This document shows, piece by piece, positions 1 through 64,000 of a DNA stretch of 64,000 bases. Numbering within the stretch: the stretch's first letter is position 1; every line of letters starts with the position of its first letter. Source of the DNA: Candidatus Eiseniibacteriota bacterium (lineage in GTDB: Bacteria; Joyebacterota; Joyebacteria; Joyebacterales; Joyebacteraceae); NCBI GenBank assembly GCA_043815815.1, contig JBDRIO010000009.1:2751-66750 (forward strand), given 5' to 3'. Under the pieces are notes generated by a model. The model made no database searches. It was not told the DNA's origin and saw only the letters and a list, made by a program, of their open reading frames with translations. Position numbers and translations under genes: made by a program.

Positions 1-1300
1 CGTCGTGACCGTACGTGTCGTTGATCTCCTTGAAGTCGTCGATGTCGCCCATCAGGAACCCGATGGGGGTCCCACTTCGCCTGGCGCGCGCGCTCTCGGT
101 GAGGATGAACTCCTCGTAGTGTCGCCGGTTGAACGCACCCGTCAGGGGATCGCGGATCGCCTGCTCCTTGAGGCGGTCGCGCAGACTGATGCGCTCGAGC
201 GCCTCGGCGGCGTGCCCCGAGAGCAGTTCCAGGAGGCGCGAGCTGTCCTCGTCGTCTATGCGTGAGACGCTCGAGAGGACGAGCAGAACGGCGGTGTCGC
301 CGATGGGCAGCGCGAGCCCCGAACGGAACCGGCAGAACCGGCGCGACTCGGAAACCTGTCCGGACGAGTCGAACGGCACCGCCATCTTCGCGGCCAGCGC
401 CTCACGCTCGACCCCCGCATCCGTGAGCGGCAGCTCCCTCCCGAGCCCGTCCGGAAGCTCGCACGAGGCGGCGCTCAGGTGGAACTCGCCGGCCTTCGCG
501 ACGTCGACGCAGCACTCCACGGACTCGAACATGCCTCGAACGGCGTCCAGGACGGTCGCGTGGACCGTCTCCTGGCTCTCGCAGCCCTCCAGGATCCGGG
601 CCGTCTCGTGAAGCTCCTCGATGCGACGTCGGGACACCGCCAGCGCCTCATGGCGCGCGGCGTCGTCCACGACGATGGCGGCCTGGGCCGCTATCAGTTC
701 GAAGCTGTCGATCTCGCCGCCCCTGAACGCGTCCGGCGTTCCGCTGCCGATGGCCAGCATCCCCAGGACGTCGTCGCCGACCCGCAGGATCGAGCTTCGG
801 AACGACATCACCTGTTGCGACGAGGAGCGATCGCACGCCCGTTCGCCTCGCGGGTTCAGATGACACGTGAGGATAGTACGCCTGCACTCGCCCTCGTCGA
901 GGGCGCGCCCCGTCTCTCCTGCGGCCGCCGCGAGCATGCTCGCGACGAACGAGTCGACGAAGTTCGACTCCGCGCGCTGCGACGCCCTGAGTCCGAGCGG
1001 CGACGGGGACGCCTGCAGGAGCAGAAGTCCGGCGACGTCGTAGTCGACGACCCTTCCCACAAGTTCGAGAAGGCGGTCGGTCATCCTGTCGTAGTCGAGG
1101 ATGTCGGCCGCTATCTCCCCCACCTTGGCCACGATCGTCGACCGGAAGAGCTCGCGGTCCAGGAGGCCGTTGGTCTGCGTGACGATCTGTACGGCCACGT
1201 CCGCCTTCGCGAGCCTCGACTCGAGCGCGGCGATCCGCAGAGCCTGTTCCTCGAGCGTGCGCCTGCACTCGTCCGTGCAGGGCCTGTCGCCGTCGTTCAT
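1..1300 (-). CDS. GAF-GAF-GGDEF diguanylate cyclase (3' end runs off the window)
   Basis: Not in the ORF track; read manually. ATG at 1300 overlaps the upstream stop (ATGA). The frame reads ...AIRDPLTGAFNRRHY...GFLMGDIDDFKEINDTYGHD at the window edge, after two GAF-like segments (LGMLAIGS...AAQAAIVVD). Confidence 0.88.
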   Translation of the reverse strand, partial: MNDGDRPCTDECRRTLEEQALRIAALESRLAKADVAVQIVTQTNGLLDRELFRSTIVAKVGEIAADILDYDRMTDRLLELVGRVVDYDVAGLLLLQASPSPLGLRASQRAESNFVDSFVASMLAAAAGETGRALDEGECRRTILTCHLNPRGERACDRSSSQQVMSFRSSILRVGDDVLGMLAIGSGTPDAFRGGEIDSFELIAAQAAIVVDDAARHEALAVSRRRIEELHETARILEGCESQETVHATVLDAVRGMFESVECCVDVAKAGEFHLSAASCELPDGLGRELPLTDAGVEREALAAKMAVPFDSSGQVSESRRFCRFRSGLALPIGDTAVLLVLSSVSRIDDEDSSRLLELLSGHAAEALERISLRDRLKEQAIRDPLTGAFNRRHYEEFILTESARARRSGTPIGFLMGDIDDFKEINDTYGHD

Positions 1301-1710
1301 GCGGACGCTCCGCGTCGGGGTCCGGGGTCCTTCATGCGGGCCCTCATCACGAACTGAACCAGACCTAGCAGCTCCTGCGGCTCGAACGGCTCCACCAGGT
1401 ACGCGTCCGCACCGGTCTGGACGCCCCAGAACTCGTCCTTTTTCTCCGTGTCGGAGGCGGAAGCCATGATGATCGGGATGTCCTTGTGCTCGTCGTCGTT
1501 CCTCAGAAGCCTGCAGACCTGGTACCCGTTCATGTCGGGGAGCCTGACGTCGAGCAGGATGAGGTCCGGCGCGTCCTCACGGACCCTCAGTATCGCCTCG
1601 ATCGCGTCGACCGCGCCGACCGTCTCGTATCCGGCCGACTCGAGGATCGCGACCTTGATCGCGAGAATCGTGGGGCTGTCTTCGACAACGAGAACTCTCG
1701 CCCTCGCCAT
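1297..1710 (-). CDS. single-domain response regulator (CheY-like)
   Basis: VLVVEDS...PDLILLDVRLPDMNG...GADAYLVEPF; the conserved Lys of KPF appears as Glu. Confidence 0.9.
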   Translation of the reverse strand: MARARVLVVEDSPTILAIKVAILESAGYETVGAVDAIEAILRVREDAPDLILLDVRLPDMNGYQVCRLLRNDDEHKDIPIIMASASDTEKKDEFWGVQTGADAYLVEPFEPQELLGLVQFVMRARMKDPGPRRGASA

Positions 1711-1724
1711 TGCTGTCTCCAGTG

Positions 1725-2783
1725 CTAAGGTCGCACGATCGTCGTGAGCCTCTCGGCGATGCCGCCCAGCGGGACGATGTGGCTGATCCAGCCGGCGTCA
1801 GCGGCGATCTTGTTCATGCCGTATATGAGCGAGCTGGCCTCGTCCTGAGCGAGCGTGAGCCCTCCCGCGTCCTGTATCGCCCTCATGCCGTCCACGCCGT
1901 CGCGGCCCATCCCCGTCATGATGACGCCGATCACCCCTGACCCGTAGGTCTCCGCGAGCGAGCGCAGCATCACGTCGGCCGACGGCTTGTGGAAGCACTC
2001 GTCGAAGCCCGCCTCTTCGAGCCTCATCCTGCGCTCGCGGGTCACGACGAGGTGCTTCCCCGCCGGCGCTATGTAGACGGTGCCGCCCTCGGGGATCATA
2101 CCGTCACGCGCCTCGACGACCTTGAGCGAGCATCCGGCGTTCAGCCAACTCGTGAGTCCCTGACTGAACCCTTCCGGGATGTGCTGCACGATGACCACGG
2201 GGACCGGCAGGTCCGCAGGCAGACGCGACAGGAGCTGCATGAGCGCCGGAGGGCCGCCTGTGGAAACGGCGATGCCGATGATCTTGTACTGACCCGGACG
2301 CGGCAGCCGCGCGGCCGGCGGTGTCTCGCGCGATCTGGAACGCGGGTGCGTGATGACGGAGACGCGCGCGCACACGCGCACGCGGGAGAGCAGGAGCGCC
2401 GCGTCCATGATGCCGCGGTCTCTGGCAGCAGCGTAGTCGAGCGCCCCCCGCTTCAGGGCCGCCATGCCGAAGGCCCTGTCGGCGTCGCCGTTCGACCCCA
2501 CGACCACGATCGGCGTGGGTCGAGTCGCCATGAGCTCCTGGATCGCCGCGAGTCCGCCCAGCGTCTCCATGCCGACGCCCATGACGACCACGGTCGGCCG
2601 TGTTCTCACGGCCTCCGCCACGAGTTCCTCGCCGCTCCCGACGGTCGCGACGACGCTCACGCTCGGGTCGCCGTCGATGGCTTCCCTGAGCGCGCTGCGC
2701 TTCGACTCGCAGTCATCGGCGACGATCGCTCGAATGGCCGCGTCCGATGTCCGGTCACGTTCGATCACTTCACGCGCCTCCAC
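1725..2783 (-). CDS. cheB: chemotaxis methylesterase CheB with atypical receiver domain
   Basis: Catalytic motifs AVSTGGP, VQHIP and MTGMGRDG, plus AQDEASSLIYGM; N-terminal REC domain. Confidence 0.93.
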   Translation of the reverse strand: MEAREVIERDRTSDAAIRAIVADDCESKRSALREAIDGDPSVSVVATVGSGEELVAEAVRTRPTVVVMGVGMETLGGLAAIQELMATRPTPIVVVGSNGDADRAFGMAALKRGALDYAAARDRGIMDAALLLSRVRVCARVSVITHPRSRSRETPPAARLPRPGQYKIIGIAVSTGGPPALMQLLSRLPADLPVPVVIVQHIPEGFSQGLTSWLNAGCSLKVVEARDGMIPEGGTVYIAPAGKHLVVTRERRMRLEEAGFDECFHKPSADVMLRSLAETYGSGVIGVIMTGMGRDGVDGMRAIQDAGGLTLAQDEASSLIYGMNKIAADAGWISHIVPLGGIAERLTTIVRP

Positions 2784-2822
2784 GGCGGGTGGATTCCGGA
2801 CCCCGCCCCCTCCGCCCGGTCG

Positions 2823-5123
2823 TCAACCTATCAGCCGCTGCACCGTCTCGAGCAGCTGGGCCTGGTCGAAGCTCTTCTTCCCCAGATACGCGCTGGCGCC
2901 GGCCTCCATGCCCTGGAGCCTCTCCTCGGCCGTGTCCTTCGAGGACACGACGATGACCGGCACGTCCGCGTACCGGCTCTCAGAACGCATGCGCCGGATC
3001 ATCTCCATACCGTCCATCCGCGGCATGGAGACGTCGGTGATCACGAGGGCGTACTCGCGCTGCGCCAGCATGCCGAGGCCCTCCACTCCGTCCTGAGCGA
3101 CGTCCACCTCGTAGTTGGCCGCTCGGAGGATCGACCGCTCCAGGTCGCGCGTGATGGCCGAGTCCTCGACGAGAAGGACCGCGCCGCGGCGCTGTTGAGT
3201 CTGCTCCGGGGCCGCACCCCCGGTCGCCGGGGAACAGACCGCGGACGCGTCCCGAACGATCGACGGGACGTCCAGGATCGGAACGACGCGTCCACTGCCC
3301 GACAACGTCGCGCCGGCGATGTGCTTCACGCGCACCAGGTGGCTCCCCAGGCTCTTGGCCACGACGTCGAGTCGACCGCCGAGGCCGTCAGCCACGAGCA
3401 CGAGCTTCGCACCGCCGGCCCGCACAACGACCGCTGGCAACCCGCGCTCCTCGGTGTCCTTGCCGGCCCCTCCGAGCTTGAGGGCCTCTCTCAGGCTGAC
3501 AAGCGGGATGATCTCGTCGCGGATGCAGACCGCCTGGCGGCCCTGGATCCGCTTTATCTCGTCGGCCCCCACGCGGAGGGTCTCCTCGATGCTGTCGAGC
3601 GGGAGAGCGAAGTCGCTGCCGCCGACCTTCACGATGAGCACCGACGTGATCGCCAGCGTGAGCGGCAGGCTCAAGGCGAACCTCGTCCACTTGCCGGACA
3701 CGGAGCTCACCTCGATCTGGCCCTTGAGCCTGGTGACGTCCTCCTTGACCACGTCCATCCCGACACCGCGGCCGCTCAGTTGCGACACGGCTCCTTGCGT
3801 CGTGAACCCCGGCTCGAAGAGCAGGTCGTACGTCTGCGCCTCGGTGAGCCTGCCGGCGTCGGTCTCGCTCACGATGCCGGCCTCCACCGCGGCCGCCATG
3901 ACCGCCTCGCTGTCGATCCCGCGGCCGTCGTCCTCGATCTCGATGATGACCTGCGAGCCCCGGCAGTACGCGCGAAGCTCGATCGTGCCCGTCGCGCTCT
4001 TTCCCTGTTTCTCGCGCTCGAGCGGCGACTCCAGCCCGTGTGCGACGGCGTTGCGGAGTATGTGCATGAGCGGATCTCTGATCTGCTCGAGCACGGTCTT
4101 GTCCAGCTCGGTGTCCTCGCCGGTGATCAGGATGCGCGCGGACTTGCCCTGCTCCCGCGCGAGATCGCGGACGGCCCGCGGGAAGCGGTCGAACACGACC
4201 TGGAGCGGGAGCATTCGCGTCTCCATGACGCGGTTCTGCACCTGCGAGACCGTGAAGGAGAGGCCGTCCGCGTCGCGTCGGAGCTCGTCGACCAGACCGC
4301 CGAGCCGCTTCGCGGCGTTGTGCCGGTCCGCTTCGTCCGCTTCCAGCGTCGCGTCGTTCGCGGGGTTTCCGTTCTCGAACGCGGACCGGTCGAGCCTGAG
4401 ACCACTCTCGTTACCGCGCGCGTCTGCGAGAAGCGTCTCCACGCTTCGCAGCCTCTCGTCGAGTCTCGTTCTCGCGATGACCAGCTCTCCCGCGAGGTTC
4501 ATGAGTTCGTCGAGCTTCGACACCTCGACGCGTATCGACTCCCGCTGCAACGCGTCTGCCCCGGCGGAACGCTCGGAGACGTCCCGGGGCGCGACCGCGC
4601 CGCTCGGGGCCTCCCGGTCCGTCCGGCGCGACCTCATGGCCTCCGCCGACGGCCGCGACGGCAACGCTGCCTGCGTCGGAGCCTCCGTGTCCGAAGGAGC
4701 TGCGGCGCGCGGCACGTCCGACGTCGCCGCGCCAGAAGCTACCACGGATGCGCGCGGCCCGTCCGACGCCGCTCCGTCGGAACCCGCGGGAGCGCGACCT
4801 GCATCCAGCCCCTGCGCGATCCTGTCGAGCATGCCGAAGAGACTCTCGAAGCTCACCTCGTCGTCCGGCGAGTCGCAGTCGGTCATCGTGAGCAGCGAGT
4901 CCTCGAAGTCGTGCGAGAGCCGCGCGATGTCGTCCAGGCCCATCATGCTGGCGGCGCCCTTCATCGTGTGCGCCTCCCTCATCATGTTCTCGACGAGCGC
5001 ACGGTCTCCCGGTTTCGTCTCGAGCCTCAAGAGGTCCCGCTCGATGTTCGCGATGTGCTCCGCGGACTCCTCGCTGAAGCGAGCCATGAACGCGGTCTTG
5101 TCGAATGCGCCCTGGGTATTCAC
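2823..5123 (-). CDS. cheA: hybrid chemotaxis kinase CheA (HPt-dimerisation-HATPase-CheW-REC)
   Basis: REAHTMKG, SIRVEVSKLDELMNLAGEL, HILRNAVAHGLE, DDGRG, SGRGVGMDVVK, PLTLAI; C-terminal REC (ITDVSMPRMDG). GTG start directly abuts the MCP stop. Confidence 0.95.
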   Translation of the reverse strand: MNTQGAFDKTAFMARFSEESAEHIANIERDLLRLETKPGDRALVENMMREAHTMKGAASMMGLDDIARLSHDFEDSLLTMTDCDSPDDEVSFESLFGMLDRIAQGLDAGRAPAGSDGAASDGPRASVVASGAATSDVPRAAAPSDTEAPTQAALPSRPSAEAMRSRRTDREAPSGAVAPRDVSERSAGADALQRESIRVEVSKLDELMNLAGELVIARTRLDERLRSVETLLADARGNESGLRLDRSAFENGNPANDATLEADEADRHNAAKRLGGLVDELRRDADGLSFTVSQVQNRVMETRMLPLQVVFDRFPRAVRDLAREQGKSARILITGEDTELDKTVLEQIRDPLMHILRNAVAHGLESPLEREKQGKSATGTIELRAYCRGSQVIIEIEDDGRGIDSEAVMAAAVEAGIVSETDAGRLTEAQTYDLLFEPGFTTQGAVSQLSGRGVGMDVVKEDVTRLKGQIEVSSVSGKWTRFALSLPLTLAITSVLIVKVGGSDFALPLDSIEETLRVGADEIKRIQGRQAVCIRDEIIPLVSLREALKLGGAGKDTEERGLPAVVVRAGGAKLVLVADGLGGRLDVVAKSLGSHLVRVKHIAGATLSGSGRVVPILDVPSIVRDASAVCSPATGGAAPEQTQQRRGAVLLVEDSAITRDLERSILRAANYEVDVAQDGVEGLGMLAQREYALVITDVSMPRMDGMEMIRRMRSESRYADVPVIVVSSKDTAEERLQGMEAGASAYLGKKSFDQAQLLETVQRLIG

Positions 5124-6602
5124 TCAGTTCTCCATGGATGACTGCCGCCCCTGGGTCTCGTTGGCTTCCTTGAGAAAGGCCTGCTTCAAGCCCCCCTCCC
5201 CGTCGCACGCGGCGGCGTTCCGCCCGTCGCCGTGCGCGTCGTTCGACAGATGGAACGCCTTCACGGACTCGGTCAGATTCACGGCGAGACACGACAGCTG
5301 TTCCGAGGACGCGGCCACCTGTGTCGCGGCCGCGGCCGATTCCTTGACCGCCTCGTCGACGGAGGACATGCTCTGCGATATCTCCTCGCTCGCCGACTCC
5401 TGCTGCTGGCTCGACAGCGAGATCTGCTCTGCGGCGGCGACGACCTCGCCGAACGCCTCCTCGATCTCCTTGAGCCTTTCGCCGACCTGCTGCACGAGTG
5501 CTACGCCCTGGTCCGTCTCCTCCGTCGACTGCTCCATGCTCATGACGCAGGACGACGTCTGCTGCTGAATCTCGGCGATGAGGTCGGATATCTCGCGGGT
5601 CGAGCGCGTCGTGCGCTCCGCGAGCTTCCCGATCGCCGCCGCCACGACCGCGAACCCCTTCCCCGCCTCGCCGGCGCGCGCCGCCTCGATCGCCGCATTC
5701 AACGAGAGAAGCGTCGTCTGGTCCGCGATGTCCTCGATGAGCGTCACGATCTCGGTGATGGCCTGCGAACTCTCTCCGAGCCCCTCGATCTTCCGGGCGG
5801 TCGACCCCACCGAGTCCCGAATCTGGTTCATGCCGCCGACGGCCTCCTCGGAAGCGCCGATGCCGCTTCGCACGGCCCCGAGGCTGTTCGACGAGGACTC
5901 CGCGATGCCGCGGCTGTGACCCGCCACCTGTCTCGACGTGGCGGCGAGTTCCTTGCCGGCGGCCGCGACCTGAGAGATCTGGGCGGCCTGCTCGGCCGCC
6001 GCGGTCGCGTCGCGCTGAGAGGCCGCGCGCATCTGGCAGGAGGCCGCGGCGACTTCGCTGGAACCCCGCCGTATGTCGCCCACCAGCGTCTCAAGAGAAC
6101 CCGCCATCGAGTTTATCGCCCCACCGAGCTTGCCGATGATCTCGACGCCGGATTCCTCCGACGCCCTTGCCGAGAGGTCTCCCCCGTTCAGCATGCCGAT
6201 GACACCGAACGACTCGGCCAGGCCTATGGCCACCTCGTGAGCGTCGTCGACGAGCGAACCCACGCCCTCCGCGGCGGCGTTCACGCCCGCCACGAGACCG
6301 GCGACCTCCGGGTCTCTGAACGACGCCTCCACGCGAGCCGTCGGGTCTCCCAGCTCGATCCTCGCAAGGACCCGCCCGCATTCGTGGATGCCGCCGGCCA
6401 GTTCCTTGATGCGCCTCGAGGCGGCCACGGCCCACATCGCCAGGCCTCCCGCCACGCAGGTCAGAACCGAGGCGAACACCACGAGTGTCCCGCCGCCCAA
6501 CGAGCCGCGATTGACGAGCAGCACGACCACGAGGGCAGCCGCTGCAGCCGCCGGGAACCAGGTTCGCCCCTTGAGCGGCGCTCCGATCGATCTCCATCTC
6601 AT
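5124..6602 (-). CDS. methyl-accepting chemotaxis protein
   Basis: Hairpin tip [30 protein letters not shown]; two closely spaced N-terminal TM helices; HAMP-like repeats. Confidence 0.93.
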
Positions 6603-6644
6603 GCGATTCGCCCCGCTTCCTTTGGTGTCTCCGATGTCCTCAGA

Positions 6645-6869
6645 CTAGAACTGGATCTGGATCGCCTGCTTGCCGTCGCCGAGATCCTGGACGGAGAGAC
6701 AGACCTTGTTCATGCGCTGGCACCAGACCCTCAGGTCCTTCTCGAACGTCGGGCAGTCGCCCGTGACCTCGATCACGTCACCCGGGCTCACGTCCGGAGC
6801 CGTGACCGCAAGCTTAAGAACGGGCTGCGGGCACTTCATCCCTGTCGTATCGAGTCTCGTCGTCTGCAT
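6645..6869 (-). CDS. tusA: TusA/SirA-family sulfur carrier protein
   Basis: LDTTGMKCPQPVLK (CPxP motif), GDVIEVTGDCPTFEKDLRVWC; GGAGG SD before the ATG at 6869. Confidence 0.88.
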   Translation of the reverse strand: MQTTRLDTTGMKCPQPVLKLAVTAPDVSPGDVIEVTGDCPTFEKDLRVWCQRMNKVCLSVQDLGDGKQAIQIQF

Positions 6870-6947
6870 GTCCTGCCTCCTGTCAACCCTGTGAGGCCCA
6901 CCGCTCCCGAACGCCACGTTCGGGACGCGTGCGCACTCCACCTTCGC

Positions 6948-8678
6948 TTAGTGCCGGACCGCCGGGTCGGCTTCGCGCGTCCCCTGCGAACTCAGCACGT
7001 CTCCGTCAACACTGCTGCCGGCGGCAAGGACGACGTCGACCGCCGCGTCCTGCCGCAGTTTGAACACCCTCGCCGACTCCTTCAGCTCGACCGCGAGCTG
7101 CGACAACTGGGCTGCAGACGCCGCCACCTGAGAGGCCGCCGCGGCCGACTCCTTCACGGCCTCGTCGATGCTCGACATGCTGGATGAGATCTCCTCGCTC
7201 GCCGACTCCTGGTGCTGGCTCGAGAGGGAGATCTCCTCCGCGGCGGTCGCGACCTCGCTGACGGCCACCTCTATCTGCCTGAGCCGGTTCCCCGCCTCCT
7301 GGACGAGTCCCGCTCCGCGTTCTGTCTCGGCGGTGGACTTCTCCATGCTCATCACGCACGCGGACGTCTGCTGCTGGATCCCGGAGATGAGATCGGAGAT
7401 CTCGCGCGTGGACTTGGTTGTGCGCTCGGCCAGCGTCCCGATCGCCTCGGCGACGACCGCGAACCCCTTGCCTGCCTCACCGGCGCGCGCCGCCTCGATG
7501 GCGGCGTTCAGCGACAGGAGGGTCGTCTTGTCCGCGATGTCCTCGATGAGCGTCACGATCTCAGTGATGGTCTGGGAGCTCTGACCCAGGCCTTCGATCT
7601 GACGCGCCGTGGCCCTGACCGACTCCTGTATCCCGCTCATGCCGGCCACCGCGTCCTCGGCGACCGTGAGCCCCGCCTTGACCGCGCCCATGCTCCCGTT
7701 TGAGGAGTCGGCGATCGACCGGCTGCGCTCCGAGACCTGCCTCGCGGTGGCGGCGAGCTCGCGGCTGGCCGCGGCCACTTCGGAGATCTGAGCCGCCTGC
7801 TCCGCGGCCGCCACGGCGTCCCGCTGCGACGCCGCCAGTATCTCGGTCGACGCCGAGGCGACGTCCGATGCTCCGCTCCGTATCCGCAGCACCAGGCCGT
7901 TCAGCGCGTCGGCCATGGCGTTGAAGGCGTTGGAGAGGTCGCCGCTCAGGTCGACCCTGTACCTCAGGTCGCCCGCCGCGATCGACTTCGCCTGGTCGGC
8001 GAGCAGTAGCATCTGGTCTCCCAGCTGGTTCAGCACGCCTCCCAACTTGCCGACGATCTCCACGTGAGACGTGTCCGACGCCCTGACCGAGAGATCTCCG
8101 GCGATCATCATGCCGATCACGCCGAAGGCCTCCGCCAGACCTATCGCCACCTCGTGCGCGTCGTCGACCAGGCTCGCCACGCCGTCGGCCGCCCCGTTGA
8201 CGCTGTGGACCAGGCCGCAGACGAGCTCGTTCTCGAAGTCCTCTTCGACGCGCGCCGACGGGTCACCCTGCTCGATCCTGTTGAGCACGCCCTGGCACGC
8301 CCGTATGCCCTCGGTCAGCTCCGTGGCCGTGACCTCCGCGGCCTCGCGCGTCTCGCGAACGGTCCGGTCCACCATGGCGAGCGTCTCCTCGAGGTCTCTG
8401 ACCTCGGCGCTCGCGGCGGAGCCGATAGCGCGCTCGAACCTGCCGGTGCGCGCGGTCGCCGCGGCGTCGGTCAGACGCCTGACCGGCCTCACGATCGTCA
8501 GGTCTACGATGAACCACACCGCCCCCGTGGCCACCACGCCCAGGAGCGCTGCCGCTCTCACGAACGCTGCCTCCAGCCCGTGCCCGGGCGTCAGCGCCGC
8601 GAGCAGCACGAGCCCCGCGCACGTGGGAACGCATACGGCTCCCAGACGTCTTCCGGTCGTCCATTCCAGTTTCATCAT
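6948..8678 (-). CDS. methyl-accepting chemotaxis protein
   Basis: [30 protein letters not shown]; two TM helices and poly-HAMP; ATGA overlap with the mvhD stop. Confidence 0.93.
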
Positions 8679-9289
8679 GCGTCACCTCGCCCATGCTGCG
8701 ATCCGTACTCCGTCGTATCTTCCGACCGCGTTCGCGGCGTCGTCCAGTCGTCCACTTCGGCCACGGCCTCTGCCGGGACGCCGTCCTTGAGACACGGCCT
8801 CCCGCGGGGTCCCAGCTCCCGGAGCGTATCGACCATCTCGGTCAGGACGCGCCCGAAGCGCTCGCTCTCGCTCGCCGATACCCAGTCGAGCCTGAGCCTT
8901 CCCTCCTCGATCCCGAACTGCGCGAGCACTCTCTTGAGGAAGACGCTCCTCCGCATCGCGTTGTGGTTCCCGTCCCGGTAGTGGCAGTCGCCGGGGTGGC
9001 AACCCAGGATCAGCACGCCGTCCGCGCCCTCGGCGAAGGCCTCCAGCACGAACTGCGGGTCGATCCTGCCGCTGCACATCACCCTGATCGGCGTGAAGCT
9101 CGCGGGACTGGGGACGCGCGCCCTGCCGGCCGCGTCGGCCCCCTCGTACGAACACCAGTTGCAGAGGAACACGATCACTCGCGGCTCGAACGCGGACTGC
9201 CCGTCCGTCTGCCCCGCCACGTCGCTCTCGAAGGCGGTCAGCCCGTCCGTCGTCCGCTCCACATGTCTGTCGGTTGCGCGCCTGGTCAT
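8675..9289 (-). CDS. mvhD: MvhD/FlpD-type [2Fe-2S] hydrogenase delta subunit
   Basis: [53 protein letters not shown]; ATG at 9289 overlaps the hdrA stop (ATGA). Confidence 0.93.
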
Positions 9290-11265
9290 CTCAGAGCCCC
9301 CCGGATCTCCGCGCTGATCTGCGCGTCGTCGAAATGCATGGCGGAAGCGGCGCCGGAAGGACACGCGGCAGCGCACGTCCCGCACCCGCGACAGAGCGTG
9401 TCGTCCGCCCGAATGAGTCCGTCCTCCCTGCCGCGCTTCATGGCCCCGAACGGACACACGGACACGCAGACGCCGCATCGCGAGCAGGCGTCGCCGTCGA
9501 CCGTCGCTACCGTCGCCTCGAGGACCAGTCGCTCGCCCGGAACGAGGCTCTGAAGCACCTTGCCCGCGGCGGCCTGTCCCTGTGCCACGGCAGTCTCTAT
9601 GTCGCACGGCCCTCTCGCCGCTCCCACGACGAAGACGCCCTCGCTCGTCGTCGAGACCGGCGCGAGCTTCGCGTGAACGCTCTCGAGGAAGCCGGACGCG
9701 TCGTCGGGCGGAGCGATCTCGAACAGCTCCGCGAGCCGCGCCGCGTCGCTCCCTCCCTCCATCGCGGGCGCCAGAACGACCACGTCGCACTCGCGGCTCA
9801 GGATCTCTCCCTGCGCGCTCACGTACGTCACGACGGGACGACCGTCCCGTTCCTCCACCTTCACGGAGCCCGGCTCCATCGTGCGAAGGAACTCGACCTT
9901 GCCGTCCGCGAGGAGTTCCCGGTGCAGCCTCTCGGCGCCCCTGCCCGGCAGGCAGAGGTCGGCGCAGAGGTCGAGCACGCGCGCGTCCGGGAGCTGCTTT
10001 CTGATGAGGTGGGCGAACTTGAGCATGTACCCGCAGCACACGCCGGAGCAGTAGGAGTGGAACTCGCTCGTCCGGGACCCGACGCAGTGAATGAGGGCCA
10101 CCGTATCGGGCTCGTCCCCGGACGCCTTGACGACGCGACCGTCGGTCGGGCCGTTCGAGCTCAGCATGCGCTCGAACTCGAGCGCGTCGCGGACGTCGGG
10201 GATCGTCCCCCAGCCGTATCGGCCGGCGGTCTCCGAATCGAACAGAGTGAACCCCGTGGCGAGCACCACGGCGCCGACCGTGAGTTCGCGCGAGACGTCC
10301 TCCTGCGAGTAGTCTATGGCCCCGAACGGGCAGGCGGCAGCGCACGCGCCGCAGGGCTCGCCCTCGCCCGCTTCGCCGTCGGCGTAGCGGGGACAGGCGT
10401 TCCTGTCGAGCGCCGGAACGCTCGGCAAGGCACCCGCGAACGGCGTGTCGATGGCGGCGCGCTCGCCCTGTCCTGCGACCTGGGGGTCTGGGACACGCAC
10501 CGGACACGCCTGCGCGCACGTTCCGCATCCGATGCAGCTGCCGATGTCGACCGAGCGCGCGTGTGTCGTCACGCGGACGGTGTAGTTGCCGCGGCTGCCC
10601 AGCACCTCAGCGACCTCCGTACCCGTGAGGACCTCTATGCGATCGTTGTGCAGGAGCTCGTCCATCATCGGCTCGAGCATGCAACTGGCGCACTCGAGAC
10701 CCGGGAACACGTCCTCGCACCTGACGGTGGACCCTCCGACCCACGGCTCCTTCTCCACGACGTACACCTTGCGCGCCTTCTGGGCCATCGTGAGCGCCGC
10801 GCTCATGCCGGCGACTCCTGCCCCGACGACGAGCGCGTCGGGCATGCAGTCGATCTCCCTGGCCTCGAGCGGCGCGTGACGCGCGACCCTGTTCACCGCG
10901 GCGCGGATGAGGCGCCCGGCCTTCTCCGTCGCGAGGGCGGTGTCCCTGGTGACCCACGCGCACTGCTCCCTGATGTTCGCCATCTGCAGCAGGAAGGGAT
11001 TGAGCCCCGAGCACTCGAGGACTCCCCTGAACGTCTTCTCGTGCTCCTTGGGGGAGCACGCGGCGACGACGACGCGGGTCAGGCCGTGCTTCCGCACCGC
11101 GTCCTCGATGACGCGCTTCCCCTCGTCCGAGCACAGCAGCCGATGCCGCTCGGCGTGAACCACGCCCGGCAGGCCGGACGCGCGGCTCACGAGCTCTGCG
11201 ACGTTCATAGCGTCCCCGATGTTGGGACCGCACTCACACACGAAGACGCCCGTTCGCTCGCCCAT
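9286..11265 (-). CDS. hdrA: heterodisulfide reductase subunit A-like flavo-iron-sulfur protein
   Basis: GVFVCECG, VAACSP, NIREQCAW, Rossmann VVGAGVAG, HCVGSR...YCSGVCC, four ferredoxin-type Cys clusters (e.g. CIGCGTCAQACP, CRGCGTCAAACPSGA); 659 aa; SD GGAGG. Confidence 0.95.
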   Translation of the reverse strand: MGERTGVFVCECGPNIGDAMNVAELVSRASGLPGVVHAERHRLLCSDEGKRVIEDAVRKHGLTRVVVAACSPKEHEKTFRGVLECSGLNPFLLQMANIREQCAWVTRDTALATEKAGRLIRAAVNRVARHAPLEAREIDCMPDALVVGAGVAGMSAALTMAQKARKVYVVEKEPWVGGSTVRCEDVFPGLECASCMLEPMMDELLHNDRIEVLTGTEVAEVLGSRGNYTVRVTTHARSVDIGSCIGCGTCAQACPVRVPDPQVAGQGERAAIDTPFAGALPSVPALDRNACPRYADGEAGEGEPCGACAAACPFGAIDYSQEDVSRELTVGAVVLATGFTLFDSETAGRYGWGTIPDVRDALEFERMLSSNGPTDGRVVKASGDEPDTVALIHCVGSRTSEFHSYCSGVCCGYMLKFAHLIRKQLPDARVLDLCADLCLPGRGAERLHRELLADGKVEFLRTMEPGSVKVEERDGRPVVTYVSAQGEILSRECDVVVLAPAMEGGSDAARLAELFEIAPPDDASGFLESVHAKLAPVSTTSEGVFVVGAARGPCDIETAVAQGQAAAGKVLQSLVPGERLVLEATVATVDGDACSRCGVCVSVCPFGAMKRGREDGLIRADDTLCRGCGTCAAACPSGAASAMHFDDAQISAEIRGALR

Positions 11266-11329
11266 GGATCCTCCAGTTCGTCGTTCAAATGCGCGCCCGG
11301 CTCGCGTGGCCGTCCGCGCCCGCGTTCGT

Positions 11330-11878
11330 CTACTCGAGGACGGTCCGCTCCGACCGCGTCACGCTCTCCACGTCCAGGAGCGTGAGCACCGTGCTGTCCT
11401 CCAGACGGACCTGCCCTCTCGACAGGGCAGCCTCTGCCTCCGGAACCGTCGACAGCGGTGGCTGGATGCTGTCGGCGGTCACGGTCAGAACCGCCCCCAC
11501 CTCGTCCGCCATGAGTCCCGTCACCATTCCGCCGCTCTCGACGACGACGATCCGCGTGTCGAGGCGGGGCTCCATGTGCCCGGTCCGCATGAGGCGGAGC
11601 AGGTCTATGACCGACGTCACCGAGCCGCGCACGTTCGCCACGCCCACGACGTGGTCCGGAAGGTGCGGCAGCTTCGTGACCGGCTGCATCTCCAGTACCT
11701 CGATGACCGAGGTCACGTCGATCGCGTACCACTCGTCGCCGAGCGAGAACGACAGGAGCGTGAGTTCGTCGGTGACCGTGACGTCGTCCCCGTACCCCTC
11801 CGCCGCGTCCTCGTAGAGATAGAGCCCGTCCGTGGAGAACGAATCCCCCGTGTCGGTCTCCGGTCGTTCAGTTTCCAT
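11330..11878 (-). CDS. cheW: chemotaxis coupling protein CheW
   Basis: LLSFSLGDEWYAIDV..VIEV, LPHLPDHVVGVANVRGSVTSVIDL. Confidence 0.92.
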   Translation of the reverse strand: METERPETDTGDSFSTDGLYLYEDAAEGYGDDVTVTDELTLLSFSLGDEWYAIDVTSVIEVLEMQPVTKLPHLPDHVVGVANVRGSVTSVIDLLRLMRTGHMEPRLDTRIVVVESGGMVTGLMADEVGAVLTVTADSIQPPLSTVPEAEAALSRGQVRLEDSTVLTLLDVESVTRSERTVLE

Positions 11879-12401
11879 CCTCGCCTCCGCTGTTCATCTC
11901 TCCGAAGATCTGAGACCCGGTGCCCAGAGGACCCGCCAGGTCGGTGTCGACGACGACATCCAGGTCGAGCATCAGCACGATCTCGTCGCCCATCCTGGCA
12001 ACGCCGCTCACGCAGTCGGGAGCGCCCAGCCCCGCGGGCGGCTCCGAGACGTCGTCCGCGTGCGTCTGCCAGATCCTGGTGACGGCGTCCACGACCATGC
12101 CCGCCATCCCGCTCTTGGTGCGCACCACCACGATGCGCCGTTCGATGTCGTCCTCCGCGGGCTCGGCGCCGAGCCGCTCGCGGAGCCCGAGTATCGGGAT
12201 GACCCTGCCCCTGATGTCGACCACGCCCCGAACGAACGACGGAACGCCCGGCACGGGCCTGACGTCGATGAGCGGATTGACGCCCAGTACCGAGTCGACA
12301 TCTACGCAGTACTCACATCCGGCCACCTGGAAGCAGACTACGTCCAGCATCTGCTGTGCGCGGCTGCCTGCGGCCGCTGGTGTCGTGCCTTCAGTCCGCA
12401 T
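11868..12401 (-). CDS. cheW: chemotaxis coupling protein CheW (second copy)
   Basis: VPGVPSFVRGVVDIRGRVIPILGL, GMVVDAV; SD GGAGG before the ATG at 12401, which lies inside the cheR 3' end. Confidence 0.9.
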   Translation of the reverse strand: MRTEGTTPAAAGSRAQQMLDVVCFQVAGCEYCVDVDSVLGVNPLIDVRPVPGVPSFVRGVVDIRGRVIPILGLRERLGAEPAEDDIERRIVVVRTKSGMAGMVVDAVTRIWQTHADDVSEPPAGLGAPDCVSGVARMGDEIVLMLDLDVVVDTDLAGPLGTGSQIFGEMNSGGEDGN

Positions 12402-13905
12402 CGTTCCTCCGGATCTGGTCCAGCGTTTCGAGCGCGTTCCTGTACTCGCGCTCAGCGTCCCACTCGAGTCCCATCTCTCTGTAGAGCCCCGCGATAGTGA
12501 AGCGCGCCAGGCTGTGGCCGGGGTCCAGGTACACGCACCGCCTGAGGTCTGCGAGCGCGGTCTTGGGCTGCGCCATCCCCTTGTGAATGAGCCCCATGAG
12601 GAAGTGCGGCTGCGCAGCCAGTCCGTCAAGGCCTATGGCGCTCCTGCAGCTCTCCTCCGCTTCGTCCAGTCGTCCCGCGCCGGCCAGGATCTCCGCCATG
12701 AGCGCGAACGCGCCGGGCGATGCCGGGTCCAGATCCAGGGCCCTGCGAGCGGCTCGCTCGGCTCTCTCGAGGTCCTCTTCTGCGAGCCAGGCCGCAGCCT
12801 CCCGCGCGAAGGTCCCTGCGTCAGCGGTCGTGTGCTCCGGAGTGGCCTGCTTCGGGCCGACGTGCTCCGGCTTCGCGTGCTCCGGGGTGACCTGCTTCGG
12901 GTCGACGTGCTCCGGCCTCGCATGCTCCGGCTTGGCGCGCTCCGTAGCCGAACGCCCCGGTCCGGCATGCTCCGGCCTGACACGCTCCGTAGCCGCACGC
13001 TCCAGCCTGGGCGGAAGCGTCTCCCTCCCGCGCGGAGCGGTCTCGCGATGCGCGCCGCAGCGGTGAGGGACGTCCTCGGTCCTCACGTAGACGAACGTGC
13101 GTCCAACTCGTTTGGCCTTGAATCGGGCGCTCAACCGGCTCGGCGACTCCGCCGCGCCGGCGAACAGGTAGCCTCCCGGCGACAGCCAGTCGTGTATCCT
13201 CTCGAGCACCGCGCCGGCCGTCTCCTGGCTGAAGTAGATGACGACGTTGCGGCAGAAGATGATGTCGAACGTCCCGTCGGGCTCGTAGTCGAGCAGATTG
13301 GTCTCCAGGAACTCGACGTGCCTGGCGACGTCGCTGCTCACGAGCAGTCCGCAGTCGCTGAGATCGCAGTGCCTCTGCATGTGTCCGATCCACTCCGAGC
13401 CTACGTACTTGAGCGCCTCGTTCGCGTATCTGCCGGAGCGGGCGACGGCCAGCGCGTCCGGGCTGATGTCGGCGGCGATGACCTCGAAGGGCAGCGAGAC
13501 GCCGCAGCGGTGAGCTTCGAGCAGTACAGCCGCGATCGAGTAGGGTTCCTCTCCGGTGGAGCAACCGGCCGACAGCGCTCTCACGGGGCCCTGGTCGCCG
13601 GAGGCCCTACGCCTGGCGACGATGCGCGGAAGAACGATGTCTCTCAGTGCTGCGAACTGCCCCGGGTCTCTGAAGAACCGTGTGTGGCCGACGGTGAGGA
13701 GCTTCACGATCTCGGTGAACTCCGTCCCGACGCCGGCGCAAGAATTCAGGAGCGCGTGGTAGTCGTCCGCCGTCCGGCAGCCCGACGCGGCCATGCGCTC
13801 GCCCACGAGACCGTTCAACGTCGGGAGATCGTGCTCCGGCACCACGATGCCCGTGCGCTCTGCGATGAGACCGCGTATCTTCTCTGCTGCCGGACCGACG
13901 GCCAC
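12391..13905 (-). CDS. cheR: CheR methyltransferase with C-terminal TPR domain
   Basis: TRFFRD, SAGCSTGEEPYSIA, FDIIFCRNVVIYF, then TPR helices; GTG start at 13905 after GGAGAGG. Confidence 0.92.
   Translation of the reverse strand: MAVGPAAEKIRGLIAERTGIVVPEHDLPTLNGLVGERMAASGCRTADDYHALLNSCAGVGTEFTEIVKLLTVGHTRFFRDPGQFAALRDIVLPRIVARRRASGDQGPVRALSAGCSTGEEPYSIAAVLLEAHRCGVSLPFEVIAADISPDALAVARSGRYANEALKYVGSEWIGHMQRHCDLSDCGLLVSSDVARHVEFLETNLLDYEPDGTFDIIFCRNVVIYFSQETAGAVLERIHDWLSPGGYLFAGAAESPSRLSARFKAKRVGRTFVYVRTEDVPHRCGAHRETAPRGRETLPPRLERAATERVRPEHAGPGRSATERAKPEHARPEHVDPKQVTPEHAKPEHVGPKQATPEHTTADAGTFAREAAAWLAEEDLERAERAARRALDLDPASPGAFALMAEILAGAGRLDEAEESCRSAIGLDGLAAQPHFLMGLIHKGMAQPKTALADLRRCVYLDPGHSLARFTIAGLYREMGLEWDAEREYRNALETLDQIRRNDAD
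12825..13010 (-). repeat. degenerate 15-bp coding tandem repeat (PEHAK/PEHVD/PKQVT units) in the CheR linker
   Basis: Recurring tgctccgg/ttcggg motifs at 15-nt spacing. Confidence 0.8.
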
Positions 13906-13996
13906 TGAGACACCTCTCCGCGATGACGGCCCGGCGAAACAGACCGTTGAAGCGAGACGGGATCCCCCCTGAACGCACCTAATCGACACGTCAGGG

Positions 13997-14013
13997 TGCA
14001 ACTGACGTGCCAA
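13997..14013 (-). promoter_or_regulatory. sigma-54 (-24/-12) promoter of the chemosensory operon
   Basis: Minus strand reads TTGGCACGTCAGTTGCA, matching TGGCACG-N4-TTGC, about 90 nt upstream of cheR. Confidence 0.8.
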
Positions 14014-14061
14014 GGCCTTCTGCTGTGAGATATGATGGGCTGTTCAGATGGGCGGGGTAGC

Positions 14062-14088
14062 ACGGGGCCCCGGAGGACGGGGCCCCGT
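14062..14088. terminator. GC-rich hairpin, probable terminator downstream of the 14133 gene
   Basis: acggggccccg-gagga-cggggccccgt; no clear U-tract. Confidence 0.5.
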
Positions 14089-14132
14089 CTGTCAGACCAT
14101 GTGGAAGAGCGGTCCGCCTCTCATGCCGTGGG

Positions 14133-15374
14133 TCAGCGGTACAGCGCCTTCACCTTACCCCAGCTCGACTCCTCGACCGGCGAGTCGCAGCCCTGGTCGA
14201 GCGCGCCGACCAACTGGCCGCACGGGCTCACGCTCGCGAGACAGGGAGATGTGTCGTAGAGCCGGTAGTCGGCTCCATCGAACCAGCAGAATTCCGGATC
14301 CTGCGAGAAGTTGTTGTCGATGCCGGTCTGGTCGCCAACGACGGCGTCGTAGTTGCCGTCGGGGTTTCCGTAGACGTCGCAGCAAGTGAGCGTCGGTTCC
14401 TGCCCTTCGTCGGCGCCAACTCCAAACCCCGGCCCGTTGAACGCGATGATCGAGTTCTCGACAGCCCCGGTCCCCGCGAAGCAGTAGACGCCGGCCGCGT
14501 CGGAGGCCGCGGAGTTCTCGACGATCGTGCAGTTAGAGACCGTCCCGCCCAGGAGCCACACGCCGCCGGAGTGGCCGTAGAGCGCATCGTTCCTGGCGAT
14601 CTCGCAGTTGACCAGACTCATGTTGCCGAACATGCGCACGCCGCCGGCCCGCGGGGCCGTGTTGCTGACGATCCGGCAGTAGCTGAACTCGAGGTACGCT
14701 CCGGCGGTCGCGTAGACGCCTCCGGCCAGCCCCTGGAACCCGTCCACCTCGTTGTCCCCGATGAGGCAGCCGTCGAAGTTGCCCCCGGCCGACCAGACCG
14801 ACACGCCTCCGCCGTAGCCGCCGCTGTTCCCCGTGATCGTACAGAGGCTAATGAGCACGTCGGCGCCGTCGCTCACGTACAGACCACCACCTCTGGTGTC
14901 GTCACCCTCGGCTGTGCAGTTCGCGATGATGACGTCCGCGAGCACCGCGTCAACGCCCTCGATCCAGATGCCGCCGCCGTGAGTCGTCGTGTATCCGTTG
15001 ATGACGGCCACGTCCTCGAGCCACGGAATGGCATCCCCGGGCGTGAAGTGGAAGCCCCGGTGCTCCTCGCGGGCGCTCCCCTGGCAGTCGATGATGCAGA
15101 CCATCGCGTCCCAGCTCTCCGAACGGATCGTGAAGGTGACGGCGGGAACGACGATGTCACGGTTCCCCGGGCCGGTGTACGTCCCGTCCGCCAGCAGAAT
15201 GACGTCGCCGGTCCCGGCGGAGTCGACGGCCGCCTGGATCGTCGCGAAGTCCCCGGTCCCCTCCGGGTTGACCACGTAGGTCGTGGCGAACGCGGCACCA
15301 TGGGCGAGAGCGAGCGTGAAGACGACACACAGACAGACGACGCGCAGGTGAACGACCGCGTTCGCGGTGCGCAT
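14133..15374 (-). CDS. secreted right-handed beta-helix (pectin-lyase-like) protein with SWG-type C-terminal tail
   Basis: Signal peptide; GDFATIQAAVD..GDVILLADGTY; repeated GGG(I/V)/N motifs; ends CDSPVEESSWGKVKALYR; SD GGGAGG. Confidence 0.8.
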   Translation of the reverse strand: MRTANAVVHLRVVCLCVVFTLALAHGAAFATTYVVNPEGTGDFATIQAAVDSAGTGDVILLADGTYTGPGNRDIVVPAVTFTIRSESWDAMVCIIDCQGSAREEHRGFHFTPGDAIPWLEDVAVINGYTTTHGGGIWIEGVDAVLADVIIANCTAEGDDTRGGGLYVSDGADVLISLCTITGNSGGYGGGVSVWSAGGNFDGCLIGDNEVDGFQGLAGGVYATAGAYLEFSYCRIVSNTAPRAGGVRMFGNMSLVNCEIARNDALYGHSGGVWLLGGTVSNCTIVENSAASDAAGVYCFAGTGAVENSIIAFNGPGFGVGADEGQEPTLTCCDVYGNPDGNYDAVVGDQTGIDNNFSQDPEFCWFDGADYRLYDTSPCLASVSPCGQLVGALDQGCDSPVEESSWGKVKALYR

Positions 15375-15520
15375 GAGACCCTCCCAACATGCAGATGCCC
15401 GAACCTCACTCCGGTTCGGGCATCGTATCACACATCCGGACTCTCGACCAGCCGGCCCCCGGAAGGTACGCCTGACACGGTCCGCCGAAGCGTCTTCGTG
15501 TCGCTGCAGCGCGCGCCGCG

Positions 15521-16426
15521 CTACCCTCCCACCGTCACCCGGTTCCTGCCCATGCGCTTGCTCTGCTTGAGCATCCCGTTGACGATGGCGAGGATCTCGG
15601 GAACCGAGTCGCCCCACTTGGCGACGGCGGCTCCGATCGAGACGGACGCGTGGAGGCTCTTGCCGCTCTCGAGCGGAAGATGCGACGCTCCGACCAGTGA
15701 CTGGAACCGGTGCGCCACCTTCGCGAGTTCTTTCCGGTCGACGTTCAAGACGACGCCAAGGAACCGCCCGGCGTCCCAGTGGCCGACGAGGTCGAACGGG
15801 CGGCTGTTGTAGAGGAGCGTCTGCCCGACCATCCGCAGGACGTCGTCGCCGACATCTCTGCCGTGCATGCGGTTCAGCTCGCCAAGATGGTCGACGTCCA
15901 TGAGGACCACGCCGAACACCCGGCCGAACCTCTCGAGTTCCGCGACGCGCGTCTCGAGTTCGCGTTCGAGGCACGCCTTGCTCGGCAATCCGGTGAGATC
16001 GTCGAGCATTGCGAGACGCTCGAGCTCGTGCTCCCGCTCGACTCGCGCCACCGACGCTGAGTTGTCGGAGAAGACCTGCACGGCGCCGGTGATCTTCCTG
16101 TCTTCGTCGCGTATCGGAGAGATGCGCACGAGAACGGGGACGCGATGCCCCCTCTTGTGATGCAGGAAGACGCCGACCTCGCGCCGGCGTCCGTCCCTGA
16201 GCGTCTTGGCGAGCGGGCACTCGTTCCTGCAGAGGTTCCGCCCGTCCGCGTCGACGTGTTCCAGTATTTCCTCGTCGCAGAGCCTGCCCACGACGTCTCT
16301 GGCCTTGTAGCCCGAGAGCTTCTCGGCGGCCTTGTTCCAGTAGGTGATCCGGCGGTCGGGGTCCACCAGGTAGACACCGTCGTAGAGGTGTTCCACGACG
16401 CTCTCGAAGAACTCCTCCTTTTTCAT
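15521..16426 (-). CDS. PAS + degenerate GGDEF-domain protein
   Basis: PAS (ITYWNKAAEKLSGY), DDLTGL, RPFD I-site, active-site loop WDAGRF. Confidence 0.85.
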   Translation of the reverse strand: MKKEEFFESVVEHLYDGVYLVDPDRRITYWNKAAEKLSGYKARDVVGRLCDEEILEHVDADGRNLCRNECPLAKTLRDGRRREVGVFLHHKRGHRVPVLVRISPIRDEDRKITGAVQVFSDNSASVARVEREHELERLAMLDDLTGLPSKACLERELETRVAELERFGRVFGVVLMDVDHLGELNRMHGRDVGDDVLRMVGQTLLYNSRPFDLVGHWDAGRFLGVVLNVDRKELAKVAHRFQSLVGASHLPLESGKSLHASVSIGAAVAKWGDSVPEILAIVNGMLKQSKRMGRNRVTVGG

Positions 16427-16471
16427 CTCGGCTCACCTCCTCGTCCCGTTCCCTGCGTCCGCCGCATCATT

Positions 16472-16500
16472 ATTGTACCACCGTTCAGCATCGAAATCAA
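16472..16500 (-). promoter_or_regulatory. sigma-70-type promoter
   Basis: TTGATT-N17-TACAAT on the minus strand upstream of 16426. Confidence 0.65.
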
Positions 16501-16764
16501 GGAAGTGTTCCGGTAAAGTGTTGCAGCGTGGCAAGGAGACGCCGCGGGCTGCGTGCCCGCGACTCCCTCGTGCCACCGTTCGCGGGAAGCGCCGGGCTGA
16601 CGGCACGCGCCTCCAGCGGTCAGCCCCGCCGCCCTCGCGCGCCGACCTGGGCGATGGTATCCTTGTCTCTGTGACCGCTCACATCGCCATCCCTTCGGCA
16701 CTCAGCCGCGATGGCGCCGACGCACCAGTCAACCTCGACGCGTCACCAACGGAGGTGCTCCCCC

Positions 16765-18609
16765 ATGCCGCGCGAACCGCTCGTTCTCGCAACGCTCGCA
16801 GTCGTCGCCGCAACGTTCGCCGTCGTCGCGACTCCTCTCTCCGCCACCGTGCACCTCGTCGACCAGGGCGGAGGAGGCGACTTCACGACGATAGGCGCCG
16901 CCGTCTCGGCGGCGTCGCCTGCAGACACGGTCCTCATCGCCGCCGGAACATACCAGGGTGCCGGCAACACGAACGTCGACCTCGGAGGGAAGAACCTCGT
17001 CATCAGATCCGAGAGCGGCGCGGCCAACACGATCATCGACTGCGAGCGGATCGGTCCGAACACGCGCGCGTTCTACCTGCACTCCGGCGAGGACACGACC
17101 TGCGTAATCGAAGACCTCACCGTCCTCCGCGGCTACGCCATCAGCGGCGCCGCCATCTGGTGCGACGGTGCGTCCCCCAAGATCGTCTCCTGCCGGTTCG
17201 ACAGCTGCGGGGTCGCCTACGGCACGGTCCGGCTCGACAACTCTGCGGCGCGCATCATCGGCTGCGCGTTCTCGAACTGCACGGTCTTCGTTGTGGGCGC
17301 GGGCATCTACTCCTCGAACTCGTCCCCCGTCATCCGAAGCACGACGTTCGACTCGTGCTCGTCCGGCTTTCACGGCGGAGGCATGATCCTCCTGGACGGC
17401 GGGTCGGCGACCCTCACGGACGTGACGCTCACGGGCTGTTCTTCCGGCGGGGACGGAGGCGGCATCTACTGCCAGGACGCGCCCCCGACGTTCACGCGCG
17501 TCCACTTCGTAGGCAACGTCGCCGACTCGACGAGCGGAGGCGGTCTCTACACGAACTGCGACGTCACGCTCAACGAGTGTACGTTCGTCGGCAACTACGC
17601 GGGGCAGGAAGGCGGAGGCGTCTACTGCCGGGGCTCCTACCTCGACGTGAACGACTGCACGTTCTCCGGGAACGACGGGTCTGCGGGAGGCGGCATCTAC
17701 GGCGAGGACGCCTTGCTCGACATCGACGGCGGCTCGTTCTACGACAACGTGGCTGGAATGGGCGGAGGCGTCTGCGCGCAGGGCGGTATCCCGATGGTCG
17801 ACGACGTCTCGTTCGACATGAACGGGGCGGCCATCTACGGCGGAGGCCTCGCGTTCCTGGACGCGCTCGGCGGCGTAGACAGCTGCACGTTCACGGACAA
17901 CGACGCGTGGTCCGGCGCCGCCATCTACTTCGACGGTCCGGCGGATCCGACCGTCGACCTGTGCACGCTCTCCGGGAACACCTCGGCTCTGGGCGGAAAC
18001 TGCGCTCTCCTCTGCGAGGGATGCGACCCCACGATCACCAACACGATCGTCGCGTTCACGGTCGACGGCTCCGGGATGGGGTGCGAGTCCGGCGCCTCCC
18101 CCACTACGACGCACTCGTGCTTCTACGGAAACGCAGAGGGCGACGGCCTCTGCGGAAGCTACAGCAACAACCTCTTCGATGACCCGCTCTTCTGCGCGGG
18201 CCCCACGGACAACGTGTGGCTTCACGACGACTCGCCCTTCCTCCCCGCCGGCAACCCGTGGAGCGAGCAGATAGGCTCCCGCGGAGCGGGAGGGTGCGGG
18301 CCGTCATCGGGCATCGACGAGACCGCGGGAAGCCTCGTGCTCTTCCCCGCGAGACCGAATCCGGCTGCCGGCTCCGCAACGATCGAGTGGGCGGCTCCGG
18401 TGGCGGCGGGCGAGGCCCGCGTGGCCATCTACGATCCCGCGGGTCGACTGGTGCACAGAGCGCGGGTGGCCGCGGGAGCCGACGGCAGCGGGCGCTACGT
18501 CTGGAGCGGACGCGACGATTCGGGCAACGAGGTCGCGTCGGGGCTCTATCTCGTGCGAGTGGAGTCGGGCGGCCAGGCGGAGCGCGGGACCGTAGTCGTG
18601 GTAAGGTAG
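16765..18609 (+). CDS. secreted beta-helix repeat protein with C-terminal FlgD-like Ig/sorting domain
   Basis: SD GGAGG; signal peptide; GGGIY/FxxN repeats; tail PNP...IYDPAGRLV...WSGRDDSGNEVASGLYLVR. Confidence 0.82.
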   Translation: MPREPLVLATLAVVAATFAVVATPLSATVHLVDQGGGGDFTTIGAAVSAASPADTVLIAAGTYQGAGNTNVDLGGKNLVIRSESGAANTIIDCERIGPNTRAFYLHSGEDTTCVIEDLTVLRGYAISGAAIWCDGASPKIVSCRFDSCGVAYGTVRLDNSAARIIGCAFSNCTVFVVGAGIYSSNSSPVIRSTTFDSCSSGFHGGGMILLDGGSATLTDVTLTGCSSGGDGGGIYCQDAPPTFTRVHFVGNVADSTSGGGLYTNCDVTLNECTFVGNYAGQEGGGVYCRGSYLDVNDCTFSGNDGSAGGGIYGEDALLDIDGGSFYDNVAGMGGGVCAQGGIPMVDDVSFDMNGAAIYGGGLAFLDALGGVDSCTFTDNDAWSGAAIYFDGPADPTVDLCTLSGNTSALGGNCALLCEGCDPTITNTIVAFTVDGSGMGCESGASPTTTHSCFYGNAEGDGLCGSYSNNLFDDPLFCAGPTDNVWLHDDSPFLPAGNPWSEQIGSRGAGGCGPSSGIDETAGSLVLFPARPNPAAGSATIEWAAPVAAGEARVAIYDPAGRLVHRARVAAGADGSGRYVWSGRDDSGNEVASGLYLVRVESGGQAERGTVVVVR

Positions 18610-18662
18610 CCTGCCGCACGCGGGACCGTCGTCGTGGTCAGGTAGCTTCCGAAGGAGACCGG

Positions 18663-19844
18663 ATGCACACTCGAGTCGCACTCGCGGCAGGTCTGACGGC
18701 AGTCTGTCTCACAGTTCCGGCCCACGGCGCGACCGTCTACGTGCCGTCCCAGCAGCCGACGATACAGGCCGGCATCGACGCCGCGGGCGACGGAGGGACG
18801 GTCTACGTCGCACCCAGCATCTACACGGGCCCCGGCAATCGCGTGCTCGACTTCGGTGGCGCGAACGTGACGCTCGAGTCGACAGGCGGGGCCGCGTCGA
18901 CCGTCATCGACTGCGGGGGGTCCTACCGCGGCTTCTACTTCCACACCGGAGAGGACACGACCTGCGTCATCGAGGGCTTCACCGTCAGGAACTGCGACGG
19001 CGACTACGGCGGGGCGGTCAGGTGCCAGGGGGCGTCGCCCACGTTCCGGAACTGCGTCTTCACGTCGAACGAGGCGTCCTCCGGAGGCGGCGTCCTGCAC
19101 GCCGACTCCAGCTCGGGCCCGAGGCTCGAGGCCTGTGTCTTGACGGGCAATAGCGCCAACGTCTTCGGCGGCGCACTCTACATGGAGGGTTCCACGGGCC
19201 GGGTCAGGAACTGCTCGTTCGACGCGAACACGTCAGGCAACTGGGGCGGGGCCGTCCACCTGAAGTCCATCGCCGAGACCACCTTCGAGGACTGCGACTT
19301 CCGCGGCAACACGGCGACCTGGGGAGGCGCCGTCTACAGCGTCGACGCGGAGTCCGCGTTCGAGCGCTGCACGTTCGTCGCGAACGAGGCGACCTGGGGC
19401 GGCGGCGTCTACATACAGACGAGCTACAACCAGCCCCGGTTCAAGCGCTGCACGTTCGTCGACAACGGGGGCGGCACGATCTACTGCATGGACGGATACC
19501 CCATCATCACGCAGTCGATACTCGCCCTGGACAGGACCCGGTCCGCGGTCTCCTGTGTCGGGATCGGCGAGCCCGAGATCTCACACTGCTACGTGTTCGG
19601 GAACGCGGGCGGAGACAGCCTGTGCGGGAGCCACGCGAACAACGCGTTCGAGGACCCGCTGCTCTGCGGCGTCCCCCTGGGCGACGTCGGCCTCTGCGAC
19701 AACTCGCCCTGTCTTCCTGGCTTGAATCCCTGGGGAGAGCACATCGGTGCGCTGATGGATGGGTGCGGCGCGTGCAACTCGCCGGTGAACTACACGAGCT
19801 GGGGCCTTCTCAAGGCTAGTTACGCTCGGCCTTCTTCTCTTTGA
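18663..19844 (+). CDS. secreted beta-helix repeat protein with SWG-type tail
   Basis: ATVYVPSQQPTIQAGIDAA; GGAV/FxxN repeats; ends CNSPVNYTSWGLLKASY... Confidence 0.8.
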   Translation: MHTRVALAAGLTAVCLTVPAHGATVYVPSQQPTIQAGIDAAGDGGTVYVAPSIYTGPGNRVLDFGGANVTLESTGGAASTVIDCGGSYRGFYFHTGEDTTCVIEGFTVRNCDGDYGGAVRCQGASPTFRNCVFTSNEASSGGGVLHADSSSGPRLEACVLTGNSANVFGGALYMEGSTGRVRNCSFDANTSGNWGGAVHLKSIAETTFEDCDFRGNTATWGGAVYSVDAESAFERCTFVANEATWGGGVYIQTSYNQPRFKRCTFVDNGGGTIYCMDGYPIITQSILALDRTRSAVSCVGIGEPEISHCYVFGNAGGDSLCGSHANNAFEDPLLCGVPLGDVGLCDNSPCLPGLNPWGEHIGALMDGCGACNSPVNYTSWGLLKASYARPSSL

Positions 19845-20694
19845 GCGCCCTCTCGGCCTTCGCGATGAGGGACTCCGTCTTGTCTCCGCGTGAGGCGAGA
19901 GTCGCGGCCGTCGTGACCTTCACGCACAACGGCGAGCCACCCCACGGAAGCTCGGAGTTCTCGATGAGGATGCGGTAGCGCTCCGCCGCGGTCTGGAGCC
20001 CCGCGTTGTCGAGCTGGGCCACGAGCGCCACGAACGTGTCGTCCTCCCAGCGACCCATCACGTCGAACGGGCGGCTGTTCAGTATGAGCGTCCTCGCGAC
20101 CATCTTCAGGATGTCGTCGCCGGCGTCCCTACCGTACTGGTCGTTCAGCCTGTCGAATCCGTCGATGTCCATGAAGATGAGACCGAACCGCTGGCCGTAC
20201 CGCTCCAGCTCCGCCAGCCGGCCGGTGATGCTCTCCTGCATGTGTTTTCGGTTGGCCAGGCGCGTCAGCCGGTCGAGTCTCGCGAGCGACTCCAGTTCCG
20301 CCACGCGCTTGCGGATCTCGTCCCCCACCGAGATGTCGGAGAATATCTCGGCAGCACCCGCGATGCGGGCCTGCGCGTCGCGGAACGGGAACATGCGCGC
20401 CTGGACGGGCACCATGTGCCCCTCCTTGTGCCGGATGAAGACCTGGGCCCTTCGGATCTCGTCGGTCTGGTCCGTCTCGAGGAGCGGGCAGTGGTGCGAG
20501 CAGTAGCTCTCGCCCTTGTCGCTCAGGTGCACGATGCCCGCATCGTGACACGCGAGTCCGAGCATCTCCGAGCTGCTGCGGCCGGTGAGGTTCTCAGCGC
20601 TGTCGTTCCAGTAGATGATGCGCTTGTCCCGGTCGACGAGGTAGACCGCGTCGAACAGGTTGTCGAACACTCTATAGATCTCGGACTTCTCCAT
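19816..20694 (-). CDS. PAS + degenerate GGDEF-domain protein (paralogue of 15521)
   Basis: IIYWNDSAENLTG, DRLTRL, DIDGF, RPFD I-site, active-site loop WEDDTF. Confidence 0.85.
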   Translation of the reverse strand: MEKSEIYRVFDNLFDAVYLVDRDKRIIYWNDSAENLTGRSSSEMLGLACHDAGIVHLSDKGESYCSHHCPLLETDQTDEIRRAQVFIRHKEGHMVPVQARMFPFRDAQARIAGAAEIFSDISVGDEIRKRVAELESLARLDRLTRLANRKHMQESITGRLAELERYGQRFGLIFMDIDGFDRLNDQYGRDAGDDILKMVARTLILNSRPFDVMGRWEDDTFVALVAQLDNAGLQTAAERYRILIENSELPWGGSPLCVKVTTAATLASRGDKTESLIAKAERALKEKKAERN

Positions 20695-20927
20695 CCCTCA
20701 CCTCGGCCTCGCCCCGGCGGGCGTTAGTCTCCCGATAAGAAAGTCGCGCCACGGGCGGATGGACCGCCCCGCTCCTGCTGTTGCACAAACCGTACCGCAG
20801 CCGGCCGGGGCAAAGCCCCATTGACACATGTCTGGCAAGGAATGGCGTCGGTGGGCCTCAGCCGGCGGGATTCAGCCGGTGGGCTTCGCTCCGTGGGCTT
20901 CAGGCGGCGGGCTTCGGTCCGTACCCT

Positions 20928-22466
20928 TCAGCCGGTGTCGCAGCGGATGGGGTGGGGCGACCCGAACACGCGGTGCGAGACGAACGTCTTCTCCCCCTCG
21001 CGGACGGTGACTGAGCCCAGGTAGACGTGCGCGCCGTTCTCGGGCTGAACGGTGAGTTCGTACTCGCCAGGCTGGGCGGAGATGCGCGCCATCCATATCT
21101 CGGAAGGCAGGAGTATCCAGCTGCGCGTGTCGGCCTGCTCCGTCTCGGAGACGGCGATGGGAACGATGTGGTCGACGAACACGTCGGCGAGCCACGTCCA
21201 GAACGAGGTCTCCGCGCGCTTCTTCTTGCGCTCGTCCCGTCCCTCTTCCCTCTCGTGCTGCGCCCTCAAGACGGCCACGGTCTTGAGCGTCGCGCGCACG
21301 GCCGACCTGGCGACGAGCGCTGGGGTCCGCCGCTCGAGCGCCCATCTCGCGAGCCCGTCCACGTCCTGCACGCGCTGCGCCGGGACCGACCTCGCGGCCG
21401 GCCCGAAGCCGCCCTCCGACACCCTCTCGACGGCGACCGAAAACTCGGAACTCCGGTTCGGGACGCTCTCAAGGACAGGCAGCGCTATCTTCACGACGGC
21501 GTCTATCTCGACCCACCCGCGGTCCCAGTAGTCCTCCGGCACGTGGTGGCGCGCTATCGGGACTCTCAACGCCTCCTCGCGCTTGTACGGCGCCCACCCG
21601 CTGTCGATGAGGACGACGATCTCGGACCTCGTCGCCGCTCCCGGATCGAGCGGCCTCGGACAGCCGATGTCATGCTGCCCGACGAGGGCGGCGACGCGGT
21701 CGTCCCGCCCCAGTTCCCTACCGGCACAGACGTACGAATCCAGAAGCTCCGAGGGGACTCCCATGCCGGCCCCCTCACCCGTCTCCCCCTCGTACGCCCG
21801 GACGGCGAGCTCGTAATCGATGAACGCGTCGTCCTCTTCGCCCAGCGCGTCGTAGAGCAGCGCGGACAGGTAGCGGATGAACCCGTCGTCCTGGTACCGG
21901 CCCGTGTCCTCCTCGTACCTCGCGTCCAGTTCCCGGAAGACCTCGTCCAAGCGGCGGCACTCGATCACTGCCCCCTCGACGTCCCCGAGGGCCAGGTAGT
22001 TCAACGCCATGTAGTAGTGGAGGTACGCGCGCTCGAAGTCCTCGCCCGCGTAGGCCTTGACCGCTTCGTTGAAGGTGTAGTCCGTGATGGTCTCGGTCAC
22101 GCTCCACGGCTCGAGCTCGCGGGCCACGCCCGCGGCCTTCTCGAACTCCGCGTTGCTCGCCGCGTGCTCCCCGGCCAGATGCAGCAGGTGCCCGCGCTGA
22201 GCGTGATAGAGGAACCGGTCGTCCTTCGACTCGGCCACGTCCGTCTCGTCGAGCGAGACGACGGCCTCGTCGAATCGGGCACGGGACGCCAGGTTCAGCG
22301 GTTCGCACAGAACCTTGGCGTGCTGAGTGCAGCCCACGGCGAGCGCGAGTGCGGCGGCCACGAGGCACAGAACCGTGGCTCGCGCCGTCGGCGCGCTCTC
22401 CCGAAAGGGGCTTTGCCTTGGAGGCGCGTCTCCGGAGGGAGACACGCTCACATGGGGGCTCCGCAC
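20928..22466 (-). CDS. COG3014-like TPR lipoprotein
   Basis: Lipobox AVGC; YAGEDFERAYLHYYMALNYL; QADTRSW.LLP; lies downstream of lpoB. Confidence 0.7.
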   Translation of the reverse strand: MRSPHVSVSPSGDAPPRQSPFRESAPTARATVLCLVAAALALAVGCTQHAKVLCEPLNLASRARFDEAVVSLDETDVAESKDDRFLYHAQRGHLLHLAGEHAASNAEFEKAAGVARELEPWSVTETITDYTFNEAVKAYAGEDFERAYLHYYMALNYLALGDVEGAVIECRRLDEVFRELDARYEEDTGRYQDDGFIRYLSALLYDALGEEDDAFIDYELAVRAYEGETGEGAGMGVPSELLDSYVCAGRELGRDDRVAALVGQHDIGCPRPLDPGAATRSEIVVLIDSGWAPYKREEALRVPIARHHVPEDYWDRGWVEIDAVVKIALPVLESVPNRSSEFSVAVERVSEGGFGPAARSVPAQRVQDVDGLARWALERRTPALVARSAVRATLKTVAVLRAQHEREEGRDERKKKRAETSFWTWLADVFVDHIVPIAVSETEQADTRSWILLPSEIWMARISAQPGEYELTVQPENGAHVYLGSVTVREGEKTFVSHRVFGSPHPIRCDTG

Positions 22467-22479
22467 GACGCTACGCCTC

Positions 22480-23109
22480 CTAGAACCGGACCTTGGCCCC
22501 CTCGACCAGGTGCTTCCTCTGCGCCTGACCGATCCAGACCTTCTCCCAGTTCCTGAGGTCGTAGAGCGTGAGATCCACCTGATAGAAGATGATGGCCTTC
22601 TTGTCCGCCTGGTCGACGATCGACGAAACGGTGCCCATCATCATGAAGTCGGCGCCCATGACGCCCTCTTCGACGGCGCCTGAGACTCCGCCCTCCTTCG
22701 CCATGCCCTCCTGCCACTCGACCTCTTCCATGAGGGCGGCGCGGACCTTCGGGTCGGCGACGAACCTGACGGCGCCCGAGTTGATGAGGACGCGCTCCAG
22801 CTCGTTCATGATGACGTCGATGTTGATGTGCTCGCTCGTGTTGTTCTCGATGTCGCCCACGACGATGCGCGGTCGCGTGTCGCCGTTGGCTCCGCGGTAG
22901 GCGTACATCCACGGCGCCGAGAGCGTCTGCGGGACGATCTCGTCGGCCACTGCGCGCGCGTCCGAATCGTTCCAGCGGCCGCTCACGTAACCTTCGGTCG
23001 TCGGGTCGACGTTCATGACCTTCGTCTTGCTGCATCCGGACGCCATCACGACCGCGACGAGCGAGAGCGCGACGACGACACATCTGAAGACCCTATCGCG
23101 ACACAACAT
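22480..23109 (-). CDS. lpoB: LpoB-like penicillin-binding protein activator lipoprotein
   Basis: Lipobox ASGC; SGRWNDSD; NNTSEHIN; GADFMMMGTVSSIVD; YQVDLTL. Confidence 0.75.
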   Translation of the reverse strand: MLCRDRVFRCVVVALSLVAVVMASGCSKTKVMNVDPTTEGYVSGRWNDSDARAVADEIVPQTLSAPWMYAYRGANGDTRPRIVVGDIENNTSEHINIDVIMNELERVLINSGAVRFVADPKVRAALMEEVEWQEGMAKEGGVSGAVEEGVMGADFMMMGTVSSIVDQADKKAIIFYQVDLTLYDLRNWEKVWIGQAQRKHLVEGAKVRF

Positions 23110-23240
23110 GCTCCAATACCTCCGTTTGGCGGGAGACGCCGTCCAAGAGAGAGCTCGTTCGAGAGTGCCCGGCTGTGGAACATATGACTACAGAACGGGC
23201 CGTTTCATTCAGATGGAGTCTACAGACCGAAGAGCCCGGG

Positions 23241-23852
23241 TCAAGACCCCGTGTTCGCGAGGTCGGCCGCGTCCGGACCGACCCGACCCTTCCGCGCCCG
23301 CCACTCGTCCTCCAGCATGCTCATCATGACGAAGTCGTGGAACTCCCCGTCCACGACGTATCCGTCCCGCTGCAGGCCCTCTCGCCGGAACCCGAGCTTC
23401 TCCCAGAATCGGAGCGCCGGCTCGTGGAACCCGACGACACCTATGGCGACGCGATGGAAACACATGTAGTCGAACGCGAAGTCGAGGAGCAGTCTGCCGG
23501 TCTCGCTCCCGTGGCCCGAGCCCCGGGCGTCGCGCTCGCCCACGATGATGGTCAGGTCGGTAGTCCCCCACTCGGGAAACATGCGGAGCAGCCCCGCTTC
23601 GCCGATGACGCGCTCGTCCCCGTCGCGCACGATCGCGTACCAGAGCCTGGCCGGGTCGCTCTCCATCCGCGCGAACCACTCGTCGGCCTCGGGCCCGGTC
23701 ATCGGCGACGTGGCGGCTATCTGCGAGCGCAGCTCGGCGTCGTCGAGCCACCGCCGCATGTGAGGGAGGTCGCAGCGCTCGAAGCGCCGCAACGTCACGT
23801 GCTTGCCCATGAGGAAGCGCGGTCCGCGCCGCTCGTCTGCCGGTTCGCCCAA
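23241..23852 (-). CDS. GNAT N-acetyltransferase (RimJ/RimL type)
   Basis: RGSGHGSE, FWEKLGFRREGLQR, FHDFVMMSMLEDEW. Confidence 0.88.
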   Translation of the reverse strand: MGEPADERRGPRFLMGKHVTLRRFERCDLPHMRRWLDDAELRSQIAATSPMTGPEADEWFARMESDPARLWYAIVRDGDERVIGEAGLLRMFPEWGTTDLTIIVGERDARGSGHGSETGRLLLDFAFDYMCFHRVAIGVVGFHEPALRFWEKLGFRREGLQRDGYVVDGEFHDFVMMSMLEDEWRARKGRVGPDAADLANTGS

Positions 23853-23873
23853 TCGAACTCCTGTCGCGGGGGT

Positions 23874-24554
23874 CTACTCCGACGTTCCGTCCGGGCAGCC
23901 GATGACGTACACGCCGCCGCAGAACGACACCTGATGATAGCAGACGACAAGCAGCCCGGCCTCGGAGAGAGCGTCGGACGCCTCGTCGGCGGCCCAGTAG
24001 TGCTCGTCCTCGTCCCACAGGCTGCCCTGCCACTCCCGCTTCGCTTCGTCCCACGTACCCTGCCACTTCCGCTGCGCCTCGTCGCGCGCCCCGGCCGTGG
24101 CGAACGAGATGTCGCCGACGACCATGAGCCCGCCGCTCGAGAGGTGCCGCTTCACGAGCCGTTCGACGAGCCGGACCTTGGACGTCAGGTCGAACTCGTG
24201 CAGCACGTATCCCGAGGCGATGCGGTCGAAGCGCTGATCGTGGTCTATGGGCCAGTCGCCCAGGAGGTCTGCCTTGATGAGTTCTATCTGAGGGAATCGC
24301 GCGTGTACCCTGGCGAGCATCTTGACGGAGAAGTCGAGGCCCCACACCGTGCAGCGTCTTTCTATGAACCTCCGGGCCAACCCGCCCGTCCCGATTCCAA
24401 GGTCGAGCACGGTCATGTCGGCCGAGACGTCGGAGAGACGGACGACCTCATCGAGGACGTCCTCGTAGCCCTCGAACGGAAACCCGTCGCAGTCCCGGAC
24501 GGACGCGTCGTAGGTCTCAGCCCACTTGTCGAAGAGCTCGACTCGTTCGCTCAC
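23874..24554 (-). CDS. class I SAM-dependent methyltransferase
   Basis: FDKWAETYD, VLDLGIGTG, GLDFS. Confidence 0.88.
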   Translation of the reverse strand: MSERVELFDKWAETYDASVRDCDGFPFEGYEDVLDEVVRLSDVSADMTVLDLGIGTGGLARRFIERRCTVWGLDFSVKMLARVHARFPQIELIKADLLGDWPIDHDQRFDRIASGYVLHEFDLTSKVRLVERLVKRHLSSGGLMVVGDISFATAGARDEAQRKWQGTWDEAKREWQGSLWDEDEHYWAADEASDALSEAGLLVVCYHQVSFCGGVYVIGCPDGTSE

Positions 24555-24703
24555 GCGGCCTCCCGGCGAGAGGCCGCGCGGCCGACGTCACACGCACGCC
24601 CTCTCCTGTCGATGCGGCGCGGCAAGCGCCGCGCCCGCGACACTCAGAACCTCAGCCGCATGATACCGGGAGAGTGCCGGAATGCAACAGCAAAGAGACG
24701 GGT

Positions 24704-26359
24704 CTACTCCGCCCTCGGACACTCCGCCGCCACCGCCGGGTCGATGCCCTGTCCGCCGTACGCCTTCTCGTAGTGCGCGGCGAACTCGGCGGCGAGCCTC
24801 CTCGCCCGCTGCTCGTACGCGGACGTGTCGCTCCACGCGTTCGCCGGCTTGAGTATCGAGGCGTCGTCCACGCCGGGACAGCTCGTCGGCACGGACACCC
24901 TGAACAGGGGGTCTCGCTCGTACTCGACGTCCTCGAGCTCGCCCTCGAGGGCGGCGTTCACGATGCGTCTCGTGAGCGGGAGGCTCATCCTGTGCCCGAC
25001 CCCGTACGGGCCGCCCGTCCATCCGGTGTTGACCAGGTAGACCGACGTCCCGTGCCGGTCCATCCTCTCCCCCAGCATCGACGCGTAGACCTCGGGCAGT
25101 CTCGGCATGAACGGCGAGCCGAAGAACCGCGAGAACGTGCTCACGGGATCGACGATGCCGGTCTCGGTGCCTGCGAGCTTACTCGTGTACCCCATGAGGA
25201 ACCAGAACATCGCCTGCTCGCGCGAGAGTCTGGAGACCGGGGGGATCACGCCGTTCGCGTCCGCCGTCAGGAACAGGATGGTCTTCGGGTGCCCCGCGGT
25301 CGACGACTCCTTGATGTTCGACAGGTACCGCAGAGGATACGAGCCGCGTGAGTTCGGTGTGTACCGATCGTCGAACAGGTCGAACTCGCCGCTCGGATAC
25401 ATCATCGCGTTCTCGATGATCGAGCCGTGCCTCTCGACGTCGTCGACGTGGAAACACGCGCTGTGGATCTCCGGTTCCTTCTCCGGGTCCAGGTCGATGA
25501 GCTTCGCGTAGCACCCGTACTCGAAGTTGGCGATGCCGTCGTCGTTCCATCCGTGCTCGTCGTCCCCCAGGAGCGCGCGCGAGGCGTCCGCCGAGAGCGT
25601 CGTCTTCCCCGTTCCCGAGAGACCGAGGAGGAGAGCGCTGTCGCCGTTCGCGCCCTCGTTCGCGCTGCAATGGAGCGGAAGGATACCGTCGCCCGGAAGC
25701 ATGTAGTTCATCACGGTGAAGATGAGCTTCTTCATGCTCCCGCAGTACGCAGAGCCGTAGACGATCCCGACGCGCATGTCGACGTTGACCGCGACCGCCA
25801 TCGTCGACGTGTGCCCGAGCCGGGGGTCGACCCGCAGCCTTCCCTCATACCTCGCGGGGTCGAGCTTGTGGAACGGGAGCGACACGAGCGTGAAGTGACG
25901 TCCGCTGAAGCAGGTCTGCCTCGCGATCTCGTCGCTCCACGGGCGGAACATGTTGTCGATGAAGAGCGAGTGGAGCGCCCTGTCGCAGACGGTGTGGACG
26001 GGCAGCGCGTACGCCGGGTCGGCGCCGACCAGGCGGTCGGTGAGGTAGACGCGGCCGGTCGCGGCGAGCGTCGCGAGCGAGTCCTCGAGGAGCATGTCGA
26101 ACGTCGACGGGTCCATCGGGATGTTGTTGGGACTCGTCCAGTCTATCGTGGCTTCGCTCTCGGGGTTCTTGACGAGATAGGTGTCCTTCGGGCTCCTGCC
26201 CGTGGACTCGGTCGGCGTCCACGTCGCGAGCGCTCCGCAGGCGGAGGGCACCGCCTCTCTGTGGGAGACGGAGTCGCGGATCATCTCCGTCCGCGACACG
26301 TTGGACCTGACGTTCGAATGGGCCCCGATGACGGCTTTGAGCTTCTCCTGGAATGCCAC
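24704..26359 (-). CDS. pckA: phosphoenolpyruvate carboxykinase (ATP)
   Basis: TGRSPKD, LHCSAN, GLSGTGKTTLS, GDDEHGW, GCYAK, GYTSKLAGTE, LVNTGWTGG; GTG at 26359 after GGAGG. Confidence 0.95.
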   Translation of the reverse strand: MAFQEKLKAVIGAHSNVRSNVSRTEMIRDSVSHREAVPSACGALATWTPTESTGRSPKDTYLVKNPESEATIDWTSPNNIPMDPSTFDMLLEDSLATLAATGRVYLTDRLVGADPAYALPVHTVCDRALHSLFIDNMFRPWSDEIARQTCFSGRHFTLVSLPFHKLDPARYEGRLRVDPRLGHTSTMAVAVNVDMRVGIVYGSAYCGSMKKLIFTVMNYMLPGDGILPLHCSANEGANGDSALLLGLSGTGKTTLSADASRALLGDDEHGWNDDGIANFEYGCYAKLIDLDPEKEPEIHSACFHVDDVERHGSIIENAMMYPSGEFDLFDDRYTPNSRGSYPLRYLSNIKESSTAGHPKTILFLTADANGVIPPVSRLSREQAMFWFLMGYTSKLAGTETGIVDPVSTFSRFFGSPFMPRLPEVYASMLGERMDRHGTSVYLVNTGWTGGPYGVGHRMSLPLTRRIVNAALEGELEDVEYERDPLFRVSVPTSCPGVDDASILKPANAWSDTSAYEQRARRLAAEFAAHYEKAYGGQGIDPAVAAECPRAE

Positions 26360-26759
26360 TTCGCCTCCCCTTCGCTGCTGTGCTGTCGTGCCCCTCAACT
26401 CGTCGCATCTTCTCGAATCACCAATCATACACCAGCGCGCGGCGGGTCCGAACCACACAATCGTATCACACGAGGCAAGACCTGGGCTCTCCCTGAACGA
26501 GGCAGGCGCGCGCACGAAGGGCCTCCGGGGCAGGCGGAGTTCCCGTTTCCCGGGCGGGTGGAGTTCCCGCCGTCCGGGCCAGGGCGGTCCCGCCGTCCCG
26601 ACCAGTCGCTGCGCTGGACCACCGCTGGCACGCACGTTGCTCTCTTCACCCCCGGAAGGCATCGTTTCTTGCGGACCGGGTGGCCCGCGCCTCCAGACAC
26701 GTCCCCGACGTGCCGGGCGACGCGTTGCCGTCCCCTCCGCCTTGAACGGAGGCACCCAC

Positions 26760-28874
26760 GTGAAGTCGCTATGGATATCGCTGGCCGCGCTCGTCGCGGT
26801 GGGACTCCTGACGCTCGTTCCGTCGCCGTGCGGAGGTCACGACGGGTCGTTCCTCCGCGTGCAGTCGCACACCGTGGACGCCCCGGACGGCGCGGCATCT
26901 CTCCTCACGTCGAGGCTCGCGATCGAGCGGGCCAGGGCCCGCGGCGAGATCACCAGAACTCAGGAGATCCTCTACAAGGCATACTCGCTACACGCGCCCG
27001 AGAGGCTGCCGGCCGAGTATCGTGGCGAGGCACCCGAGAAGTGCGGGACGGCCGTCGCTCAGGAGATCGAGGAGACGCTGCCCCGCCTCCCCGAGGCCGT
27101 GGCCGAGGAGATCCGGAGCCTGCGCGCGCGCCCGACCTGCGACACGTACTACGACACGGCGCACTTCCGCATCCACTACGACACGTCCGGCGACCACATG
27201 ATCCTGAACTGGCCCGACACGTCGTACAGGGACTCGATCGCGGTCGCAGTAGAGAAGTGCCGGGCAACGGAGATCGGTACGCTGGGGTTCCGCGAGCCGC
27301 CGAACGACGGCGGCGACCCGGACGGCGGTGGAGGCAACGGGCTCTACGACATCTACCTCCAGGACATCCCCGGCTACTACGGGTGGTGCCAGGGAGGCTA
27401 CACGGTCCCGGCGACGCCGCGGACCGACTGCTCGAGCCACATCGTCATCGACAACGACTACGCGGGCTTCGGCTACGGAGACCCCGCCGACCCGATGAAG
27501 GTCACCGTGGCGCACGAGTACGGCCACTCGTGCCAGTTCTCCATGAACTACAACGCCGACACCTGGTACATGGAGTGCACGTCGGTCTGGGTGGAGGACA
27601 TCGTCTACGACGACATCAACGACTACCGCTTCTACCTCCCGTACTACCTCAACTACCCCTACGCGGCCATCGAGTGGCAGGACGGGACCGGCCTTCGGAT
27701 GTACGGATCGGCGGTCTGGAACTTCTTCCTCGAGGAACGGTTCTCGGCGAGCATCGTGCCGGATATCTGGTACAGGCTCGAGTTGAGTTCGAACGACTAC
27801 ACCGCGTTCGACTACTGCCTCGGACTCGAGGGGTCGAGCCTCGAGGAGGCGTTCGGCGAGTACGCCGTCTGGAACTGGTTCACCGGCTCACGCGACGACG
27901 GCCTGCACTACGGCGAGGGTGCCTACTGGCCGCTCGTCCCCGTCCAGGGCACGTACTCCTCGTACCCAGTTCTCGGTGCCGGCCCCATCGTCGCGCAGCG
28001 ACCCGACCATCTGGGATGGAACTTCATCCACTTCACGAACACGGGCGGTCCTCTCGACGCGCTCGTTCTCGCCTACGACGGACCGGACCTCGCAGCCAAC
28101 GCGAACCGCGCGTTCGTCAACAAGCGCACGAGCGGCGGCGCCAAGTCGGAGCACGGCGAGATATCGCTCGACGCGTTCGGCCAGGGCGACGTCTCGGTCC
28201 TCGAATGGGACACGCTCAACCTGGCGGCGGTCGTGGTGGCGAACACATCGACGAACCAGAACAACATGGTATACACGATCGACGCCGACCATACGTCTCC
28301 CGTCGCCGGGAGCTTCTACGCGCACGTGGCCGACGGTTCGAGCGTGACGCTGCGCTGGACGCTCGGGTACCCGGAGGACATCATCTCGCTCGATGTGCTC
28401 CGCGCCGTGAGCTCCGAGGGACACTACGAGGTGCTGAACGACGAGCCCATCGAGCCCTCCACTCCTGGCTCGTACGTGGACCACGACGTCAGGCCGGGCG
28501 AGGAACTCCTCTACGAACTCCGCGCCACTCTCCGCGACGGCTCGACCGACGTGGTCGAGCCTGGCACGGTCACGGTGCGGCTCGAGGGCGTTCTGGGACT
28601 CGCCCTCCGTCCTCCTGCGCCGAACCCGTTCCGCGACGCCGCCACCTTCGAGTACACGATCCCGGGTGACGGCTCGCTCGTCCGCCTCGCCGTTCACGAC
28701 GTGAGCGGGCGCGCGGTCGCCGTCATCGAGGACGGCTGGCTGGGACGCGGGCGGCACATCGCCGTCTGGGACGGAACGGACGGGAACGGCCGTCAGGTGG
28801 CCTCAGGCGTCTACTTCTGCACGCTGGAGGTGCCGGGCGCCGTGGTCGCAAGGAAGGTCATGCTGCTCAGGTAG
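26760..28874 (+). CDS. secreted HExxH zinc metalloprotease (MXAN_6640-like) with Ig module and FlgD-like tail
   Basis: GTG after GGAGG; signal peptide; VAHEYGHSCQ with downstream Glu (WYMECTSVWVED); tail PNPF...WDGTDGNGRQVASGVYF. Confidence 0.8.
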   Translation: MKSLWISLAALVAVGLLTLVPSPCGGHDGSFLRVQSHTVDAPDGAASLLTSRLAIERARARGEITRTQEILYKAYSLHAPERLPAEYRGEAPEKCGTAVAQEIEETLPRLPEAVAEEIRSLRARPTCDTYYDTAHFRIHYDTSGDHMILNWPDTSYRDSIAVAVEKCRATEIGTLGFREPPNDGGDPDGGGGNGLYDIYLQDIPGYYGWCQGGYTVPATPRTDCSSHIVIDNDYAGFGYGDPADPMKVTVAHEYGHSCQFSMNYNADTWYMECTSVWVEDIVYDDINDYRFYLPYYLNYPYAAIEWQDGTGLRMYGSAVWNFFLEERFSASIVPDIWYRLELSSNDYTAFDYCLGLEGSSLEEAFGEYAVWNWFTGSRDDGLHYGEGAYWPLVPVQGTYSSYPVLGAGPIVAQRPDHLGWNFIHFTNTGGPLDALVLAYDGPDLAANANRAFVNKRTSGGAKSEHGEISLDAFGQGDVSVLEWDTLNLAAVVVANTSTNQNNMVYTIDADHTSPVAGSFYAHVADGSSVTLRWTLGYPEDIISLDVLRAVSSEGHYEVLNDEPIEPSTPGSYVDHDVRPGEELLYELRATLRDGSTDVVEPGTVTVRLEGVLGLALRPPAPNPFRDAATFEYTIPGDGSLVRLAVHDVSGRAVAVIEDGWLGRGRHIAVWDGTDGNGRQVASGVYFCTLEVPGAVVARKVMLLR

Positions 28875-29054
28875 CGGCGCTCGAGCCGGGCCTTCGCGGC
28901 CCGGAACGAAGGTGGATCGGAGGGGTCGGCCGTACGCACCTTGGCCGACCCCTCTTCTGTATGCGAACCGGGTACCGTGGCCGGCCCCTATGCGAGTGCG
29001 CGGCGCGCATCGCGATCCCTCCCTCTCCGCTTTGCGGCCCGCCCGGGTTTCCCA

Positions 29055-29084
29055 TTGACAGCCCCCCGCCGCTGGGCCTATCGT
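29055..29084 (+). promoter_or_regulatory. sigma-70-type promoter
   Basis: TTGACA-N18-TATCGT. Confidence 0.5.
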
Positions 29085-29252
29085 GAGCGCGATTTCCTTA
29101 CATAATGGAGCGAAAACGAATCGGAACCCTTGCCAAGGGAGGTGAGAGGTACAGGCACATCCCCGGGGCACGTCCGCCCATGCGATTAGGGCCTGCGGGC
29201 CCGCAGCTTTTCAAGACGACAGAGGGTCGCACTACCAGGATTGGAGGAAGAA

Positions 29253-30914
29253 ATGAAGGCCAGAGCCATCGTAGCAGCCGTTCTCGCCCTCGCCGCGCTG
29301 GCGCTGTGCGCCGCGCCGGCGGCGGGACAGGTTCCCGAGAAGATGAACTATCAGGTACGTCTCACCGACGACGCGGACCAGCCGCTCGCCAACGAGACGC
29401 ACGGCGTGTCGTTCCGCGTTCACAACGTGGCCAGCGGCGGCCCCATTCTGTGGCAGGAGAACCACAACCTCACGACCGACTCGAACGGCGTGGTCTCCGT
29501 GGTCCTGGGCTCCATCAACCCGCTCACCATCGGCTTCGACGTGCCGCTGTGGCTCGAGATAAGGATCGAGGACGAGATCCTCGATCCGAGGCGCGAGCTG
29601 CTCTCCACCCCGTACGCGCTCTACGCGCGAACGACCCAGAACGTCGCCTACGCCACGGCCGCGGGCACCGCTGACACGGCCGCGCAGGCCCTGAACTCCG
29701 ACAACCTGGGCGGGACGGCCGCGGCGGACTTCGTGCTCGACTCCGACCTCGTGACGTTCGGGACCGACTACGTTCTCAAGGTCGACCTCGCGACCGTGGG
29801 CACCATCAACGACACAACCAACCCGGCAGACTGGACGAAGCTCAAGGGCGTGCCGGCCGACTTCGCCGACGGTTCGGACGACACGGGCCCCGGCGACGGC
29901 CACTCGCTCGACGCCTCCGACGGAGACCCGGCGAACGTCGTCGCCGTCGATGCCGACGGTGTCGTGACGATAGGCAGCGCGTCGCTCGATGCCTCTCTCG
30001 TGCTGTACGGTGAGGACGGCCCCAGGGTCGCGATCATGAACCTCGGGGACTACTCCGACTACGGCGGAACGATCAACCTGAACCCGTCCGCGGGCGGCAG
30101 CGCCCACACGCAGCTTCAGCCGGACGTCGACGGCGGCGCCGGCTTCTTCTACGTCGACTCGCAGGCGGCCGGAGGCTTCATCGTAGACGGCAACGACGAG
30201 AGCGACGGCTCGCCGGTCGTCCAGATCGTCGGGGCAGGCTCGACGGTCGAGTTCGATGTCGGCGAGACGGGTGACGCGTCCGTCCAGCTCCCGAGCGGCG
30301 CCGTGAACAGCACGGAGACGCTCGACGAGCCCGGCGTGGGCTGCTACTACACGGGCGCCGGCACTCAGATCATCCCCACGTACGCGCCGGTCGTTTCGCA
30401 GTCGATAGTCGCGCCCGGACCCGGCTACGCGTTCGTCATTGCCACCGGACAGGCCAACTGCACGCACGACACGACCGCGGTCAGCAGGCTCTTCTTCGGC
30501 GTCTCACCGGACAGCACGGTGCTGGCGGAGGGACTCGACCAGGAGATACAGCTCGAGGAGACCGTGCCGGGCGGAGCCTACAAGTTCGCGTTCGCTCCCG
30601 CGGCCGTCTTCCCCGTGGGTTCCGCGGGGACCCACACGTTCTACCTGACGGCGAGCGCGGCGGGGACCTGGTACATCTACGACGTGGCCTTGAGCGTCCT
30701 CTACTTCCCCACGGCCTACGGCAGCGTCACCGGCAGCGTCAAGGCCGCGAGCGCGCAGAGCGATGCCGACGCGGTGTCCGCCTCCTCCGGCGTGGAGGTT
30801 CGGAAGGCCCAGTCTGAGGCCGCCAACGACGCCCGCATCGAGCGCGAGCTGGCCGAGATGGAAGCCAGGATCGCCGAGATCCGCGAGGGAATGACCGACA
30901 GGAACAGACCATAG
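29253..30914 (+). CDS. secreted fibre/adhesin-like protein with NYQ N-terminal domain and C-terminal coiled coil
   Basis: Signal peptide, then QVPEKMNYQVRLTD...STPYALYA; Gly-rich beta segments; ARIERELAEMEARIAEIRE. Confidence 0.65.
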   Translation: MKARAIVAAVLALAALALCAAPAAGQVPEKMNYQVRLTDDADQPLANETHGVSFRVHNVASGGPILWQENHNLTTDSNGVVSVVLGSINPLTIGFDVPLWLEIRIEDEILDPRRELLSTPYALYARTTQNVAYATAAGTADTAAQALNSDNLGGTAAADFVLDSDLVTFGTDYVLKVDLATVGTINDTTNPADWTKLKGVPADFADGSDDTGPGDGHSLDASDGDPANVVAVDADGVVTIGSASLDASLVLYGEDGPRVAIMNLGDYSDYGGTINLNPSAGGSAHTQLQPDVDGGAGFFYVDSQAAGGFIVDGNDESDGSPVVQIVGAGSTVEFDVGETGDASVQLPSGAVNSTETLDEPGVGCYYTGAGTQIIPTYAPVVSQSIVAPGPGYAFVIATGQANCTHDTTAVSRLFFGVSPDSTVLAEGLDQEIQLEETVPGGAYKFAFAPAAVFPVGSAGTHTFYLTASAAGTWYIYDVALSVLYFPTAYGSVTGSVKAASAQSDADAVSASSGVEVRKAQSEAANDARIERELAEMEARIAEIREGMTDRNRP

Positions 30915-30971
30915 CGACGGTTCGCTGGCAGGCTGACAGCGAACACCGGCCTCTGCAAGGAGGGATCTGGT

Positions 30972-31799
30972 ATGAGAACGTCACGCGGAGTCCCACGCTG
31001 GGCTACGCTCGCGGCAGTGCTGGTGGCGGTCGTCTTCATGTCCGTACCGGCGTTCGGCTACAGGGTGGGCGCCGAGGTCACAAGCGGCGGCGGCGGGGAA
31101 TCGACGTCGCCGTCCTACAAGGCGCACGACACGGTTGCACAGGCGCCGATCGGACCGGTCGGAGAGAGCACCAACTACAAGGGCTACGACGGATTCTGGA
31201 TGATACTCCCCTCGACCACGACTCCGGTCGACGGGTCGTTCTACGGCGATGTCGGGGACGGCGGAGCAGTCGTGCTCCGCTGGACGGTCTCGTCCCTCTA
31301 CGATGTCGTGGGCCTGAACGTCTACCGTGCGACGTCGGAGGAGGGCCCGTTCGAGCTTCTGAACGAGGAGCCGCTCGAGCCCGCCTCTCCCGGGAGCTTC
31401 GAGGATACCGGCGTCTGGCCCGAGACGACGTTCTGGTACGAGCTCCGGGTCGTCCTGACGGACGGCACCGAGGACGTGGTCGTGGGCTCGCCCGCGATGG
31501 TCAAGACCGAAGGCAAGCTCTCTCTCGCGCTCTACCCCGCAAGTCCGAACCCGTTCGGCGACGCGACGAGCGTGCGGTTCGACGTTCCGGACCACGTGGG
31601 CGCGGTCAGCCTCGTCATCTACAACGTGCGCGGACAGGTCGTGCGCAGGCTCGTGGACGAACCGATGGACCGGGGACGCTACGAGCGGGCCTGGGACGGT
31701 CGTGACGACTCCGGCGCTCAGGTGGCCGCGGGCGTCTACTTCTCGCGCCTGATCGTCGACGACAAATCCGAGCGGCAGAAGATGATGCTCCTCAAGTAG
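30972..31799 (+). CDS. small secreted protein with Ig module and FlgD-like tail
   Basis: Signal peptide; SGGGGESTS..Y...DTVAQ..IG...Y..YDGFW; tail PNPF...IYNVRGQVVR...WDGRDDSG.QVAAGVYF. Confidence 0.75.
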   Translation: MRTSRGVPRWATLAAVLVAVVFMSVPAFGYRVGAEVTSGGGGESTSPSYKAHDTVAQAPIGPVGESTNYKGYDGFWMILPSTTTPVDGSFYGDVGDGGAVVLRWTVSSLYDVVGLNVYRATSEEGPFELLNEEPLEPASPGSFEDTGVWPETTFWYELRVVLTDGTEDVVVGSPAMVKTEGKLSLALYPASPNPFGDATSVRFDVPDHVGAVSLVIYNVRGQVVRRLVDEPMDRGRYERAWDGRDDSGAQVAAGVYFSRLIVDDKSERQKMMLLK

Positions 31800-31923
31800 C
31801 GTCGTGGAAGCAGGGGGCCGCGCCCGGCAGGCCCGGCCCCCGCTCCAGCCCTCCCTCGGTTCACCTCCACTCCGTTCCCGACCGAGGGTGCACCCGAGCC
31901 CCATCGACGATAGGAGACCCACG

Positions 31924-33627
31924 ATGAGAGCCATCAACACGTGCCTGATTCTAGTGGCCGCGGCGCTTCTCCTTGCCGCCGTGCCCGCAGGCGCTCAGGT
32001 ACCGACCACGATGAACTATCAGGTCATGCTGACCGATAACGCCGACCTGGCGCTCGTCGACACGGCCGTCCAGGTCGTGTTCCGTCTGTACACCGATCCG
32101 CTCGTGGGCTCGCTCGAGTGGACCGAGACCCACAACACGCAGACGAACCACATCGGCGTCGTGTCGGTCGTCCTCGGCGAGACGACTCCCTTAGACCCCA
32201 CCGACTTCGACCAGCCGCTCTGGCTCGAGGTAGAGATCGGGGGCGAGACCATGACGCCGCGCCGCGAACTGACGTCCGCCGCGTTCGCGCTGCGCGCGCA
32301 CGATTCGGACTACCTCGGCGGGGTGCTTGCCTCGGAGTATGCCTTGAGCTCCGGGACCGGCGACGGCCACTCGCTCGACGCGTCGGACGGAAGCCCCATC
32401 AACCAGGTCTACGTCGCGGCCGACGGGAACGTCGGCATAGGCACGACCAGCCCGAACGAGGACATCCACGTGCACGACGCGACGGGCCTCGTTTATCAGA
32501 GGTTCACGAACTCCACGACCGGGACCGGGACGGGCGACGGTTTCAAGATTGGGATTAACGGGGCGGGGAACGCCTACATCCACCAGTACGAGGCCGAGTC
32601 ACTCTTCTTCAGCACCAGCGGCATCTACCGCGGCCAGTTCGACTCGGACGGCACGTTCGAACTCGGGAACAACCTCACGAGCGGTTACTTCGAGCTCTAT
32701 CTCGGCGGTTCCACCGACCCCATCGTCTTCATGGGGAACAACGGAGGAGGGGGCGGCGAGGCTGAGTTCTACGACAGCGCCGGACTGCGGCACACGTTCA
32801 TCGAACCCGACATCGACGGTGGCGGAGGCGGGTTCCTTGGCGTCAACGACGACGGCAGCGGCTACGACGGCATTTTCCTCGACGGCAACCACCTCGGCTC
32901 GGGCGACGCGTCTCTCTCGGTCACCGGCAGCGGGTCGACGTCTCGGTTCAACGCCGGCGAGGCCGGGGACGACGCTGTCGTGCTTCCGACGAGCGCCATC
33001 AACGCCACCGAGATGTTCAACGAACCCGGCGCGGCCGGCGCGTATGACACCGGGTCCTTTGCGCTCACGGGTGCCATCGACATTCTGGAGTCCCGCACGA
33101 TCGTGTGCCCGGGTCCCGGCTACGTTCTGGCGATAGCGACGGGCGAAGCATGGTGCGATGGCGGTGGCTCAAGCGACGCCGCGAATTTCGGCGTGTCGAC
33201 GTCCTCGAGCGCGCTCCCGTCGGGGGGAGCCATCTATGTTCGTGTGCCGGACGGGTCGGGCACCGGCACCTGGTTTCAGTCGGTCACCGTACACGGGCTC
33301 TTCGAGACGCCCGGCGGCTCGGATGTCTTCTACTTCCTTGCCGATCTCGTGATCGGCGACTGGACGGTATCGGACAGGAAGTTGAGCCTTATCTACATCC
33401 CGACCGCCTACGGGACCGTCACCCCGACGATGCTCGCTCCCGCCGGCGACCCGGAGACTGACGTCCCCGAGGCCGGTCGGCCGCTCACCGAGGCCGACCT
33501 CGCGTTCGAGCACAGCGAGTCGATCGCCGCCAACCAGGCCCGCATCGACGCGGAGCTCGCCGCGATGAGGACGGAGATGGCAGAGCTCAAAGCGGAGCTC
33601 CGTGCGCAGAACGGTTCCGGCAACTAG
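31924..33627 (+). CDS. secreted fibre/adhesin-like protein (paralogue of 29253)
   Basis: QVPTTMNYQVMLTD; shared GDGHSLDASDG and PGPGY motifs; GNVGIGTTSP; C-terminal coiled coil. Confidence 0.65.
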   Translation: MRAINTCLILVAAALLLAAVPAGAQVPTTMNYQVMLTDNADLALVDTAVQVVFRLYTDPLVGSLEWTETHNTQTNHIGVVSVVLGETTPLDPTDFDQPLWLEVEIGGETMTPRRELTSAAFALRAHDSDYLGGVLASEYALSSGTGDGHSLDASDGSPINQVYVAADGNVGIGTTSPNEDIHVHDATGLVYQRFTNSTTGTGTGDGFKIGINGAGNAYIHQYEAESLFFSTSGIYRGQFDSDGTFELGNNLTSGYFELYLGGSTDPIVFMGNNGGGGGEAEFYDSAGLRHTFIEPDIDGGGGGFLGVNDDGSGYDGIFLDGNHLGSGDASLSVTGSGSTSRFNAGEAGDDAVVLPTSAINATEMFNEPGAAGAYDTGSFALTGAIDILESRTIVCPGPGYVLAIATGEAWCDGGGSSDAANFGVSTSSSALPSGGAIYVRVPDGSGTGTWFQSVTVHGLFETPGGSDVFYFLADLVIGDWTVSDRKLSLIYIPTAYGTVTPTMLAPAGDPETDVPEAGRPLTEADLAFEHSESIAANQARIDAELAAMRTEMAELKAELRAQNGSGN

Positions 33628-33639
33628 TCCCGCTAGTCT

Positions 33640-33670
33640 CGAAGCCCCCCGGGATCCCCGGGGGGCTTCG
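33640..33670 (+). terminator. 14-bp stem hairpin after the fibre genes
   Basis: cgaagccccccggg-atc-cccggggggcttcg. Confidence 0.6.
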
Positions 33671-33684
33671 CTTGGAGGGCCACC

Positions 33685-35094
33685 ATCGAGCGCATCGTTC
33701 TCTCCTTCTGTTCCCTGAGCCTCCTGCTTCTCGTCGGGCAGCTCGTCCGGACCCGCGTCCGGTGGACCCAGCGCCTGCTCCTCCCCGCCTCCGTCATCGG
33801 CGGCATCGTAGGCCTCATCGTCGTCCAGTTGCTCGGGCGCTACGCTCCCGGGACTGAGACCTTCCTGGGCGACGCGACCGCGGGCTGGAGCAGACTCCCC
33901 GGGCTCCTCATCAACGTCGTCTTCGCCACGCTCTTCCTTGGCGTGGCGATCCCTCCGCTCCGCAGGGTCTGGCGCATCTCGGGCCCGCAGCTCGCGTACG
34001 GACAGGTCGTCGCGTGGGGGCAGTACGCGGTTGGACTCGGCCTCACGCTGCTCCTGCTCTCGCGCTTCTTCGACATCCCGCCGATGTTCGGGGCCTTGAT
34101 TCCCGTCGGCTTCGAGGGCGGCCACGGCACCGCCGCCGGTCTCGCACAGGTGTTCGCTGACAAGGGCTGGCCGGACGGCCTTCACCTTGCGCTGGGCTCA
34201 GCCACAGTCGGCGTGGTGGCGGGCGTCACGATAGGGATGGCGCTCATCAACTGGGCTGCGAGGAGGCGATACTGCCGGGGAGCGGCGGAGCAGTGCGTGA
34301 CGTCGGGCACGTGCGGTGACGGCATCGTACCGAAGGAGGCACGTGAAAGTGCGGGCTTCCTCACATTCAGGTCGGAGTCGGTCGAAACGCTGGCGGTGCA
34401 CCTCGCGGTCGTGGCGGTGGCGATCCTCATCGGCCTGGGCCTCAAGGTAGGACTGAGCTCGCTCGAGGGGCTCTGGCTCACGGACCCGAAGAACGCCATC
34501 CTCGGTAGCTTCCCGCTCTTCCCACTCGCGATGTTGGGCGGTGTGGTCGTCCAGAAGCTCTTCGACAGGTTCGACACGAAGGACGTGCTCGACCGCGGCA
34601 CGATGCAGCGACTCCAGGGACTGGCGCTCGACTACCTCATCGTCGCGGCGCTCGCCACGCTCAAGATCGAGGCCATCGTCTCGAACCTGGCACCGTTCCT
34701 GATACTCATGACGGCGGGCATAGCCTGGAACGTGTGGTGCGTCGTCTACCTCGCGCGCCGCATGCTGCCCGACGCCTGGTTCGAGCGGAGCATCGCGGAG
34801 TTCGGCCAGTCGACGGGCGTCACCGCGACCGGCATCCTGCTCCTCCGGGTCGCGGACCCCAAACTAGAAACGACCGCGGCCGACGCGTTCGGCTATAAGC
34901 AGCTCCTGCACGAGCCGTTCATGGGCGGCGGCCTGTGGACGAGCACGGTCATACCGCTCCTCTACGTGTTCAGGCACAACCCCTGGCCGATCTGGTGGAT
35001 CACGATCGGCGCCATCGGCGTCTGGCTCTTCGTGAGATTCGTGATCTTCAGGAGGGCGTGGGCGCCCGAGCCTACCCGATCCTCAAGCCTCTGA
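33685..35094 (+). CDS. gltS: sodium/glutamate symporter (GltS family); proposed ATC start
   Basis: LLLPASVIGG, GFEGGHGTAA, FPLFPLAMLGG, FGQSTGVTATG. The homologous N-terminus extends upstream of the ORF-track TTG to an SD-preceded ATC. Confidence 0.85.
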   Translation: MERIVLSFCSLSLLLLVGQLVRTRVRWTQRLLLPASVIGGIVGLIVVQLLGRYAPGTETFLGDATAGWSRLPGLLINVVFATLFLGVAIPPLRRVWRISGPQLAYGQVVAWGQYAVGLGLTLLLLSRFFDIPPMFGALIPVGFEGGHGTAAGLAQVFADKGWPDGLHLALGSATVGVVAGVTIGMALINWAARRRYCRGAAEQCVTSGTCGDGIVPKEARESAGFLTFRSESVETLAVHLAVVAVAILIGLGLKVGLSSLEGLWLTDPKNAILGSFPLFPLAMLGGVVVQKLFDRFDTKDVLDRGTMQRLQGLALDYLIVAALATLKIEAIVSNLAPFLILMTAGIAWNVWCVVYLARRMLPDAWFERSIAEFGQSTGVTATGILLLRVADPKLETTAADAFGYKQLLHEPFMGGGLWTSTVIPLLYVFRHNPWPIWWITIGAIGVWLFVRFVIFRRAWAPEPTRSSSL

Positions 35095-36073
35095 GTTCCG
35101 AGTCCGCCATCGGGGCGACGTCGAGCGTGAACGTCGTCTCCCGGCCGCGTCGCTCGCACACGACGGGAACGCGCGGAAGCTCGCGCCCCTTGCCGTAACG
35201 CACGGTCATGGCAGCCGCCAGCTCGAGCTGGTCCACGTCGGCGTCGCCTCGGACGAGCGTCGTCGGCCCCGGGACGCCGTCGGCGCGAAGCACGGCGTCG
35301 CCCAGGAGCGCGAGCGCCACGAGCTTGGCGTTCTCAGCCTCGTCGCGTCCCACGACGGCCTTCGCGGAGCGGCCAAGTCGGAAGTGCCGTCCTACCTTCA
35401 GGAGCGTCACGTCCTCGCGGCTCAGGTGTCCGGCGTGCTCGAGCAGGTCACGGAGACGAACGGCGAAGATGGGATCGGTGAGAAGGCACCCGCCCGCCGG
35501 ACAAGGGTAGTCCTTGAGACCGAACTCGTCCGCGAGCAGCATCTGCGTGCCGCGCGACCTCCCCTGGATGGCGAGGAGCCTCCTACGGTCGACCCACCCC
35601 TCGGTCTCGGGGACGGTCGGCTCGAGCAGCGTCGCCGAGAGGGGCCTGACGATGAGCCCCCGGAGCCCCGACTCGCGCTCGATGAGCTGCATCGCCTGCA
35701 GTCGCTGCGACATCGGACGCTGCCCCAGCACCTCTCCGGTCACGGCGAAGGACGCGCCGATCTCGTCCATGTACCGCCTGGCCCGCTTGAGCATCATGAT
35801 GCGGCAGTCGATGCACGGATTCATGCCGCGGCCGTACCCGTGGGGCGGGTTCTCCACGATCCTCAGGAACTCGTCGGTCGCGTTCTCGACCTTGAGGTCG
35901 ATCCCAAGCTGCCTGACCGCCGACCTGGCCGCCGAGCACGACGAGTCCTTCGGGGTGCAGCAACAGAAGACGGTGGTCAGGTTGTACGCCGACACCTCTA
36001 TGCCCTGCTCGAGCATGAGACGGATGGCCACCATACTGTCGAGTCCGCCCGACAGGAGCGCCACTGCCTTCAC
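35072..36073 (-). CDS. ThiI/MnmA-like PP-loop tRNA thiolation family protein (DUF814-type C-terminus)
   Basis: AVALLSGGLDS, NPCIDCR, TGEVLGQRPMSQ, PAGGCLLTD, GRHFRL. Confidence 0.82.
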   Translation of the reverse strand: MKAVALLSGGLDSMVAIRLMLEQGIEVSAYNLTTVFCCCTPKDSSCSAARSAVRQLGIDLKVENATDEFLRIVENPPHGYGRGMNPCIDCRIMMLKRARRYMDEIGASFAVTGEVLGQRPMSQRLQAMQLIERESGLRGLIVRPLSATLLEPTVPETEGWVDRRRLLAIQGRSRGTQMLLADEFGLKDYPCPAGGCLLTDPIFAVRLRDLLEHAGHLSREDVTLLKVGRHFRLGRSAKAVVGRDEAENAKLVALALLGDAVLRADGVPGPTTLVRGDADVDQLELAAAMTVRYGKGRELPRVPVVCERRGRETTFTLDVAPMADSELRGLRIG

Positions 36074-36299
36074 GAGTTCTTCGCCCTCCGGGGCCTACGG
36101 TGGCCCCAAGACCGGGTGTGTTCGGGGGATATGCCCATTCTAACCGGCCGGGCCGGCTCTGGCCAGTTGTGACTTCCGGGGCCCCGGCGGCCATCTTTTC
36201 CGCAACCCTGAGAACATCCTTGACAAGGGACCCCTCCTGACGCACGATGCGCGGTGAAAGGATGGCCAACCGTCACTGGTCCAAGAAGGAGGTGAGTGA

Positions 36300-36536
36300 A
36301 TGAGACGTTTCACGACGTGGGCGGTGCTCGTCGCGATGTCTCTCGGTCTCATCATGACCCTGGGCTGCCAGCAGGCAGAAGAGCCGATGGAGCAGGCCCA
36401 GGAGATGACCGAGGAAGCGGGAGAGATGGTCGACGAGGCAGCCGAGACCGTGGGTGAGACGGCCGAAGAGGCCGGCGAGATGGTCGAAGAGGCCGGCGAG
36501 GTGGTCGAAGACGCCAAGAAGGCCGCCGGCAACTAG
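36300..36536 (+). CDS. small acidic lipoprotein with heptad repeats
   Basis: SD AAGGAGG; lipobox TLGC; (EEAGEMV)n repeats. Confidence 0.75.
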   Translation: MRRFTTWAVLVAMSLGLIMTLGCQQAEEPMEQAQEMTEEAGEMVDEAAETVGETAEEAGEMVEEAGEVVEDAKKAAGN

Positions 36537-36662
36537 CACATCATTGACCGTCCGGCTCGCCGCGGAGCTTCGCACGCGCTCCGCCGGCACAAGCCGCCGG
36601 GGTGCATTTCCCGACTCGCCCCCTCCTCCGCGGCGATGACGGGCGGAACGCACCATCGAATG

Positions 36663-36692
36663 ACAGGGCCGCCCCGAACGGGGCGGCCCTGT
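36663..36692 (+). terminator. hairpin terminator
   Basis: acagggccgcccc-gaac-ggggcggccctgt. Confidence 0.6.
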
Positions 36693-36717
36693 TCACGAGT
36701 GACCGGAAGGGAACCAG

Positions 36718-37878
36718 ATGAAGCGCGCGCCGTTCGCGCGACCTGCGAAGACCCTGCTCGTGCTCGCCGCGGTGTTCATCCTCGCGGTAGCGCTCGCGTC
36801 GTGTGACGCACTCACGGGCCCGGGAGGCATCATCGGGTTCCGGACGTACGCGCTCGGGTTCACCACGTTCCCCTACGCGATGACGACCGAGGCCGTCCTG
36901 GACACCTGGACCGTCATCGCGACCGACGGTGACATGGCCGTCCTGCACTACGACGGAGGTGTTCCCTGGCAGGAGGCCCTGGACGGCGCCGGCTATCCGG
37001 ACAACTTCGCGAATGACCTCGAGTTTTCCTCCAACATGATCCCCGGCGGCCACGTGACGTATCTGGCCGTGACGCCCATCAACAACCGCCGGAACGGCCT
37101 GGCGCTCAACCGCGGAGACCTTCCGAACGAGCCCCTTCCCGCCCCGTGGGACGGGTACGCGTTCGACGACCCTGACGTCATCTCGGCCTACAAGAACCAC
37201 TGTGACCGCGTGGTCGACGCGATCGACCCCGACTACTTCGCCTACGGCATCGAGGTCAATTCGCTCAGGTGGCTTTCGCCCGGGATGTGGGACGCCTACG
37301 TGACGATGACGGCCGACGTGTACGCGCACCTGAAGTCACGCTATCCGGATCTCCCGGTCTTCCTCACGTTCCAGGCCGACGCGTTCCACGGCTCTCCCTC
37401 TTCCCAGACGGCCGCCATCCAGGACGTCCTCCCCTACACGGACGTGGTCGCCGTGAGCGGCTATCCCTTCACGAACCCCTTCCTGAGTCCGCTCGGGGAC
37501 CCGCTCGCGGTGCGCGCCGACTACTTCACCTCGCTCTCGGACCTCTCCCCCGACAAGCCGTTCGCAATCGCCGAGACGGCCTGGCCGGCGGAGCCGGTGG
37601 GCGACCCGTACTGGCTCGACATACCCGCGACCGAGGAGACGCAGCTCCAGTACGTCGAGCGCGTCTTCGAGGACTGCGAGTATCTGGACGCGCTCTTCGT
37701 CTGCTGGTTCTTCTCACGCGACTACGATGACGTGTGGGACGAGTACTTCCAGTACGACCCGGAGGCGGGTCTCCTGAGGACGTGGAGGGACACCGGGCTC
37801 TACTCCGGGAACGGAGACGCCCGGCAGGCTCTCGGACTCTGGCTCCTCGCGCTGGAACGCCAGCTCGCATACCCCTGA
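36718..37878 (+). CDS. putative glycoside-hydrolase-like (TIM-barrel) lipoprotein
   Basis: Lipobox LASC; YFAYGIEVN, VAVSGYP and KPFAIAETAW resemble clan GH-A catalytic strands. Confidence 0.55.
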   Translation: MKRAPFARPAKTLLVLAAVFILAVALASCDALTGPGGIIGFRTYALGFTTFPYAMTTEAVLDTWTVIATDGDMAVLHYDGGVPWQEALDGAGYPDNFANDLEFSSNMIPGGHVTYLAVTPINNRRNGLALNRGDLPNEPLPAPWDGYAFDDPDVISAYKNHCDRVVDAIDPDYFAYGIEVNSLRWLSPGMWDAYVTMTADVYAHLKSRYPDLPVFLTFQADAFHGSPSSQTAAIQDVLPYTDVVAVSGYPFTNPFLSPLGDPLAVRADYFTSLSDLSPDKPFAIAETAWPAEPVGDPYWLDIPATEETQLQYVERVFEDCEYLDALFVCWFFSRDYDDVWDEYFQYDPEAGLLRTWRDTGLYSGNGDARQALGLWLLALERQLAYP

Positions 37879-37894
37879 CGGCGGGCCCGCCACG

Positions 37895-40800
37895 CTATCG
37901 GAGCGCGACGACCTTCCTCGTGGCGCTGCCGGCGGGCGTCACCATCCTCACGAAGTATATCCCCGAGGGGAGCTCGCGTCCCACTCCGTCGCGCCCGTCC
38001 CACCGGACCTCGTGTTCGCCCGCGGGGAACGGACCGTCGGCGATCACGGCCACGCGACGCCCCCTGATATCGTACACGGAGAGCGTGACGCGCGAATCGC
38101 GCGGGAGCGCGAGTCCGAGCGACGTCGACCGTCCGAAGGGGTTCGGTGCGGCAGGGCCGAGCGCCAGCCCGGGCGGCAACTTATCCCCGCCGTCCGGGAC
38201 ACCGGTCTCGGTGAGATGGAGGACCACGTATTCGTCGGCCTCCACGTTCGCGCCGGCGTCGCCAGCCGGCGCCTGCCCGGTGAGCGCTCCGCCGTCAGGA
38301 GTGGCGTAGGCCGCCGCAGCGACGAGAATGGAGTCCGGGACCGAGCCGAAGAGCGCGGCGAGGTCGAGCGCGCCTTCGAGATACGTTCCCGCGGCCTGGA
38401 CTGCGCTCGACGAAGCGAATACGCTCTCGGCGCCGTCGAACCAGCCGCTCCAGCCGCTCGACCCCTCTTCCGCGAGGAAGTACTCCCACCCTGCGACCGT
38501 GCCCGACTTGGCCCACGGTGCGCTCCTCGAACCCCCGGGGTCGCGGTCGACGAGGATGAAGTGGTCGAGACCTCCACCCGCGCCGTCGGTCGCCAAGTAC
38601 AGCCACGTTCCGTCGAAGTCCCAGTAGAGGTCGAGCCCCGAGCCTGCCGCCGCGAGCCGGGCATCGGCGTCGAGCGCCCCGTCCATGTCGTATCCGTCAC
38701 CGGGGACGCCGCCGGTCACCGTCGCGTGCCAGTCGGCTCCGCCGTTGTTGTCCCAGTTCCCGCCGCCGTCGTTGAACACGAAGTCGACCGTGGTGGCCGC
38801 GGACGGGATCGAGTACGCGTAGGCCCACGCCTCTTCGCCCGCGTCCCACGTCATCGCGGGGTCGGGCGAGAGAACGTCCTGCCAGCCGCTGTGGCCCACA
38901 TGGACGTATACGGGATCGGTCGCCGGCGGCAACACCTGTCGGCAGTCGAGGTCGTAGTAGATCGTGACCGTGTTGCCCGCCTGGGGCTCTGTCGGGTCCC
39001 ACCAGACGCACGTGTCGGACGGCGCGCCTCCCCCGCTCCCGACCCAGACGTGCTGGATGGGCGAGCGTTTGACGTACCCGAGGCTGTCCTCCGCCTCGAC
39101 GTAGTAGTCGAGCAGCACGTCCTCGAATCCTGTCAGGTGCGCGTAGTACTCGTCCGCTATGTGGTCGGGCATGACGGTGAAATCGATGCTGGGGTCGTTG
39201 TGGAAGTTCCCGGCGGGGAAGTCGCGGTACGTCATGGGCACGGTCACCCACGAGCCCACGCCCGCGCCGTCCGCGTAGACCTCGTTCACGTCGGTGCCCA
39301 TGTCGTTCGTGCCGTCGTCGTCGGCGCGGTACCTGAGGTCGACCCGGACGAGCCCCGACACGTCGTAGGCGAACGTCCACACGTAGAAGTCCTGACTCAT
39401 CGGCGCTCCGGCTCCTCCGGGATAACCCCACAGGGAGCCGCCGCCGAAGCCGCCCGGGTTCCACGGCAGACGCTGCGGAAGCCAGACGGTCGGCGGGACG
39501 GCGTCGCTCCCGCCTGCGATGACCGGGTCGGCGTACGCGATCGCCTTGTTGCACGCAAGCGTCGGCTTGATCTCCATGTCGAGAGCCGTCCCGTAGTACA
39601 TGTAGCCGCTGTCGTAGCCGCCCAGCAGGAAGTGCCAGGCCTTTTCGACGGCGTCGGCCCCGAGCGAGGGCTTCTGGATCTTCACGGGATCGGCGGGGCC
39701 GCCGATGGCCTCGGCGGTCTCGACGCGGTTCTGTGCCGCGGTCAGCACGGCCCAGTTGCGCTCGTCCTCCGCCCAGCCTCCGGGGATGTCGAAGTTCCCG
39801 GAGCCGCCCACGAGCGGCCAGTTCCAGTTTATGAACTGCGGACTCCCGAAATCGCCGTCAGCGTTCACCCATCCCCCGTCCTCGACGTGGACGACGTCGG
39901 ACGGGCTCACGGGGTGGTCGGCCAGGAACTCCGCGATGACCGTCGGCTCGTACCCCTGAGAGACGGCCGAGTGGGAGAACTGCGAGACATTCTCGTACCA
40001 GTACGAGTAGCCGCCGGACCAGGCGTTGTCGCCGTCGTGGGCGAAGAGGATGAGCATCGGGTTCGAGGGATCGTTGTACGATGCGATCGCGTCGATCTCG
40101 CCGGTCCCGAAGAGCCCGTAGCCCTCGTTCCACGACATCGCGTTCGCGGCGGGGACGACGACCATCTTGGACTCGGCCCCCGTGGCGGGGTCCACGTACC
40201 GCGCGTAGTGCGGACGGAACCCGTAGGGCGGCGGCACCTTCACTGTGACACCGCGCGGGATGTACTGGGAGTAGTAGTAGCCTTGCGCCGGATTGAGCTG
40301 GTCCGCCCTGTTCGGCGGGTCGCAGTTGTCCTGGTTCGCGCTGTAGGGATAGTCGGCGCACGCGCGGGAGATGTGCACGTCGGGCACGATCGTCCACTCG
40401 ACGCCTTCGTCGACGAGAACCGGGATCAAGCGCTCCGAAAAGCACGTCTCCGCCGGGAAGAACCCGACCGAGTAGTTCGAGTCGCCCCACGCCCCCGGGT
40501 ACGCCGCCTTCTGTATCTGGATCTCCTTCTGGAAGGCGTTCTCGTCCATGAGCGGGTTCACGCCGTGGTGATGCCCGACGAGGACGATGTCGCACCGCAT
40601 GCGTCCGCCCGACGTCGTCCATCCCCTGGCCTCGCGGTAGTCGCTGTACCAGTCCGACGCGTAGACGCCCCCGTTCCACCCGTTGTCGCCCAGGCTCCCG
40701 ATGTTCTCGATGAGGCTCCCGGCGAAGCTCACCTGCGCGCCGGCGTCCGGGATGTCCAGGATGGAAGCGATGGCGTCACGCGGGTAGTACTGGTAGTCGC

Positions 40801-41044
40801 CTATGCGGTCCGCCTTCCCGAAGATCTCCGCCTCGTCGTTCTCGGAGTGCCCGAGCTGGATCGTCTCGTACGCCCTCTCGTACTCGCCCGGCACCCAGGT
40901 CGACTCGTCGGGCCAGTAGATCGGCTGGTGCATGTGCCAGAGGTACGTCGTGTGGATGGGGGCTGCGCCGGCTCCGGAAGAAAGGGCGAGAGCTGTCGCA
41001 GCGGCCAGACACAGGCGAGCGCCTGTCAGGTGTATTCTGTCCAT
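37895..41044 (-). CDS. secreted GH57/GH119-like alpha-glucan-active enzyme with starch-binding CBM and FlgD-like tail
   Basis: HTTYLWHMHQP, FFPAETCFSER, AHDGDN; CBM-like VDFVFNDGGGNWDNNGGADW; tail WDGRDGVGRELPSGIYF. Confidence 0.72.
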   Translation of the reverse strand: MDRIHLTGARLCLAAATALALSSGAGAAPIHTTYLWHMHQPIYWPDESTWVPGEYERAYETIQLGHSENDEAEIFGKADRIGDYQYYPRDAIASILDIPDAGAQVSFAGSLIENIGSLGDNGWNGGVYASDWYSDYREARGWTTSGGRMRCDIVLVGHHHGVNPLMDENAFQKEIQIQKAAYPGAWGDSNYSVGFFPAETCFSERLIPVLVDEGVEWTIVPDVHISRACADYPYSANQDNCDPPNRADQLNPAQGYYYSQYIPRGVTVKVPPPYGFRPHYARYVDPATGAESKMVVVPAANAMSWNEGYGLFGTGEIDAIASYNDPSNPMLILFAHDGDNAWSGGYSYWYENVSQFSHSAVSQGYEPTVIAEFLADHPVSPSDVVHVEDGGWVNADGDFGSPQFINWNWPLVGGSGNFDIPGGWAEDERNWAVLTAAQNRVETAEAIGGPADPVKIQKPSLGADAVEKAWHFLLGGYDSGYMYYGTALDMEIKPTLACNKAIAYADPVIAGGSDAVPPTVWLPQRLPWNPGGFGGGSLWGYPGGAGAPMSQDFYVWTFAYDVSGLVRVDLRYRADDDGTNDMGTDVNEVYADGAGVGSWVTVPMTYRDFPAGNFHNDPSIDFTVMPDHIADEYYAHLTGFEDVLLDYYVEAEDSLGYVKRSPIQHVWVGSGGGAPSDTCVWWDPTEPQAGNTVTIYYDLDCRQVLPPATDPVYVHVGHSGWQDVLSPDPAMTWDAGEEAWAYAYSIPSAATTVDFVFNDGGGNWDNNGGADWHATVTGGVPGDGYDMDGALDADARLAAAGSGLDLYWDFDGTWLYLATDGAGGGLDHFILVDRDPGGSRSAPWAKSGTVAGWEYFLAEEGSSGWSGWFDGAESVFASSSAVQAAGTYLEGALDLAALFGSVPDSILVAAAAYATPDGGALTGQAPAGDAGANVEADEYVVLHLTETGVPDGGDKLPPGLALGPAAPNPFGRSTSLGLALPRDSRVTLSVYDIRGRRVAVIADGPFPAGEHEVRWDGRDGVGRELPSGIYFVRMVTPAGSATRKVVALR

Positions 41045-41051
41045 ACTGACT

Positions 41052-41060
41052 ATTTTAGCA
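41052..41060 (-). promoter_or_regulatory. extended -10 promoter, leaderless transcript candidate
   Basis: TGcTAAAAT lies 7 nt before the ATG at 41044; no SD. Confidence 0.6.
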
Positions 41061-41106
41061 CGAGCCGGTGGACACACCAAGAAGCGCCCCGCTCGCATAT
41101 TAGAGA

Positions 41107-41135
41107 TTGACGCTCAGCCGCTTACCCGCTACAAT
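41107..41135 (+). promoter_or_regulatory. sigma-70-type promoter
   Basis: TTGACG-N17-TACAAT. Confidence 0.7.
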
Positions 41136-41331
41136 CACTCATGGTCGGGGACGCCCCCGGCGCCGAGAGTCCACTCCGAGTCACCTGCCCCACTCCCGCG
41201 TCCGTGAGCAGCCCCCGAACCGCTGAGCACGTTTCCGCAGTTTCGCCTCACACGAAGGGAGGGCCATGCGCAAGTCTCAAGGCTCCGCAGTCCCTCGCAT
41301 CGATATGGACGTACTGGATCGGGAGGTTGTG

Positions 41332-41991
41332 ATGATGAGAACTGCTAGCGTGGCCGTGCTCGTCGCGATCGTGCTCGCCATGTCGAGCGCCGCCATCGCA
41401 GACGAGTGCGATGGAGTCAGCCGGTTCTGGTGCAACCAGCATCCGGCCTGCATCACGTGGAACGGCCTGAACGGGAACTGCTACTACATCAGCCACGTGC
41501 AGTGCCAGTGTCGGGATCTCGGCTCCGTCATTGTCGACGTCTGCGACCTCTCGGCAGAGCTTGGCGATGGCGCGTTCGAGTTCTACTACAACACCGACGA
41601 CATGGTGAACGACTATGCTCTGACCTATCTGAACCCCTGCACGGGGTACTCGTCGAACGGTCCCGACGCGGTCGCGAACGTCTACCTGGCGTCTGGCGGC
41701 ATCCTCGAGGTTCACATGGATCCCGAGGGAACCATGGACTCGAGCCTCTACCTCGTCACGGACTGCGCCAATCCCGAGGGGACGTGCGTCGCGGGCGCCG
41801 ACGTCACGTACAGCGGCGACGAGGAGACGTTCACCTATGTCAGCCCGACTGACGGCATCTACTACATCATCTTCGACGCTTACACGTCAGCCCCCGGCGC
41901 TCAGGCTGTGCGTGTCTGGGGCGACGTCACGGGCTCGTTCACGCCGGTCGAGACTCACTCCTGGGGCACGATCAAGGCGATGTACCGGTAA
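41332..41991 (+). CDS. secreted Cys-rich protein (PPC-like domain) with SWG-type tail
   Basis: SD GGAGG; signal peptide; GPDAV...DSSLYLVTDC...GIYYIIFD; ends TPVETHSWGTIKAMYR. Confidence 0.72.
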   Translation: MMRTASVAVLVAIVLAMSSAAIADECDGVSRFWCNQHPACITWNGLNGNCYYISHVQCQCRDLGSVIVDVCDLSAELGDGAFEFYYNTDDMVNDYALTYLNPCTGYSSNGPDAVANVYLASGGILEVHMDPEGTMDSSLYLVTDCANPEGTCVAGADVTYSGDEETFTYVSPTDGIYYIIFDAYTSAPGAQAVRVWGDVTGSFTPVETHSWGTIKAMYR

Positions 41992-42049
41992 TCACTCCGG
42001 CGCCGCCGGCCTACGGCGCCGCTTGAGGGCGCCGCGGCCGTCACAACGA

Positions 42050-42081
42050 AGCGGGCTGCCCCCACCTGGGGACAGCCCGCT
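42050..42081. terminator. hairpin between convergent genes
   Basis: agcgggctg-ccccc-acct-gggga-cagcccgct. Confidence 0.6.
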
Positions 42082-42121
42082 GTTCTTCCTGGTGAGCCGT
42101 CGCTCTCGCGACGCTGGACCT

Positions 42122-43747
<1,626 letters not shown>

Positions 43748-43772
43748 CTACCTCCCTGCTGACAGTCCCCGG

Positions 43773-44105
43773 CTAGAGAACCGCCAGGATGTCGTCGTCC
43801 TTCATGAAGAGATACTCCTCGCCGTCGATCGTGATCTCGCTGCCGGACCACTTACCGAAGAGGATCTCGTCGCCGGCCTTCACCTCGATCTTGATGCGCG
43901 TTCCGTCCTCGGAGAGCCTGCCCGGGCCCACTGCCACGACCTTGCCGCGCTGGGGCTTCTCCTTGGCCGTGTCCGGAACGATGATGCCGCCGGCGGTCTT
44001 CTGCATCTCTTCCTCGAGTCTCTTCACGAGGACCCTGTTCGACAGGGGCTTGATGCCCAGCTTCTTCGCGCCGGGCTTCTTGGCGCTCTGCTTCTTCGTG
44101 GCCAT
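43773..44105 (-). CDS. groS: co-chaperonin GroES
   Basis: [32 protein letters not shown]. Confidence 0.97.
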
Positions 44106-44166
44106 GTCTTGTTCTCCTCCTTTGGCTGTGGCGGCTCGCGCCGCCCCACCGTCCGATCCACCGCGT

Positions 44167-44193
44167 CTAGCACTCGTATTCGCAGACTGCTAA
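44167..44193. promoter_or_regulatory. CIRCE element (HrcA operator)
   Basis: CTAGCACTC-N9-GACTGCTAA versus consensus TTAGCACTC-N9-GAGTGCTAA, directly upstream of groES. Confidence 0.9.
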
Positions 44194-44220
44194 TCTATGC
44201 CAAGACGGGCGGAAGCGCAA
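44192..44220 (-). promoter_or_regulatory. groESL sigma-70-type promoter
   Basis: TTGCGC-N17-TAGATT on the minus strand, abutting CIRCE. Confidence 0.65.
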
Positions 44221-44293
44221 GCGCTTTCTGGCCTGCGTCCGCCCGGTCCGTTCGCGGCGCCGGCGACCGTGCCGGTTCGCCCTCTCCCGTGAC

Positions 44294-45064
44294 CTACCTG
44301 TCCTTGACACGTTCGAATACGAGTGAGAGCCCCAGGAGCGTGAGGTCCGGCTCCACGACCTCTATCGTCTTCGAGAAGAGCGCTATCCTGTCGGCCAGCC
44401 CTCCGGTGGCTATGACGCGGGCCTCCTCCCCCAGCTCCTCCTTCACCCTGCGAACGATCTCGTCGACCTGGCCTGCGGCGCCGAAGACGATGCCGGCCCT
44501 GAGCGCCTCCTCGGTCGAGCGCCCGATGGCCCTCGAGGGCGGGTCCAGGGCGACGCGGTGCAGGAGCGCCGCCTTCCTGAAGAGGTTCTCGGCCGAGGTC
44601 AGGATCCCCGGGGCGATGGCGCCTCCCAGGTATCGTCCGTCTGACGTCACAACGTCGACCGTCGTCGCGGTACCGAAGTCGACGACGATTGCCGCCCCCT
44701 CGGCCATGTGGCGTGCGGCGACCGCGTTGGCCAGCCTGTCGGGGCCGACCTCGCGCGGGTCGTCGTAGTCGATGGCGATCCCCATGTCGAGGTCCGGCCC
44801 GACGATGACCGGCTCGATGCCGAACGCGACCTCGGACATGGTGGACACGGCCCCGGTCAGAGCGGGGACGACCGAAGCGAGGACGACGGCGCCTATGTCC
44901 CCGACGCTCACGCCCGACTGGGCGCACAACTCGCGGACGAGTATGGCGTACTCGTCGGAGGTCCTCGTCGAGTCGCTCGCGATGCGCCAGCGGAACCTGA
45001 GCTCCGTCTGCTCGAAGAGTCCGATGACGGCGTTCGTGTTGCCTACGTCTATTGCGAGAAGCAC
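44294..45064 (-). CDS. coaX: type III pantothenate kinase
   Basis: [37 protein letters not shown]. Confidence 0.95.
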
Positions 45065-45109
45065 TGGTACCCCTTCCTAGATGTGGGCCAAATCCGAGAC
45101 GCGCAGTCC

Positions 45110-45871
45110 CTATGTGATGGCACGCACAAGGAGAGCCGATGCTGTCGCTACCAGCAGGCTGGCCAACGTCCCTATCATCCTGTAGTAGTCTGGGCGCAGA
45201 GCACCCTTCTGGTCAAGCGGCCCAATCGACTTCGCCGCAACGATGAACCCCACTACGGTCCACTGACCGAGAAGCACAAGCGCGTAGAACAAGGTACGCT
45301 CAAGGTACCCTAGGACCTTGCCTGCGTGCTCCGAGGTGTGCGCACCTGGAATGCCCGTCTGTTGGCACTCCGAGAGTAGATACGTAACGAACGTGCTCCC
45401 CCCTCTCAGACAGAGAGCATACCCGGCAGCCAGGAGCGGATATCGTCGGATGGCGGGAACCCAGCCTAGGGGCACCAAAGGGGCGTGCTCAGTCAGGAAG
45501 CTGCTCTGACAGAGCCACACCCAGATTATCACGATCGCAGCCACGTGGACCAGCTGGTCGGCAAGGAGCAAGAGGACAGGGCTGCGACCTCTCTGCTCGC
45601 CGACCCGCCTCGCCAAGTCGGCAAGGGCATGCGAGAACGCCAATGCCAGCACGGCCGGCACAATCGCCCAACCCCACACCGGCACGACGAGCAACGCGTG
45701 CGTCAGCAGGACCTGACCGACGTGAAGTAGCATCGCCACGTTGCTTCCACGCTTCGCCTCAGCCAGCCTCTCTGTCTGCAAGCCGAAGTCCGACAGGAAG
45801 TGTCCTGCAAGCAGTAGAGAAAGCAAGGCCGCCCCTGCCGCTCCCCAATACTGGACAAGCTCAGTCAGCAT
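45110..45871 (-). CDS. DUF3307-family membrane protein
   Basis: GHFLSDFGLQT, HALAD, ADQLVH, GKVLGYLER, AAKSI, IGTLAS. Confidence 0.8.
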   Translation of the reverse strand: MLTELVQYWGAAGAALLSLLLAGHFLSDFGLQTERLAEAKRGSNVAMLLHVGQVLLTHALLVVPVWGWAIVPAVLALAFSHALADLARRVGEQRGRSPVLLLLADQLVHVAAIVIIWVWLCQSSFLTEHAPLVPLGWVPAIRRYPLLAAGYALCLRGGSTFVTYLLSECQQTGIPGAHTSEHAGKVLGYLERTLFYALVLLGQWTVVGFIVAAKSIGPLDQKGALRPDYYRMIGTLASLLVATASALLVRAIT

Positions 45872-46532
45872 TGCCGCCTCCCGCAGCGCCCGTCGGGTCA
45901 TCAGGATCGTGCCTAAACATGACATTTCGCACGGCCGCTTCGCCATCAGCTACAGCATCATAGGCTGCAGACTTCAGAGCCTTGCTCACGGTTGACTCGT
46001 GACGGTTGCGGGCAGCTGCCACGTCTCTGTGACTACCCGCCCTTCGGGCTGCTGCCACTGTGTCTGCCTGAATCTGCGTCCACCGCAGTCTGATCACGCC
46101 CAGCAGTCCGAACAACGCGTTGAGCAGGGCGTCGTCGCCGCCGAAGCCTGAAACGGTCACCCACCGCCCTTCCTGCTTGCCTGTGGTGATGGCATCTCGA
46201 GCCTCATGGAAGCACGGTCCATCCATCCCGATGGCTGTTTCCCTGAAATCAGTGGTGAGGCATCCCACCCCGACTCCAAAGCGCAGGGGAATGCCGCTCA
46301 AGAGATGGTCTGTCTCGTTCAGTATTGCCACGACGTCGGACGGACGGCGAATCAGCGCCTGGAACTCGTCTCCTAGCGTGACAGTGAAGTCCGCCGCCAG
46401 CTCCGGTTTCAGTTTCCTGCTCAGCGCAGGCATGGCGGCCTCGAGTCTCTCCTGGACGCCGTACCTGTCCGGGAGACGCCTGGAACCCACTATGTCCGCG
46501 ATGAGCGCGACGTAGGTTTGTGCCTTGGCCAT
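45861..46532 (-). CDS. SatD-family protein (nucleotide-cyclase-like fold plus C-terminal HTH)
   Basis: YVALIADIVGSR, TLGDEFQ, RFGVGVG, MDGPCFHEAR. Confidence 0.8.
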   Translation of the reverse strand: MAKAQTYVALIADIVGSRRLPDRYGVQERLEAAMPALSRKLKPELAADFTVTLGDEFQALIRRPSDVVAILNETDHLLSGIPLRFGVGVGCLTTDFRETAIGMDGPCFHEARDAITTGKQEGRWVTVSGFGGDDALLNALFGLLGVIRLRWTQIQADTVAAARRAGSHRDVAAARNRHESTVSKALKSAAYDAVADGEAAVRNVMFRHDPDDPTGAAGGGNAD

Positions 46533-46674
46533 TCGACGCTCCGTGAGAAGGGGTACTCGAACATCGCGGGCAGCCCGCCGAGCACTGGACGCGTCGGGCC
46601 TCTCGCTGACAGGGCCCTGGGTGTCGCTCGCGGACGATCCGTCAGCCGTCGCTGTGATGGCCCGGCTACCGGCT

Positions 46675-47535
46675 TCACCCACCTAGCTCCAGCGAGATGT
46701 CGAGCGCGGGGGCCGAGTGCGTGATGGCGCCCACCGAGATGAAGTCGGCTCCCATGCGGGCGAACTCCGGCAGGGTCTCCGCGGTCACGCACCCCGACAG
46801 CTCTATCTCGGGAGCGCTCGGATGCGCGCGCGCCAGCGCGACCCCCACGCTCATCTCCCCCGGCGTCATGTTGTCGAGCATCACCCTGTCCACCCCCGCC
46901 GCGAGCGCCTGCTCGAGCTCGACGTCGTCGGTCACCTCCACCTCGACCCTGACATCAGGATGGGCGGCCCGCACCGCCGCCACCGCAGACGCGATACCGC
47001 CCGCAGCGGCAATGTGGTTGTCCTTGATGAGCGCCATGTCCCAGAGCCCCATGCGGTGGTTGCCGCCGCCGCCCAGGACGACGGCCTGCTTCTCCAGAGT
47101 CCTCATCCCGGGGGTGGTCTTGCGCGTGTCCAGGAGCGTCGTCCCCGTCCCCTCGAGCACGGCCGCGAGCCCCGCGGTGGCGGTCGCCACCCCGGACAGC
47201 CGCTGCAGGAAGTTCAGCGCCACGCGCTCGCCCGAGATGATGCCGCGGGTCCTCCCGCGGACGGCCGCGATCCGGTCTCCCGCGCTCACCCGGCGCCCGT
47301 CCCCGATAAACACGTCCATCTCGATGCCCCGGTCCATCTCCTGCCACGCCCGCAGGGCGACGTCGAGTCCGGCGATGATCCCCGTGGCGTCGGCGACGAG
47401 GACCCACGTCGACTCGTGGTCCTGGGCGATGATCGGGTCCGTGGTGACGTCTCCCCCGCCGGAGGGTTCGTGCCTCCCGAGGTCCTCGTCCAGGGCCGCG
47501 CGGATGAGCTGTTCCGCGGTCGTGTCGATCTTCAT
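46675..47535 (-). CDS. nadC: nicotinate-nucleotide diphosphorylase (carboxylating)
   Basis: ERVALNFLQRLSGVAT, DTRKTTPG, NHRMGL, LIKDNH, MLDNM. Confidence 0.96.
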   Translation of the reverse strand: MKIDTTAEQLIRAALDEDLGRHEPSGGGDVTTDPIIAQDHESTWVLVADATGIIAGLDVALRAWQEMDRGIEMDVFIGDGRRVSAGDRIAAVRGRTRGIISGERVALNFLQRLSGVATATAGLAAVLEGTGTTLLDTRKTTPGMRTLEKQAVVLGGGGNHRMGLWDMALIKDNHIAAAGGIASAVAAVRAAHPDVRVEVEVTDDVELEQALAAGVDRVMLDNMTPGEMSVGVALARAHPSAPEIELSGCVTAETLPEFARMGADFISVGAITHSAPALDISLELGG

Positions 47536-47593
47536 CGTTCTCTCTCCGATTCTCCGGGCGTCCGTCCTGGAGTCGCCGCGGCGCCCGAGGCCT

Positions 47594-49801
<2,208 letters not shown>

Positions 49802-49825
49802 CGCTTCCCCGCTCCAGCCGGGCCG

Positions 49826-50557
49826 CTACCGCGACATGCCGCCCTCAGTCACCACCAGGTTGTCGACGGGACCGCGCCCGGCCCCCGCGACGCCGAGATA
49901 CTCCCCGTTCAGATACAGCTCGAGCGCCTCACCCGTTCCGACGAAGAGGGTGAACTCCTCCACGCCCTCCCACCGGCGCCTGTCGCCCTCGTCCAGAGTG
50001 AGGTCCGACACGCGCTCACCGTCGACGGAGACGGTGATGTAGACGCGCTCCCTGGCCACGGCCATGAGCTCCAGGCCGTGGACCTCGATCATCGTGTCGA
50101 CCCACGCCGCCTCGCTCACGGGCTGCGTGACGAGCGGCGCCTCCTCCGTGCCGCCCCCCGTCGGCGCGGGCGGGCGATTGACCCACTTCACCACGAGGAG
50201 GATCACGACGACGACGGCGACGGCCCCGACCACCATCCACACCCAGCGCTTGCCGGTCTCCCGCCGCTGCTCCTGCAGCTCGATCTCGACGGCGTCCCAC
50301 TCGTCCAGCTCGTCGGGTTCCTGCTGCTGCGTGAATCGCATGTACTTGTCGACGACGTCCTCTTCGTCGAGCCCGAGGAACCGTGCGTAGGTACGCAGGT
50401 GCCCCTTGACGTAGACGGGAGCCGGAAGAACGCTGAAGCGGTCGCTCTCGATGGCCTCGATGATGCTGGCGCTCATCTTCGTGGCCTTCGCCACGTCGTC
50501 TATACTCTTCTCCTGAGTCTCTCGTTCCGACCTCAGGAGCTCGCCGACCGACTCCAT
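49826..50557 (-). CDS. rodZ: RodZ-like protein (HTH-TM-DUF4115)
   Basis: VGELLRSERE, YVKGHLRTYARFLGLD, single TM helix, LYLNGE. Confidence 0.82.
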   Translation of the reverse strand: MESVGELLRSERETQEKSIDDVAKATKMSASIIEAIESDRFSVLPAPVYVKGHLRTYARFLGLDEEDVVDKYMRFTQQQEPDELDEWDAVEIELQEQRRETGKRWVWMVVGAVAVVVVILLVVKWVNRPPAPTGGGTEEAPLVTQPVSEAAWVDTMIEVHGLELMAVARERVYITVSVDGERVSDLTLDEGDRRRWEGVEEFTLFVGTGEALELYLNGEYLGVAGAGRGPVDNLVVTEGGMSR

Positions 50558-50644
50558 TGATCCCTCCGGTGTCGTGGCCGCCTGGAACCCGCGCCCGACT
50601 GCCTGGAACTCGTGCTCGATGAACCCGTGCCCGCGCCCGACTGC

Positions 50645-52006
50645 CTAGAACTCGTACCTGACCGTGTATCGAACCACGACCTCGCCGTCGGTCTCCACCG
50701 GCACGTGGAACTCGATCCGGTTCGCCTCGACCTTCTCGAATTCGTGCGACGTCTGCGTGACCGTCCAGTAGCCGTACGGGTGCTCGACGACTCTCAGGAC
50801 GATCCCCTCGTCCTTGTGGTTCCGGATGGAGAGCTCGTAGTCCTCCTCGCGGATGCGGTTGGTGATCTTCCTCGCGTCGGTCGTCGTCCTCTCGACCTTG
50901 ACGTCGAACGCGTTGCCCAGATAGAGCTGAACGTCCTCGTCCTTGGGCGTGTGGTCGATGCGGTCCTCGCCGATGAACTGGAGGTCCGAGGCGGAGTCCT
51001 CCTTGTACATCCGGACCTTCCCCGCGGGGAGCGCTCTTCCCAGGCCGCCCGCCTCCGAGTTCTCGAACTCCAGGAGCACGCGCACGTCCGACCCCCTATG
51101 ATAGTCGAACTCGAGCACCTTCTCGACGTCAACCTTCGTGCTCGGGAAGAACGTCAGCTGCTTTATCTCCCGGTCCGCCACGGTGGCCGGAGTGTCGAGC
51201 TTGTAGAGGTAGTACTCGAAGAGCTGCTCCTCGGCGAACTCCGGGGCGCCCTTGGCGGCGGCCATTAACTCGGCCTCGAACGCCATATCGCGCGTCATCC
51301 TCTGTTCCTGGACGCGGTGTACGTCGCCGGCCACGAGGTCGAGCTGGGCGTCCTTGTACGGGGCCCCCGAGCGGTTGTCGATCGACACCCAGGCCGCGAG
51401 GTCGATCCAGTCGTCCTCCGCATCGATCACACCCACGTACTCGGCGTGCCAGTTGATGCTCGACGTCATGTAGGTGACCTCGACGAGCCTCTCCCCCGAC
51501 TGCTCGGCGCCGATCTTCCAGACGAGCGACGGCTTCGATATGAGGCCGGAGGGCAGACTCGGGAACCGGATGTACGAGACCTTCTCCCTGTTCAGCGTGA
51601 CGACCGGACCCGCGCCCCTGCCCTGGTCGAGAACGATCGACGAACCGTCGAAGCTCACGAGCTTGCCCGTGAAGAGGTCCGCCTGCTCGCCTATGACGTC
51701 GATCTCCATCTCGAGGTACTTCTCGAGTATCTTCGAGGAACTCGCCAGGTCGAACCTGTAGTTCTGCTCCCACACGGACGCGTCCGGTCCCTCGAGCACC
51801 TTGAAGTGCACGCTCGTCGCGTCGATGCGCTGCGCGACGTCGGGGAACCTGAGCTCGTGAACGCCCGACCGGATGTCTACCGGCCGCACGTCCTTCACGA
51901 GCGCCATGTCGGAGTTGTAGACCGTGATCGATACGCCCGGCTCGGCGGCGCCGAGCGCGGAAGCGGCCAGAACGACCGCAGTCAGCGCACAGACGAACGT
52001 CTTCAT
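50645..52006 (-). CDS. DUF4139-domain secreted protein
   Basis: SITVYNSDMALVKD, EQNYRFDL, NWHAEY, LPAGKVRMY, FIGEDRIDHTPKDE. Confidence 0.82.
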   Translation of the reverse strand: MKTFVCALTAVVLAASALGAAEPGVSITVYNSDMALVKDVRPVDIRSGVHELRFPDVAQRIDATSVHFKVLEGPDASVWEQNYRFDLASSSKILEKYLEMEIDVIGEQADLFTGKLVSFDGSSIVLDQGRGAGPVVTLNREKVSYIRFPSLPSGLISKPSLVWKIGAEQSGERLVEVTYMTSSINWHAEYVGVIDAEDDWIDLAAWVSIDNRSGAPYKDAQLDLVAGDVHRVQEQRMTRDMAFEAELMAAAKGAPEFAEEQLFEYYLYKLDTPATVADREIKQLTFFPSTKVDVEKVLEFDYHRGSDVRVLLEFENSEAGGLGRALPAGKVRMYKEDSASDLQFIGEDRIDHTPKDEDVQLYLGNAFDVKVERTTTDARKITNRIREEDYELSIRNHKDEGIVLRVVEHPYGYWTVTQTSHEFEKVEANRIEFHVPVETDGEVVVRYTVRYEF

Positions 52007-52045
52007 CTCACCTGCCCCCTTCCGGAGAGTCTTCCGAGACCCGTC

Positions 52046-52849
52046 TCATGGACCGCGCACTATCGAGAGCACAAGGGCGAGGAGCCCGGCGGTCCAGCAG
52101 TAGTATGCGAACCGGTGGAACGTGCCCGCCTTGACGACGCGCATGAGCACGGCGATGGCGGGCAGCGCGCTTCCGAACGCCGCGAGCGTGCCCACGGCGA
52201 CCGCCGCGCCCTCGCGGGAGCCGGCGCCGAGCGCGTCTCCGACGCTCATCGCCGTCGCGCCCAGGATGACCGGGAGCGACAGCAGGAACGCGAACTCGGC
52301 GGCGGCCCCGCGCGTGAGGCCCAGCCGGAGCCCGGCCGAGATCGTGGAGCCCGAACGCGATATCCCGGGCAGGATGGCCGCCGCCTGAGCGAGGCCGATG
52401 AGGAGAGCGTCCCTCACTCCGCCCCGGGTCCGCGTCCCTTCGGGGATGCGGCGCGTGAGCCACAGGATCACGCCCGTCACGATGAGCAGGACCGAGACCA
52501 GGACGGGACTCCCGAACGCCGCCTCCACGCGGCCCTCGAGGACGAGGCCGACGAGCGCGGCCGGGACCGTGCCCAGGAGGAGCAGGAGCCCGAGCGTCGC
52601 GTCGGAACGATCGTGCTCTCTCCGCGCGGCCCGCAGAGCGACCGCGCGCACGACGTCGACGATGCGCGCCCGGAAGTAGACGAGCACCGCCAGCGCCGTT
52701 CCGAAGTGGACGAACACCTCGAACGTGACGCCGGGGCTCCGGACGCCCAGGAGGTACTCGGCGAGCGCCAGATGTCCCGAACTCGAGACGGGCAGGAACT
52801 CGGTCAGTCCCTGAAGGACGCCGAGGGCCAGAGCCTCGAAGATGGTCAC
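52046..52849 (-). CDS. uppP: undecaprenyl-diphosphatase
   Basis: QGLTEFLPVSSSGHL, PGISRSGSTI, FAFLLSLP. Confidence 0.95.
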   Translation of the reverse strand: MTIFEALALGVLQGLTEFLPVSSSGHLALAEYLLGVRSPGVTFEVFVHFGTALAVLVYFRARIVDVVRAVALRAARREHDRSDATLGLLLLLGTVPAALVGLVLEGRVEAAFGSPVLVSVLLIVTGVILWLTRRIPEGTRTRGGVRDALLIGLAQAAAILPGISRSGSTISAGLRLGLTRGAAAEFAFLLSLPVILGATAMSVGDALGAGSREGAAVAVGTLAAFGSALPAIAVLMRVVKAGTFHRFAYYCWTAGLLALVLSIVRGP

Positions 52850-52928
52850 GTCGGATATCTCCTTCGCCGGACGGCCGCGCGCGGACGCCGGGCGGACGCG
52901 TCGCGTGCGTCAGGCCGCGTCGCGCCGG

Positions 52929-53864
52929 TCAGACCGCTCCGGCCGCGAACGCCGCCAGCCCCAGCACCATCACGATCTTGAGGCCGTTCGAGACGCGCCT
53001 GAGAGAAGGACCGTCGCCGCCCTCTCTGAGCGCGCGGGACGACTCAACGAGCAACCACACCAGCGCGCCCTCGATCGGCACGAGAAGGGCCAGGTACCCC
53101 CATCCCAGGAGCCGCATCGCGAACGGGGCCGCCGCCGCCCACATCGACGCGACGAGCAGCACGCGGGCGACCGAGACGGAGGACCTGACGCCCGCCACGA
53201 CCGCGAACGTCCTCGTCCCCGCGGACCGGTCACCCTCCACGTCCTCGGCGTCCTTCACGAGCTCCCGCGCCATGTGGAGGAGCGCCGCCAGGAAGAACAG
53301 GATGAGGAGCCGGTGCCCCGGGAGCGTCGCCATGGCGTCGAGGGCAGCGGGGCCGGGCCGGTACGGAGCGACTCCCTGCGTCGCCCCTCCCATGAGAAGC
53401 GGGGACGCCGCCACGAACGCCACGACGAGGTTGCCGAAGAGCGGCACGCCCTTCAGGGCGAACGAGTAGAGCGCCGTGAGGACGATCCACGCCCCGACCA
53501 GGAGCGTCGCGCTGCCCCCGAGCGGGTAGACCAGGATCAGCGACGCCGCGTACAGCCCGAAGGCGAGAATGAGGGCCGCGGCGGGCGACACGCGGCCTTG
53601 AGGCAACGGGCGACCGGGCCTGTTCACGAGATCGCTCTCGACGTCCCTGGAGTCGTTCAGAGCGTTCGCGGCGCCCGTCGCCGCGAGCGCTGCGAGCGCG
53701 CCCAGGACGGCCGCCCCCCACTCGACGGACGACGCCGACACGAACGCCCCGACCAGGACCGCCGCGCCCGCGATCACGCCGTTCGCGGGCCTGAGGAGCC
53801 CGATCAGCGTGGCCGACCTAGATCCTGAACCGGACTCTCGCCCAGAACTCGTACGAGTCTTCAT
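52929..53864 (-). CDS. UbiA-family prenyltransferase, DGGGP-synthase-like (start uncertain)
   Basis: LRPAN, NALNDSRDVESDLVNRPGRPL, RELVKDAEDVEGD. Confidence 0.8.
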   Translation of the reverse strand: MKTRTSSGRESGSGSRSATLIGLLRPANGVIAGAAVLVGAFVSASSVEWGAAVLGALAALAATGAANALNDSRDVESDLVNRPGRPLPQGRVSPAAALILAFGLYAASLILVYPLGGSATLLVGAWIVLTALYSFALKGVPLFGNLVVAFVAASPLLMGGATQGVAPYRPGPAALDAMATLPGHRLLILFFLAALLHMARELVKDAEDVEGDRSAGTRTFAVVAGVRSSVSVARVLLVASMWAAAAPFAMRLLGWGYLALLVPIEGALVWLLVESSRALREGGDGPSLRRVSNGLKIVMVLGLAAFAAGAV

Positions 53865-55572
53865 TGCGCAGGTCGCTCCAGCCGAGCACGAATGCGCCAC
53901 CGAACTGGGCGCAGAGGCCGCCGGGGTCTTCGTAGCCGAGTGACATGGCGGTCCTGTGGCCGTAGAGGACGTCGCCCGACGGGAACGTGGGCTCGTCGTC
54001 CTCCCCTTCCACGAACGGGACGGTCGCGCTGCCCTCCCCCTCGCGGGAGAACGAGTAGCCGGCGCTCACCCCCCACAGCGCGGAGGGATGGTAGACGAGC
54101 TCCACGACGGCCCTGTCGGCGTCGGGTCCCAGCTCGAATCCGAGCGGTCGCCCGTCGTGCGTGTGGCGGTGCTCGGTCACGTGATGCGTGTAGGTCCACT
54201 TGCGGACGTTCGTGTACTCGCAGGTGAGCTCCCAGTCCTTCGAGTCGAACGTCCCGTAGTAGGCGGCGCCGACAGTGGCGCCGTACTTGTCGGGATGACC
54301 GGTGTCCCGGTCGTACTGCAGGTCGTCGACCAGGAACTCGCCCCACACCTCGAGTCCGCGGACGGGTCGGGCCGCGAAGTCGAGAGACCACAGGATGTTG
54401 TCGTTCGCCCGCTCGTTGTGCTGCGAGACGTAGTAAGGAAGGAGCGGATTCAGATACGCGGGGTCGGGGATGCTGCCGCTGTAGACGACGGCCTCGCCGA
54501 GCCCCAGGCTTCCCCACGAACACGAGAAGACGGCCCTGTGCGCTGCCAGAAAGACCCGGTCGCCGCGCAGGGTGTCCCCGACCGCTCCGTCGGTGCCGGC
54601 GCGCTCCAGGAACGCGTGCAGAGCCTGGAGCGTGAGAGACCCGACCCGGAACCGCGCCTCGACCCCGTCGAGCGTCGGGGCGGTCCCGGACACGAGGAGA
54701 CGGCCCCGCGGCGAGCGGCCCCACGCGGCCCCGCGACGCCCGATCGCAATCCCGAGGTTCTCCCGCTCGTACCTGACATACGCTCTGTCCGCCGAGACCG
54801 AGAACCCGCGCCACGTCCTGGCGCGGCTCGACAGCCTCTCTGTCCTGGGTCCGTCCTGCTTCTCGAGGAGGATCGTGGAGTCCGCGTAGAATCCGAGGTT
54901 CTCCCCCACGCCTCCCCAGAGCTCGTACGACAGGGTGCCCGATACGGAGAACTCGTCCTCGGGCTCCTCGCCGAGCGGGCGCGTGTCAGGCGGATGCGCG
55001 GTCGTCGGTACGTCGGCGTGCGGGCGCGTGTCGTGCGGATGCGCGGTCGTCGGTACGTCGGCGTGCGCGCACGAAACCTCGCTCCCGAAGACGAAGCCCA
55101 GTCCGAGCGCCGACTCCCTGCTCCGCACCACGAGGAGCGGTTCGTCCACCCTGCCGTGCAGGAACTCCGAGGTCAGGATGGAGAGCGCCCACCGCTCGCG
55201 CTCGGAGACGCGTTCGTCCCGGTCCTCTCCTGCGCTCCCCGCGGCGCCCCGCGAGGCTTCACTCTGAGCCCGGCCGGCCCTCTTCGCCAGCGCCGACGCC
55301 ACCTGGGCCCGAGAGACGGGCAGCGTCGTCAGGTCCAGTTCCAAGAGCCCCCGAGCGACGAGCCGCGTGAGCAGAGGATAGGCCCAGTGGTCGAGAGGGA
55401 GATCGGCGGGAGGGCGAGGATCGAGTCGCAGACCCGACGCCTCGCTTCCCTGCACCATGCAGTCGGACACCACCGACAGCGCCGCCGCGGGCATAGGCTG
55501 GAAGGCGATCGCCGCTGCCAGCGCCACCGCCGCCAGAGGCGGAAGGACCGAGGATGTCGACTGCACCGACAC
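53818..55572 (-). CDS. capsule-assembly Wzi-family outer-membrane protein (start uncertain)
   Basis: PLDHWAYPLL, IGRRGAAWG, LAAHR, GEAVVY, WGEFLVDD, LGFELGPDAD; C-terminal aromatic beta-strand. Confidence 0.7.
   Translation of the reverse strand: MSVQSTSSVLPPLAAVALAAAIAFQPMPAAALSVVSDCMVQGSEASGLRLDPRPPADLPLDHWAYPLLTRLVARGLLELDLTTLPVSRAQVASALAKRAGRAQSEASRGAAGSAGEDRDERVSERERWALSILTSEFLHGRVDEPLLVVRSRESALGLGFVFGSEVSCAHADVPTTAHPHDTRPHADVPTTAHPPDTRPLGEEPEDEFSVSGTLSYELWGGVGENLGFYADSTILLEKQDGPRTERLSSRARTWRGFSVSADRAYVRYERENLGIAIGRRGAAWGRSPRGRLLVSGTAPTLDGVEARFRVGSLTLQALHAFLERAGTDGAVGDTLRGDRVFLAAHRAVFSCSWGSLGLGEAVVYSGSIPDPAYLNPLLPYYVSQHNERANDNILWSLDFAARPVRGLEVWGEFLVDDLQYDRDTGHPDKYGATVGAAYYGTFDSKDWELTCEYTNVRKWTYTHHVTEHRHTHDGRPLGFELGPDADRAVVELVYHPSALWGVSAGYSFSREGEGSATVPFVEGEDDEPTFPSGDVLYGHRTAMSLGYEDPGGLCAQFGGAFVLGWSDLRNEDSYEFWARVRFRI
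54976..55065 (-). repeat. 2 x 45-bp in-frame tandem duplication (HADVPTTAHPxDTRP)
   Basis: Direct repeat with 2 mismatches inside the Wzi-like gene. Confidence 0.85.
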
Positions 55573-55657
55573 GTAGACTCCAAAGAGACGGATCATATTG
55601 CGGAGGTCCCGGCGGCAGGTCGCGCCCACGGGTCATGAGCCGCGTCCCACGCGCGCC

Positions 55658-56752
55658 CTACTTCCTGGAGTGCAGTTCGTCGGCCCGACGGTAGGAGTCG
55701 GCCGCCTCGAGGCTGCGGCCGAGGCGGTCCATCACGATCCCCAGCTGGTAGTGCGCTCTCGCGTCGTCGGGAGCGGCGTTGGCCGCCTTCGTGAGATAGC
55801 GCTCGGCGTCCTCCAGCCTGTCGAGCGAAGCGAGCGAGGCTCCGAGCCGGTAGCAGATCTCCGGGCCTTCTCCCTCGAGCGCGACCACGCGCTGGAAGGC
55901 GGCGACCGCGCGCCCGAAACGTCCCTTCTTCGAGTAGACGAGCCCGAGCTGGAAGTGAACCATCGCTGAGTCCGGCGAGTGCCGCGCGGCCAGCTCGAGA
56001 GACGCCAGGGCCTCGTCGATCCGGTCTTCGGCGAGGAGCGCGGCGCCCAGGTTGAAGTGAGCCTCGGCGCTTCCCGGGGACACGTCGACGGCCCTCTGGA
56101 ACTCGTCTATGGCGTCGGTCAGCATTCCCCGCTCGCCGAAGATGGCTCCGAGGTTCAGGTGGTGCTCGGCGTTGTCGGGGTCCAGCTCGATGGCCCGCTT
56201 GAACTCGAGGATCGCCTCGTCCGTCCTGCCCAACTGGTCGAGGGAGTACCCGAGGTTCGTGTGGGCCTTGGCGCACCCGTAGTCGACCTCGATCGCGCGG
56301 CGGTAGCAGCCGGTCGCCTCCTCGAACTCCTCGCGGAGCGCCAGCGCGACACCCAGCCGGTAGTGAGGCTCCGGGTCGTCCGGAGCCAGTTCTATCGCGC
56401 GTTCGAACTCGTCGAGAGCGTCCGCGACCCTCCCCTGAGAGTCGTAGACACGCCCGAGGTTATAGAACGCCTCCGCGCAGTCGGGAGAGTGCCTGCCTGC
56501 CCGTTCGAACTCGTTGGCGGCGGCGTCGAGGAGCCCCAGCTTGAGATAGCAGCCCCCGCAGTCGAGCATCGCCCGGAGGTCGGTCGGACGTCGGCTCAAG
56601 AGCTGCTGGAGCACGACCACGGCGTCGCTCAGGCGCCCGTCCTCGATGTAGGACGACGACAGCTCGCGCAGAGCGTCGAGGTCGTCCGGCGAGGCGGAGA
56701 GCCTCCTCCTCAGAGTCGAGGGGTCCTTCTGCATGATGGTCCGCCTGACCAC
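55658..56752 (-). CDS. tetratricopeptide repeat protein
   Basis: About ten 34-aa repeats (AxxNLG...GxxxEAxxxFxRAxxLxP); SD GGAGG before GTG. Confidence 0.9.
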   Translation of the reverse strand: MVRRTIMQKDPSTLRRRLSASPDDLDALRELSSSYIEDGRLSDAVVVLQQLLSRRPTDLRAMLDCGGCYLKLGLLDAAANEFERAGRHSPDCAEAFYNLGRVYDSQGRVADALDEFERAIELAPDDPEPHYRLGVALALREEFEEATGCYRRAIEVDYGCAKAHTNLGYSLDQLGRTDEAILEFKRAIELDPDNAEHHLNLGAIFGERGMLTDAIDEFQRAVDVSPGSAEAHFNLGAALLAEDRIDEALASLELAARHSPDSAMVHFQLGLVYSKKGRFGRAVAAFQRVVALEGEGPEICYRLGASLASLDRLEDAERYLTKAANAAPDDARAHYQLGIVMDRLGRSLEAADSYRRADELHSRK

Positions 56753-56790
56753 GACACCTCCGGATGTGAATCAGCGAACGAAAGCCCCAA

Positions 56791-56946
56791 CCGCCACTCC
56801 GACCTACCGCGCGCGACGTGGACCTCCGACCGTTACTCCGACTTACCGCGCGCGACGAGGACCTCCGGCCGTTACTCCGACTCACCGCGCGCGACGAGGA
56901 CCTCCGACCGCTACTCTGACTTACCGCGCGCGACGAGGACCTCTCT
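56791..56946 (-). repeat. 4 x 39-bp tandem repeat copying the last codons and stop of the response regulator
   Basis: Unit ccg(c/t)(c/t)actc(c/t)gac(c/t)(t/c)accgcgcgcgacg(a/t)ggacctc..; no spacers. Confidence 0.9.
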
Positions 56947-57279
56947 CACCTTGTCCTTGAGCTCGGTGAGGTCCGACGACTTCACGACATACGCGTCCGC
57001 CATCCACGAGGCGAAATCCTGCTTGTATGTCGAGTACGCCGAGTTCAGAACGACGGGCAGGTCGCGCCGCTTCTCCATGATGGTGCGCAGGCAGTCGATG
57101 CCGTCCATCCCCTCCAGGCGTATGTCGAGCACGACGAGGTCAAGAGTCTCCTTCTCGATAAGCTCGAGCGCCTCCTCCCCGCTCTCCGCCGTCAGCACCT
57201 CGTACCCTTCACGCTTGAGCTCCGTCTCGTAGAGCTTGCGTATATTCTTCTCGTCGTCAACTACGAGCACCTTCGTCAT
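56911..57279 (-). CDS. single-domain response regulator
   Basis: KVLVVDDE, DLVVLDIRLEGMDG, ADAYVVKSSDL. Confidence 0.92.
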   Translation of the reverse strand: MTKVLVVDDEKNIRKLYETELKREGYEVLTAESGEEALELIEKETLDLVVLDIRLEGMDGIDCLRTIMEKRRDLPVVLNSAYSTYKQDFASWMADAYVVKSSDLTELKDKVREVLVARGKSE

Positions 57280-57313
57280 CCGACGCCTCCGCTCCTGTGT
57301 GGGTGTCCAGAGA

Positions 57314-58585
57314 TCAGCTTCGTTCGTCACGGCGCGCGCCGCCGCCCGGCTCATCAGGGGCCGCGGCGTCGCCGTAGACCCTCCTGTGCTCGGCTTCCTG
57401 CGCGCTTCTCACGATGGGCAGCGACACGTCGAACCGCGTCCCCACGCCCATCTCGCTCATGACCTCTATGTCGCCGCCGTGATTGTCTATGATGCGCTTC
57501 GTCACCGCCAGTCCGAGCCCCGACCCGGTCTTTCTCGTCGTGAAGAACGGGACGAAGAGCTTGCTCATCACGTCGCCCGGTATGCCGGGACCCGTGTCCT
57601 CGACGCTGACGACGATGCTCGCTCCTGACTGGCCCGACGTGACGGTGATGGTGCCGCCGTCCGGCATCGACTGGATGCCGTTCGAGATGATGTTGAGAAA
57701 CGCCTGCTTGAGCTGATTGGCGTCGCCCATCGTCCCCGGAAGACCCTCGGCCAGATTCCCGATGAGGCGTATCTGGGACGAGAGAATGCCGTGCGACAGC
57801 AGCTTCCGGACGTCGCGGAGTATCTGGTTGATGTCGACGGGCGCCAGCACAGGGACGAGGTGGCGCTCCAGCGTCAGCTGTTCGCGCAGGATCTGCTCGA
57901 GCCTCGTCACCTCTTCGAGGATGATGCCCGTGTACTCGCGCCGTGGATCGTCCGGGTCCATGTCCTCGTGGAGCTGCCGCGCGAAACCTCCGACGGCGAG
58001 CAGCGGGTTGCGGATCTCGTGAGCGACGTTGGCCGCCATCTGCCCGATGCCCGTGAGCTGCTCGACCTCCCTGAGCTGCTTCTGGAGCTTCACGCGGTCT
58101 GTCACGTCCTTTATGTACTGGATCGCCTGGACGGTTTCGCCGCGGTCGTCCTTCACGGGGAACGTGTAGACGTCGACGCCGGTCCTGTGATACCCGGACG
58201 TGAGCTCCAGCCTGGAGACCATCGAGGCCTTCCCCGTCGCGAACGTCTCGTGCGCGGGGCAGAGTTCGCACGCCTTGTCGCCTCTGCAGTAGACCTCGTG
58301 GCACGCGCGGCCGACGAGGTCGCGGGGCTCGCTCCCGAGAAACGCCGCCTCGGCCTTGTTCACGGCCACGACGCGGAAATCCCGGTCCACTATGATGAGC
58401 CCGTCGGTGATCCCGTCGAAGATGGCCTGGAGCTGCCGCTTGCTCCGGAGGACGTCCGAATCCGGGTCGCGCAGACGCCGCCCGCCCAGCCTCGGGACCA
58501 GCCAGCCGGCGAGCGCGCCGACGGCCGCGGCCACGACGAGCCACGGGAGCAGAACGATGCCCAACGGCTGTGCGACAGGCGTCAC
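57314..58585 (-). CDS. PAS sensor histidine kinase
   Basis: AHEIRNPL, QAFLNIISNG, DTGPG, PFFTT, GSGLGL; one N-terminal TM helix and a PAS domain. Confidence 0.92.
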   Translation of the reverse strand: MTPVAQPLGIVLLPWLVVAAAVGALAGWLVPRLGGRRLRDPDSDVLRSKRQLQAIFDGITDGLIIVDRDFRVVAVNKAEAAFLGSEPRDLVGRACHEVYCRGDKACELCPAHETFATGKASMVSRLELTSGYHRTGVDVYTFPVKDDRGETVQAIQYIKDVTDRVKLQKQLREVEQLTGIGQMAANVAHEIRNPLLAVGGFARQLHEDMDPDDPRREYTGIILEEVTRLEQILREQLTLERHLVPVLAPVDINQILRDVRKLLSHGILSSQIRLIGNLAEGLPGTMGDANQLKQAFLNIISNGIQSMPDGGTITVTSGQSGASIVVSVEDTGPGIPGDVMSKLFVPFFTTRKTGSGLGLAVTKRIIDNHGGDIEVMSEMGVGTRFDVSLPIVRSAQEAEHRRVYGDAAAPDEPGGGARRDERS

Positions 58586-58757
58586 GGCGTGCAGGCTCCC
58601 CTTTGAGAGAGCGCGTCCCGAGAGAGCGCTTGGGCCCCCTGATGTGAGGGTCAGGAGCCCTCGTCAACGCGGTCATGGTAGTGCCGACGTGCCCGGGTGT
58701 CAAGGTCGAACGCCCCTAGTCTAGGGCGCTCCTCCCTCCCCGCGCCCAAGCCCACCC

Positions 58758-58786
58758 TTGACTCGAACCGCCCCACGACCTATCCT
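58758..58786 (+). promoter_or_regulatory. sigma-70-type promoter
   Basis: TTGACT-N17-TATCCT upstream of mscS. Confidence 0.6.
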
Positions 58787-58870
58787 GCGCCGGCGCATCC
58801 AGCATGGGCCGCTTCGCGGCCCAGGATGCCGCCACGCGCGAGTCCCCGACCCCGAAGGAGGAAGGCAAGC

Positions 58871-59674
58871 ATCGACTGGGACGCCACCATTCCCCACACG
58901 TCGGTGACGATGCTGCAGCTGGCGACCGCCTTCGCGGTCCTGGTCGTGGGCCTCATCCTCGCCAGGGTCATTCTGGGTGTCTTCAGGCGTTCTCTCAGGG
59001 AGTCGAAGCTCTCCGACGTCCTTATCGAGTTCCTGGGCCGGTTCTTCGGCGCCCTCCTCTACATCCTGGTCTTCCTGGTGGTGCTCTCGACGCTCGGGAT
59101 CACGGTCTCCTCCATACTGGTGAGCCTCTCGGCCGTCGTGGGCCTCGTTCTCGGCTTCGGCATGTCGGACACGGTGAACAACGTGGCGTCCGGGACCTGG
59201 ATAGCGTCTCTCAGACCGATAGACATAGGCGAGGTCGTGACCATCAACGGGATGACGGGCAAGGTCAACGCGGTCGGCATCATGGCCACGGAGCTTCTGA
59301 CCCCCGACAACCAGGTCATCACGATCCCCAACGCGCAGGTCTGGGGCAGCCCCATCGTCAACGCGACCCGCATGCCCACGCGCCGTGTCGACGTGTCGGT
59401 GGGCATCTCGTACGGGGACAGCGTCGACGAGGCCTCGCGCGTCGCCATGGAGCTCATGACGAGCCACGACCTGATGCTCTCGGACCCGGCACCGACTGTC
59501 GTCCTGACCGCGCTCGCCGACTCCTCGGTGAACATGCAGCTCAGGCCGTGGGCCAACAAGGACGACTACTGGGCGGTCAAGGGCGACATCGCCAAGGGCA
59601 TCTACGATGCCATCCCGAATGCCGGCCTCTCGATACCGTTCCCACAGCTCGACGTTCACGTGATGAAGGAGTAG
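58871..59674 (+). CDS. mscS: small-conductance mechanosensitive channel (start ATC 58871 or ATG 58910)
   Basis: [50 protein letters not shown]. Confidence 0.92.
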
Positions 59675-59729
59675 CGCTGCACCGTCAAAGCAGGAGTGGC
59701 GTCCCATCGCCACCGGAGGGAGGAAGCGG

Positions 59730-60188
59730 ATGTTCAAGGAGTTCAAGGAGTTCGTCGCCCGCGGGAACGTCGTCGACATGGCGGTGGGCATCGTCATCGG
59801 CGCGGCGTTCGGTTCGATCATCAAGTCGCTCGTGGCGGACGTCATCATGCCCCCCATCGGACTCCTCCTGGGGAACGTCGACTTCACGAACATCTTCACC
59901 GTCATCAAGGCGGGCGAGGCGGCGGGCCCCTACGCCACGCTCGCAGACGCGCAGGCAGCAGGCGCGGTCACGGTGAACTGGGGCGTGTTCGCGATGACGA
60001 TCATCAGCTTCCTGATCATCGCGTTCGCCATCTTCATGATGATCAGGGCGATCAACAGGATGAGGCGCGAGGAAGAGGCCCCGCCCGCGGAGCCGACGAC
60101 GAAGGAGTGCCCGTTCTGCTTCACCGAGATCGCCCTGAAGGCGATGCGGTGCCCCAATTGCACTTCTCAGCTCGGCGGAGCGGCGTAG
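59730..60188 (+). CDS. mscL: large-conductance mechanosensitive channel with C-terminal zinc-ribbon-like tail
   Basis: [26 protein letters not shown]; tail CPFC..IA..A.RCPNCTS. Confidence 0.95.
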
Positions 60189-60295
60189 ACGCGCTCCGTC
60201 AGGAACACCAGACGAGGTCGCCCGCGATCCGGGCGGCCTCGCTCCGGATTGGGGAGCACGAGCGGCCGGGTCACAGGATTCGAGGGAGGTCCTCT

Positions 60296-61213
60296 TTGAG
60301 ATTCGCACTGTTCGCACTCACGCTCTCGGCCGTGGCGGCGCTGTGCGCCGCCGCGGCGGCCGAGGAGACCGCGGACGGCGGTCAGGTGGAGATCGGGGCC
60401 TGGTCGGTGTCGTCCGAGTTCAACGTGACGCTCACGCAGAACGCGTACAGCGACAACTGGGCAGGCAGCGAGCTGGGGTCCGTCTCCTGGGCGTCGGCGT
60501 GGAACACGCTCGCCGAGAACCAACTGAGCCCCAGGTTCCACTCTTCCACGAGCCTCAAGCTCGCGTTCGGGCAGACGCACAGCCAGGACCCCGATACCAG
60601 GGTCTGGCGCAGGCCGGTCAAGTCGACCGATCTGGTCGACCTCGACTCGGTCCTGAGGCTGACCTACGGCTGGGTCGTCGACCCGTTCGCGGGTTTCCGC
60701 GTCGAGTCGCAGTTCCTGGACGAGAGCGACCCGACGAACAAGCGCTGGCTCGATCCGGCCGTGTTCACCGAGAGCTTCGGGGTGGCGCGGGTCTTTCTCA
60801 AGGACGAGCAGAGAGAGCTCTCGACGCGGGTCGGCGGCGCGGTCAGGCAGCACATCGATCGCGACGTCCCGACGGGCGAGGACGACAAGAGGGAGACGTC
60901 CATTACGACGGACGGTGGAGTGGAGCTCGTGTCCCTCTACCGCACGCCCCTCGCGGAGGACAGGCTCACGTTCTCAAGCGAGCTCACAGCCTTCAAGGCC
61001 CTCTACTACTCCGAGGAGGACGCGCTCGCCGGAACCGACGCGGCCGACGACTGGAAGGCGGTCGACGTCAACTGGGAGAACACGCTCACCGCGAACGTCA
61101 CCAACTACCTCATGGTCAACCTCTACGTTCAGCTGCTCTACGACAAGCAGGTCGACGACGGCGTCCGCCTGAAGGAGACGCTGTCGATGGGATTCACGTT
61201 CCAGCTTCTCTGA
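60296..61213 (+). CDS. DUF3078-like outer-membrane protein
   Basis: TTG after GGGAGG; signal peptide; TQNAYSDNWAG, KSTD, LLYDKQ, terminal beta-strand. Confidence 0.7.
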   Translation: MRFALFALTLSAVAALCAAAAAEETADGGQVEIGAWSVSSEFNVTLTQNAYSDNWAGSELGSVSWASAWNTLAENQLSPRFHSSTSLKLAFGQTHSQDPDTRVWRRPVKSTDLVDLDSVLRLTYGWVVDPFAGFRVESQFLDESDPTNKRWLDPAVFTESFGVARVFLKDEQRELSTRVGGAVRQHIDRDVPTGEDDKRETSITTDGGVELVSLYRTPLAEDRLTFSSELTAFKALYYSEEDALAGTDAADDWKAVDVNWENTLTANVTNYLMVNLYVQLLYDKQVDDGVRLKETLSMGFTFQLL

Positions 61214-61318
61214 GTCTCGTTCGCTTTAGCGTATGTCCCGCACGCCGAGCCCCGCGCAGCGCCCGCTCGCGGGCGCCGGGCGGGGCTCGGCACCTCTCCC
61301 CGGGCCGCCTCGAGGGTG

Positions 61319-61347
61319 TTGACAGAGCCGCCTGAGGACCGTATATT
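61319..61347 (+). promoter_or_regulatory. sigma-70-type promoter
   Basis: TTGACA-N17-TATATT, 12 nt before the ATG at 61360. Confidence 0.75.
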
Positions 61348-61359
61348 TCGAAGCTATCT

Positions 61360-62613
61360 ATGGACACGCGCAACCGAACAGAGCTCTTCTCGCCGTCCGC
61401 TGTCCTGGCGCAGTTCAACCGGCTGCCGGAGACCGCGCGGTTCTATTCGATACTCTCCATTCTCGTGGCGCTCCTCGCGGTGGCCTCCGGGTTCGTCGTC
61501 GACAGGACGGTGAACGGGCCCTCGGTCGAGCTCAATCCGCGCACTCCAATGCTCGGCATGCTCTCCCCGTGGGGCCGCGTCCTCGCGGAGCCGCACGACA
61601 ACTACCTGAAGCCGAGCTTCGAGGTTCTGGGCGTCGTCACGCCGGTCCCCAACGACGCGGCGAGCTACGACTACGTCGCGGGCGCGGGCGACGACATCGC
61701 GGCCATCGCCGCCGGCCGCGGCATCGACATGGACCTCCTGGCGAGCGCCAACAGCGTCAGCTACGCGCGCGTTCCCCGCAGGGAGACCGAGGTCCGGCTC
61801 CCTCTCCTCTACTCGCGGGACAGGCACTGGGACAGGTCGCTCGAGTTCCTCTATCCGATCTCCAGGGAAGCTCCGATCGGAGGGAACGGTAAGGCCAAGA
61901 AGGGCGCTCCCATCATCGTCCGTCACCCCGTGGCGCGCGGCGAGTGCCTGTGGAACATCGCCAAGAAATACCACGTCCGCATCGAGACGATCGTGGCCAT
62001 GAATGACCTCCCGAGCGCGCGCTACCTGCGCCCCGGGCAGATCCTCGAGATCCCGGACACCGACGGCACGTACGTGAGCGTGAAGAGGGGCGACACGATC
62101 GACGGCATCTGCAAGAAGTACGGCGTCGAGATGACCGAACTCGTGAACTCGAACCCGGGCGTGGACGTCGACCGGCTGACCATCGGACTCAAGCTCTTCG
62201 TCCCCGGGTCCGCAGCTCTGGAGCAGCTCTTCCGATTCTCGTGGCCCGTGCACGGTCGCGTCTCCGGCCGGTACGGGATGAGGTTGCACCCGATCTACCG
62301 ACGCCGGCTGATGCACACCGGTCTCGACATCGCCGCCCGGAGCGGCACGCCGATCCGAGCGGCGCTTGCGGGACGGGTCAAGTTCGTCGGATGGAAGGGC
62401 GGATACGGCCGCGCGATCATCGTGGAGCACCCGAACGGATACGAGACGCTCTACGGCCACTGTTCGAAGATCCTGGTCAACAAGGGCCAGGACGTGAAGC
62501 GTGGAGAGCAGATCGGCAAGGTCGGCTCTACGGGAGTAAGCAACGGTCCGCACGTGCACTTCGAGGTCAGGAAGAACGGCAAGCGAATGAATCCCGAGAA
62601 GGTCCTCTACTAG
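61360..62613 (+). CDS. LysM-domain M23 family peptidoglycan peptidase
   Basis: LysM repeats (GECLWNIAKKY, GDTIDGICKKY); HTGLD, YGH, GPHVHFEV. Confidence 0.92.
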   Translation: MDTRNRTELFSPSAVLAQFNRLPETARFYSILSILVALLAVASGFVVDRTVNGPSVELNPRTPMLGMLSPWGRVLAEPHDNYLKPSFEVLGVVTPVPNDAASYDYVAGAGDDIAAIAAGRGIDMDLLASANSVSYARVPRRETEVRLPLLYSRDRHWDRSLEFLYPISREAPIGGNGKAKKGAPIIVRHPVARGECLWNIAKKYHVRIETIVAMNDLPSARYLRPGQILEIPDTDGTYVSVKRGDTIDGICKKYGVEMTELVNSNPGVDVDRLTIGLKLFVPGSAALEQLFRFSWPVHGRVSGRYGMRLHPIYRRRLMHTGLDIAARSGTPIRAALAGRVKFVGWKGGYGRAIIVEHPNGYETLYGHCSKILVNKGQDVKRGEQIGKVGSTGVSNGPHVHFEVRKNGKRMNPEKVLY

Positions 62614-62642
62614 AAGGTCCTCTACTGGAAGGTCCTCTACCA
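62598..62642 (+). repeat. 3 x 15-bp repeat of the M23 gene end
   Basis: gaaggtcctctacta / gaaggtcctctactg / gaaggtcctctacca. Confidence 0.85.
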
Positions 62643-62678
62643 GTCGGTCGACCCGACGCCGGCTCTGCGACACCGAAG

Positions 62679-62713
62679 AGAACGACACCCCTCTCGGATG
62701 AGAGGGGTGTTCT
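62679..62713. terminator. hairpin between convergent genes
   Basis: acacccctctc-ggat-gagaggggtgt. Confidence 0.6.
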
Positions 62714-62740
62714 TGTCAGAGGATGAGAGGGGTGTCCCTG

Positions 62741-63286
62741 TCAGAGGCCCAGCTCGTCGCTTATCCCCTGCATCGCCGAGAGCGCCAGCCCCAGGAACTC
62801 GTCGAGCTCGAGCCCCAGCTCGCTCGACGCGGCGATCTGGTCGCGGTCCGCGCCGGCGGCGAACCGCTTCTCGCCGAATCTCCGCACGATGAACTCGACG
62901 TCCAGGCCCGAGAGCTTCCTGGTCGGATGCATGAGGGCGGCCGCCACGATGAGACCGGTCACGGGATCGCTCGCGTACAGGGCCCGGTCCATGCTGCTCT
63001 CACGGGGAACGTGCGCGTTGTGCGCCTTCACCGCGTGGACGATGTCGTCGGAGAACCCCTTCTCACACAGCATCTCGGCCGACCTGAGCCCGTGAACCTC
63101 GGGCGTGTCCGCCGTCTCGTCGTAGTCGAGGTCGTGGACGAGCCCCGCCGCCCCCCACGCGTCTTCGTCCTCTCCGAGCTTCCGCGCGAGGGCGGTCATG
63201 ACGGCCTCCGTGGCGAGCATGTGCTTCAGGAGGTTCTTGTTGCCGCAGTTGTCCTTCACGAGAGCGAGACATTCGTCGCGAGTCAC
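62741..63286 (-). CDS. HD-domain (HDIG-type) hydrolase
   Basis: LLKHMLATEAVM, GLVHDLDY, HG, AVKAH, ASDPVTG, FAAGADR; GTG after GGGAGG. Confidence 0.88.
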   Translation of the reverse strand: MTRDECLALVKDNCGNKNLLKHMLATEAVMTALARKLGEDEDAWGAAGLVHDLDYDETADTPEVHGLRSAEMLCEKGFSDDIVHAVKAHNAHVPRESSMDRALYASDPVTGLIVAAALMHPTRKLSGLDVEFIVRRFGEKRFAAGADRDQIAASSELGLELDEFLGLALSAMQGISDELGL

Positions 63287-63363
63287 GGTGTCCTCCCAAT
63301 CATGGCCGGCGGCCGGAGCGGCGCGCGAGCTACCGCGGCTCTCCCGGCGCCGCGCCGGCGCGT

Positions 63364-64000
63364 TCATCCGATGTCCACGAACGACCCGCGGTCGCGGAAC
63401 CGTCTCCGGACCGCCTCCCGGAGGACCCTGCCTTCCGGGCTCTCGAGCTTCGGGTCGGCGTCCAGGAACGCGAACGCGTCGTCCCTCGCCTTCACGAGCA
63501 GCCTCGAATCGTGCCTCAGGTCCGCGACGGCGAATCTGGGGAGCCCGTGCTGCCGGACGCCGAGGAATTCGCCCGGCCCCCTGAGTTCGAGGTCCTTCTC
63601 CGCGATCTCGAACCCGTCGGTCGTGGCGGCGAGGATCTGTATCCTCTCGCGCGCCTCGTCGGAGGCCCCCGGCCCGACCATCAGCACGCAGTAGGACCTC
63701 TGCGAGCCCCTGCCGACCCTCCCCCTGAGCTGGTGCAGCTGCGCCAGCCCGAATCGCTCGGCGTGCTCCACGACCATCACCGTCGCGTTGGGGACGTCCA
63801 CGCCCACCTCGACCACGGTCGTCGACACCAGGAGGTCGACGTCGCCGCGCTGGAACCGACCCATCACTTCGTCCTTCTCCTCGGGACTCATCCTCCCGTG
63901 GACGAGACCGAGAGAGTAGTCCTTGAAGACGCGCGTCCGGAGCTTCTCGTACATCGCCGTCGCGGCGGCGAGTTCGACCTTCTCCGAATCCTCCACCAGC
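63364..64000 (-). CDS. recG: ATP-dependent DNA helicase RecG (3' part)
   Basis: LVHGRM, STTVVEVGVDVPNAT, AERFGLAQLHQLRGRVGRG, DGFEIAEKDLELRGPGE. Confidence 0.97.
   Translation of the reverse strand, partial: LVEDSEKVELAAATAMYEKLRTRVFKDYSLGLVHGRMSPEEKDEVMGRFQRGDVDLLVSTTVVEVGVDVPNATVMVVEHAERFGLAQLHQLRGRVGRGSQRSYCVLMVGPGASDEARERIQILAATTDGFEIAEKDLELRGPGEFLGVRQHGLPRFAVADLRHDSRLLVKARDDAFAFLDADPKLESPEGRVLREAVRRRFRDRGSFVDIG

Follow-up and report, generated by a model that had tools for sequence, protein, structure and literature searches.

A chemosensory operon with interleaved hdrA-mvhD and tusA genes, a candidate redox input to c-di-GMP signalling in a Candidatus Eiseniibacteriota bacterium

In Wsp-type pathways of the ACF class, chemosensory genes control a diguanylate cyclase. 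The receptors of redox taxis include Aer (FAD-PAS), Aer2 (haem-PAS with poly-HAMP) and the CZB receptors, and proteins of the TusA family carry sulfur on the cysteine of their CPxP motif. According to PMC3447774, a CheR protein with TPR repeats marks clusters of the ACF class. Among hydrogenases, the HydDB table (PMC5037454) lists [NiFe] group 2b as a histidine-kinase-linked H2 sensor, putative [NiFe] group 2c as diguanylate-cyclase-linked and putative [FeFe] group C2 as ‘chemotactic’ and MCP-linked, with group 3c appearing there only as bifurcating and metabolic. Other reports describe a bacterial example of an hdrCBA-mvhD(GA) cluster (PMC4911364) and associate sHdr with DsrE, TusA and rhodanese (PMC11094781), and TusA has been proposed, but not shown, to pass sulfur on to the regulators SoxR and sHdrR (PMC11582611).

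The operon analyzed here, found in a 64-kb window (the whole stretch of DNA under study), resembles Wsp in having two CheW proteins, a CheA–REC hybrid, CheB, a CheR with TPR repeats and membrane MCPs, and in leading to c-di-GMP synthesis rather than to a flagellar target. It differs in that its output is divided between a separate REC protein and a GAF-GGDEF protein, where Wsp has a single REC-GGDEF protein, that its two MCPs have no periplasmic domain, and that the hdrA-mvhD pair and tusA alternate with the receptor genes. We know of no Wsp-like cluster with such interleaving, and no description of a chemosensory arrangement of this type was found in the literature searched. There is also a likeness to the regulatory hydrogenases, which are redox metalloenzymes whose genes neighbour those of a kinase, a cyclase or an MCP with which they are presumed to communicate: the clade to which the operon HdrA belongs has a [NiFe] hydrogenase next to an MCP, a kinase or a sigma-54 activator. 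That hydrogenase, however, is of the Hdr-linked kind called Mvh and comes together with HdrA and TusA, whereas the operon in the window has no hydrogenase subunits, a second MCP being in their place.

Operon structure and distribution

Twelve genes, all on the minus strand, formed one operon of about 14.3 kb (G000:C9:2425-16763), with the order cheR-cheW-cheW-hdrA-mvhD-mcp1-tusA-mcp2-cheA-cheB-REC-cyclase. Assignment of the genes through Pfam and NCBIfam profile matches, together with direct reading of the translations, bore out the order given in the preliminary description (Table 1).

Table 1. Genes of the chemosensory operon and the profile matches on which their assignment rests
Gene product	Position in window	Strand	Evidence
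GAF-GGDEF diguanylate cyclase (output)	1..1300, extends outside window	-	Pfam GGDEF 129.1 bits, GAF_2 36.9 bits
Stand-alone REC, 137 aa	1297..1710	-	Pfam Response_reg 83.5 bits
CheB methylesterase with REC	1725..2783	-	Pfam CheB_methylest 209.1 bits, Response_reg 40 bits
CheA histidine kinase with C-terminal REC	2823..5123	-	Pfam Hpt, dimerisation, HATPase, CheW-like, REC
MCP2	5124..6602	-	Pfam MCPsignal 144.9 bits
TusA-family protein, 74 aa	6645..6869	-	Pfam TusA 54.7 bits (cut-off 28.6)
MCP1	6948..8678	-	Pfam MCPsignal 137 bits, HAMP 27.4 bits
MvhD (FlpD family), 204 aa	8675..9289	-	Pfam FlpD 164.4 bits (cut-off 22.3)
HdrA, 659 aa	9286..11265	-	NCBIfam HdrA2 603.7 bits (below equivalog cut-off 1100)
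CheW coupling protein	11330..11878	-	Pfam CheW 122.3 bits
Second CheW	11868..~12401	-	Pfam CheW 103.3 bits; translation read
CheR methyltransferase with C-terminal TPR repeats	12391..~14013	-	Pfam CheR 153.6 bits, several TPR families

The cyclase comprises 541 residues, the C-terminal part being encoded beyond the window at G000:C9:2425-2750, and its GGDEF motif and RxxD I-site were intact upon reading of the translation. The orthologues that L022, L023 and L104 encode at the corresponding position had 61–62% identity, with 75–80% for the REC protein. Translation of tusA likely starts at the ATG at 6869, which has GGAGG ahead of it, and the start of the second CheW was placed, by inference, at the ATG at 12401 within an open frame extending to 12629. 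The position of the cheR start codon is uncertain.

Intergenic gaps across the operon ranged from -11 to 78 nt, with three 4-nt overlaps; the REC/cyclase start overlap is 4 nt, the GTG start of cheA abuts the stop of mcp2 with zero gap, and no terminator-like sites were found on the minus strand within the operon. The ATGA overlaps of hdrA/mvhD (9286-9289) and mvhD/mcp1 (8675-8678), from which coupling of the redox genes to a chemoreceptor had first been claimed, were both confirmed by direct reading of the sequence, and from these overlaps translational coupling to mcp1 is probable. Contigs of the metatranscriptome run X2 matched free of mismatches at 1484-1803, 6593-6851, 7879-8225, 8300-8659, 9431-9721 and 12344-12596, and one crossed the tusA/mcp2 junction, a weak indication since the RNA library may hold DNA.

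The full 12-gene order was repeated in two other genomes (L022 and L023), with hdrA-mvhD-mcp1 only on a cut contig of a third (L024), and was also found on three metagenome contigs, whole in L104, starting inside hdrA in L105 and as hdrA-mvhD-mcp1 only in L106. Because the arrangement is conserved in these other genomes and contigs, the operon is no assembly artefact, which settles the concern that its order might be unique to this assembly. Among the 31 genomes of the host's order, HdrA of the che type (68–69% identity) was found in four, MCP signalling domains occurred in exactly those same four, with two per genome, and the 12 genes were present or absent together as one block. In the genome of the window, which is 65.6% complete, all three CheW domains and both MCPs fall within the operon, and in three genomes of the same genus (G031, G033 and G034) both flanks were kept at 64–78% DNA identity with the operon absent. 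Since the operon holds the only MCPs of the order and flagellin was found in 0 of the 31 genomes, it is a self-contained accessory pathway with c-di-GMP output and not one for flagellar chemotaxis.

The HdrA–MvhD pair, TusA and their clade

The operon HdrA is a long, methanogen-type flavo-iron-sulfur protein, and as in MvhADG-HdrABC from methanogens and the hdrCBA-mvhD(GA) clusters known in anaerobic bacteria it has the FAD fold and all Fe-S cysteines, every cysteine column conserved across 44 HdrAs being retained; also as in those systems, its gene adjoins mvhD, the product of which belongs to the [2Fe-2S] electron-transfer subunit family and keeps 5/5 universally conserved cysteines. Judged by these cofactor cysteines and by the CPxP motif of TusA, all three proteins look functional. 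Unlike the canonical systems, the operon HdrA has clade-specific Cys140 and Cys438, and HdrB and HdrC are not encoded beside it or its tusA-linked relatives, which have a three-cysteine TusA instead.

The absence of hdrBC and mvhAG from the window was upheld with tblastn, which at E<=1e-3 gave no HdrB, HdrC, MvhG or MvhA in the 64 kb. Elsewhere in this genome, a separate canonical hdrCBA-mvhD cluster was located at C23, and mvhGA together with hycI at C28, mvhGA belonging to the core of the order, where 28 of 31 genomes have it, with or without the che operon. Having an MvhGA hydrogenase in the genome is a further likeness to the canonical systems. The resident MvhGA most likely serves the cluster at C23. 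H2 input to the che-encoded pair is nonetheless conceivable despite the mvhAG-free window, because mvhGA is encoded elsewhere in the genome, but as it is present regardless of the che operon, its use by this pair is a guess.

In the HdrA tree, 28 tusA-linked HdrAs were split from 16 others by a branch with 95% SH-aLRT, and the genome's own paralogues at C13 and C23 grouped among the 16. Constraining the che-type HdrAs with these paralogues cost 313 lnL (p-AU 3.4e-7), and by this phylogeny the operon HdrA is not a copy of the metabolic HdrAs of the genome but distinct from its hdrCBA-linked paralogues.

Within the flanks covered, HdrB or HdrC homologues were seen at 20 of 35 loci without tusA; in the 31 loci with a linked tusA, and likewise in the window and L104-L106, only one weak CCG match came up, 8.5 kb off in L031. 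TusA stands at the place that HdrBC holds in ordinary Hdr clusters. The order hdrA-mvhD-mvhG-mvhA-tusA was found in 26/31 tusA-linked loci, and it is the usual mvhG-mvhA position that mcp1 takes in the window. Directly after tusA, a signal transducer was encoded in 26/31 loci, comprising 22 MCPs and four two-CW/PAS proteins (two sigma-54 activators, one of them cut at a contig end, and two hybrid kinases); the 26 do not form an independent sample, 19 of the 22 with an MCP bearing Nitrospirota-type labels. Among the 35 loci without tusA, an MCP adjoins hdrA only in L053.

The preliminary description had HdrA–MvhD, known as the input module of Hdr complexes, recruited as a sensor of electron-carrier or disulfide/persulfide status. 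Of the readings considered, a sensory role has the best support, given the block-wise presence, the operon's MCPs being the only ones and no flagellin found, but the pair was not drawn from a generic Hdr complex: its source is a separate clade, lacking neighbouring hdrBC, that already stands beside transducers in several phyla. The foremost alternative, which we consider possible but unlikely, is that hdrA-mvhD-tusA encodes a working metabolic enzyme, such as a reductase that acts on sulfur or disulfide bound to TusA with H2 or ferredoxin as donor, which merely accompanies the che genes and shares their expression, with nothing signalled to the receptors. The usual form of the clade, a full hdrA-mvhD-mvhG-mvhA hydrogenase operon, sometimes with the maturation protease hycI, indeed looks catalytic, and the archaeal L061 has tusA-hdrA beside rhodanese and DsrE sulfur transferases, a metabolic context. 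Moreover, the transducers in other phyla bear their own sensor domains (CZB in Nitrospirota, two-CW and PAS in deltaproteobacterial MAGs) and may need no TusA input, and the adjacency to kinases and sigma-54 activators could be mere transcriptional control of the hydrogenase operon. Against this enzyme-only explanation, the module is embedded in the operon, flanked by cheW and the MCP genes and with ATGA overlaps leading into mcp1, is co-present or co-absent with the che genes over the 31 genomes, and is associated with che genes or MCPs in several arrangements, namely that of the window, L028 (cheA-REC, cheB, hdrA, mvhD, mvhG, mvhA, hycI and tusA on one strand), L053, L038, the Nitrospirota type and L061.

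The operon TusA has three cysteines, C13 in CPQP, C39 in DCP and C50, with C13 and C39 invariant in an alignment of 26 HdrA-linked TusAs. The CPxP cysteine stood as first described, but the persulfide role alone did not: because this is a three-cysteine variant with an invariant DCP cysteine, persulfide carriage and thiol/disulfide chemistry are equally likely. As in the sulfur relays of sHdr and SoxR/sHdrR, TusA is encoded with an Hdr-type flavoprotein and would pass a sulfur signal to a regulator. Here, however, the partner is a long Mvh-linked HdrA and not the sHdr complex, the extra DCP cysteine is as in YedF (aligned to solved TusA and YedF), and the signal would go to an MCP, kinase or sigma-54 activator rather than to an ArsR-type repressor.

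Receptors and proposed signalling

Both MCPs, called sensor-less from the outset, remained so upon analysis: a hydropathy scan placed two hydrophobic segments of each within the ~65 N-terminal residues, which leaves no space for a periplasmic domain, and no known sensor domain was recognised by Pfam. This lack of any other recognisable sensor further disfavours the enzyme-only explanation, under which the MCPs would respond to another stimulus, for instance the membrane or turgor stress proposed for Wsp. MCP2 is built as a membrane hairpin followed by a di-HAMP-like module and the MCP signalling domain, and MCP1 is a paralogue, 61% identical to MCP2, that has two additional HAMP units. The di-HAMP-like module, though shared by the tusA-adjacent transducers, is not particular to them (10 copies in G004 and 6 in G006), and its generic nature favours the enzyme-only explanation. 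The MCPs gave a partial NCBIfam match to Aer2, far under cut-off. Like Aer, Aer2 and CZB receptors, the operon MCPs would sense the redox state of the cell cytoplasmically, and their poly-HAMP build is Aer2-like; unlike in those, the cofactors are on separate operon-encoded proteins of 659, 204 and 74 aa and not on the receptor.

Signalling from TusA to the MCPs, as first suggested, was approached by complex prediction of TusA with a dimer of MCP2 residues 58-200, which gave an ipSAE of 0.54 (runs 0.36, 0.55 and 0.54) versus 0.28 for the best of three controls, with at least 90% of contacts shared between runs and a partner pLDDT of at least 82. The mark used had been reached by 58/80 solved complexes and 2/110 mismatched pairs, but at 0.60 or under by 7/80 solved complexes and both mismatches, and a pass in this range is, by the tool's own account, wrong in most cases unless the pairing was likely beforehand. 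The prediction thus weakly suggests a physical TusA–MCP link.

It is improbable, more so than the enzyme-only case, that TusA, loaded or reduced by HdrA–MvhD, instead persulfidates or disulfide-exchanges an invariant MCP cysteine, setting adaptation or gain beside CheR/CheB rather than conveying the primary stimulus. The di-HAMP-like module of MCP2 does have an invariant Cys75, as well as an invariant His122, and Cys75 was kept in 7/7 sequences (both paralogues of the window, L022, L023 and L024) and in 6/6 of alignment A2, with a second invariant Cys352 in the signalling domain; such a reaction would also agree with sulfur carriage by the TusA family and with the proposed, not shown, transfer to SoxR/sHdrR (PMC11582611). 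The MCP set, however, consists of 6–7 close relatives, so that an invariant cysteine counts for little, and complex prediction gave no interface in support. That the three genes are functionless, decaying leftovers after loss of mvhGA is very improbable, for although the hydrogenase subunits present in 26/31 loci of the clade are missing, the HdrA and MvhD cofactor cysteines are intact, the frames are open, a second genus and metagenome contigs retain the same three genes in this order at 68–80% identity, and the codon third-position GC of 0.86–0.90 is typical of real genes.

We therefore return to the sensory reading, in which TusA, its state governed by HdrA–MvhD, is read by the two sensor-less MCPs, and to which we assign a probability of roughly 0.55. 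The operon would encode an entire chemosensory pathway of the kind termed ‘alternative cellular function’, which does not act on flagella and has an internal redox module as input, HdrA–MvhD carrying FAD, Fe-S clusters and a [2Fe-2S] cluster. Electrons would come possibly from H2 via the core MvhGA encoded elsewhere, or from reduced ferredoxin or another carrier, and would determine whether the three-cysteine TusA is in the thiol, disulfide or persulfide form. The cytoplasmic di-HAMP region of both MCPs would then read this state, or that of the HdrA–MvhD complex itself, and signal via CheA and the REC protein to c-di-GMP synthesis. Our observations cover which genes are there, how they are ordered and overlap, the intactness of the cofactor residues, conservation, the phyletic pattern and the clade to which HdrA belongs, whereas we infer the electron flow to TusA, its signalling to the MCPs and the identity of the signal; HdrA–MvhD and TusA most likely inform the cell of its internal redox, hydrogen or sulfur status.

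Organization and occurrence of the chemosensory operon

The operon holds a core chemosensory set, with MCP, CheW, CheA, CheB and CheR proteins all encoded in one cluster and each scoring above its Pfam cut-off; its gene order, as assigned with Pfam and NCBIfam, is listed in the table. The cyclase gene extends 325 nt beyond the start of the window, to position 2425 of contig C9 in the window's own genome (G000:C9:2425), and its product has both the GGDEF motif and the I-site intact. The two ATGA overlaps that the preliminary description had reported, at the hdrA/mvhD and mvhD/mcp1 junctions, are real as read in the sequence, and another 4-nt overlap of the ATGA kind joins the final two genes, REC and GAF-GGDEF. 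The stop of mcp2 abuts the start of cheA, the remaining intergenic gaps are at most 78 nt, and no terminator-like site was found on the minus strand within the cluster. Contigs from one metatranscriptome run of a groundwater study (X2) matched the operon at six places with zero mismatches, one of them crossing the tusA/mcp2 junction; this is weak evidence, since DNA can occur in RNA libraries, and the contigs give no strand or transcript ends and cannot prove a single transcript. In X2, 9 of 30 bins were without cover, which is no evidence of absence, and the contigs of a further run (X5) gave no match onto the operon.

Positions of the operon, its central genes and related features. Coordinates refer to the window unless a locus is named.
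Feature	Position	Strand
Operon, in transcription direction: cheR-TPR, cheW, cheW, hdrA, mvhD, mcp1, tusA, mcp2, cheA-REC, cheB, REC, GAF-GGDEF	1-14013	-
hdrA	9286-11265	-
mvhD	8675-9289	-
mcp1	6948-8678	-
tusA	6645-6869	-
mcp2	5124-6602	-
Codon of HdrA Cys140 (approximate)	10846-10848	
Codon of HdrA Cys438 (approximate)	9952-9954	
Two-CW/PAS protein, relative of the L026 protein, cut at contig end	L025:15682-17386	
Two-CW/PAS protein ending as sigma-54 activator	L026:6309-9035	
Two-CW/PAS protein ending as hybrid kinase	L033:15132-17831	
Two-CW/PAS protein ending as hybrid kinase	L063:14800-17349	

The rest of the window encodes housekeeping proteins (PEPCK, UvrB and an LpoB-domain protein) and secreted beta-helix or FlgD_ig proteins. 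Directly upstream of cheR, at window positions 14133-20694, lie genes for two PAS-GGDEF proteins (15521-16426 and 19816-20694) and for three secreted-looking beta-helix, PMP-repeat or FlgD_ig proteins, one of which matches a secretion-tail domain weakly, at a score under the cut-off. The operon is thus set in a c-di-GMP and surface-protein neighbourhood, which is also kept in genomes of the same genus that do not have the operon. When the window was analyzed in 2-kb bins, AT skew reached -0.24 (42001-44000), -0.17 (46001-48000) and +0.25 (52001-54000), with a GC content of 0.72 at 52-54 kb.

The arrangement is not an assembly artefact, since the same order of twelve genes recurs in two loci from genomes of another genus (L022 and L023) and in a metagenome contig (L104). 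A further locus of that other genus (L024) and a metagenome contig (L106) are cut after mcp1, and another contig (L105) begins within hdrA. The flanks of L023 share with those of the window a distant beta-helix protein as their sole common item. Misbinning of contig C9 was not supported either, with a GC content of 0.66-0.68 on all 33 contigs and with both flanks matching genomes of the same genus.

The 31 genomes of the order, all in one family, fall into eight genera. The che-type HdrA (68-69% identical) was found in G000, G019, G021 and G023 only, and MCP signalling domains occurred in the same four genomes, two in each; flagellin was found in none of the 31. Of the 20 genomes with a completeness of 90% or more and a contamination of 5% or less, three had an MCP. 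The four other genomes of the window's genus (90, 57, 96 and 94% complete) encode HdrA paralogues that are only 41-43% identical, and all CheW domains and both MCPs of G000 itself (65.6% complete) are located in the operon. In three genomes of the same genus (G031, G033 and G034), the genes on both flanks are kept at 64-78% DNA identity, and the 2.7 to 6 kb between these flanks is unrelated DNA that matches none of the operon proteins. As judged from this phyletic pattern, the CheW and MCP content of G000 and the comparison of flanks, the operon is a block of 14.3 kb that is wholly present or wholly absent, and it is the only chemosensory system of the lineage.

The HdrA, MvhD and TusA proteins and their relatives

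The HdrA of the operon has the build of a long-form HdrA, with the FAD fold (FAD/Rossmann Pfam matches at residues 143-183, plus Fer4 matches) and the N-terminal, inserted and C-terminal [4Fe-4S] cysteine sets. Every cysteine column conserved among 44 aligned HdrAs is a cysteine also in the window protein, which includes the N-terminal set, a CxxC at 192/195, two inserted sets, the 394/406/410/411 set and two C-terminal ferredoxin sets. Against the NCBIfam HdrA2 model it scored 603.7 bits over model positions 1-640 of 777, under the equivalog cut-off of 1100. MvhD belongs to the FlpD family (PF02662), with 164.4 bits against a cut-off of 22.3 over all 123 model positions (1-123), and all 18 MvhDs in the alignment conserve its Cys43, 46, 72, 97 and 102. 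TusA, having the active-site motif CPQP, scored 54.7 bits with the Pfam TusA domain (PF01206, cut-off 28.6) and stayed under the NCBIfam equivalog cut-offs for both TusA (32.6 versus 78) and YedF (25.7 versus 79). Its active-site cysteine aligns with the corresponding motif of the solved E. coli TusA (1dcj and 3lvj). In all 26 HdrA-linked TusAs compared, C13 of the CPxP motif and C39 of a DCP motif are invariant, and a third cysteine is usual; the residue aligned with C39 is Asp in E. coli TusA and Cys in the YedF structure 1je3. From its sequence, this additional invariant cysteine would keep disulfide chemistry possible beside persulfide carriage. The other TusA of G000, encoded on contig C31, is of the ordinary ADDP form.

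G000 encodes at least four further HdrA paralogues and five MvhD domains, and a canonical hdrC-hdrB-hdrA-mvhD cluster is found on contig C23. One paralogue, at G000:C29:65075-67015 and outside the window, contains one in-frame TGA at a conserved place and is kept in eight genomes of the order (G000, G010, G031, G032, G007, G008, G009 and G014); it looks like a selenocysteine HdrA.

To place the window protein, we built a quick IQ-TREE phylogeny from 44 full-length HdrAs, using 41 of 66 related loci, with the 25 other loci kept outside because their match was partial, split into several pieces or within a larger multi-domain frame. A branch with 95% SH-aLRT split 28 HdrAs having tusA nearby (tusA-linked) from 16 others, which include the G000 paralogues on C13 and C23. 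The three che-type HdrAs formed a clade (100%), sister (96%) to L028 and deltaproteobacterial MAGs. Forcing this trio together with the resident paralogues of G000, a group named after the tree had been seen, cost 313 lnL units (p-AU 3.4e-7). The phylogeny that the preliminary description had called for thus sets this HdrA apart from the genome's own paralogues and within the tusA-linked clade, and recent duplication of a resident HdrA was rejected.

Two cysteines are specific to the clade, with Cys140, three residues ahead of the FAD-binding GxGxxG strand, found in 93% of tusA-linked HdrAs and 0% of the others, and Cys438 in 89% versus 6%, as aligned. They could form a redox-active pair in place of HdrBC. 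HdrA normally works with HdrB and HdrC, the CCG-domain catalytic subunits, whose genes usually adjoin its own. Of the 35 loci without tusA, 20 had homologues of HdrB or HdrC in the flanking sequence analyzed. At tusA-linked loci no homologue of either was found apart from one weak CCG match, 8.5 kb off, in L031, so that TusA occupies the place of HdrBC in that clade. Likewise, as had been stated earlier, the window has neither hdrBC nor mvhAG, since tblastn of the full 64 kb (E<=1e-3) gave no match for HdrB, HdrC, MvhG or MvhA; hdrCB of G000 is found adjoining the C23 paralogue.

The gene tusA was present in 31 of the 66 loci, 26 of which have the order hdrA-mvhD-mvhG-mvhA-tusA, where mvhG and mvhA encode [NiFe] small and large subunits (Pfam) and where a hycI protease gene is added in some. 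A signal transducer directly follows tusA in 26 of the 31, being an MCP in 22 and a two-CW/PAS protein in four; in L044, L045 (where the contig is cut) and L046 no transducer was seen after tusA. Among the 35 loci without tusA, only L053 had an MCP beside hdrA. The clade was seen in Nitrospirota, Thermodesulfobacteriota, Armatimonadota- and Gemmatimonadota-labelled MAGs, one Thermoplasmatales archaeon and the family of the window. However, 19 of the 22 MCP cases came from one phylum, so that there are few independent events, about six or seven when counted by arrangement.

The transducers differ in build. In L035, the single Nitrospirota locus whose receptor was scanned, it is of CZB-HAMP type, and the other Nitrospirota-labelled receptors are 59-89% identical to it. 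The two-CW/PAS proteins, from deltaproteobacterial and Desulfobacterales MAGs, have an N-terminal two-CW domain rich in cysteines (NCBIfam NF045718; on L026 it scored 37 bits versus a cut-off of 35), which is possibly a sensor of metal or redox state, and then a di-HAMP-like module and PAS domains. In L028, the genes cheA-REC, cheB, hdrA, mvhD, mvhG, mvhA, hycI and tusA lie on a single strand with small gaps. In L061, the Thermoplasmatales MAG, positions 4567-13301 encode a triple-rhodanese protein, an AsnC regulator, DsrE, TusA and a split or multi-piece HdrA, with a soluble HAMP-MCP encoded on the opposite strand.

Hydrogenase subunits and receptors

MvhD is the protein that bridges a [NiFe] hydrogenase, MvhGA, to HdrA. 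The absence of mvhAG, as noted in the preliminary description, holds for the window and the operon and not for the genome, in which mvhG-mvhA-hycI is present on contig C28. The encoded proteins are 69% identical to those of L035, and the genes adjoin a REC-kinase and a REC gene, likewise in G001 to G003. At this site (L097, G000:C28:6000-25000), positions 6022-12057 hold mvhG-mvhA-hycI alone, divergent from genes for REC-HisKA-HATPase and REC proteins, and farther out are encoded a 756-aa NAD-binding/Fer4_20/Pyr_redox_2 fusion protein and a Cache-HAMP kinase, so that the core hydrogenase also has signalling neighbours. MvhA of the C28 type is 91-94% identical within the genus and occurs in 28 of the 31 genomes, with or without the che operon. 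The expected co-occurrence of mvhGA with the operon was thereby rejected, and a partnership between the che-type HdrA and MvhGA has no phyletic support. The canonical C23 cluster is probably what the C28 MvhGA serves; that the che-encoded HdrA-MvhD uses it as well is possible but unsupported.

Both receptors of the operon, MCP1 and MCP2, have membrane hairpins without a periplasmic domain, and they have in common a di-HAMP-like region that is strongly conserved and includes a Cys and a His that are invariant; MCP1 has two extra HAMP units. The gene mcp1 is a paralogue of mcp2 (61% identical) and takes exactly the position that mvhG-mvhA have in the sister loci, with hdrA-mvhD-tusA embedded in a full che operon. 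The di-HAMP-like module is also found in the two-CW/PAS proteins of L025, L026, L033 and L063. When five genomes were searched for it, the two copies in G000, two in G001 and one in G005 were all in MCP or kinase genes flanking or following tusA; G004 and G006 had 10 and 6 copies, respectively. The module is accordingly generic, and we dropped it as a tusA-specific receiver or sensor domain.

A complex of TusA with a dimer of MCP2 residues 58-200 was predicted with 'weak support', having an ipSAE of 0.54 versus 0.28 for the best of three controls, with runs agreeing in at least 90% of contacts and a partner pLDDT of at least 82. The mark was calibrated on 80 solved complexes, of which 58 reached it, and on 110 mismatched pairs, of which 2 did; at values up to 0.60 it was reached by just 7 of the solved complexes and by both of these mismatches, so that a pass at that level is more often wrong than right unless the complex is likely beforehand.

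Candidate input route and its bearing

With regards to known systems, the signalling core would work like that of Wsp and other ACF pathways, from which the operon differs in having its output split into a REC protein and a GAF-GGDEF cyclase. The predicted output is of a non-motor type, with a diguanylate cyclase at the end of the operon in a lineage that yielded no flagellin. The putative assignment to the ACF class is drawn from CheR-TPR, a marker of ACF clusters (PMC3447774). HydDB (PMC5037454) confines sensory hydrogenases, with their links to kinases, cyclases or MCPs, to groups 2b, 2c (putative) and [FeFe] C2 (putative, within [FeFe] C), and it lists the Hdr-linked group 3c as bifurcating only. 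The operon differs from these in encoding no hydrogenase subunit; in the related loci, small and large subunits of Mvh type, as identified with Pfam, accompany HdrA-MvhD. Sulfur hand-over from TusA to the regulators SoxR and sHdrR is presented as proposed, not shown, in PMC11582611. In the open-access PMC and bioRxiv literature, supplements aside, we found no account of hdrA/mvhD inside a che cluster or of hdrA-mvhDGA-tusA beside transducers, and the retrieved portions of PMC12142623, PMC4911364, PMC9855816 and PMC3543383 are unrelated to any such cluster.

We read the operon as a putative ACF chemosensory pathway having a previously undescribed, operon-encoded redox/sulfur input module. HdrA-MvhD would be a working redox module that sets TusA to a thiol, disulfide or persulfide state, both MCPs would read that state, or the complex itself, through their cytoplasmic di-HAMP region, and the MCPs would drive CheA-REC, the REC protein and the GAF-GGDEF cyclase. 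We give this four-step mechanism as a whole somewhat better than even odds (about 0.55), because the operon is present or absent as a block, because hdrA-mvhD-tusA are placed with overlaps between cheW and the receptors, because the only two MCPs of the lineage are without any other sensor, and because this HdrA clade is repeatedly paired with transducers of differing outputs. HdrA-MvhD and TusA as the redox or sulfur input of a chemosensory operon was also the earlier interpretation; the observation behind it is confirmed, and the interpretation is borne out in part only. Against the mechanism stand the transducers of other phyla, which carry sensor domains of their own, the generic nature of the di-HAMP-like module and the small number of independent events; as for the kinase and activator neighbours, regulation of the hydrogenase operon may be all that they do. 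The main rival, in which hdrA-mvhD-tusA is a metabolic passenger of the operon, we consider rather unlikely. A receptor-modifying role is improbable, and the reading of these genes as a relic still more so.

Beyond the four-step mechanism, we tentatively suggest, at less than even odds, that the whole tusA-linked HdrA-MvhD(GA) clade without adjacent hdrBC might be a device dedicated to sensing instead of an enzyme of catabolism. It would measure H2, low-potential reductant or sulfane sulfur and write the result onto a three-cysteine TusA as messenger to interchangeable MCPs, hybrid kinases and sigma-54 activators. The window would then be its most stripped-down form, with a second receptor in place of the hydrogenase subunits, with c-di-GMP wiring and belonging to a lineage that yielded no flagellin.

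When a chemosensory pathway serves an output other than motility, it is rarely known what it senses, or by which route the metabolic state of the cytoplasm acts on a receptor lacking a sensor domain. In the present case the operon itself encodes the candidate input proteins, and since the lineage has no other MCP or found flagellin and the twelve genes come as a block, the system lends itself unusually well to clean reconstitution. The analysis also exposes a clade in which TusA takes the usual place of HdrBC, almost always beside a signal transducer, and this clade bears on the role of the many anaerobe HdrA paralogues that have no adjacent hdrBC, as well as on whether Mvh-type hydrogenases can serve in sensing. 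If the clade is indeed a dedicated device, it would be a chemosensory input of a new class and would give Hdr-type flavoproteins and TusA a new function in signalling; and a TusA that proves to carry messages from a flavoenzyme to receptors would stand for a new principle of signalling.
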